DNA from: Ophelia neglecta | Lineage: Eukaryota | DNA length: 64,000 nt | Direction: 5' to 3' | Assembly: GCA_965285935.1 (NCBI GenBank) | Contig: OZ260665.1 | Span: 5,704,001-5,768,000 of the forward strand | In this document: positions 1 through 64,000 of the stretch, in pieces | Position numbering within the stretch: the first letter of the stretch is position 1 | Layout of the letters: every line of letters starts with the position of its first letter | Translations under genes and position numbers: made by a program | The notes under the pieces: generated by a model | What the model saw: the letters and a program-made list of their open reading frames with translations, nothing else | Database searches by the model: none | Told to the model about the DNA's origin: nothing

Positions 1-200
1 TCTACAAGGGCAAAGGACTGCTATTTAAATGTTATTCATCTAACAAAATAAGCTAGAAATATTTTCATTTTTAAAGTAATTTTTCAATTTTTTTCCCATT
101 AGAAAATGTTCAAAATAGGATTCGAAATTGGTCAAATGTAGCAAATATTCAGTAATACTCAAAGCGGACACGGAAACATTACTGTATAATTAACACTGAC

Positions 201-3200
201 TTGGTCCAAAGCATGGCGTGATCCGGATCAGCCCAGTTCCAGTTGACCGGTGAGTTGTGACCCCTCCATGTGCTGAAGGAATTCAGGGCATCCTCCGCGA
301 TCACCTTGGTGGAATCACCGCCGTATATATTGTCTGCAGTCCAAGATGACTCTGACTGAGTCTGAAATCAAGATAGCTTATTTCAACACTATATACTAGT
401 AGCATAGCCCAACCGCGACGGAACTAGGGTGCCATGAAACGTGGGGCTAAGTTACTTTATTTTTGGACGCTGGTATTGTAAAATGCAGGTGCCGAACCCT
501 ACTTACCCTAGCGATCCTGATTTCCTTGAGCCACAATGATATGCTGAAACCGAGGGTGTCCACGTCTATACCGTTATATATCATATCCATCTATTAGAAA
601 TAGCTTAGAATTCATATATCAGAGGAAGTCGATACAATTCGAGAAAGTAATGAAAAAGAACGGGTTTTGCCCTGGAACGAATAATTCGTGTTTTCAAACC
701 ATCAAGGAAATGATTTAAATAAATTTTATTTATCTTGGATCGAAAGAATTAATAATAATTAATTATGATTCTAATTAAATGTTTAGTCAATAATAATTAA
801 TCCACATATCATATCTATAGTATTTAGGATCCAATGCACGAACGTGTGGTTTTATAAAGTTTGCAGACTTTCTCAAATAGTTTTTACGAAATCAAAGCCT
901 TATTTGTACCTACGGAATGAAAATGAACATGTCTCACTTTCATACTGGTCAATGTCCTTTTGACTAAATTATGTAACATTCTTTTTTTACCTTTATGTTT
1001 TTGCCCTGTGGCAAATTAACTTTCATAGATAATAACCACATTTGATAATTTAAACGTAAACCAAATCAAGTATAATGCTCTGTATGTTTTCCTACCCGTT
1101 AGAACAATGCGGACTGGTACACCTGGTCACCTTTTTATTCAATTATTGCATTTATCACCTAAATGCATTGCTCATGCAGAATTCATTAACCCTAACTCTG
1201 TTTGCTCTTACCAGTTTTATGTTTTGCTCCTGCTTCTTGAGTTTTCCCAATGCCATGGTGTTTTGATGTCTCTTTGTAAATTACTATTAGTTTCGTAGTC
1301 TTCTCCAGGTTTTATCTTGGTGTGTTTGACCTCCTTCCCCTCAATCTACCTCCCAGCCAGATCCCTCCCTGCTACCCAACCCAAGCTTGTCTCTCCCTCC
1401 CTATCCGCTCATCAACATCTATCTCCACCTCACCACCCCCACCCCACCCGCCACTTCGACTCCACCCTTCATCTTATTTCTCCGCAAGCCACCTCGAGAC
1501 ATGACCCTCCCAACCTGTCATATTTTTTCATAAACAAACTTTTTTGGCGGGTCTAATACATATGACATGTTATACCTGGACCTTGTATTGCGGTTTTCAC
1601 AGTATGTGTACTGTTTTTATAATGTTCCATGATCATATTTGGTGGAATTTTTCGTTACCTGAACTCAAATGTTTATATTTTGCCTATTTGCTTTTATTGT
1701 TGCCTCATTGTCTACTTCTCTATTGGTCACATTTAATAAATTATCGAAGGCAATATAGGGAGTGAATACAATGTAATTTGGTTGAATGGGTGTTGAATCA
1801 GATATCAAAAGGGAAACTCGTTAAGGGAATTTATACCTACCCCGTTCATTTGGTAGACAAAATAGAGTTTAAGTAATGATGTTGCCTCGGTTTCATTGTT
1901 CGATGCTGCACCTAGCCAACTATAAAATCACATTGATACATAAAAATACATTAAATTGAAAATTGTGCTGTTGTCTGAACAACACCCACACAAAGCTTGT
2001 TATTGGAATACGACTGTAGGACAAACGCTGCACAGAGCGGCTTACCCTCCTATACTACTACAGATGTCAAATAAGCGGCTTATCCTCCTATACTACTACA
2101 GATGTCAAATAAGGTATCAAACTTACAAATTCCATTCTGCGTAATCCACAACAAACGATAATTCCACGTGTGTGTATTTGTAATCTCCCACGGCCCTTTT
2201 GTGTCTCCGATTAGAACTGTGTTGGTGTGTTATGCTGTCAATAGTCATATCCGGCTCATGTTTAGACATCCTTGTATGAAGAGTGTCATCTAGATTTAAT
2301 AAACTACGTTTTAATTTACGGTCTATTTATGGGAAAGTGAAGGTAAATGCATTCCTATATGTCAAAAAAATTTAACAGTGAAATATACAATGAAACCTGC
2401 CTTAAAGACCACCTCTATATTCAGACCACCTGCCAAGTCAGACCACTAGTATGAAGACCGTACTGCACACTTTTGATATAAATAAACCTGTCTAAACAGA
2501 CAACCTCTATAATCAGTATTTTCCAGTCTCCTGGGTGGTCTTTATTTGCAGGTTTTGCTGTATATGACTATGATGCTTATCAAATAAAACCAGTTTTCCT
2601 TTTCTTAACATCTTACAATACGCTCTATATATGTGGTTATGTTCCTAACAATCTGGCCAGCAAAGATTGGCCTATACTTGTGAAAGGGGCGGCATCAGCT
2701 TCCTTAGATTTAAAGTGTCATCAGATGAGGGCTAAATGAAGGGCTTTCGGCGGTATTAATGCTTTGTTATGATTGCACTCACCTCTGCTTTTTTTCGGTT
2801 TTAATCGGCGCAGCCGGTATATTTTATGTCTTTTCAAGCTTTTTGACCTGGAGTTTCTCTGTGCTGGTTCATTTGAGGGCAGCAGTTCATATCGACCGCT
2901 GGCATGATTAAAAATGCCCGCCTGAAAAGACAAAATCATCGACAATTGATAATGTGAGGTCATATTTATTGGGCATATACAGTGAACCTGCCTTAAAGAC
3001 CACCTCTACAATCTGACCACCTCTCAATTCGGACCACAACTATCTAGCATGTGCAGTATATTTTAAATAACCTGTAACCTTTCAATGTAAAATAACCTGT
3101 ACAATAAACAGACCACATCCAAAATCAGACCAGTATTTTCCAGTCCTTTTGGTGGTCTTGGGTTTCACTGTATCTTGAAAGATATAAATTGGTGTCTGTG

Positions 3201-6200
3201 GATGCCAAGAAAAATGCATCATTCAGTATCGCGACCTTGATAAATAGACCGTCAAGGGCGGAGCTGACCCAATGAAGCAAGGAAAATCTTTAATGGGAAC
3301 ACTTGTCAAAACACTATAATATCATTTCACTTATCCTTATCTGTTTTGTTGTAAGAGATTTTAGGCCAAACTTACCTGGAGCCAGTGGAAAAACTATCTA
3401 ATCGCAATATTGCTGACTAAAATCTTTGTACCATGCAACAAATACAGTTTTTTATGTCAAAATATTTCCTAGGACCACTCCCCTGTGCTGTCAACTTTAT
3501 ATTTTCTATGAATTATGACACCAACGCGTATCCGTCTAGTAGTAAAAACATGCTTTTTATTTGAAATGTCAACGCACTATTTTTACTTGGTACCAAGGGG
3601 TCCTTATTTTCGAAAACATTTATGCCAATTTGAGTTTTAAATATGCTACTTCACAAATTAAATCTGTTGTTAAGACAAACCATCAATTACTTTGATCTTG
3701 TCTTACTGTCCTTTCCTAATGTCGACTGTATTTGTATAGACTTACTTATATACAGAGCGACTTGACTTTGTAAGATTCTGAATAATGATGAACTACTTAT
3801 AATTTATAAGCTTAATTCATTTTCTATTTTTCGACAACTTAATTTATTTCTGTTTTTCTTTTTCGCACCATGCCTTGATAATTATTAACTTATATGAGGC
3901 ATATAAGCACGTATGTCCTTCGGTATGTCATACCTTTTCTTATTGCCAATTAAGTAACCATATTTATTATTATTCACAACAGGTTATCTGTTCATATTTG
4001 CTATTTGACTATAATGATAATAAAGTATTGTAAAATTATACGAGCGGGGTAATTAAACATTAATTAATTAATTCAATAAAATAATGGCCATGTCTAAGTC
4101 AATGCACACATAGCTAAAAACACAGTGGGGACAATATGCAAAGGGGCTCGCTATGGGGCACGTAATCACAAAATTGAGGGCAGCTCATCATTAAATGAGC
4201 CGTTTATTCGGATAAGATAGTTTAGTTGTGCAGTATGCAGCTCTGTAAAATCATTTAGAAACAGTATTGAATATAATTTTAAGAACATTCTAAAGACAAC
4301 ACTAAACCCTGTTATACTCATTCCCTCTAGTATTATTTTTCCACGATAGATCTGGTTATATTTCAAAAAACAGAAAGCCGAACCCAATTATTCAGCGTTA
4401 TACTATACTGGAAACTAACAATTCAACTAAGATTTTAGCCGAATAATCTAATATTGACAGGCATAGATTTATCATATAACTATCATGGAGAATTTTTATT
4501 TTTATGTGCTCTTATTATTTTATTTATAATGTACATATAACTTGTATTTGATTAACAAGCACAAACATTAAAAAGACATCTTTTCATCTTTCACTAAGGG
4601 TGGCTTTAAATGCGCTGCTAAGCTTTCTATGGTTTATAAAAGTACTTAAAACTATACACTTACATATTGTCTATATCCTCCTGCATCACCCTTTGTTATT
4701 GTAGCAGTCACCACAGCACCGTTAGAGATATCTTGGTAAAAACCTACATGCTAGAGAATGAGGCACTTCTCAGGTAGATTCAATATATTTATTATATAGT
4801 ATTCATATATTAGGGTGGCTGAAATAAATAATATGGAAAAGTGCATATTAATGGAAGAGCTACAGAATCTCCACAGACGGCTGACCGTCCCTAATTTCCG
4901 GGCTTCACTGTATTAAGAAATAATAGAGAACCTACCTGTAACGGAGGTACAGTCAGAGGCTCGTTCGGCGAATCCATAAAATAGATAGGCACGTCCGTAT
5001 TGAGCTTCCTGTTTCTGTGTAAAGTAAGATTGACGGTATTGGATCCGGAGAATGTCAGGTTTAACGCGATATTGGAAGGCAAACCTCCGCCGTCCGGATC
5101 CAGACCATTCCCTCCTTGAAAGTCATCCTCTATGGATATATATTGCGATTCGTCTTCTGTAAAATATTACACTATGCAGACTTGTTAAATTGAAAAAAAA
5201 AAAAAAAAAAACTGCCATGGGACCATAACATTTTTTTTAAATAGATTTATTCCGTATCATCAAGGGTTGTTACAATATTTGAAATATATTAAGTTACATA
5301 ATATTCCAGAGGAATAACTTCTTCGATTAGTACCTCTTTTTTTTTTAACAAAGCATTTTCCTCCACAATGTTATAATTTTCTTATATTTTTCGATTCTTT
5401 CTAGGACACACATCCACCAATGTAATTTGAGTAAATGGTCGTCAATTTTGAACCCTGAATATTTATATTTGTATTTGAAATTTTGTCAAGAGATTGATAC
5501 CAGTGGACATAAATATGGTACAGTATTATGGAGCACAATATGTTTCTAAACATTGCATGAACATTATTTCCTCTAAAACCTAATACAAGATGTTTTTTGG
5601 ATGTTTTTGGATTCGCATTGGTGAACGTATATCATTGGGCCATAAAATATAAAATGCAATATTCACATTATATCGAAAACTTAAAAAATATATGTATTAT
5701 CACATTGACACAGCCGTGAAGAGTAGTATACTGCATACAACTGAATGCTCTATCTCAATACGCTCTCTGAATAATCTAGGTTATATTGAAAACCTTCTAG
5801 CTACAATTATGTATCATAGATGGTCGCCTTTCAACAGTATCCATTTATTTACTTTAATTTGTAAAGAGAAGGCTAAGATATCTTACAGTAAACTATTAAT
5901 ACGATCATTTATGTTACAATAACTACAAACATAAGTAGAATTGAACTATGCATTTTACATATCATATCATTGTGATACCGGTGCAAATTAACATCATTTG
6001 TTGAAAGGTCCGATTTATAGGCAGGTACAGTTTGCGAGCTACAAAGTCTAGTCTTGATCACGAAATTCGGGAATATTCCCAGTATTCGCGTACACTTCCG
6101 GGCAGCTGGGGAGTTTTTTTTTTTGATGTGTGGGGCTGTGGCTGTGTTATGATTTGGACCTATTAACTGACTGTTCTCGATAAATGATTTGGGTTTGACT

Positions 6201-7005
6201 GACGCGTATCCACTCATTTCATGTCTAAATAATGAGGTGAATTGTGGATGGTCAATCTGTCCTGCTGTCGAAAAAGTCCTGTTTTTCACTGTCTCCTTGT
6301 GGGGTTGGGTTAACTGCCAAATACCCTCCCGTACACTGAGAAATGTCGGGTATCGTACTTATTGGAATATGACATTAAACAAATAGTGCCTGCCATTGAC
6401 TGGGCCCCACCATTATCTTCCTTATTATATTCACACTCAACTTTCAAGTGTTTCCTAGGTAGGCCGCGCCCCTCACCCTATTCCCCAAGCCCCCTTGACA
6501 CCACCCTTCTCTCCTATCCGCGACCCTGCCTAATAATGTGCTGGAAACATCCTACATTCTTCCTCCCCTAAAGCCCACCAAGTAGTTCTCCCTGTATTCT
6601 AAGCCTATCCGTTTTTCTCTTTTTGTCAAATTGATTAATTCTTTATACTCTCCCCCCTATCCGCCCTTTTTTATGCATGCCCCCACACTACAGGCTACCC
6701 GTACACTCTCATTCAGTTAAGTACTTAACATTTGTGCATGACGTGATTGTCGAATTCCATCAGTGCGTGTAGCACGAACAAGTACTAGTTCATAGCATTA
6801 TAATTGATGACATGTGACAAAACATGTTCAAATCTTGGCTCATGTCTTATATTAGGCATGTAATAATACTGTACGGCATTGTAATGGGTTCAATAAATCG
6901 AAGGGATATGTTATATTGCATTTAAATTGTATACATACCTTCTGTAAATACTCCAATAAAAAGACAAATGCCGACAGTAAGCCAAGTCAGTTTGGTACCA
7001 CACAT
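201..7005 (-). CDS. 5' part (exons 1-8) of an ADAMTS-like/reprolysin M12B metalloprotease, paralogue of the gene at 33510-46961; continues beyond the left edge
   Basis: Hand-spliced GT-AG exons: 7005-6939 (MCGTKLTWLTVGICLFIGVFTE, signal peptide), 5156-4936, 4750-4664, 2921-2783, 2289-2127 (NRRHKR/AVGDYKYTHVELSFVVDY, furin site and start of catalytic domain), 1919-1841, 590-507, 361-201 (FSTWRGHNSPVNWNWADPDHAMLWT). Intron phases all match the + strand paralogue, and exons 2, 3, 6 and 7 have identical lengths (221, 87, 79, 84 nt). The frame is open throughout. Confidence 0.9.
2388..2560. mobile_element. MITE with TA flanks and CA(G/A)TGAAACCT-type TIRs (Tc1/mariner-pogo-like non-autonomous element)
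   Basis: ta|caatgaaacctgccttaaagaccacc ... ggtggtctttatttgcaggttttgctg|ta; related copies at 2980-3170 and 63372-63531. Confidence 0.7.
2980..3170. mobile_element. MITE, same family as 2388-2560
   Basis: ta|cagtgaacctgccttaaagaccacc ... ggtggtcttgggtttcactg|ta. Confidence 0.7.
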
Positions 7006-9369
7006 TGCGATCTGTATCCAAGTCAGAAGTGTTAAAACTAGAATAAAGTTTAAACAACTAGAATAAAGAGGTCACATGCATATGATATAGTCATTAACGT
7101 CCTTGATTGTAGTTTTAGGTAATTAATTGTTCATTATAAATGTCGTATGGACTACCAAACAGTATGGGAACGGTGAGAAGACATGTTCAAGATTTAAACA
7201 AATAACAATTTATCAGTCAAAATTACCAAAAATGAGTAATACATCATATGCACATACAATTACCAGTGCGAATAGATATAACACAAGTAGTCTTACTAAC
7301 TATGGCTGTTAGCTATTTTGCGTCAGTGTTTTACAATCTATGCCAACTCAAGAACCCATTATTTGCATTGCATTCAATGCATACGATAGTATGCCAGCGA
7401 CGCCATGATAATTGTCAGTTGATACAAATACAGCACGACTCATTGCATTTACAGAATACAAAGTGGTACAGCCCGATTCATATGCTGATGGGTAAGAGTT
7501 CGCTTGAATCTTAAAGAGGGTGGCAGTTTTTTTTACTGTAAACTGATACAATAATTACAATAAAGCTGCCATCATACACTTAAGAACCATACCACCGTGG
7601 ATAATATAAACAGGCAGTATATAACGGTTCACTTGTTCTATCTAAATTCAGAACAGGCTGGTGGTTACAATTTTCACAAATATCCTGAGCTCAAAAATTA
7701 TGCTAATTTTTGCAACGTTTTGACATCTACGCCTGAAAGATACGTAAAATGCCCATTTGCCGTTCATACTCTTCTGAATCCTTGGGTTAAGTCTGATGGT
7801 CAGTTTACATTCAAATTTCATTGACACAGGACTTGCACGTTTTCTAGATTGACAGATGGAATACCCTTTCTCTGTAGTGTGTGTTTTTAAGGCAAGGCAA
7901 TTGGGGGAGGTCTTACTGCCCTTAATCATCAGGATTTGGTCATATGTGACACAAAACACATATACCATTGTACAGTGTTCTGCCTTTGGCCAGGAATAGA
8001 CAAAACTGTAGCAAACGGTAATGTCTTCGTAAGTAGCCACATCTAAATGCTAGCCAAATAAGAAAGCCAGCTCTTATTAGACGACCGCAGGATGTATACC
8101 TGGCGCCTTTATCGTGAAGCATGATGATAAGTTTTAAACTAAATGATCACAGCTCATAAAACGCAGCGTACAAGTTGTATCCAGGTTGTTGTGTATTGAG
8201 CTGTATCAATCATGGTGTCGCTGGTTAGGGTTATATAAATGGCTGCTCCATTGAGATGACAGGCATATCTAATTCTTTGAGATGTTTCATTCGACAGGGC
8301 AACATGTGGAATGGTTACCATGCTATACAGTATAAAAAGGGACGGATAATGTAGGGGAGTGCATCACCCAAACTTGTAATAAATGGTACGCTGTATGGAC
8401 TACAGATACAGGTTGTTTAGAAGGGTCATTAGGTACCTCTGCCTTGACGTAATAGAGTTAATGTCATAACAAAAGGTTCTACAGTGATGGTGGAAATGAC
8501 AGAGAAAGCATTTGTTTTACATACTAGAAATAATGTACGCTTCAGTTTGCCCTACGGAGGTCAAAGGTCATTTATTGGTCTCTTGTAAAGGTCTACAGCA
8601 GCAGGGGGCCAGATACACAAGCCGACAACACGTGTTCGATTGCATGGATACAGGGATCCGACCAAACCTCACTCCGTCTAGATATTACCTAACCCCTCTT
8701 GTATGTCTAGTAACATTGGTAGATCGCCCGAGGTCGGCCTTATGATATCCAGGATAGTTATTTTTTTTCAAAGTTCAAAGTGTTTATTGCCATGGTGATA
8801 GACTAAGTACATTTTATATTACAGTAAATACAAACATAAGTGAAAAAAAGGCTGAGAGCAGGACAACAGAACGTTGTATATGCCATATCATAAGATTTCA
8901 CTTTAAACAATTTATGCGCAGTGTGAATAACAAGACACATTATACGCACACATACAAAACTATTCTCACACTTACATGTAAGTACTTGTAGTGATTAGAG
9001 TAAAGAAAGAAATAAAAAATATTATAATTGTTCTCTAGTCACTGTCGTGAAGTTTTATTGAAATCAAAAGACCCGATGTCTGTGTTTTTATCAGGCAAGA
9101 GTTCACGAGGTGTATGAATATGCCTTTATCATATACAATAGAATGGCTATGTATTACCTGTCTGATTCGTAAGGGCTGATGTGAATCTTAAAACGCACTC
9201 GTGCGTGCCTACGTGTATATGATGTGCTCCCCGTATCGTATGTTAGCTTTGGGTGTTTCCCAAGTTCAACTGATATGCTTATTTTCATGGATCCTTTTTT
9301 TTTGAATTATTCTCTATTTACACATCCTGCTTGTGGCTGAGGGACAACGTGATATAGGTTCTTATCAGA

Positions 9370-12040
9370 GGAGCGGGGGGTGGGGGGTGGGGGGTGGCCA
9401 GAGAGATTGTCAATGAGGAACGGGAGGTCAGGAGGGTGTTAGGGGGAGAGGAGTGGTCAGAGAGATTGTCAGTGAGGAACGGGTGGTCAGGGGGGGTGTT
9501 AGAGGGAGAGTGGTGGTCAGAGAGATTGTCAGTGAGGAACGGTTGGTCAGGGGGTTGTTAGAGGGAGCGGGGTGGTCAGAGAGTTTGTCAGTGAGGAACG
9601 GGTGGTCAGAGAGATTGTCAGTGAGGAACGGGTGGTCAGGGGGGTGTTAGAGGGAGCGGGGTGGTCAGAGAGTTTGTCAGTGAGGAACGGGTGGTCAGAG
9701 GGAGGGGGTGAGAGGGAGAGGGGTGGCCAGAGAGATTGTCAGTGAGGAACGGGTGGTCAGGGGGGTGTTAGAGGGAGAGGTGTGGTCATAGAGTTTGTCA
9801 GTGAGGAACGGTTGGTCAGGGGGTTGTTAGAGGGAGCGGGGTGGTCAGAGAGTTTGTCAGTGAGGAACGGGTGGTCAGAGAGATTGTCAGTGAGGAATGG
9901 GTGGTCAGGGGGTTGTTAGAGGGAGCGGGGTGGTCAGAGAGTTTGCAATGAGGAACGGGTGGTCAGGGGGGCGTGAGAGGGAGAGGTGTGGCCAGAGAGA
10001 TTGTCAGTGAGGAACGGGTGGTCAGGGGGGTGTTAGAGGGAGAGGTGTGGTCATAGAGTTTGTCAGTGAGGAACGGGTGGTCAGGGGGGTGTTAGAGGGA
10101 GCGGGGTGGTCAGAGAGATTGTCAGTGAGGAACGGGTGGTCAGGGGGGTGTTAGAGGGAGAGGTGTGGTCATAGAGTTTGTCAGTGAGGAACGGGTGGTC
10201 AGGGGGGTGTTAGAGGGAGAGGGGTGGTCAGAGAGTTTGTCAGTGAGGAACGGCGGGTCAGGGGGGTGTTAGAGGGAGAGGGGTGGTCAGAGAGTTTGTC
10301 AGTGAGGAACGGGTGGTCAGGGGGGTGTTAGAGGGAGAGGTGTGGTCATAGAGTTTGTCAGTGAGGAACGGGTGGTCAGGGGGGTGTTAGAGGGAGAGGG
10401 GTGGTCAGAGAGTTTGTCAGTGAGGAACGGCAGATCAGGGGGGTGTTAGAGGGAGAGGGGTGGTCAGAGAGATTGTCAGTGAGGAACGGGTGGTCAGGGG
10501 GGCGTGAGAGGGAGAGGTGTGGCCAGAGAGATTGTCAGTGAGGAACGGGTGGTCAGGGGGGTGTTAGAGGGAGAGGTGTGGCCAGAGAGTTTGTCAGTGA
10601 GGAACGGGTGGTCAGGGGGGTGTTAGAGGGAGAGGGGTGGTCAGAGAGTTTGTCAGTGAGGAACGGCGGGTCAGGGGGGTGTTAGAGGGAGAGGGGTGGT
10701 CAGAGAGATTGTCAGTGAGGAACGGGTGGTCAGGGGGGCGTGAGAGGGAGAGGTGTGGCCAGAGAGATTGTCAGTGAGGAACGGGTGGTCAGGGGGGTGT
10801 TAGAGGGAGAGGTGTGGCCAGAGAGTTTGTCAGTGAGGAACGGGTGGTCAGGGGGGTGTTAGAGGGAGAGGTGTCGCTAGAGAGATTGTCAGTGAGGAAC
10901 GGGTGGTCAGGGGGGGGGGGTGTTAGAGGGAGAGGGGTGGTCAGAGAGTTTGTTAGTGAGGAACGGGTGGTCAGGGGGGTGTTAGAGGGAGCGGGGTGGT
11001 CAGAGAGTTTGTCAGTGAGGAACGGGTGGTCAGGGGGGTGTTGGAGGGAGCGGGGTGGTCAGAGAGTTTGTCAGTGAGGAACGGGTGGTCAGGGGGGCGT
11101 GAGATGGAGAGGTGTGGCCAGAGAGATTGTCAGTGAGGAACGGGTGGTCAGGGGGCGTGAGAGGGAGAGAGGTGGTCAGAGAGTTTGTCAGTGAGGAACG
11201 GGTGGTCAGGGGGGTGTTAGAGGGAGAGGGGTGGTCAGAGAGATTGTCAGTGAGGAACGGGTGGTCAGGGGGGCGTGAGAGGGAGAGGTGTGGCCAGAGA
11301 GATTGTCAATGAGGAACGGGTGGTCGGGGGGGTGTTAGAGGGAGAGGTGTGGCCAGAGAGTTTGTCAGTGAGGAACGGGTGGTCAGGGGGTTGTTAGAGG
11401 GAGAGGGGTGGTCAGAGAGTTTGTCAGTGAGGAACGGGTGGTCAGAGAGATTGTCAGTGAGGAACGGGTGGTCATGGGGCGTGAGAGAGAGAGGGGTGGT
11501 CAGAGAGATGGAACGGGTGAGGAACGGTTGTTCAGGGGGTTGTTAGAAGGAGGGGGTGGTCAGAGAGTTTGTCAGTGAGGAACGGGTGGTCAGGGGGGCG
11601 TGAGAGGGAGAGGGGTGGTCAGCGAGATTGTCAGTGAGGAACGGGTGAGGAACGGTTGTTCAGGGGGGTGTTAGAAGGAGGGGGTGGTCAGAGAGTTTGT
11701 CAGTGAGGAACGGGTGGTCAGGGGGGCGTGAGAGGGAGAGGGGTGGTCAGCGAGATTGTCAGTGAGGAACGGGTGAGGAACGGTTGTTCAGGGGGGTGTT
11801 AGAGGGAGAGGGGTGGTCAGAGAGGTTGTCAGTGAGGAACGGATGGTCAGGGGGGTGTTAGAGGGAGAGGGGTGGTCAGAGAGGTTGTCAGTGAGGAACG
11901 GGTGGTCATGGGGCGTGAGAGGGAGAGGGGTGGTCAGAGAGATTATCAGTGAGGAACGGGTGGTCAGGGGGGCGTTAGAGGGAGAGTGGTGATCAGAGAG
12001 GTTGTCAGTTAGGAACGGGTGGTCAGGGGGGCGTGAGAGG
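9370..12040 (+). repeat. G-rich tandem satellite, about 59-bp unit built from two about 30-bp GGTGGTCAG-initiated subunits, about 45 copies
   Basis: Consensus about ggtggtcagagagtttgtcagtgaggaacgggtggtcaggggggtgttagagggagagg; the register shifts by 1 nt per 60-nt line at 10201-10440. Degenerate GGTGGTCAG-containing sequence continues to about 12370. Confidence 0.95.
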
Positions 12041-14029
12041 AAACCGAGAGACCGGGAGGTTGTCGTATGGCGGCTCGAGTCCAGGGATCAGGCGGCCGTT
12101 AGAACAAGACCGGTGCTCAGGCAGGTTGTCAGATGGCGGCGAGAGTCCAGGGATCAGGCGGCCGTTAGAACAATACCGGTGGTCAGGGGGTTCGTGATAT
12201 GGCGACTGGCAGTCATAGATGTAGTTGAATGGACCGGTGGGCAAACGGGCGTTAAAGGAAGACGGGAGGTAAAGTTCGTTGGAATACACGGATAGTCAGG
12301 GTTCATTTAGCAACTGCGGTCGGCAGGCTAGTCCAGATGGTGGTCAGCTAGGGACTGGTGGTCAGGGAGGAAAATATATGTTCAGATAGGACGTTCAGTG
12401 GGATTTATATGAAGAATAGCTAGATAGATTGTTATAGGGTAAAATTTGGCCATGTTAGTAATCTAGAATTGAGCATTTATACTCGCACAGCAGCCTTGGT
12501 GATCAAAAAAAAGGTCATTTTCCTACACGCTGTACATTTTACAAGTCTTCTGTGGCAATTCGTCGACCATAATCCGTTGCTAATACACAGAGTCCAACAG
12601 TCAATGGCAGCACGCCATTTTATAATAACATATAACACAAAACGTGCATTTTAACATTCTGACTTATGTAAGTAATGGATATTAGTGTATAATACATATA
12701 AATATGTCAATATCAGTAAACGTACACTTACTTAAGACATGTGGCGGTCCCCAGCTGTATTAAAATAAAGGTACCGAGAAGCAATATCCAAGTCCACCTA
12801 TCCGTAGCATGCACTTACATGTTTTCAGTCAAATCTTCAAGACATGACGGTAATACGTACCATTTACACCGACAAAAACACCAGCACGGATCGCTACGCT
12901 TAAGTGCTACACCCTCCTAGTCAATATTTGACACTCATATACCGTTCAGCTTATCGAGCACATTATCTTTCGTTGTTGAATACTGCAAACGCACTCTGTG
13001 AAGCAGTCACTTGAAGCAGACAGGCTGCAGTATGCATATATTTAATTATGATGTCTATGGCTTTAAAAACTGGCAATAAATGAATGGAGCGCAGGCAGTT
13101 TTCACTTTAATTGTCCCAGCGCCTTGATACTGTGTTCTTGTAGTAAACGGGGTAAGTGCAATGGGTCGCCCAAGGGAACAAGAACTACCTACCCGAGTTT
13201 ATCTATCTAGAAAAGTGTGTTTCGTGTTTTTTTTTTGTATATTTTCTTAATGTTTAATGTGACTAAACGCATGAGTCTCCTCGTCCTCGTGTGCATATTA
13301 TTTAATGTCTTATTTTCGATGGTGCTTTCATTCTGAACACCTATTACTGGGTCTGTGGTATAGCATTCGGTATATAAAGCTGAGATCAAAATGTGTTGCG
13401 CGTCCTTAAGGGGGTGTGGAGTTAGGGTCGTCAAGGGTGTAACTCGCCCATTCTTGTTTAAGGCAAAGGAATGTTGATGTTCGTCCTACAGAGGGCAAAC
13501 CTACCAAGTCCCCGGGTACAGCTGCAGAAAGCGTTGGAGTTGGGAGCGGAAAGGGTGTCTCACGCCCCTTCAAGTTTAAGGCAAAAAATATGTGATGATT
13601 GGCTTAAAGAGCGGAGACGTACCTTGTTACCGGTGTTCCCCGGCGCCAGCCGCAGAAAGCGCCGACTCGAGGAAGGGGTTGAAGGCTTTTAAATTTAGGA
13701 TGATAACACTATGAGGTAATATAGAGACCAACACTTGCATTGTGGCCTACTGAATAGGACGAGGTTGGCGAAAATTGTGAGAATAAAGCATCAGGAGGAA
13801 CCCTAGCCCCTCCATACCGCACCCCCTACCCTACATCCCCCCCTCCCCCGCAAACAACCACTCCAGAGCAGCCCCTCAATTTTAATTGAGATACACACCC
13901 CAAATCCCAATGCTTGATAGCGCACATGCTAGTCCTTAAATGACAAGGCTTTGGAGGAATACTAATGAAGCGGGACGCTGAGGTCATATTTATGCGCGTT
14001 GCAGGTTTTTGATATGGCTTATATTTTAT

Positions 14030-14600
14030 ATGCTTTGACATTTTGAGAGCTGTACCGGAATGACATTATCTTGGCGAGAGCGGGCATATTGTGCCTTAAG
14101 ACTGTCGAAGGGGAACATGATCCTTTATGCCATGCTTTTTACATCTACACGCTATTCTTATCAGCCATGTTTGTTAAGCTCCTGCCACATTATACATGCT
14201 TGGATGGACAAGCTACGGATTCTTGTTCCCAAAAAAGTAATCTCCATAGCCAAGGGTATACGTGCTATTGGTTTTATCATAGGATTGAAATAGCCAAGCG
14301 GTCTCTGGCCATAACTTAAGAATACCCTTACTATAGTAAGCTGTTTTATTAGACACGCCAAGGGAAAAATATGCTATTCTGAATGAAGGCAATACACATA
14401 TATCATTGCATTACACGTTACTATAATACGGATGTATCTGGTAGCACAGATACATAGTGTGTAACTGTGTACCTAATATAATCACGAGGAACGACGCTTA
14501 TTTGATTGGCGGGCCTGTTTTTAGGGGTGTAATGCATGGAGGAGATTGCCAGAATAGTTGCCGAGGAGATGAACAGAGAGGAAAATAATGTGAGGGAGAT
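14030..14600 (-). mobile_element. Copy of an unclassified interspersed repeat family (other copies about 52020-52408 plus 61859-62070, and 63300-63990)
   Basis: Shared blocks catcgtt(c/t)ctcgtgatt, ttcattcagaata, aatggccagagac, gtgtagatgtaaaaag, tcatgttccccttcg and ttaaggca occur in the same order in the copies. Confidence 0.65.
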
Positions 14601-15534
14601 GGTCACATGGGTCAGTATGGCCAGGGAGATGGTCAGTGGGGAAGTATAGTCAGGGAGAAAATATGGCCAGGGAGCTGGTCAGTGGGGAAATAGTGGCTAG
14701 ACAGATGGCCACAGGGGAATGTATGGATGTTTTCACACCTATTTGTTGCTTCAAGTTAATACCCTTTTAAACCTGAACTTTGGTATTAAATATGTTTTAT
14801 ATAAAGTAAAGAACACGCTCATGAAGCAAGCAACAATTTTATGTCACCTTGAAAATGGCAACAAAACATACTGCAGCAACATCTGGCGGCCGCTCCATTA
14901 GTATAAGTGTATATTTGTATGGTATTGAGGTTTACAGAAAGCAAATTCCTTATTCCTGAGAACTTGGGGAAAAAAAATCACAATATTACAAAAAGGAGTC
15001 GTACTCAATTTCGTATTATCGAAATACACCACCGGAAAATCACGATTCCTCGTCAGCGGGAAGGTTTTTTCTCGTGATATTGGTCTGCGGACACAATTCC
15101 AGTAGGCTATAGAGATTAGCTGACAAATTAAATTGAAAATGTATTGGCATTTATTGTCGCTTGCAGATAAACAATGCGATACCAGAAATATAGATTTTCC
15201 TGACCAAATACAATCAAATTTGTGCTGAATTGAGAGATAAAAGTCCAGAGCAGGGACATTTGCAAGTGCTGTTCGTTGTTGCTTTTTGGGCAAACCCAGG
15301 GTAACGAAATGCGGGTAACCTATCGTGAAACTCGGGGAAGATAGTACCAATAACATGGAACACACAGACAATTATATGAAACCAATGAAACCTAACATGA
15401 TACCCAGGAACACAAGCATGAAACCCAGCGATATAAATACGTGGCATGGGAGCAATCACTCACAAGAAACCCAGAGTTTTATAATGAAAGCCAGGGACAC
15501 GAGCATACAACATAGGGCCCCACCATGAAAACCA

Positions 15535-15871
15535 AAGTGGGTTGGTCGGTTGTTTGGGTTTTTTCGTGGCTTACAACGCTTATCGGTCATATCGCCACGG
15601 TGCCTAATTGTGACAGTGGGCTCAATGACCTCTTTAAAGTGCTGGCTCACCGGAGTACCTGCCGTAGACACCAGACAGGGAACCCCTCCCAGTCACATTA
15701 TACACAGTATACTGACACCGGGTTGACCAGTCTTGATACTACCCCCGAAATGTCGGGCCACTACCAGGGGAGCTATCAGTAACTTGTTCAAGTCTTAGTT
15801 TTGACGCGATCGTGATTTGATCCCCGATCTACCACTTGCGAGGCGGATGCTTGAAACACTCGGCCACGCTT
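15535..15871 (-). mobile_element. tRNA-derived SINE, probably with a Meta-type central domain, with 10-bp TSD
   Basis: On -: A box TGGCCGAGTG, degenerate B box GGATCAAATC, central GACTGGTCAACCCGGTGTCAGTATA...ATGTGACTGGG, degenerate (CAAA/CAAC)n tail. Direct repeat ATGAAAACCA at 15525-15534 and 15872-15881. The Meta-domain assignment is from memory. Confidence 0.75.
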
Positions 15872-16854
15872 ATGAAAACCAGGGACACAAATAGGATTCT
15901 CATATCTTTCAGCACTGGGTTTTTGGATTGTAATTTATAAGTATCCTTGAATACACGTAGGCATGAACAACATCTTTATTGCTAATAATTATAATATATA
16001 TTATACACACATAAAGAATGTGAATTTTTACAAAACATTATCTAACGATTCTTCTGTGTGTATCCAATATTACTGTTGATAGATGTTTTGTTGATTGTTG
16101 ATAGAAAATGATGTAAATAAAGTATAAATAAAGTTCTCTCCTGGCATTATTGGCGAGGGAGCCACCATGTTTTTATTCTTATATAAACCACAGGCCAGAT
16201 ATTGTATCCTTTCTTCTAGAATACACTATGTATTTTTACATACAATGCAATCTCCGGAAAACCGCTAAATTCTTAGGGGATTTACATAACATTTGAACAT
16301 TATTCAAAACGTTAGCAATTTCCATTATTGCAACGATATAAAATATAACAATTAAAACCATGCCCTGAACGTCATTCACATAAGCTAATATTCATAGCTA
16401 CAAGTATCCCCTAATCAATATGGAAAATAATAAATTATTTATGATTAGTATTAACCATCTATAAGTTTCTTTGTGTAGGTATAAGTTCCTTTGTGACGTG
16501 AAATCATATTTAACAAACATATCTTCAAACTTGCTATATTTTACCATATTATTTGATGACAATTTTCGATAAAACTATCTATAACAATAAGTGTATATAT
16601 ATCTTTTTAACGGTTCGGCAAGACAAACCGCCCATGTAGAGGTGCCAACAAATGTTCACTTATTGTGGTAACGCCATGATACCCATTCATTTTTAGCAAA
16701 AATATTTCATTGTTTAGAATGAATCACAGTAGAGTTCACAATATATAAAAAGGCTTTCATCTGGCTTATTGCCACTGGAAAATATATTATGTTAACAGTT
16801 GGTTGTTGGTAGTCTGTAACGAGTGACAGCGGCTGGTGGCGACACTAGGCGGTT

Positions 16855-19800
16855 TTACTTCTTTGAAAAGTACATGAAATCCTGGAAAGAAGAAACCTTT
16901 TCAGTTTCACTCAAACAGTGGCATGAGTTCTGAACACAGATTATTCAAAGCAAATATGGATTAGTACACCATGCAATTTGAAGACAAAAATGCAAACGGT
17001 AACTTGGCGATAGGGTGTTCATAGTTTACGGCTATATAAGTCCTTACATTTGAAACATACAATTGTGGAATGAGAGATACGTGATGGATTTGGTTTCAAC
17101 CTTATTACTAAAGTCTCATTTGATTGTATAAGCATTTCATTCATGTTTTAATACAAAATGCAGTTCAAACATTGACATAAAACTATAAAGGAGACAGAGA
17201 GAGCTCATAGGCACGAGTTATGTTTTGTACATATCTCAACAAGGCGTAACTCACGATAAGGAAGAGGGCTCCCATAAAGGTTGCTTTCATTGAAATATCC
17301 AGGTTCATCGGAACTACAAAAGGAAATTGAGAATGCAGGTTACCTGGCAGAAAATCCTCGATCTTTAGTGTGAAATTATTTATAAAATCGCCCAAATTGA
17401 TCAGGAAGCATCAGGTGACAGACCCACAAATATCTTTTTTCTTCTTTATAATTTTAAAAGAATGTACATGTACCAAGTTAAAAATAACATATCAGTTGGA
17501 AAGTTCCAAACCCACCATTCCCGCTTTCCAATATGTTATTCCCAGTATAAATGTAATAGCTAGGTGGTATTTTGATTAAATACCTGGGTTAAGTTTTAAG
17601 AACAGATTTGTTAGTTATCAGAATATGTTATGATGTCATAAAATACCTGCTTATTTGTAAAATTTGGAAGAGAGCCAAATTCGGCAGCTCATACGAAGAG
17701 CATGTTATCATTCTTGTGTTATCAAACATGCTTTTTATGTGAGCCAAACAGGTTGTTATATAAATTGGAAATATACCTTGTTCATTAAACTTATGGGCGT
17801 CCAGCAAATCAATTTCCCTTGTGCTGGCGTCCAGATCATCATATTTGAATTTGTAAAACCTATACTTGTACATTCATGTTTGTTTTGATCAAGTAAACAA
17901 TATATCAATCAAACTATTAGGGTTGAGTAATACGGGTACATACATGAGACGGAGAATGAATCGGCGTCGGTTAGAAACTCTTTGGCCAGTCCACTCCATT
18001 GCTTTGATACGATCCCTATCTCTGATACCTCGCCTGCATCCGTGATCTAACGATACATGAAATAAACTTAAAATCTTTAAACGTTCGAAGGAGTAGTCAT
18101 TAATACAGCATGCCCCCATCGGTTAAAAATGAATAGTCTTTGATATGCCTTAATACAATTTCCATGTGTTATTCTCTTTCGGAAAGAAAGAGGTGAGGAT
18201 AAATTTTAAATCAAAAGACGGATGTATATGGTGATAGTGGTAACGCGCGAGGAATGGCGACTGATTGTCATGATCAATGACACCTGTTGACGATCAGATA
18301 TTAAGAAGATTAATTGGGTAAGGCCCGGAGGTAATAACATGATTAGCACTAAATAAGCACTACCGGGAAATGTAAATCTCCACAGCATGGACAATGGCCG
18401 ACATGACCAGGTCCTTTGAAGCGTCACTTACCGGGAACTGTAAATCTCCACAGCAGGGACAATGGCCGACATGACCAGGTCCTTTGAAGCGTCACTTACC
18501 GGGAACTGTAAATCTCCACAGCAGGGACAATGGCCGACATGACCAGGTGTGTGACGCGTCACTTACCGGGAACTGTAAATCTCCACAGCAGGGACAATGA
18601 CGGTCTTTATACGTGTTACCTACCCGGAATTATAAATCTTCGCAGTGCCAGTGAAGCAGTGCCTGACATAACACTGTTGTTTGCCGTTGACTTACCGCAA
18701 ACTGTAAATTTTCCAAGAAAGGCTAGCGACAGATGTGACAAGCTCATTTTAATGTGTAACTTATGGGAATTGAATATGTCCAGAGCAGGCGTAAGTGAAA
18801 TCCATAACTCCTTTGTCATGTCACTTACCGGGAATTGTAAATCTCCACAGCAGGAATGATGACACACACAACACGTTGGATTCACGTGCCACTTACCGGG
18901 AATTGTAAATCTCCACAGCAGGGACAATGACAGACACAACATGGCCCGTTGATATGTCCCACAGGCTCCATCTCAGGCGTCATCACCACATACTTCGGCT
19001 TCCATGCACTCTTACTAATTAAAAAAAAACAATCGTAATTCTCTTTTGTGTGGATTAACACGACACTGCAAAGCCTTGTCTGAGAACAACGTCCTGTCTA
19101 AGAACAACTCCCTGCCTAAGAACAATACCCTGCCTGAGAACAACACCCTGTCTGAGAACAACGCTTTGTCTAAGAACAACACCCTGTCTAAGAACAACGT
19201 CCTGTTTAAAAACAACGCCCTGTCTGGGAACAACGCCCTGTCTAAGAACAACGCCCTGTCTGGGAACAACACCCTGTTAGAGAACAACGCCCTGTCTGAG
19301 AACAACGACCTGTCTAAGAAAAACGCCCTGTCTGAGAACAACGACCTGTCTAAGTACAACGCCCTGTCTAAGAACAACACCCTGCCTGAGAACAACGCAC
19401 TGTCTGAGAACAACACCCTGTTAGAGAACAACACCCTGTCTAAGAACAACGCCCTGTCTGGGAACAACACCCTGTTAGAGAACAACGCCCTGTCTGAGAA
19501 CAACGACCTGTCTAAGAAAAACGCCCTGTCTGAGAACAACGACCTGTCTAAGTACAACGCCCTGTCTAAGAACAACACCCTGCCTGAGAACAACGCCCTG
19601 TCTGAGAACAACGCCCTGTCTGAGAACAACACCCTGTCTGAGAACAACGCCCTGCCTGAGAACAACACCCTGCCTGAGAACAACACCCTGTCTGAGGACA
19701 ACGCCCTGTCTGAGAACAACACCCTGTTAGAGAACAACGCCCTGTTAGAAAACAACGCCCTGTCTAAGAACAACGCCCTGTCTGAGGACAACACCCTGCC

Positions 19801-22800
19801 TGAGAACAACGCCCTGTCCAGGAACAACATTTTGTCTGAGGACAACACCCTGTCTAAGAACAACGCCCTGTCTGAGAACTGCGCCCTGTCTAAGAACAAC
19901 GTCCTGTCTAAGAACAACACCCTGTCTAAGAACAACGTCCTGTCTAAGAACAACGCCCTGTCTGGGAACAACACCCTGTCCAGGAAAAACGCCATGTCTA
20001 AGAACAACGACTTTGTCTAAGAACAACGCCTTGTCTGAGAACAACATTCTTTCTGAGTGCATCATCCTCTCTGAAAACAGTACCCTGTCTAAGAAGAAAA
20101 ACACAGTCTTAGAACAACGCCCTGTCTTAGGACAACGCCCAGTCCGAGAACAACGCCCTGTCTGAGAAAAACGCCCTGTCTGAGAACAACGACCTGTCTA
20201 CATCACACCTGTCTTAGAACAACACCTTGTCTGATGACAGCACTGCAGAACATGGAAATGACTGTCTAGTATTACATAGCGAGGATGTAATTCCGTTTAG
20301 TAATATATTGTGAAATATATTTGCGAAATTGTCCTGGATTTGTAATATGTTTCACGTTTAAATGGCTGATATCGTACTTTCCAATTTAATTGAGAGTTGA
20401 AGGTCTATATTGATACTTACGACTGGCGTACATAGCCTAGAACATTTTGGTCTCTGTCGAACACCGTCACAAGAAAAGCACAGTGGTCAGAGCATGCGCA
20501 CCAGCAACATCCCGCACAGCACTTAAACTCACGTACTATCCGCATTACAACCTGAAAAGTAGCTTAAATACTCCAGTAGGCAATGAAATAACACAGATAA
20601 GGCTGTATAATAATAATTGGTCAGTTTCAAAGCATTATCTTCATGCATATACATGTATTATTAAAATTCCAAAAGGTTCATGACGATTCCCTCCATTTTA
20701 TACTACTGGTAAAAACCACCCATCAATGTCGTAAACTCCTGACAGTACTCATCGAACCCAACCGCCCAAAATAAACACTCATTCCCCAGGTCCAATTCAA
20801 ACAACCTCTCAGACCAATAAATTAAGTACATAAGTGTGTAATCTCCAAAACTTTCAAATTGCTGACTTTCTCAGGAAAAACTTAACTCCTCACTCCGCCT
20901 TATCAAAAGTCTTAAGTCAGTTCACCACTCATCAAATCATTTTATCTATTCAGCCAGGTTATATATTCAAAATTCCTTTACAATCATAAGGTCCGAGACA
21001 AGAGAGTAAACCCCTTTCAAACATTGGTTAACAGCAGAACACTTAACATCGCACAACGCTTCAAAATAATCCACTAGTATCTTAAAACACAGAGACTTAC
21101 AGGTTTATTTGATATTGAAAGAAACAAGAATAAGCGAAATTTCCATTTGAAACTAAAAGAAGATGATAAAAGGAAAAAAAATGGAACATGAATATCAGTA
21201 AGTTTTTTTTTGCTTATGTACTGATACACAAGTTTAAAGAATCGGTTGCAGGTGGTGCAGCTATGGCAAGTCAACTTCGCATGGGGCAATATTGCGAATG
21301 AGTTAACAAAATAGCTAAATAATGAATCATTAAATCATTGAGTTAGCTATTTTTAACATAATGTTACACATAACTTGGCTTTTTGCAGGTAGCAAATGCT
21401 ATGGCGATGCTACATCCTGTTACATGTTGGTCTCTTTCATCAGATGAAAATGTTAACCGAACATATATCCAGTATAAAATTGGGATAAATTGGTTAGGGT
21501 GCGTACTAAAGATGAATTATAAAAGTGCAACCAATGTAGCTTATCCATAGCTTGTGCTTTCGCCGTTATACAAACCGATAACACACCCTATTCATATTAT
21601 CTGTTATGTTGATGATAAAGCCGCGGTCCCTCCCACAGAACTGGCGCATAAGGCAGCTGGAGTCTGAAATATGTAATACAAGTAGTTTTAGACATTATAT
21701 ATTACTTCATAATATGACATTTACAAAACAGTCATTTATGGTAACTTTAGTATAACAACATTTACTGCATACTATGATAATAGAGTGGGAATTATAGTTA
21801 ATTAACTCCTATCCAAACACTGAGGTGAAAGTAACTACTGCTGACGCACATCTTGTTGATATAACCATACATTGTGAACAGTTTCGGGAATACCGATACT
21901 TGAATGTAGCCATTTTACATAATAGATCCTACTACTTAATGGTTACTCACTGTGTTGTGAGTATATACTACTTAATAACCAATACAGTGACAAGACATAC
22001 TCAGGCTACATAGCGGACATTTCCCTGTCTCACTAATGGTCACTCAGTTGTAGGTCGTTCAATGACGAAATAAGATGCGACACCCATCATGTTTATTCTC
22101 AGGTCAAAATAAAGAACTACTAAATCCAGTCTATAGCAGACTGTGTGGAGCCTGTAGATTATATTTGTTTGTATGACCTTTCTGACAGCGCTACGCTACT
22201 TCCAATAGTTCCTGGGAACAACACAATTAGTATGAAAATGTTTCATGAACTTGTTGAAATTGTCATATCAACTTTGGACCAGTGTCAAAAGTAGTATTTA
22301 CATATAATTATATATTATCTTTATTGTGACTCCCATCCTGGCAGGAACTTTTTGCCAAATGTGTAGACACGCTTACTTATTAACCGTGGGTTAAGAAGTA
22401 TATCGTATGTTCTGTACACAGGCCTAGTAATAGTTGGTATTTGATGTCAATATTCAATCCCTCTGATTTCCCAACAATTATGTAAAATTAAGCAAATGAA
22501 CAGACGTTACATTTGATTGAAATACAAACGACGCTAGCATTTTCTCTCTTTCAGGGCAGAAATGTTTAAATGATAAGGTCGTGCTTCCGAGGCCTATGCA
22601 ACCTGTATATGGAACTTCTGTCAGTGACGATGTACTTCCTAGGCGGCAATGTACAATAAATATATACTTGCTTTCCTCTGCAAAGTAGACCTGCTGCCCC
22701 ACACTGTTGAACACTCTGTATCTGTTATTGACTTCCCACCCAGTAATGGCTAGAGGATATAAAAAAAGTAAATAATTGGAAAAATGAGTTCAGTAAAACA

Positions 22801-25800
22801 AGAATCATTCGTTTTCGAAAAGAAAGAACAGTGAGCGATAATGAGACCCATCGCATACGGGTCGTTCTCGCTTGTAAGATAGTTTTGGAAATTGTACGAA
22901 CATGTCCTGCTTCAGGAAATTGTACTATTTACAGAAAGCTAACAATGATTTGAGTAGTTTATTTTAAACGTTGAAGACTGTCATTCAGGGAAATGTTTGT
23001 ACTTGAACATTTATCACTGGCCTTACCTTCCAAAAGTTCTACCTCTTGTTTTACGATCAGTTGGTCGATTAGAGACAAGTACTCTAGACCAGGCGGACAT
23101 CCGGCTACTATCGGCAGGGTCATCCACTGCACTGATATACAGAAAAAAACGCATGTTAATATCACATCCTGTACGGTTATATACATGTAGAAGGCACATG
23201 TTAATATCGCATCCCCTGTACGGTTATATACAAGAATAATACGCAAGTTAACATCACATTCCCTGTACGGCTGTATACAGGTAGAAGGCGCGTGTTAATA
23301 TTACATTCCATGTACGGTTATATACAGGAGGAAGACTTATTACACATTCCCTGTACGGTTATATACAGGAGGAATACTTATTACACATTCACGGTACTGT
23401 GACAAAGAAAGCAAGCTGGTATACTTGACACACGCTTTGTTATACCTTGTATACACTGAAGGACGCATGTGGTACAACCTATCGAAGTAAATATCACAAT
23501 CGGTGTGGCAACAAAGATTATGTCTAAACGCTTGCGTTTCTTTCAAAATCCTGAATAAGCTCCTTTTCATTAAACCGGTACAAGTTCACCAGGAACTGTC
23601 AACTGCAAACCCATAAATATCAATTCACAGTAAATGTAAATAAGTCAGCAACAAACTTAAGTCTTGAAATAAGAAGCAGTCAACATTGGTCAAAAAGCTC
23701 GAGCTTGTGGTGAGCACAATTTACCCACAAGAAGGACTAGCAGAAATTTTAATCATTATTGAGGATTTTGAACCACATACCAAGGCAAGGACAGTTCATT
23801 TCATATGAAACTACTGATTGGTTGATTTTAACTAATATTTGACACGAGAGACGAATGCTGGAAAAGCGAATATAATATGACTGAGGTACAAGATAAAATC
23901 TAAAAAACGAGAGTGGATTCCCGGCATACAAAGCAAAGTCGCAAAAATAACGAGAAACGTCTATTTAGAAGGTTCCCAATTCACCGGGAACTGTCAGTTA
24001 GAGGCCATACTAATAAAAACCAGCTCCATAATGTAAAGTAAAATTGTGATGAAATCAAATATATATAAAGGAAATACATATCCAACCGCCCATTTTTTGT
24101 GTGCTCCGATATAAGAATACACAAAGTGTAGTACTGTCTTATGGTTCGTCAGCAGCCATTAGGCATTCTTAAAGATTTATACAGCTTTAAATGATTAGAC
24201 AAGAATCTTGTCTATTGGGGTTAGTTATGGATAGATATATATAGATGACAAAGGAAATGCGTGAATCATATAGTGTTTAATTCAAGAAAAATCAGCTCTT
24301 CTATTTTAATTTATTTTAAATGATCCTTTTTATAAAAGTGCTTTTTCGTGTGTGGCCATCTTCTATTTGCACGTACCTTGTACCCCGGTTGCAGGTGGCT
24401 CCATCGGTCCCACAGCCTGGCTGTTGTAGGTCGTATTGCCGTAGTTCATACCATATTGAGTCGCCTGCTTCTGCGGCTCTGAAACATATATACAGAACAA
24501 ACTGGTTAAAAGGCCAACCGAACTAGTATGAATAGGCAAAATTAAGCTCACTTTGTCTAGAACAATTAAATACATGTATATATAAACTGTACTCTGTATC
24601 TAAATATACATATATAACACAAGTATGATGATCATATTTGCTGGCACATTTCACAGCAATTTGGGACTGGACATACGATAATCAAAGCTCGATCACTGAT
24701 TCGCTCAAACATCATAAATTACGGAGTCAAGCTGACCAAGTAGCTCTGACGTCATCTCCCTGGCATAAACAAAGCAGACAGCATAGGCACAGGGCCTTTT
24801 CTAGATGATACCACTGTATATATAAAAGTTAGTGCCAGACCGAGAATTCAAATTCTGTGCTCTAGAATTTTCCATTAAATCGCTCCGATTTTTTTAGTTA
24901 AACTGAGGCTATCTTCAACTTGTTGTCAGTATGACATCATTAATATATAGAATACATGAAGCGTAGTTGACGAGTCCTTAATGTCAACAGTCCATATTAA
25001 CAATAGATCAACATTTCATTTGACAGGCTTAACTAAAAAACTTATACATTATCATAGATCGTCACAGTGCGGATGTACTCTGAGTTGTGAATAGTCTGTC
25101 ATTCTAACTTTATAAATAAGACGTGCCCTATAATATTTTGTTCTATTCAACTCAACCAACGAAACTTCAAAGCTCGCATGGTGGAGGACATTTCAGTTCA
25201 ATAGGTCAGGGGGCCTACATGAGCTTTCCCATGAGCTGCTTTCTTGGTCCGCTTAAATAAAAACCAATGTGCCTATGTACCTAATAACTAATTACAAAAT
25301 AGTTCGATAAAGCGTACACATATAAGGACACATTTATGACAAGGCGACTGTGGACCTCCTTGATGTTGGCTTATCATATTGTGTAAACACACTCAGCCTG
25401 GTACACGTACTTCGTGCCAGTGGGAGCACGGCACGGACCCCAAGGTTTTAAGAGAAAAGGGGTAGGGGCAGCTGGAAAACTAACTCATTACCGGACTGAT
25501 CGCCCAAACACAGGGTAGATTATTAATAATAAATATTTATTTTGCCATTTATTGGCCTCTCCTGTTCTCGTAAGCTACCTCAAGTACGCCTTAAAATATA
25601 AAAAGGAAAATGTGCCCAAAATATAAAATGAAATAGATAATCACGCTATTAAAATAATATGGTTGTTTTTCAAAAGGGTCACCCTCTTATAAGCTGGGCG
25701 AACGTCGTTTCATTGATTAATCCGTGGACCCTTGGGGGTACACAGTTTTTACAGCGTTACTGCTATTAAATAGCCCCCCCCCCCATCCCACCAACTCCAC

Positions 25801-26013
25801 TATGATCAATGTTCAAAAGATAAGCCAACAATTTAATTGGAATGCTATTATATACATCCATATATCTCCATTATAGCCATGAACATATAGTTTACCGAAC
25901 AATGTTTTCGTTTATTACCTATGTGCGTTTAATTTTCCACCATATACTCATTATTTACTATGATTTAACATAGTCTAAGGAAGCCTACCTGTAGTTATTG
26001 GCTGGGCCATCAT
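16855..26013 (-). CDS. PLSCR: Phospholipid scramblase (PLSCR/Scramblase family), 10 coding exons, about 274 aa
   Basis: Exons 26013-25989, 24478-24377, 23131-23027 ([25 protein letters not shown]), 22749-22672 ([25 protein letters not shown]), 21663-21587 ([20 protein letters not shown]), 20551-20421 ([13 protein letters not shown]), 19014-18897 ([19 protein letters not shown]), 18046-17944 ([25 protein letters not shown]), 17313-17255 ([20 protein letters not shown]), 16881-16855 (DFMYFSKK*). Phases are consistent and the total is 825 nt. The exon 4 donor is ambiguous (see findings). Confidence 0.93.
18355..18935 (-). repeat. Tandem array (about 57-72 bp period, about 9 copies) of the scramblase exon-7 3' end plus its 5' splice donor
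   Basis: + strand marker acttaccggga(a/c)tgtaaatctccacagcagg at about 18358, 18426, 18494, 18561, 18618, 18690, 18759, 18823 and 18891 (the last is the real donor). The well-preserved copies read ...CCGDLQFP|gtaagt on -. Confidence 0.9.
19071..20235. repeat. 18-bp minisatellite (AACAAC(G/A)CCCTGTCT(G/A)AG), about 64 copies, in scramblase intron 6
   Basis: Direct reading; it produces 6-aa-repeat ORFs on both strands (NNALSE / LFLDRA). Confidence 0.95.
20690..21080 (-). mobile_element. Degraded non-LTR retrotransposon (LINE) 3' fragment
   Basis: The minus strand reads [14 protein letters not shown], resembling the C-terminal ER.C..C...GDE.H zinc-finger region of LINE ORF2, with many stops. 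Confidence 0.35.
23132..23395 (-). repeat. About 46-bp tandem repeat (about 6 copies) abutting the 3' splice site of scramblase exon 3
   Basis: Repeated cctgtacggttatataca...gcatgttaatatcacat; the terminal copy forms the pyrimidine tract and acceptor of exon 23131-23027. Confidence 0.8.
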
Positions 26014-26398
26014 TCAGTACGTGATAGTGTAAACCCCTGATACCAACAAAGCCCTCCTTGTGTAGTCTGTTGTCAAAATTATCATTCGTTCTTCCAAACA
26101 CGCACGATGTTTCACGCATTAATCACCGGGACAGCTTATATCCGACGTGTGGTACTATCTACTACGTACGCCAGACGACCGGTGCTTACCACAACGTCAT
26201 GTGAATTGGTTAGTCAGTGTAAAGGCCTAAATCTCAACGAGAACGAAGGAGGAGCTGACATCTGGCGGCCGTTATTTATATCATCGTCGTATATATTATC
26301 TTTATAAAGTCGAATGGATATCTAAGATATATTTTCAAGCCATTTATATTGCAATCACTTCTTATAGAGCAAATCCACAATAGGACCTACTACACCAG

Positions 26399-26600
26399 TA
26401 CCGTAAAAACCATCATATTTCGCGGTCCTTACTATTCGCTGTTTTTTACGCTCAACTAAGTTTTCAGCTCATACTTTTTGCGATTTAGAGCTTCTGTCAA
26501 TAGGTTCTTAATTGTCTAGAGCCATTTAATATCGCAGTTTTTACCGTGCTCTCGAAGTTCGCGAAATAAAAGGCTTGCGATAATTAGGGGATTTACAGTA
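26399..26600. mobile_element. MITE with TAC(C/T)GTAAA...TTTACAGTA termini
   Basis: taccgtaaaaaccatcatatttcgcg ... cgcgaaataaaaggcttgcgataattaggggatttacagta; imperfect TIR with TA ends. Confidence 0.55.
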
Positions 26601-39500: not shown

Positions 39501-42500
39501 ATATTTATTTGATCCCAAAAGTGGTGATATATTTTAAGATAAAAATCATATTAGTTTTGAATTGATGAACAACATGACTCTTACAAAGGTAACAGCAATT
39601 ATGTGGTAACATTTCATTCATAGTTTAACAACAGCATCGACTACGAAGAACTTTGTTTTAACCTTTGGTGCTATGTTCCGGGTGTGGGTTGCAGACAATC
39701 TGACAGCATTGTTCCCGCCGAAGGAACGGACTGCACGCCCTCTGGCGATGGCTCCAAGGTGAGCTATGATTATTTCGACACCCGTACACAACAAATGTGT
39801 TCTTCTAATGATGATTCAATACTAATATAATCCCTGCTAATATATTTACTTATATTGTGCTGACACGTCATTCTCTATCAGGATATGCTAGATCATGGCT
39901 TGTCCTAACCTGGCCATTGAAATTGATTGATGTCTGATTACTCCAGAGAGTGCAAGTAAATAAAGGAACATTAATTCATTACACCTTAATAAACCCATTT
40001 CCACATCAGCTCCACTGCATGACCGTATTTTGTGATATGCGGCGATTATTGCAATGTCGGGTCCTCCTATGCTAGTGCTGAACTCAACCGCTTCCTATGA
40101 ATCCGCAGATTTGAGCCTGGTTCCGCGCAAATAATGAAGTGCGTGTGCCCTAGTCTATTTCGCCTTCCATTAGCCGCCATCCCATGGGGCTAATTAACGG
40201 AGCAATATTTTAAGTTAATCGGGTGCTCCAACACGAACAGGCAGCTGGGAAGAAAAAATCTTGCCCGCAATTGCGGGCTAAAGCATCCAAAGCCAAACAT
40301 CGCGTTTGACCTTTTGCTAGCAGACAGCTATGTACCACCGTGTCTGTGAGAGGTTAATACCAAGATGAGACCATCCCAGTCAGCGGACAGTATGCATTCC
40401 TCCAAATGTAGTGGTTTAGAGTATCTAAACTTGATTTGTGTTGGCTAGAACACCATGTTAACAAGTAAAACAAAGAAAACGTTACCAGAAACCATGTATG
40501 ACTAAACATTGACTGTTAAAAGACTCCACCGTGGTAATCTGTTATAAAAGCGATTTGTTCTTGTTACGAGTAACTTAAGCTGGTGTTGTCTCTGTCTCGT
40601 ACTTTGAGGCCGGGGTTTTATTTTGTGCTTTTGGACCAATAGATGAACTGCATAGAAAATGTATCTGTTGTCACAGGTAATTGATTAGAAAATTAGTTGA
40701 ATGGATAGCCATTCCTAAAACCAATACTAATAATGCAATATTCGCTTTCAACAGGTTTGTTCGCGAGCACGGTGTATTGAAAAGCTGCTAACTCTCAACG
40801 GTAAGTAAAAAACACATTCATAATTTATTCTATCGGTTGAAATAGTAAGATCGGCGTATTTTTGCGACCCAGTTAATTAGTGGATAATTCTTTAAATGCG
40901 TAATGTAATAAAGTCAATAGTGTGTTTTTAAAATGTGGATAGTTGACATTGTTCCTCTACGAGAAAATGTAATCTTTTTGTATTAATTGCATGAGACGTA
41001 TTTTCGATTATCCCCGTTCAAACCAGTAGTACGGAGCAGTATATTTAGTCGTAATGTTTACTTTCTTATTGCAGATATCGAATCTTGTACGCCGACATCT
41101 ATCGGTCTGGAAGTACCCGATAGTACGTTATTTCGAACACAAAGTAGCCTAATACTACTTTCAATTCATTACTTATAGAATTAAACCATAATAAAGGAAG
41201 AATCGATGCGACAGTTTGTTGTGTATAGTGCTATAATTCGTTCTAATATTTGTTATTTGCAGGCTGTTTCGAATTAGACCCCGAGTTTGCACTCTCAGAT
41301 GGATCAAACACAACCTGTTCTGCTTATGTCAACAGTTATCCAAGATCTTGTAATTCAGACCCTGCGGTACAGAAGTATTGTTGCTTCTTTTGTAAAGCAT
41401 ATAACAACACTATTGGTAAGTACATTTTATTGCAGCTGACTATTCCTGTTGATTTTGGACTGCAATAATGATAACTAGCTACTCCGTTGCTACAATAATA
41501 CTTGTACAATAACTACATGTGAGGTCATTGTTCTTAGTATGCCCAGATGACTACGGCTTCACACTTTCACAACTTACATGTGAAGACATCACTGAGCAAC
41601 ATCCTTCACTTTGTCTGACCTTTCCCAGAGTCACTGAGTTTTGCTGCGCTGCTTGTCATCGTGCCGGACTGGTTTACATACAACCCAGTATGTACTGTTA
41701 CTTTTTTCTGAAACATACATGTTTTAACGCAACTTTGAACACATTTTGTTACCATATCATATTGGTTTATGTACAGAAATTGCCTTATTTCTAGCAGCAT
41801 CAGAATCGTCTACTGCAACAAACACAATTCCTGAAATCACTACGAGCACTACCGCTGCGGCATCCACTACAACTACCACGGATTATACATCCACTGCAAC
41901 TACTTCAGACGCTCCATCCCCTACAACTACCACAACTACTACACATACTCCATCTCCAACAACTTCAACTGGTCATCCATCTACTACAACTACTACTGTT
42001 GCTCCATCTCCCACTATTACCACTGTTGCTCCATCGCCCACAACTTCAACTGGTGATCCATCTGCTACAACTACTACTGTTGCTCCAACTCCCACAACTA
42101 CTATTGAGACTCCATCTACAACAACTACTACTAATTTTCAAACTACCAACACAACTTTTAATACTTCGTCAAGCACAACCACTGCGGTTTTTCAACCCAC
42201 AATAGTCACCACAACTGTGTCTTTGCCAATCACAAGCCAGAACACATTCGCGGATCCAACAAGCACTCCTACAAGGGTTCCCGAGATTAGCACCACCTTA
42301 CCGGAACCTGTGGGTAAGTTTGGCACAATTCGCATTTAGTGCGCTCCATTTATTTCAGAAATCATATGGACGTGAAGGTGTTCGTTTTTAACTCTGTCTC
42401 ACGGTGCCACTGTTGCCGCAGGCTGACTAAATGATTTCGCTACTAGCGGACATGAGCGGGGTTTATCAATTGCCATATTAATGGAGTTTTTTCGTCTTTT

Positions 42501-45500
42501 GAACCCTTCTACCTTTTATTTCTAGAAATCATTCATATTTTTACCTTTATAAGCAATCAAACATGCGTTTATATAAGACATGCGTATATATAATAAGCTA
42601 TCCGTAATCTCAACTGGTTACCTATAAATGAAACACAGGATATATCCTTAATCACGGCTGGTCACTTTTGATAACTGCCTATGGTAAAGAAAATCCTATT
42701 ATAGCAAGGGAAGGTCCAATGCTGGTAAAGAACTCATTAAAACCATTGACTATGACCTGTTAGTCAGATTCTAACCTGCCATTAATATCAAAATTCCATT
42801 AATATCAAAATTCCTTTTTACTAGTTCTATTTAAAATATCGTTAATTGTAGTCCATGTCGGTTTAATGTCATTTCTAAATTTGAGAAAACGAGAATCATT
42901 ATGTTGTCTTTCTTTTGCTAAAAATATATTTCGATTGAGGATTGTGTTGTAAGCACTAAGATCAGATTTCAGAGTTTTGTATATACAAACATAAAAACAT
43001 ACACATTGATTGTCTCTCACAAGTAGAGAGCGGCAAGTATAATATCCCGTATATCTTAGAGGTGACTGGAGTGTATCCGACCCACGGACCTGTATCAGGC
43101 GGAACAAGGGTGATGATCAGCGTAACTGGGCTCCGTCAGGACGATCTAGCAGCGGTCCGCATTGGACCGCAACAAGCTGACCAGCACAGCTGGTAGGTCT
43201 TTGATAGTAGAACCAGTCTTAGTATGGTACTAAGTGTAAAAGTTTACGTCAAGTCGGTTTTAATAAAGCAGACAAAGAGTGAAATATCGAGGTGACCTAT
43301 ATGCCAAACCGGTGCCTGGCTGGCTTCGTTTAGATCCATTATATTTCAAAGTACCACCGATATTTAACTAAGTTTCTTATACCTGTTAATCTTTTTTAAT
43401 TTCATCTTAAGGTTTAATTTCATCTTGTTCTTAGGATATCCGGAGCTATAATCATCATCACCTCATTCGTTCATGATACCAACGAACCACAAAACATCTC
43501 GTTATTGCTGACCGACGACTCCGTGATAGGTTCATCGTTTACCTTCACCTACAAACCTGACCCAGTGGTGACTAACATCTACCCCCTAAACACCATTCGC
43601 AGGTCTGTGAAAATCATGCTGCAATTTTACAAGTACACACGGCACAATCTATTATAGCGATTCAGAAACTCTAGCGCAGGCTGATAGGATGATGAACATT
43701 CTCTGCCTAAAACACGGCTCTTACGCAGGGAAGGGTAACGAAATACGTTTTTATCTTTATGGCACCTGGTTTCCGATTGGGCCTCTTCGGTTGTACCAGC
43801 ATTAAAAACAGTTTTCATAAGGTTAGAAATAAAGCAAACTATGAATTATTATTCATCGATGATGTTTCTTTGTCTGCCTGGTGTCCACTACTGTTTATTA
43901 AAGATATCTTGGTTTTGATACGTTTTTTATATTAATTAACCATGCTTCAACCATATAACCAGGGATATCCAAGTCCAAATAATGTAAACTTGCAGTATTT
44001 TATATAATTGTACCTCTGACAGGTTAGCTCTAATTGAGAATAGAGAATTCAGGTCTAAACGTTTAGAGGATATAATCCCAAAAAAGGCACGATCGCACCA
44101 TGTTAAACTGGCAATAACTAATATCTTACTTTGTTTAGGCCTTGTGCTGCTGTATGTACTTAAATATGTGGTTTTTAAATTTGACTGTTTAGGAATTGTT
44201 TCTTATTATAAATGTGAATTACACCTGGCGATTGATGTATATAGGCATAAAAACATAGTACACCTGTAGCATGCGTGAAAACCTACGATGAAGGGAGGTA
44301 ATTCAAACGTTGCTAAATGTGGCTTATATTTGCCTGTAGTGGTGGTACTAAGCTAAACGTCGAAGGACAGAACTTAGACTGTGTGATATATGTGCCTTAC
44401 ATTTTAACTGTAGTGGCGGTACCAAGCTGACAGTCGAGGGACGGTACTTAGACTCGGTGGCGGAGCCTGTATTACAACTCACTATCATCCCAGTAGGAAC
44501 TCCGGGGGCCAGAAGACGACGGGAAGCCCCGGAAGACGTCACTTTAACAAGTGTCAGTTTTACCTTCAATATATTAAGCATATAAAATTGTTGATTTTGT
44601 CTGAACCAGGGATCATTTCTGATGTTTGGATGCATTAGAATATTTTAATATTCAGTAAATCATTCACCCCTGAAGAGACCACTTGTCATGCGAGACCAAT
44701 AAATCTAGACTTAGGCATGGTCGCTGGTCAGAATATAATATACCAAATACAATATGCGTGATATTTTATCTACTGAAGGGTTTAACAGGAAAATGGGATA
44801 ACCATTTCAGGAATGTCTCAAGGAGACGGTAACTTTTAGTCGAATGACATGTCAGACTCCGAACACGACAGAATACATCAGTCAGAACCCTAACGAGGAG
44901 TACGACTTGTATATGGGCCTGGTGTTAGACGGAGTGCCCACGTATAGAAACCTGACGGCAGTACTACCACAATACGGAGAGCTTAACCTTCATTCAGACC
45001 CATCCTTCACAACATGGTCAGGCGTGAAAGTGATTGAACCAGGAAAGCATATCTCCGTAGAGGTGGGTGATGGTTTTTATTCTCTGGTCAAAATTACGAC
45101 CAACCCACATACCAATCATATCAATTTTAATTTGGTTCAATCATATCTATTTTCATAGTTTGGATTATACAAAAAGCCTAAGCCTTATCTATTGTATTTT
45201 CCAAAACGAAAAATACAAATAGACAAGCTTTTATTAGGATGAGGTGAGATTAGATGAATAGTTCGATACATATTTCAGTTCAGAATATAGATTTGCGTGT
45301 AGCACGTAGCACGCAAAGCACGTAACACATTATTTTGAATTTTGAAGCCGGTCGTTCCTTATGATTTCGGGCCGATTTAACGGACTGTTTTTGGTGGGTC
45401 CTTGACCTTGGTTGATGGATTTGCTTTGATTGCGTCATTTCAGCTCCCGTGTTCTGTTAGAATTGGCTTATATGCATGAACCATAGAAGGAAATATGTAT

Positions 45501-46961
45501 ACATCCTTGCTTGCATTATTCTTTATCTGGCGAGTTCTATTAAATAAAGGAACCCAAGATGGGGCGTTTCATAAGATCGCATTTGTTTATTCCTATGACA
45601 GACAAAGCTAAATAATGATCAAGAGTATACCATTAACTATGTCCAAAGTCATCAGGAACCAGCAGCCATACTACTAGCACCACATACATCAATAAATCAA
45701 TTCCTATCTCCCAAATAGTAAAAACATGTGATGAACCAAAGCATTCGAAAATGAACATTTGATATCACTAGCACTAAGAAGGTATACAAAATTGGAAAGT
45801 TTCCTTATGCAGGGTAACACTCTGGCGAAAGGATCTGGTATAGACGACTATACAGTTAAAATAGGAGAGGGTCGGTGTATGATGAAAGAACTACTGGACA
45901 ACGAGTTCCTGTGTCTCCCTCCTACCATACCGCCGCCACAAACCGCGGAGGACCAACTGTTAGGACCTAACGGCTACAACCTACTAGTACGCTGTCTATA
46001 TTTGAACTATGTATGAATTTGTTTTGGACCCGGATTCTGGAAGCATATTTAACTCATAACTTGGATTAAAATAAGTATAAAAGTGCTTAGTTTGCTGCTA
46101 TTCGATGTCCCTGGAAGCATAATTTGGTCCTAAACCTAGCCATTTGAGTCCTAAACTTAATCCTGGCCAATGCAAACAAATTCGGTGTCAGCTAAACGGT
46201 AGTAGCCTGATCTAATCACTAAAATTAAAACTGCTTCCAGAAACCGTCTGAATGTCCGATGAAATTAATGTATACTTATTGATTATTGATTATTGATTGA
46301 TTTCCAACCGCGTTTTTTCCCAGTGGCTGTCCTAGAGTAACAGATGAACTAATACTGATATTCAAATTGCATTACAGTTGAAAACAACAACTCGGTTTTT
46401 GTTAATTTATTTAATGTTCTTTTATTAAAGAATACAGCGAATTATTTCTTTACGTTTATGCGAGTTTTAGTTGACATGAATCATTATAACGCATAAGCTC
46501 TTCAGGATTATAATTTTTGTAAGCTCCACTTGTAGGTACGAGTTGGGTCCAGCGCTCTCAACCACGTGGGGCCGGTTCGCTATAAGCCCTCGAAGGAGTG
46601 GGATATATATGTAATAGCTGGATACTCGGTAACTGGGACGTCTGTCGTTATTGCCTTTATTATCGCATGCGTTTGGATTAGGGTCGGATGTAAAACCAGG
46701 AGAGAGATTACAAAACTAGAGGGCGACGACACATCGCCTGAAAGAACTAATCGTTATCACGATAACTTCAACCCCAATGATAGGGCAGTGGAATCACCTG
46801 GGTGGTCGTACGCGCCAAGGATAGTGGGACAGCAGCAAAGGGAGTGGGATTATCTGCCGCCTATAGACCAACGTGGCTACCATCGAGGATTCATTTTTCC
46901 ATATATAAACCCCTGGAAAACTCGCGGACCAAGTGTTGACAACGTTTATGAATACAACTGA
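33510..46961 (+). CDS. Membrane-anchored ADAMTS-like M12B metalloprotease fused to PLAC-like, mucin and plexin-type IPT domains (24 coding exons, about 1305 aa)
   Basis: Exons 33510-33591 (signal peptide MFCTRLTWIALGLCSMRSAPAIG), 33828-34048, 34422-34508, 35353-35512, 35831-35999 (RRHKR furin site), 36210-36288, 37020-37103, 37252-37415, 37536-37576, 37864-37969 (GLAWLGGVC...AAHELGH), 38589-38795 (NLGSKHD...YLMSP Met-turn), 39349-39490 and 39624-39758 and 40755-40800 (YSIDYQC...LWC...AEGTDC...C...C, ADAMTS Cys-rich), 41075-41122, 41263-41415 and 41538-41687 (C..C..C..CC..C), 41795-42313 (Thr-rich), 43027-43192, 43435-43602, 44414-44552, 44811-45062, 45813-45986 (IPT x3), 46536-46961 (TM and tail). 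Sum 3918 nt, frame open, all introns GT-AG except one GC-AG. Confidence 0.9.
42800..42980 (-). mobile_element. LINE ORF2 fragment (region between endonuclease and RT, CR1/L2-group-like)
   Basis: KTLKSDLSAYNTILNRNIFLAKERQHNDSRFLKFRNDIKPTWTTINDILNR resembles the Y.N.L...I..AK..Y....F.....D.K.TW..IN.IL motif of such elements. Confidence 0.55.
46031..46244. mobile_element. Probable MITE in intron 23
   Basis: Inverted termini ggattctggaagca ... tgcttccagaaacc. Confidence 0.45.
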
Positions 46962-47155
46962 AGAATGGTTAAGGCTCGGCACTATTTAAACTACGAACAT
47001 TCGGACTAACACTAAAACTTTGTTTTTGTAGAAGTATGTATGCAATATATAAATTAAGAAAATGTAGAACAATGTTGTACATAGGTTGTTAACAATGAAG
47101 CAGCTTGACCAGTAAGATTTCTCATTAACAATGCTGAAGAGTAACTGTGCGACTT

Positions 47156-47161
47156 AATAAA
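47156..47161 (+). terminator. Candidate polyadenylation signal of the metalloprotease-IPT gene
   Basis: AATAAA about 195 nt after the stop codon, followed by T-rich sequence. Confidence 0.4.
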
Positions 47162-49893
47162 AAACGCACACCATCATTGGTTCTAATGTTTATATCAATT
47201 TTTTATCCCAGTAGTACGGAATATTTGTTCCGAAAGGAATGAATTTACTGCAGCTTGCAATGAAATTTAAGACGATGCCGAAATGTATTTGAAACTTATA
47301 GATGTGTGATAGGATAAACAGACTATTTTCTTGTATCAGTTCATATGATTGTTTGCTTATTTTGGGTTTATAATATTATAACAATGCAATATGTTTATAC
47401 TTAACAATTTGTAATTCCTTACACACATATTGTCATTCACAGAAATTTCTCCACTGAACATCTTCCACGCCATATTTTCCCATCGGAATCTAGCCGATCA
47501 TACCATTTGACCAACTTCCGAGCCATACTCTCCCATTTGATCACCATGTGGTCAAATTATCTCCCCTCCCCCCCGCGAGTAACCCCAGTGCAGATAAGTT
47601 TAGTAAAGATTCATTATATTAACCTTCATATTCTTACATAGTTTATATAATCTTGTTTGAAGAAGACATATAAAAGTGTATATTTAATGACAATACGCCA
47701 CTGCTACTGGCACGAGTTCTAGCTGCCAGGAACTGTCTAACTAGGCCAAGTCTCTGACAAGACTACCTACTTTCATCTGGTGGTATATTCACAGGCCAAT
47801 ACGTGGAATTTAACTTTGGGATCCATCTTCTGAGTCAATTTGTGAAAATGTCTTTGGTACAAAAATATATCCTATAAACATACTGTGTCCACATTTAAAG
47901 TGTTTTGTTGCTCAAACGAAGGTTGTATTGAATGTACAATCCATTTTCTTATCATCGATGTATAGGCAAGGATATACATATATAGGTAGTGGTGGCGGGT
48001 TGTTAGACCCCTGTACATTCGTTGAATACAACAGTTCATTACCTGTTTGCATCGGCAATTCTGTTTATCTGGCATTAATACGATTAATAAAAATAATATA
48101 CCATAAGGCCATGGGGTCCATGTCAACAAGAAAAGATATCTCCATAAATATATAAATTTGGATGCCTACAATTATATCCTGAACCGACTTGACCGTTACA
48201 GTCCTGTCCACTATCTGTTTCGGCTTTATCTTCTATTACCTATGTGCTTACATGATTCATTCAAAAAGGACAGTAATAACTATTGTAATTTGTTCAGCAG
48301 AACGGATGGGAATAGGTGTAAGACAGTGTGAGAGGTAGGAGTTCAGGGTGTCTGGAAGTTTGTCTACGGCCTGATTTTGTATGGTCTGCGCAGAGTATTA
48401 TGACTAAATCTGGCAGTGGCTTCGCTTGGGACATGTTGCTATGTACAACAGTCGACAGTATAATAGGAGTGAGACGAATCTCAATGGCTGCCATGTGAGT
48501 TCCTGTGACCCAGATGGAATAACAGATAAATTGCAATAATGATTCCCCGTTTTATTGTCAACACAATAGCTATATAGTTCTTACAAACATTTCACTGGAA
48601 CGAAACTTAATCCAAGTGTCACCGAAATATCCCTAGGAAAGTAACATTCACCCACGTCTTGACTATCAAAAGAACTGCCTAAATCTGGTTTTGACAAAGA
48701 AAATCGCTCCCTTATATAGTGTGCCTATACCTCCCATTATACAGTCATGGTCCGACGCTCAGATGGACGCTGGGTGCCAAGCGAGCACTATCTTCACGGA
48801 GCTGCTCCGGTAGGAGTGAGAGCTATCGGTACAGTGAGGAGAGCTAGACTATGCCTGTTCAACTAATAGGCCTACCTAATGCAGGCTACAAGAGCAGTGA
48901 TAAAGTAAAATGCATGTGATGGGAGAAGTGCCCCCTCAAAACTGGGAATGGGAACTTTGTTTTAGGTAATGGGCCCATCACGAACAGTGGGCGCATCGCC
49001 AGGCTGAGGTTTTGGGGGGTTGGCATGTAAAGGAAGGAAGGGGGAGGTAAGCGTATGATCCATCCCCTGAGGAAGGGGACTGACAGAAAGTAGGCATGTA
49101 CAGTTATGGTGACCATTCATTCATGCAGTGATGATTCTAAGGCTAAAGGTCCGATCATTCTGGGAGAGAATATTAAGTATATTCCTAGTCTCAGGATCTC
49201 TAAATGTATGAGTAGGGCTGATTAAACGATTCAATCTCGTATTATACAGTAACAGGAATAAATATTCGATCTTATAAAAGATAGGACATTATTCCCATCC
49301 TCCTTTAATCATAGATATGCAAACTAAAAATCATTTTTTAATGCAAGCCAAACGATTATCTTGCAATTATTCAATTATTGTTTTGGGACAATCACACATA
49401 TGCTCTGACTGGCTGCCACAAAACTGTGACGTAGTAGTACTCTACGTTTCAGTATACACCAGCAACAACTATCTCCATAATTGGTTGAAATGACGTAGCT
49501 AAGGCTAATTTACGTCAAGCATTTACTAAGGTTGTGAGGAACTGCCCATAACTCGCTTTACTTTTCCAAGCATCGCAACAATTATCAACACATTTATTCC
49601 CTGTGTAGTTGATAACGGTCATACTCGGGCGGCCAATATTTGAACACTGACGAGGACGAGACTAAATATCCTCTTCCAATCACTGTTAGAGAGATAAATT
49701 AAACCAACAGCATTTCGACTGTATTTACAATCATTCATTAAAGAATATAATGGCCATCTTCGTAACAGAAGTTAGACCTATTTACCAATTTGCGCGAGGT
49801 GACTTCCGAACGCTGGAAATGTTTTACTTCTCGAGGTATCTAAAAATTGAATCAATCTTCAAATTAGCTAGTATCATACATCATAAATTTTAG

Positions 49894-50857
49894 AAGTGAC
49901 TAGAGTGTATCTTTCTTACGGGCCTGTATCAGGAGGAACGAGATTGGTTATCTGGTTGTGGCTTGGAGCCCGTCAACATTTAATAGCAGCGGACAAACTC
50001 CTCGGAAACAACAGCTACACTCTACGAGTAAGTTTCTACGATTACACAATCGCAGCATCACGCAAACCAGTTTGGTTCATCGACCTTACAATGGTTTTGT
50101 ATGACAATAAACACTGGTTGGGATATGCACCGCATAGGCCTTGGCATAATTATTGTCATTAGAACGGGAAGTGTGATTGTGTTTTTTTTTTTAATTTTCT
50201 TTGGGGGGGGGGGGGAGGGTGAAGGTCGGGCGGGGGGGGGGGTTGTAAAGTGTATGTAGAGGAGTAGGTGTGTGTGCGGGTGTGGAGGTAGGGGGGGGGG
50301 GTCGCTTTACTTTATCGGCAAGCGTGTTAGCTTATACGTTAGGAGACAAAAGACCATTTTCTTGAAAACGCTTAACAAAGGGGGCCCATAAAAAGTCATG
50401 GATTTATATAACTTAAATGGCATCGATCTTTGTTATCAAACTGATTAGTTTGTATACATGTGTACCTTTCAAATGGTACTTTTAAGGGGCTGGACATCCA
50501 CGCCTCTCCAGGTTTCATGGTTTGTCTCCATAGTATCCGTGGATATATTTAATGTTATTTTCAGGGTTTCCATACCTTTTTTGACTTGTATAATTGTACG
50601 TTATTATCAAGAACTTCCTCAAAATCCATATGGTTTATTATAAAAATTGTGTACTAACTTTTTGGCACCTTATATGGAGATTTAAAGTATTCTTAACCAC
50701 GATTCAGATGCAAGTAGGGGACAGTCCCGTCTACCAGATCGGGATAGTCCGATATGAGAAGGCGATGCAACCAAATGAATCTCTCATCCCCGGGTTGGCA
50801 GTCCTGTCAGTCGTATTTATCTTAACTGCCGTGACCGGTTTCCAGTATGCCAAATAA
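49894..50857 (+). pseudogene. Orphan paralogous IPT exon (49894-50027) and TM exon (50708-50857): a relic duplicate or alternative 3' exons
   Basis: tttag|AA GTG ACT...: VTRVYLSYGPVSGGTRLVI matches exon 19 VTGVYPTHGPVSGGTRVMI. ttcag|MQVGDSPVYQIGIVRYEK...LIPGLAVLSVVFILTAVTGFQYAK* matches exon 24 VRVGSSALNHVGPVRYKP plus TM. Splice sites are intact and the intermediate IPT exons are absent. Confidence 0.65.
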
Positions 50858-52019
50858 TATCTATTTTGCTAACCAACCGTAATACAATGCTAAACATGCG
50901 TTAATGCCAATCTTAGCATTTGGTTCTTTGTTAAATAACGTAAAATCAAATCTACGCATTATGTCGCCCGGTGCCTTAAAATTGCTGATTTGATGATTAA
51001 ATTTTCTTCATTTACTTTTGGCATATTTAATGCCGAGCTGTCAGGTATATTATGGTTAAAAAGAACATTGAATTATAAATTAGAAGGCAACGAACAAGTG
51101 TGCAAATATTGTATCGTCATGAATATCTTACGAAAATATATTTACTTGAAAGCAATAATTAACTTTTTATTAAATGTTTGAGAAACAAACTGTGTTTGTA
51201 TATTCATAGTATTGCTTTGCAATATGGACAGAAAGAAGTTGAAAATAAACCCGTAATTTTTTTCTAAAATCTTATCTCTTTTCTTCTAACCACTTCTATG
51301 ACAAAACTGTCCAATCTGATTATCTCCATGGCAATATTTTCCCCTCTGACCAGCTTCCTTATTATACTTAAACCCTCACCATTCTGAGCCCCACGTTTCT
51401 CTCTGTGACCACCTTTCCTTACTCTACATAAATCCTCGCAATCGTAGACCACACTTTAGCCTCTGACCACCTTCCTTATATTTCGCTCATCATTTTCTCT
51501 TTCTGTTATACGAATACCTGAATACACACTATCACAATATAAATCTCTCAGTTATGCCATGTGTGTAAAAAACACGAAATCTTAAACATCAGATAGATGT
51601 TTCGCATGCGACCTTTAAGAATTCCGAAGCACCGATCATGAAAAATTGAGAATCCTCTTTGCCACCATGAGTAACAACAGCAAGGCTTTTCTTATTAAGT
51701 CTTTTCTGCTAAAGGTCAAAAAAGAATTTGGGGGAAATTCCCGTAGGCGAATCTTTAATCAAGCAATTAGAGGAGAAAAAGTATTTGTATAAAAGTTGTC
51801 TTTGTGGATTTCAAATATACGTCGTGTTTCATGGGTCACTTTGTCGTCAGGTACAATATAGGCGCGCACATCTTTATATTTATATGTGTGTTTGGTGCCC
51901 TCAGCTTGTTAGGTATCCTTGGTATTACTTTTGAAATTCGGGTACACTTATGTTAACCGTCATTTGTCAAGTATCGGCATATAAATTGCTGCTCTTCGGA
52001 TAATATTCGGTATTAAAAG

Positions 52020-52408
52020 TGCCATGTGTTCCCCTGCCTTTACCATCTCCCTAGCCACCTCCCACATCCCACAACCACCATCCCGTCTCTGCACCTTAAC
52101 TCCCTCACCACCAGCCCACACTACGGTAACCATCGTTCTTCGTGATTTTAGTAAGAACACGTTTACATACTATCCAATGTGTCACGAGATATCTCCCCCA
52201 TAAAATGTGGTGCAATGTTACAAGTGTATTTGCTTTCATTCGCAATAATGTTTTCCCCCGTGGTTTGTCAGCTAAAAAAAGCACACTCTATTAGTGGTAT
52301 TGTTCAGTAATGGCCAGAGACCACTTGGCCATTTCATCCCATTATAAAACATATAGCACGTAAAGCCTATGGACATGAAGATTATCATGTAACAAGCATT
52401 ATGATTGG
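52020..52408 (+). mobile_element. Left part of an unclassified repeat copy, split by the BEL insertion (continues at 61859-62070)
   Basis: Colinear with the uninterrupted copy at 63300-63990 on both sides of the BEL element. Confidence 0.6.
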
Positions 52409-52723
52409 TGTAAAATGTAGAATTGGTTTAGCGTGGCTGCGCATTAATTGTATCCAGCGCCAGTAATTTATAGTCGCGCCACTACCGTTCGTCGCGCCAC
52501 CTATCTGTAGGCGTGCTTGTACCTCCATCTGTATCTACAAATCTCTCTCTGTGAATAAGTCTCCGCCCTGAACGGACGTGTGTTCTCGTTTACTATTTAT
52601 CTATCAACCTTCGTATTGGCGTGGTGGCAGCGTCGGAAAACTTCGAAAACCTGCGCCGGAATCTACATGTCCGTTAGAACCCGCCAGTTGGCTTTATTCC
52701 TACCTACTACATAGTGAGAAGAC

Positions 52724-55128
52724 ATGGCTAACGCACACAGAGCACCCAAACAATGGACACTGACGAAGACGGAAACCATCAACAGCTTCGAAAACTGGAA
52801 ACAGAATTTGATCTACACATTATCACTAGACCCTACATTTACCAACTTTGTGACAGAAGGCGCATGGTGGCAAAAGAAAACACGCAACGCCCCTGAACGC
52901 GGATTCATCGACGACGGATTGGAAGTGATTCAGGCACAACGGAAAACGGCTGCTCAAAAGGTAACATCGTTAGAACTTATGTTAGGCCAAATAGCAAATT
53001 ACTGCCCCATTATCGCCAGGAACACTATAGTACGAAACACCAGATCCCTACCTGAGATATGGCAAGCAATAAGGTTACACTATGGCTTTCAATGTACGGG
53101 AGGACACTTCCTAGACTTAGCCGAAATTAAACAAGCATTTGAAGAAAAGCCAGAGGACCTTTTCCAACGCATTATGGCATTCGTGGAAGATAACCTACTC
53201 AAAGCTGGAGGAGGAATAACACACCATGAGGAAGAACCGGAAGAGGACGAGGAAATGTCCGCCTCTTTAGAGAACATGATATTCCTTATATGGCTAAGGC
53301 TACTAAATGCCGACCTACCCTAACTCGTAAAACAAAGGTACGGGCCTGAACTACGAACCCGTACCCTGGCAAGCCTCAAACCTGAAATCTCACAAGCCCT
53401 TCAATCCCTAATGGATGAATTACAAACCACAGAAGAAGTACGCACAATGCGAACCAGCAACTACAACCGTACCCCAAGTACAAAACCCAAGGGACCACGC
53501 ATGTCAAAAGTTTGCCCCCTATGCAAACAAGCCGGACGCCCTGAATTCTTCCATTTTCTAAGCCAATGTACCCACCTACCAAGACAAGACCAACAGTTTA
53601 TGTCACGCTCTAGAAGTGTAGCAGTTGCAGCCCCTACTGAACTAATTGTAGTCCCACGGAGTGTAACCCTAGGCCAACTAACTGCTATACACCTCCAACT
53701 AGAGCACCCGAGCAGCAACCAATTGAAACAGATAGTAAACAGATACTTCTACGCCCTGGACCTAGAAAAATATATCATCACAGTATCTGCATCATGCAAT
53801 CAGTGTATCGCAATCTCTACGGCGCCAAAACATGCACCAGAATTCACGACCGACGAACCACCACCCATCATCGGCACATCCTTTGCAGCCGATGTCCTAC
53901 GTCGTACCCGTCAAGTCATCCTTGTCGTCAGAGAAAATATCACATCGTACACCAAAACCTGCCTTCTCCCAGACGAAACCAAGGACTCGTTACGGTCAGG
54001 CCTCATCCAACTATGCATAGACCTAAGACCACTTGATGGACCCCTGGCCGTAATCAGAACAGACCCGGCCCCAGGTTTCGCAGCCCTCACAAACGACACT
54101 GTACTCCAACAATCAAGACTGACTGTAGAGGTAGGCAGACGGAAAAATGTCAATAAAAACCCAATAGCAGAAAAAGCAGTCCAGGAACTCCAAACTGAAC
54201 TACGCAAATTGTGAATGGGGAACCCCATCTCTGCCACTACATTGGCAATAGCAACAGCTACACTCAACACCCGATTGAGGGATCCAGGGCTTTCATCTAG
54301 GGAAATGCTCTTGCAAAGAGACCAGTTCAGCCAGTCTCAAATATCTCTCAGTGACACTCAACTGATCCAAAATAAACACTCCCAACGCGTTAACAACCAC
54401 AAACCGAGCGCAAAGAGCAAGGCCCCCGGACTGAAGCCTTTACCCACACCATCAATCAACACTGGAGATATAATCTACATCCATTCCGACCTAAACAAAA
54501 CGAAGGCCAGAGAACGCTACATGGTGGGAGAAACCGACGGAGAATGGTGTCATGTCCGAAAACTCACCAGTAACAAACTACGTTCTATGACCTACAAAGT
54601 CAAGAAATCTCAATGTTACAAGGTACCCACCGACATCCCCATCGATATCATCCCCAATGATAGCAATCTACACGAAGAAGATGATATATATCTACTTTCG
54701 ATGCCGCAGAAACCATACCTGTACCACCAGACATTCCTGAGATCATAAGACACCCTGTTAAGGAGCCCAATCATGTACTAAATGAAAATACACCACTAGC
54801 AAACAACAGGACCATCCCTGCAGAGGATCCGGGCCCCCTTCAAACCAGAGGTTACCCGCCCGAGGTGCCTGCCACCTACCGACCAAGACACGACAGCATA
54901 CCAACCCAGCCTGCAGATGATCCGGGCCCCCTACAAACCAGAGGTTACCCGCCCGAGGTGCCTGCAACCTACCGACCAAGACACGACAGCATACCAACCC
55001 TGCCCGCAGACGATCCGGGCCCCCTACAAACCAGAGGCTACCCGCCCGAGGTACATGCAGCCCACCAATCGAGACGATCCACCAGAAACAAAACTAAACC
55101 TAATTACCTAAAAGACTATGTTACCTAA
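52724..55128 (+). pseudogene. gag-integrase polyprotein remnant of the nested element (no PR/RT/RNase H)
   Basis: One frame from 52724 with in-frame stops at 53321-53323 (TAA) and 54212-54214 (TGA). Gag, then CPLC...H...C knuckle, HHCC zinc finger (HLQLEH...CNQC), core SFAADV...TDPAPG...AEKAVQE, a frameshift near 54700, and C-terminal RRSTRNKTKPNYLKDY. Confidence 0.85.
54815..55085 (+). repeat. 93-bp tandem repeat (about 2.8 copies) in the integrase C-terminal region
   Basis: gatccgggcccc at 54826, 54919 and 55012. Confidence 0.9.
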
Positions 55129-55962
55129 CAGTATAGTTATGTATCCTTTTCGATTTGCAATAAGCACCAGTTCTATCTAGAGAGGGGTAAGAGAAGAATA
55201 TTCACGCCAGTAATTTATAGTCGCGCCACTACCGTTCGTCGCGCCACCTATCTGTAGGCGTGCTTGTACCTCCATCTGTATCTACAAATCTCTCTCTGTG
55301 AATAAGTCTCCGCCCTGAACGGACGTGTGTTCTCGTTTACTATTTATCTATCAACCTTCGTATTGGCGCAGATTCCCAAAATTTCCTTGTTTGGTTTGCT
55401 CGGAGAGACACCTTATTGTGTGCCTTGTCATGTTCCTAAACCCCTTTCGGGTTTTTGAATACAAATTAACCTTGGAGTCACATGGCCACCCGTGCAGGGG
55501 CAGTGACGTTTTTGGTCAGTTCCGGTTTTCAGTCATTTATGGGAAGAATTCCATGTCAAGTCAGAAGGGATAAAATTTGTCATCATCTCGCTATATACAT
55601 ATTGTTTCAGGATGGCTCAATGTTGTAAGTAGATTTGGAAGTACTATAGAACAAAATTGTAACCAAGATTTGTTGCCTCGACATAAAATTCTTTGTTTTA
55701 TTCGACCTTAAAGTTAGGTAAACATGCAGCCTCGCTGGGTACATTTGGTGTATTATGTTTGCAGGTAGCACCACACGTTCATGTACAAGTGCGTAACTAC
55801 AAAGGAGCCAAATCTGTCAAATTCAGCAAAATAAACCTGTCACGTCTTCGATCCACGACTTATTGATTATTTCACAATAACACAGTGCTACAACAGTAGT
55901 CGTCATGGGACATGACTTACAACTTTAGGCAGCGTGACAGAGTATCAATGACCGAATGAGGG

Positions 55963-57230
55963 TTGGCTTACACCATGGAGTCCAAATTAAATACAATAAA
56001 GGGGCTTGACAAGCAGTTTGGCGTGCAGACAAATGTGCTTGAGAGACTTATAAAGAGTGAATGTCCAGACGTCGAAGAAGTAAAAAGGGAACATAAAAGG
56101 TGGACAAATATCTACGACACGCTGTTAGGCACTCAGGAAGAATACTGCACCTTGTTATCAGACGCTGATAGGGCTGATTATGAGGAATCTGTGTGGAAAT
56201 CAAGGAAAGCAGGCCTAGCTGAATTTCATAGCCATGTACAAGAATTTATCGTCAGTTTGACGGCTGAAACAGATGTCAAGGGAACACAGGAGGAAGATCA
56301 AATGTCAGTTTGCTTGGGTGTGTCAACCTTCTAAATAGCCAGTTGGAGGAGGAGAGGAAGAAAATAGGGATTCAGACTAGACTTGAGGCTTTGAAGCTTG
56401 AAAGGAAAAGGTTACAGAATGAGGAAGAAGAATTACGGCTCCATGCTGAGATGAGCTTGTGTCAGGCAGAGGAAAAACACTCCAGTCCACAAAAAAACAG
56501 GCTACAGGCCATTTGATTCGTTTTCTCCTTTCCAAGATAAACATTGCCCATCGGATGATGGTAAGAATCCAGTTAAATTGGATTTACAATCAGAAAGCAA
56601 GGATCCTCTCAATGAACTAATGCAGGCCATGCAGCTTCCCCCCGCTGAATTACCAAAATTTAATGGGGATCCAATTGAATATTGGCCATTCATTAGAGCC
56701 TTTGAAAATGGAGTGGAAATGAAAACTAAGCATCCAAATGCACGTCTCATCCGGCTAATGCAGTATTGTACAGGGTCCGCGCACCGGGCGATTCGGTGTT
56801 GTGCTGTGATGAATCCATCTGATGGTTATGTTCGGGCTAGGCAAATATTGGAAGAAAGATTCGGGAATAATTACACAATTTCGGAACAATGGGCCTGTTG
56901 TCAAGCCCAACGACAGACTGGGATTGAGAAGATTTGCTGATGAACTGACTGGTTGTTATGAAACGCTGAAAGCAATGAGCAGGCTGTAGGAGCTCAATAA
57001 TAGCAGAAGTATATTGGCAATCGTACAAAAGTTGCCTTACTTCCTGCAATCAAGATGGCGTAGGGAGGCATACAAAATCAAACTTCATTCTATTGGAGCT
57101 GCTACCATTGAAGACGTCACTCAATTTGTTCAGGCATGTGCCGAAGAGCTGGATGACCCAGTGTTTGGTGTTTTATGTGACCAAAGCAAAGTTGGTAAAT
57201 AGACTACCCGAGATAGACAAAGCCGAAAGG
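55963..57230 (+). pseudogene. BEL gag region, fragmented by frameshifts and stops
   Basis: ORFs 55963, 56310, 56578 (LPPAELPKFNGDPIEYWPFIRAFE) and 57014 (IVQKLPYFLQSRW...DPVFG). Confidence 0.85.
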
Positions 57231-57232
57231 CT

Positions 57233-59262
57233 TCAGTCTTTCGGTTCTTTCAAGAAACTTGGACCATGGAACCATCTCTCTAACTTCTCTGGGTTTAGCA
57301 TTTCCTTCACAGAAAGGCCACGTGATGCATCATCGGCCGGATTCTCTCGCGAGCTGACATGATTCCACTGCTCCGGTGTGGTGTGGTTTAGTATAGAGCT
57401 CACTCGATTGGCAACAAATGTCTGGAAACGACTGTTGTGATTGTGCAAGTATTGAAGCACGATCATGCTATCTGTCCAGTAGTATGACTTGCTTACCATG
57501 ATGTCCATTTCCCTTAAAAGCATCTCTCCCAGCTTAACCGCCAGCGCTGCCGCTGAAAGTTCAAGCCTGGGTATTGTCAACTGTTTAATGGGTGCCAATC
57601 TGGACTTTGACAGCAGTAGATTGACAGTAACATGTCCATTAGAATCATTCCACTTCAAATATGACACGCACCCATACCCCAACTGCGACCCGTCGGCAAA
57701 GGTGTGAAGCTCTATTGTGGCTGTATCTGGAAATTTGGCTGGCCCTATACACCGAGGTATTTTAATGTTGCAGCTGGCTAAGATCACTCTGCCAATTCTC
57801 CCATGGTTCTAACAATGCCCTTGGTAATGGATCGTCCCATTGTTGTCCCAACCTCGTGAGTTCCTGGAGAATAAACTTGGCCTTGAGAACCACTGGACTT
57901 ATCAAGCCCAATGGGTCGTACACCGTCGAGACTGTACTCAGAACACCCCTCCTGGTATTTGGATTGCCTGGCAGAGCGATATAGAATTCCAAGTTGTCTC
58001 TCTCTTCATTAGGGTCCCATCTGATCCCCAAAGCTCTCTCAAATGGCAGGTCATTTTGATCTAGATCCAAGTTCATCACATCCTTGCCCCTATCTTTCAC
58101 TGGTATAGCCTTCAACAATTCCTTGTTATTGCTCACCCATTTCTTAAGATTAAAGCCACCTTCACGAAGCAGTTCACGGAGTTGTTCTGCCAGATCCTTG
58201 CCTTCTTCTACTGTGTCCATACCCTTCAGGCAATCATCAACATAAAAATGTCTTTCTACTGTCTTTACTGCCTGCTGTGAAAACTCGCTACCCTTTTCTT
58301 CCGCTGTAAGCCTTAGCGCAAAATTGGCGCAACTGGAACTCCAAACCCCACCAAACAAATGTCTCGTCATCCTGTAAGTTTCTGGCTGTTTTGATATGTC
58401 CCCTTGCGGCCACCACAAAAAACGTAAAGCATCTCTATCTTGACTTTCGACAACAACTTGATGGAACATGGCTTCAACATCCGCCATAAATGCAATTTTT
58501 CCAAATCTAAATCTAATCAATACCCCTACCAGGCTTGAAGTGAGATTGGTCCCTTGATGTACATTCTGGTTGAGGGAGGTTTCATGAGCTTTGGCGGCAC
58601 AGTCAAATACGATCCTGATCTTACCAGGCTTATTAGGACTGGTCACAGGATGGTGTGGCAAATACCAGGTTTTACTCTGACCCTGGTCCAATTGCTCTGG
58701 TGGCACATGTTCAGTATATCACTTCCTCAACAGATCATTGATCCCTGTAGTGTACATGTCGTATAGCTCCTTATCCTTTGACAGGCGTCTACCAAGTAGC
58801 TTAAGCCTATTCTCTGCCATAAACCTGCTGTCAGGTAATACTGGAGTCTGCTTGACAAATGGTATTGGGAGTGTTTAGTGCCCCCCTTTGAACTTGACCC
58901 TTTCTCTCCACAGATTCACTACCCTTTTATCGTTGATTGACATACTCTCAACTTCCTCACATACAGTGTCTATTTCCCAGAATTTCTGAACCTGTTTTGT
59001 CAACTCATCAGTCCGAACAAAATTACTGATACATTTGGACTTCCCCTCTACGCCTAATGGGCCATTGATGGTCCAACCTAAATGTGTACGGACTGCATAA
59101 GGGGCTGACATATCATTTTCTTTGCACCTAACCTCTAAAGGTATCAAGGCTGAAGGCACATCTTTACCTATCAGCAAATGAATTTCTGAATTTGGTAATC
59201 CTATCCCTTGCAGGTGCGGCCATGCAATTTCACTTATACTTTCTACACCACCCTTGATTTGG
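57233..59262 (-). pseudogene. BEL RT and RNase H region, inverted relative to the element
   Basis: Minus-strand ORFs: WPHL...LLIG...LGW; WYLPHHPV...KIRIVFDCAA...ADVEAMFHQV...FYVDD...YDPLG; ELHTFADGS...TIPRLEL...WTDS...NPADDASRG. Confidence 0.92.
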
Positions 59263-60823
59263 TGAAGAAGAAGCCTATGGTAGATAAGGTCGACCCGCAT
59301 AACCCTGAAATCAAGAAGGAAGCCAAAACATATCTAACATCGCCTGATGGTGGACATCATGGGCCTGATGTTATGGATCACCTTTTCACATGGTACTCCA
59401 CTTGGGAAAAGCTAATTAAAGCTGTTGTATGGATTCTCAGAGTCAAAACAAAACTCAGAAATAAAGCATCGGTCAAATATCATGCTGGCGCCGAATGTGG
59501 TGCAGAGCATACTGGAGAAATTAGTGTAGCTGAGGTCCAACGTGCCAAGGCTGATATTGTCAGATATGTACAACTTCAATCATATCATAGGGAGATAAAG
59601 GATTTAAATGCTAGCGATGGTGTCAACAGAGGAAGCGTAAAGGCAGGCAGTTTGATAGCGAAGCTGAGTCCCCTCATGCATCGGGATGGTTTACTTCGTG
59701 TTGGTGGTCGCCTTGGCAACACGATGATGTCAGACAATGCCAAGCACCAGATAATTTTGCCGAACAAACACCCCGTCGTGGAACTCATCATCAAAAGTCG
59801 ACATCACGAATGTGGTCACTCTGGGATAGAGCATGTGCTTTCGAACATTAGAGAGAAATACTGGATAGTAAAGGGAAGGAGTGCTGTCAAGAGAGTTTTG
59901 AAGGACTATTTTCTATGTAAAAGGCTCACGACTGGTCCATGTAGCCAACGAATGGCAGACTTGCCCGAAGACAGGGTGACGCCAGACAAACCTCCATTCA
60001 GTTCAGTTGGGATAGATTATTTTGTGCCGTACCTGGTGAAACGGGGCCGGAGCCTACATAAGAGATATGGATGTCTGTTTACATGTTTGACAACACGTGC
60101 TATCCACATTGAGGTGGCTGATTCGCTAGATACCGATGCCTTCTTAAATGCCTTGTACCGCTTCATTGCTAGGCGAGGGTGTCCAGAAATTTGCCGCAGT
60201 GACAATGGCACGAATCTGGTGGGGGCAGAACGCGAGCTTAGAGAGTCTATTCAAGACTGGAACCTTGACGCATGGGGGGTGCCTGGGAGAGGCAAATTCG
60301 GACAGTCCGAAAGGTCCTGGCAGCCACACTGAAAGAACAAACGCTTGATGATGAGAAGCTCAGAACGTACATGTGCATGGTCGAGGCAATGATAAACAGC
60401 AGACCGCTTACCAGGGTATCTGACGACCCACAAGATCCAGAACCGCTCACTCCAAACCATCTTTTGCTTCTTCGATCAGGCCCCAAACTCCCGCCTGGTG
60501 TCTTCGTCAAGGAGGATTTGTATAGTAAGCGTAGATGGAGGCAAGTGCAGTACATGGGCGATTTGTTCTGGCGAAGATGGCTACGAGAATACTTACCGTG
60601 TCTCCAGGAGAGGCAAAAATGGCTAAATCCGCGTCGCAACCTTATTGTGGGTGATCTGGTGTTACTGCTTGACGATAAACAACCACGGGGAATGTGGCCC
60701 TTTGGTGTGATAGTAGAAGCATATTCGGGCAAAGATAAGTTAGTCAGGTCAGTTAAGGTGAAAACCAGGACCAGTTGTCTGGTCAGACCTGTGGACAAGT
60801 TATGTCTAGTAGAAGGTGCTTAA
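59263..60823 (+). pseudogene. BEL integrase and C-terminal domain, with a deletion or frameshift near 60270
   Basis: LRVGGRL...HHECGHSG...MADLP...GIDYF...AIHIE...SDNGTN; [10 protein letters not shown]...NSRPL...[10 protein letters not shown]...RPVDKLC. Confidence 0.92.
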
Positions 60824-63299
60824 GAAGATGTCGAAGTCAGTTATTTAAGGTAACCGTTCAGTATTTTTTTTTTGGATCACACTAATTGTTAGCACCTGCT
60901 ATGGGGTATCAGATATTATCAGATTACCAGATCAGGGTAAATAGATAAATATGCTGATGTAAGTGTACGGGAGATGTTTTGCTTAGACTAGTTTGTAAGT
61001 CGCAGGTATCTTGAGCAAAGTTCAGTGACTATTATATTGGGGTTGCCAAAGTGTCAAATAATTAGGTTGCAAGTAAATTTATTCAAAACCCCTTTGATAT
61101 GTGTTAATTATGGTTATGTGTCGAAACTTATTACCATGGCGCTGGTTAGCAATTTGTGGAGCCAGTTTATAGCCTTAATCATGTAATGTAAGACCAAGTA
61201 TGGTCTGACATGAATTTATTAGTTAAGATATTTTCAACTGTGACGAGGTAGTAATAAATGTTTTATGATATTGGTCTCATTTATTGGGGCCGTTGTAAAA
61301 TGTAGAATTGGTTTAGCGTGGCTGCGCATTAATTGTATCCAGATTCCCAAAATTTCCTTGTTTGGTTTGCTCGGAGAGACACCTTATTGTGTGCCTTGTC
61401 ATGCTCCTAAACCCCTTTCGGGTTTTTGAATACAAATTAACCTTTGAGTCACATGGCCACCCGCGCAGGGGCAGTGACGTTTTTGGTCAGTTCCGGTTTT
61501 CAGTCATTTATGGGAAGAATTCCATGTCAAGTCAGGAGGGATAAAATTTGTCATCATCTCGCTATATACATATTGTTTCAGGGAGGCTCAATGTTGTAAG
61601 TAGATTTGGAAGTACTATAGAACAAAATTGTAACCAAGATTTGTTGCCTCGACATAAAATTCTTTGTTTTATTCGATCTTAAAGTTAGGTAAACATGCAG
61701 CCACGCTGGGTACATTTGGTGTATTATGTTTGCAGGTAGCACCACACGTTCATGTACAAGTGCGTAACTACAAAGGAGCCAAATCTGTCAAATTCAGCAA
61801 AATAAACCTGTCACGTCTTCGATCCACGACTTATTGATTATTTCACAATAACAATTGGTAAAGAGCTGAACCAACATGATTGATATGTTTAGGGTGTAGC
61901 TGTAACGAGCATGTTAATATAGAATCATGTTCCGCTTCGTTGGTCTTAAGGCATATAATATACTCGATCCCGTCGAAGCGAATACCACTAAATGCCATTC
62001 CGGTGAACCTCTCTGTAGATGACAGAATATAATGTATTAAGCTTATCACATAACTGCAAGGCGTATCATTGTTTCATTAAATGCCGACATTTGCCCACCA
62101 GAGCATAGCTCTAAAGCATGTCGATCTGTGAGGTATTATTCTAGTTAGTTCAAATGGTCGTCTTCACGTTAATAAAGTTCTAACTAGACACATATACGTG
62201 CATGCTACGGATAGGTGAATTGGGATATCGATTATTTGTATTTAATGTGTACATAGCTGGGGACCGCGACTTATCTTAGGTAGGCATACGTGTACTGTTA
62301 TACGCTTATATCCTTTTCCAACCAATCGTCAGGAATTTTACAATGCTAAATTTCGGTTTTCTTATATTATAGAACGGCGAGAAACCATTGACGTGTAGCC
62401 TCTATGTATAAGGATTTATTAATGGTCAATACATTGCAGTAGGCTTTTATATACATCGTGTAGGTAAGTGAACTTAGAGTTGTCTATTGCACTCATTAGT
62501 TACCAAGGCTTCTTCGCACCTTAAAATATGATTGTGTCTAGTTTGCTAGCGTGGCAAATTAATTCCTCTATCCCCATATAACTGGCCGTCCGTGTCATCA
62601 TATATTTTAACCCTTCGAACAAACCACTGACTGCCTTCTTAGTCTAACAATCTGTATTATCACTCAGTTCTCTATCACCCTCTCTCTTTTACGGCTAACT
62701 CTCTATGGTGTACTTGCTCCCATCCCAAATATCCCCCTGTTGACCATATGCTTGATAACTGCTTGGATACACATCTTTCTCTGTTCCCTTAAATCCTCAC
62801 TTACTCCTTTCCTCTTTTTTCTTCATTTCGCAGTCGAAAGTTCGCTGTCCCTAGGTACTAATAACTTTCTTGACTTACGTCCCTATACTGATTAAGGCCC
62901 CAATTTGTTTTTTCTCTTGTCACTACCTTGATCATGCTCCCACACCATTTCTATTTCCGCCTCCCACCATCCATCAGTGATTGACCACCTCCATGGTCAT
63001 CCGATTTGACCGGACGACATCGCTGACTACAACCTCCCCTATGTCGGCCACCGTGAGACACGTACCCCCTCCCCCCCCCCCTCCTCTGACGGCTCCCTGA
63101 CCATGGGTGTCTCAATTTATCCCTGACTGCACACTGCCATCTGAGGTCATCCCTGCCCAGGTGTCTCCCTCTTAAGACCTCCATGACCTTCAGTCACCTC
63201 CCGAACACCACCCTGATCAGTAACCACTCACCTCCCTTTTGAACCCTCAACTATCAAAAATCCTTTCTATATTCGATCTGCCTATCGTCTCTATACTCC

Positions 63300-63990
63300 A
63301 CCTCCGTCCCCACCGACCCACCTAGTAAACATCGTTTCTCGTGATTACTTTAGAAACACATTATCTATCTACAATGAAACCTGTGAATCAAGACCACCCA
63401 AGGGACAGGAAAATGCTGGTCTGATTTTTGAGGTGGTCTGTTTACATAGTTTACACTGACAGCATACATTTGATCCTTATATTATTAGTCTGAATTGACA
63501 GGTGGCCTGATTATAGAGGTGGTCTTTAAGGTATATATGTGCTAGGCGATACATCCGTACTATACCAACGTGTAGTACAATGTTATAAATGGATTTGCTT
63601 TCATTCAGAATAATGTTTTTCCTTGGCTTGTCAGATGAAACAGCACACTGTTGTAAAGGTATTGTTCAGTAATGGCCAGAGACTGTTTGGATATTTATAT
63701 TCGCTTATAAAACCCACAACACCTATAGCCTTGTCTATGGAGATGACTGGTTTTGGAACAAGAACTATTAGGTTAGCTGCCCAAGTCGGTATAACCTGGC
63801 GGGAGCTTCATATGAATAAAGTGTAGATGTAAAAAGTGTGTAATCACAGAGTCATGTTCCCCTTCGTTGGTCATAAGGCATAATGCAATCGCTCTCATCA
63901 ATGTTATTCGGGTAACACTCAATGTCTACCATAAAAAGCATCTAGCACGGGTCTCAGGCTTATCACATAACTGCAAAGTGTATAACGTGG
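63300..63990 (+). mobile_element. Copy of the unclassified repeat family, with a MITE inserted at about 63372-63531
   Basis: Colinear with 14030-14600 (-) and with 52020-52408 plus 61859-62070. The insert matches the gaccacc-MITE family in reverse orientation. Confidence 0.65.
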
Positions 63991-64000
63991 CCAATTCCGC

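Follow-up and report, generated by a model that had tools for sequence, protein, structure and literature searches.

The Troyka group of LTR retrotransposons, which live in aquatic animals, was reportedly described in 2008, in a Repbase report. Repbase files the group under Gypsy (PMC12440569, PMC11673190); in 2024-2025 it was re-ranked as a superfamily apart from Gypsy (PMC12440569), and a place outside Gypsy is also given to it in PMC11673190. Troyka elements are defined by 5'-CG..CG-3' ends, with LTRs that start CGCCA in 573 of 603 cases and end TGGCG in 522 of 603, and by a 3-bp target-site duplication (PMC12440569, Kojima 2025). They encode a single Gag-Pol with a CX2CX8-10HX4C zinc knuckle and lack GPF/Y and env; their LTRs measure 100-400 bp and their internal parts 1,553-7,691 bp, and non-autonomous and internally deleted members are known (PMC12440569). 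The Kuafuorterviruses, with the reverse transcriptase (RT) motif IADD/VADD/LADD, are Troyka under another name (PMC11673190, Gong and Han 2024), and the group is mentioned in passing in the available part of PMC12859917. Retroviruses, according to the available part of PMC11054761, cut the 3' ends of their DNA beside a CA and join them to a staggered cut, the repair of which leaves a duplication of 4-6 bp. Among the papers found, none characterises a Troyka integrase.

In this study, we analysed an LTR element in a 64,000-nt stretch of the Ophelia neglecta genome (the window), together with its relatives elsewhere in that genome. The element is almost certainly an internally deleted Troyka, bounded by CGCCA...TGGCG termini and a duplicated CAG, that sits within the 5' LTR of a BEL/Pao element; it was likely primed by tRNA-Leu and likely integrated by a D,D(35)E enzyme with a 3-base stagger. 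It is a new, broken member of a known group and, as a dead copy of something already described, changes nothing by itself. The original prediction had named a close Troyka match as the outcome that would remove its novelty; CG..CG ends and a 3-bp duplication are indeed already published (PMC12440569), and since they are the hallmark of the group, that novelty is largely gone.

Structure of the Element and Its Insertion Site

Features are given on the plus strand unless stated otherwise; the target-site duplications and the empty site carry no strand. The 5' LTR (52458-52621) and the 3' LTR (55205-55368) are 164 bp each, start CGCCAGTA and end TATTGGCG, and were 100% identical in the repeat comparison, so the 164-bp CG...CG-ended LTRs of the original prediction were confirmed. 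They are bordered by CAG on the left (52455-52457) and on the right (55369-55371), and among duplication lengths from 1 to 8 only this one of 3 fits. The primer-binding site, TGGTGGCAGCG, adjoins the 5' LTR with a spacer of 0 as predicted, and its 11 nt (52622-52632) are complementary to the 3' end of tRNA-Leu(AAG/TAG), CCA included. The predicted empty site was also recovered: the left flank (52409-52457) and the right flank (55369 onward) are contiguous, with one CAG (61340-61342), in the 3' LTR of the host BEL/Pao element, and the same uninterrupted site is present in all eight other fetched genomic copies of that LTR.

The host element (52409-61853) shows BEL/Pao characters, namely Peptidase_A17 and DUF5641 domains besides an Integrase_H2C2 match, TG...CA ends and a 5-bp duplication (ATTGG, 52404-52408 and 61854-61858). 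Its LTRs are 560 bp each, the 5' LTR (52409-55882) being interrupted by the Troyka copy and the 3' LTR (61294-61853) intact. Part of its interior is inverted: the RT and Peptidase_A17 frames (57233-59333) run on the minus strand, opposite to the gag-side and integrase frames, which are on the plus strand.

The Troyka copy measures 2.9 kb, with an internal part of 2,583 bp. The gag part of its single gag-pol frame (52724-53624) shares 58% identity with P0106 over 114 aa and gave no match in a Pfam search; it contains an in-frame stop (53321-53323) and a CX2CX9HX4C zinc knuckle (53513-53569). The integrase part (53628-55128; Integrase_H2C2 E 2.4e-4, below the cut-off) holds an HHCC motif (53690-53806) and a D,D35E triad (D 53891, D 54062, E 54170), an in-frame stop (54212-54214), a 1-nt frameshift near 54700 and, in its tail, three 93-bp repeat units (54817-55095). 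Each unit encodes a 31-residue proline-rich repeat, of which another copy, L012, has roughly 15 (L012:1298-2671). A polypurine tract with 19 purines in 20 positions (55179-55198) ends 6 nt short of the 3' LTR. Between knuckle and integrase, a 2.6-kb deletion has removed protease, RT and RNase H; compared with the sister copy L011 it spans ~2,616 nt, is in frame and has its junction at a TTG 3-bp microhomology (53625-53627). Because the RT is deleted and stops and a frameshift are present, the window copy cannot make its own RT, nor can it move by itself. The original prediction, whose account of the ends and the duplication was borne out, had left these missing domains unmentioned.

Sister Copies and Genome Survey

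A search of the genome with the LTR returned ten matches, representing five insertions of the window family. One of them, L011 on contig C7, is 5,523 bp long, 96-97% identical to the window copy and has an internal part of 5,203 bp with one 1,676-codon frame. Pfam placed its domains in the order protease (352-433, weak, E 0.03-0.07), RT (712-852), RNase H (920-1057) and integrase zinc domain (1184-1236), and matched neither an env-type family nor a catalytic-core integrase family. All three scorable insertions of the family have 3-bp duplications (CAG, CAA, TGG). Two further copies on contig C1 were unscorable as they lack a 5' end, which was absent from the further stretches fetched as well.

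Beyond the window family, copies were collected by the pattern TGDCG followed by TGGTGGCAGC, which occurred 119 times in the genome (reversed control, 0). The first set comprised 92 loci, which gave 95 junction rows with one junction counted twice; a second LTR lay within reach in 59 of them but not in the other 36. Four pairs were dropped for an interrupted or degenerate 3' LTR (3) or a tandem copy (1), leaving 55, of which 50 showed an exact 3-bp duplication and none one of 4-7 bp. Of the 24 remaining junctions, which served as a held-out set, 17 gave scorable pairs, 6 were unpaired and one had a pair whose start could not be called; all 17 pairs had a 3-bp duplication, two of these being one site duplicated. 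Altogether, 67 of the 72 scorable pairs (window and C7 copies included; 66 distinct sites) carry an exact 3-bp duplication and 0 of 72 one of 4-7 bp, in line with the predicted length. In the other five pairs, four sites resemble one-base mismatches and one is unrelated.

The surveyed LTRs group into at least 23 families. Their starts, called by the C[GC]CCA nearest to the alignment edge, were CGCCA in 53, CCCCA in 4 and something else in 2 of the 59 first-set pairs. Families with other ends are invisible to this survey because selection used TGDCG beside this primer site.

The CCCCA starts belong to a Troyka family of their own (L036, L050, L057, L063, L037/L038, L049, L090), with solo LTRs at L124, L125, L128/L129 and L131. 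It has an IADD RT, 3-bp duplications and, in three copies, identical LTR pairs; the third base of the duplication is G in all six distinct exact duplications. CCCCA is not among the variants given for 603 Troyka LTR starts (PMC12440569). A reading of this family as having a GCCCCA start and a 2-bp duplication was rejected: the right flank repeats three bases at 6 distinct sites, and one solo LTR is preceded by C, not G.

At some junctions on different contigs or far apart, the same bases precede the LTR (L069, L070, L071 and L072; likewise L081-L084, L096, L097, L099 and L100), which suggests that these Troyka ends travel within another repeat or duplicated segment. At L037/L038, one Troyka is inserted ~1.5 kb inside another, an arrangement present twice, and L067/L068 is a tandem Troyka pair with one LTR in common.

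Classification of the Element

The described properties of Troyka recur in this family one after another (PMC12440569): the 5'-CG(CCA)...(TGG)CG-3' termini, whose borders are fixed here by the empty site, the 3-bp duplication of the window copy, the knuckle (CX2CX9HX4C), and the sizes, both of the window copy (164 bp and 2,583 bp) and of the internal part of L011. Features lying in the deleted segment of the window copy could be read from L011, which encodes a single Gag-Pol in the order protease-RT-RNase H-integrase with neither a tether nor env, has the RT motif KIADDL and shows no GPF/Y after the catalytic Glu; a GPF string occurred in 2 of 35 aligned proteins. An RT motif was visible in 53 of the 59 paired elements (IADD 48, LADD 4, IVDD 1), so that I/LADD is found in 52 of 59. 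The window copy differs from described Troyka as a deleted, stop-bearing derivative. With the Kuafuorterviruses of PMC11673190, the family shares the IADD/LADD motif, a length of 5-6 kb and RT blocks; in the available part of the supplement, the RT rows agree by eye at EYLNPSFLVKKP, SAMGMPGSETALEE and K[IL]ADDLYCGG, and the gag start encoded by one of the records is nearly identical. The main text of PMC11673190 describes neither ends nor duplication.

A homolog search gave 869 matches, and the 120 listed were 57-62% identical; the 12 named ones among these came from abalone, corals, anemone, acorn worm, eel, pearl oyster and mussel, all of them Troyka host groups. We also built an RT tree of 46 rows, comprising 19 CG-ended elements, 8 homologs, 18 YxDD RTs drawn from the genome's 30 top-ranking RNase H loci and one BEL, as a quick search without bootstrap in which the Gypsy-type rows were recognised by YxDD. 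The 18 YxDD Gypsy-type RTs split from the CG-ended elements and homologs (SH-aLRT 96; no labelled Troyka row), the CG side had a support of 81, and BEL formed a long branch. The protein of the eel Synaphobranchus joined two coral proteins (support 96), an eel and coral grouping published for Troyka lineage V1 (PMC12440569). Membership rests on the features, the by-eye comparison with the supplement and the shape of the tree. The assignment to Troyka and the 3-bp duplication that the original prediction had named for it were both right, as the published definition fits (PMC12440569); its wording "Gypsy-like" is out of date, both papers placing the group outside Gypsy and our tree separating the YxDD Gypsy-type RTs. 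Its further claim that default LTR finders would miss the family was too strong, given that default LTRharvest recovered two-LTR copies (PMC11673190). In the available part of the supplement, though, one record begins 5 bases before CGCCA, which suggests mis-set borders.

That the element is instead a member of Gypsy (Metaviridae) whose ends mutated from TG..CA is very unlikely, even though the domain order is that of Gypsy, the Ty3 RT-RNase H ranks first among the PDB sequences matched by the profile (E 3.6e-30) and Repbase places Troyka there. Ty3/Gypsy elements have TG...CA ends with 4-6-bp duplications and a YxDD RT with a CX2CX4HX4C knuckle, none of which was found here; the RT reads IADD, the knuckle is longer, and GPF/Y is absent from L011 and from 33 of 35 aligned proteins. 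The RT identity is 22-28% with the Gypsy-type RTs of this genome vs 46-67% with CG-ended elements and the homologs, and the idea of mutated ends is refuted by CG ends common to 23 LTR families. Another reading would have the borders mis-called, with true ends of TG..CA, another duplication length or a repeat produced by the assembly, for which we see next to no chance. LTR alignments do extend 1-7 bases beyond CGCCA in some pairs, but these overruns vary inside one family, as chance matches to host bases do, and a G ahead of the 3' LTR gives no indication of a G in the duplication (14/23 vs 18/27). The borders of the window copy are set by the empty site, 67 exact 3-bp duplications (66 distinct sites) agree with them, and the same reading applied to the host BEL element in the window returned the ordinary TG..CA ends and 5 bp.

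Target Sites, Primer and Integrase

Target sites of these Troyka elements show a sequence bias. CAG or CTG makes up 24 of the 67 exact duplications, vs 2.0 expected from flanking DNA, an about twelvefold excess that appears both in the first set (19/50 vs 1.5 expected) and in the held-out set (5/17 vs 0.5 expected). In 61 of the 67, A or T takes the middle position, and at least one CWG site occurs in 14 of 22 first-set families. This preference is likely set by the integrase. A wider flank preference (T at -5, A at -3 and the mirror positions) seen in the first 50 sites was absent from the 17 held-out ones and was dropped. A strand asymmetry, with G at position 3 in 45 of 67 and C at position 1 in 32 of 67, was noticed post hoc (p = 0.036 for the 66 distinct sites) and is a lead only.

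By its sequence, the primer site can base-pair with the 3' end of the tRNA-Leu(AAG/TAG) of this genome, for which 125 matching tRNA-end patterns were present; ARAGORN called all four fetched matches as Leu. Complementarity extends over 11 nt in the window copy, whereas other families reach up to 18 of the 18 nt read. At G000:C2:18449711-18529693, >80 pattern matches in 80 kb form a long array of tRNA-Leu-type 3' ends. The main text of PMC12440569 leaves primer tRNA, target preference, PBS, polypurine tract and CCCCA start unmentioned, although its supplements or the 2008 Repbase report may already contain the primer, the bias in target sites or the present family. Likewise, a CAG/CTG bias, an LTR-adjoining tRNA-Leu primer site, a 5'-CC family and a lineage-specific integrase loop are absent from the main texts of PMC12440569 and PMC11673190, though the supplements of PMC12440569 may cover some.

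The integrase model (mean pLDDT 79.6, pTM 0.50) matches retroviral intasome integrases, best that of PFV (E 6e-14, TM about 0.4), and has in common with the PFV, MMTV, HIV-1 and RSV enzymes the HHCC domain, the catalytic core and a beta-rich C-terminal domain. The loop that precedes the catalytic Glu is as long as in these enzymes but has other residues, the window's GRRKNVNKNPIAE aligning gap-free to MMTV GIPYNPQGQAIVE; in 22 integrases of this genome, the G, K, P and E of this stretch and three N residues never vary. Loop residues are located at the viral DNA end in PFV (Pro214/Gln215) and RSV (Ser150/Gln151), as stated in the available part of PMC7955051, and by our own mapping they fall on V and N of the window loop. 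Because these RSV and PFV residues sit at the viral DNA end, the lineage-specific pre-Glu loop would probably be the part that recognises the altered, G-ended DNA. The altered end recognition and stagger that the original prediction ascribed to the integrase is likewise what we infer here, with the different active-site loop as a correlate.

A route of replication can be proposed from these features. Reverse transcription of the element would likely start from a leucine-tRNA primer, and its D,D(35)E integrase would likely make target cuts staggered by 3 bases, with CAG/CTG as the most frequent site, so that retroviral chemistry may be carried out with 3-base stagger and G-ended strands. At the U5 cDNA end, little or no 3' trimming should be needed since the primer site adjoins the LTR; the U3 end may be trimmed, several bases lying between purine tract and LTR in these families. 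G instead of A would terminate both transferred strands, each of which would be joined to C where the target is CWG. Known enzymes differ in these respects: retroviral integrases cut beside an invariant CA and leave 4-6-bp duplications (available part of PMC11054761), and Ty3, which shares the domain order and a D,D(35)E integrase and provides the closest solved sequence in its RT-RNase H, has a CA end, a 5-bp duplication and a YxDD RT (available part of 10.1101/2021.07.27.453949). The same part of that source models Ty3 with a 2-nt overhang, unlike the U5 end expected here. On balance, we lean slightly towards Troyka integrases being sequence-selective, with more than 20 families that would pick palindromic CWG and join G ends to C, the shortest stagger reported for LTR integrases, a loop that no retrovirus has, and a 5'-CC left-end switch tolerated in a young family.

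A 3-bp stagger and G-ended DNA fall outside the 4-6-bp, CA-ended range of solved intasomes. The target bias, the named primer tRNA, the candidate end-reading loop and the natural 5'-CC variant offer concrete predictions on integrase geometry, stagger and end choice, as well as better annotation rules for Troyka elements.

Age and Origin of the Deleted Copy

No difference separates the two Troyka LTRs (0 of 164 positions), and the host BEL LTRs show 8 in 560, which indicates a recent Troyka insertion that postdates the BEL copy. The interior of the window copy bears 30 private changes in 2,037 compared columns. It is moderately probable that the deletion arose during or after the insertion in the window, because no other copy found has it. 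A somewhat less favoured but still serious possibility is a non-autonomous Troyka that had acquired its deletion and mutations before its last move, for which it relied on a helper from its own family acting in trans. All its cis signals are intact and its LTRs identical, while the interior is marked by a large deletion, a frameshift and two stops; had all 30 private changes followed the insertion, the LTRs should differ at 4.8 positions (P(0) = 0.009), and non-autonomous, internally deleted Troyka have precedent (PMC12440569). However, no second copy with the same deletion was present among 32 matches. Of the private coding changes, 18 of 28 are at third positions, and these changes likely date from the active lineage since most are of this kind. 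By our arithmetic, the neutral share alone (about 0.7% per site) predicts ~2.4 LTR differences (P(0) ~0.09), and the host BEL LTR difference caps the age at about the same level.

Other Features of the Window

Elsewhere in the window, two open frames at 44802-46961 resemble exons of a receptor-type membrane protein, with a hydrophobic stretch in 46536-46961, and had no Pfam match. Tandem arrays were seen at 9356-11490 (59-bp unit), 18344-19800 (68/18-bp) and 41831-42190 (27-bp), the last of which reads as a Thr/Ser/Pro-rich, mucin-like stretch.
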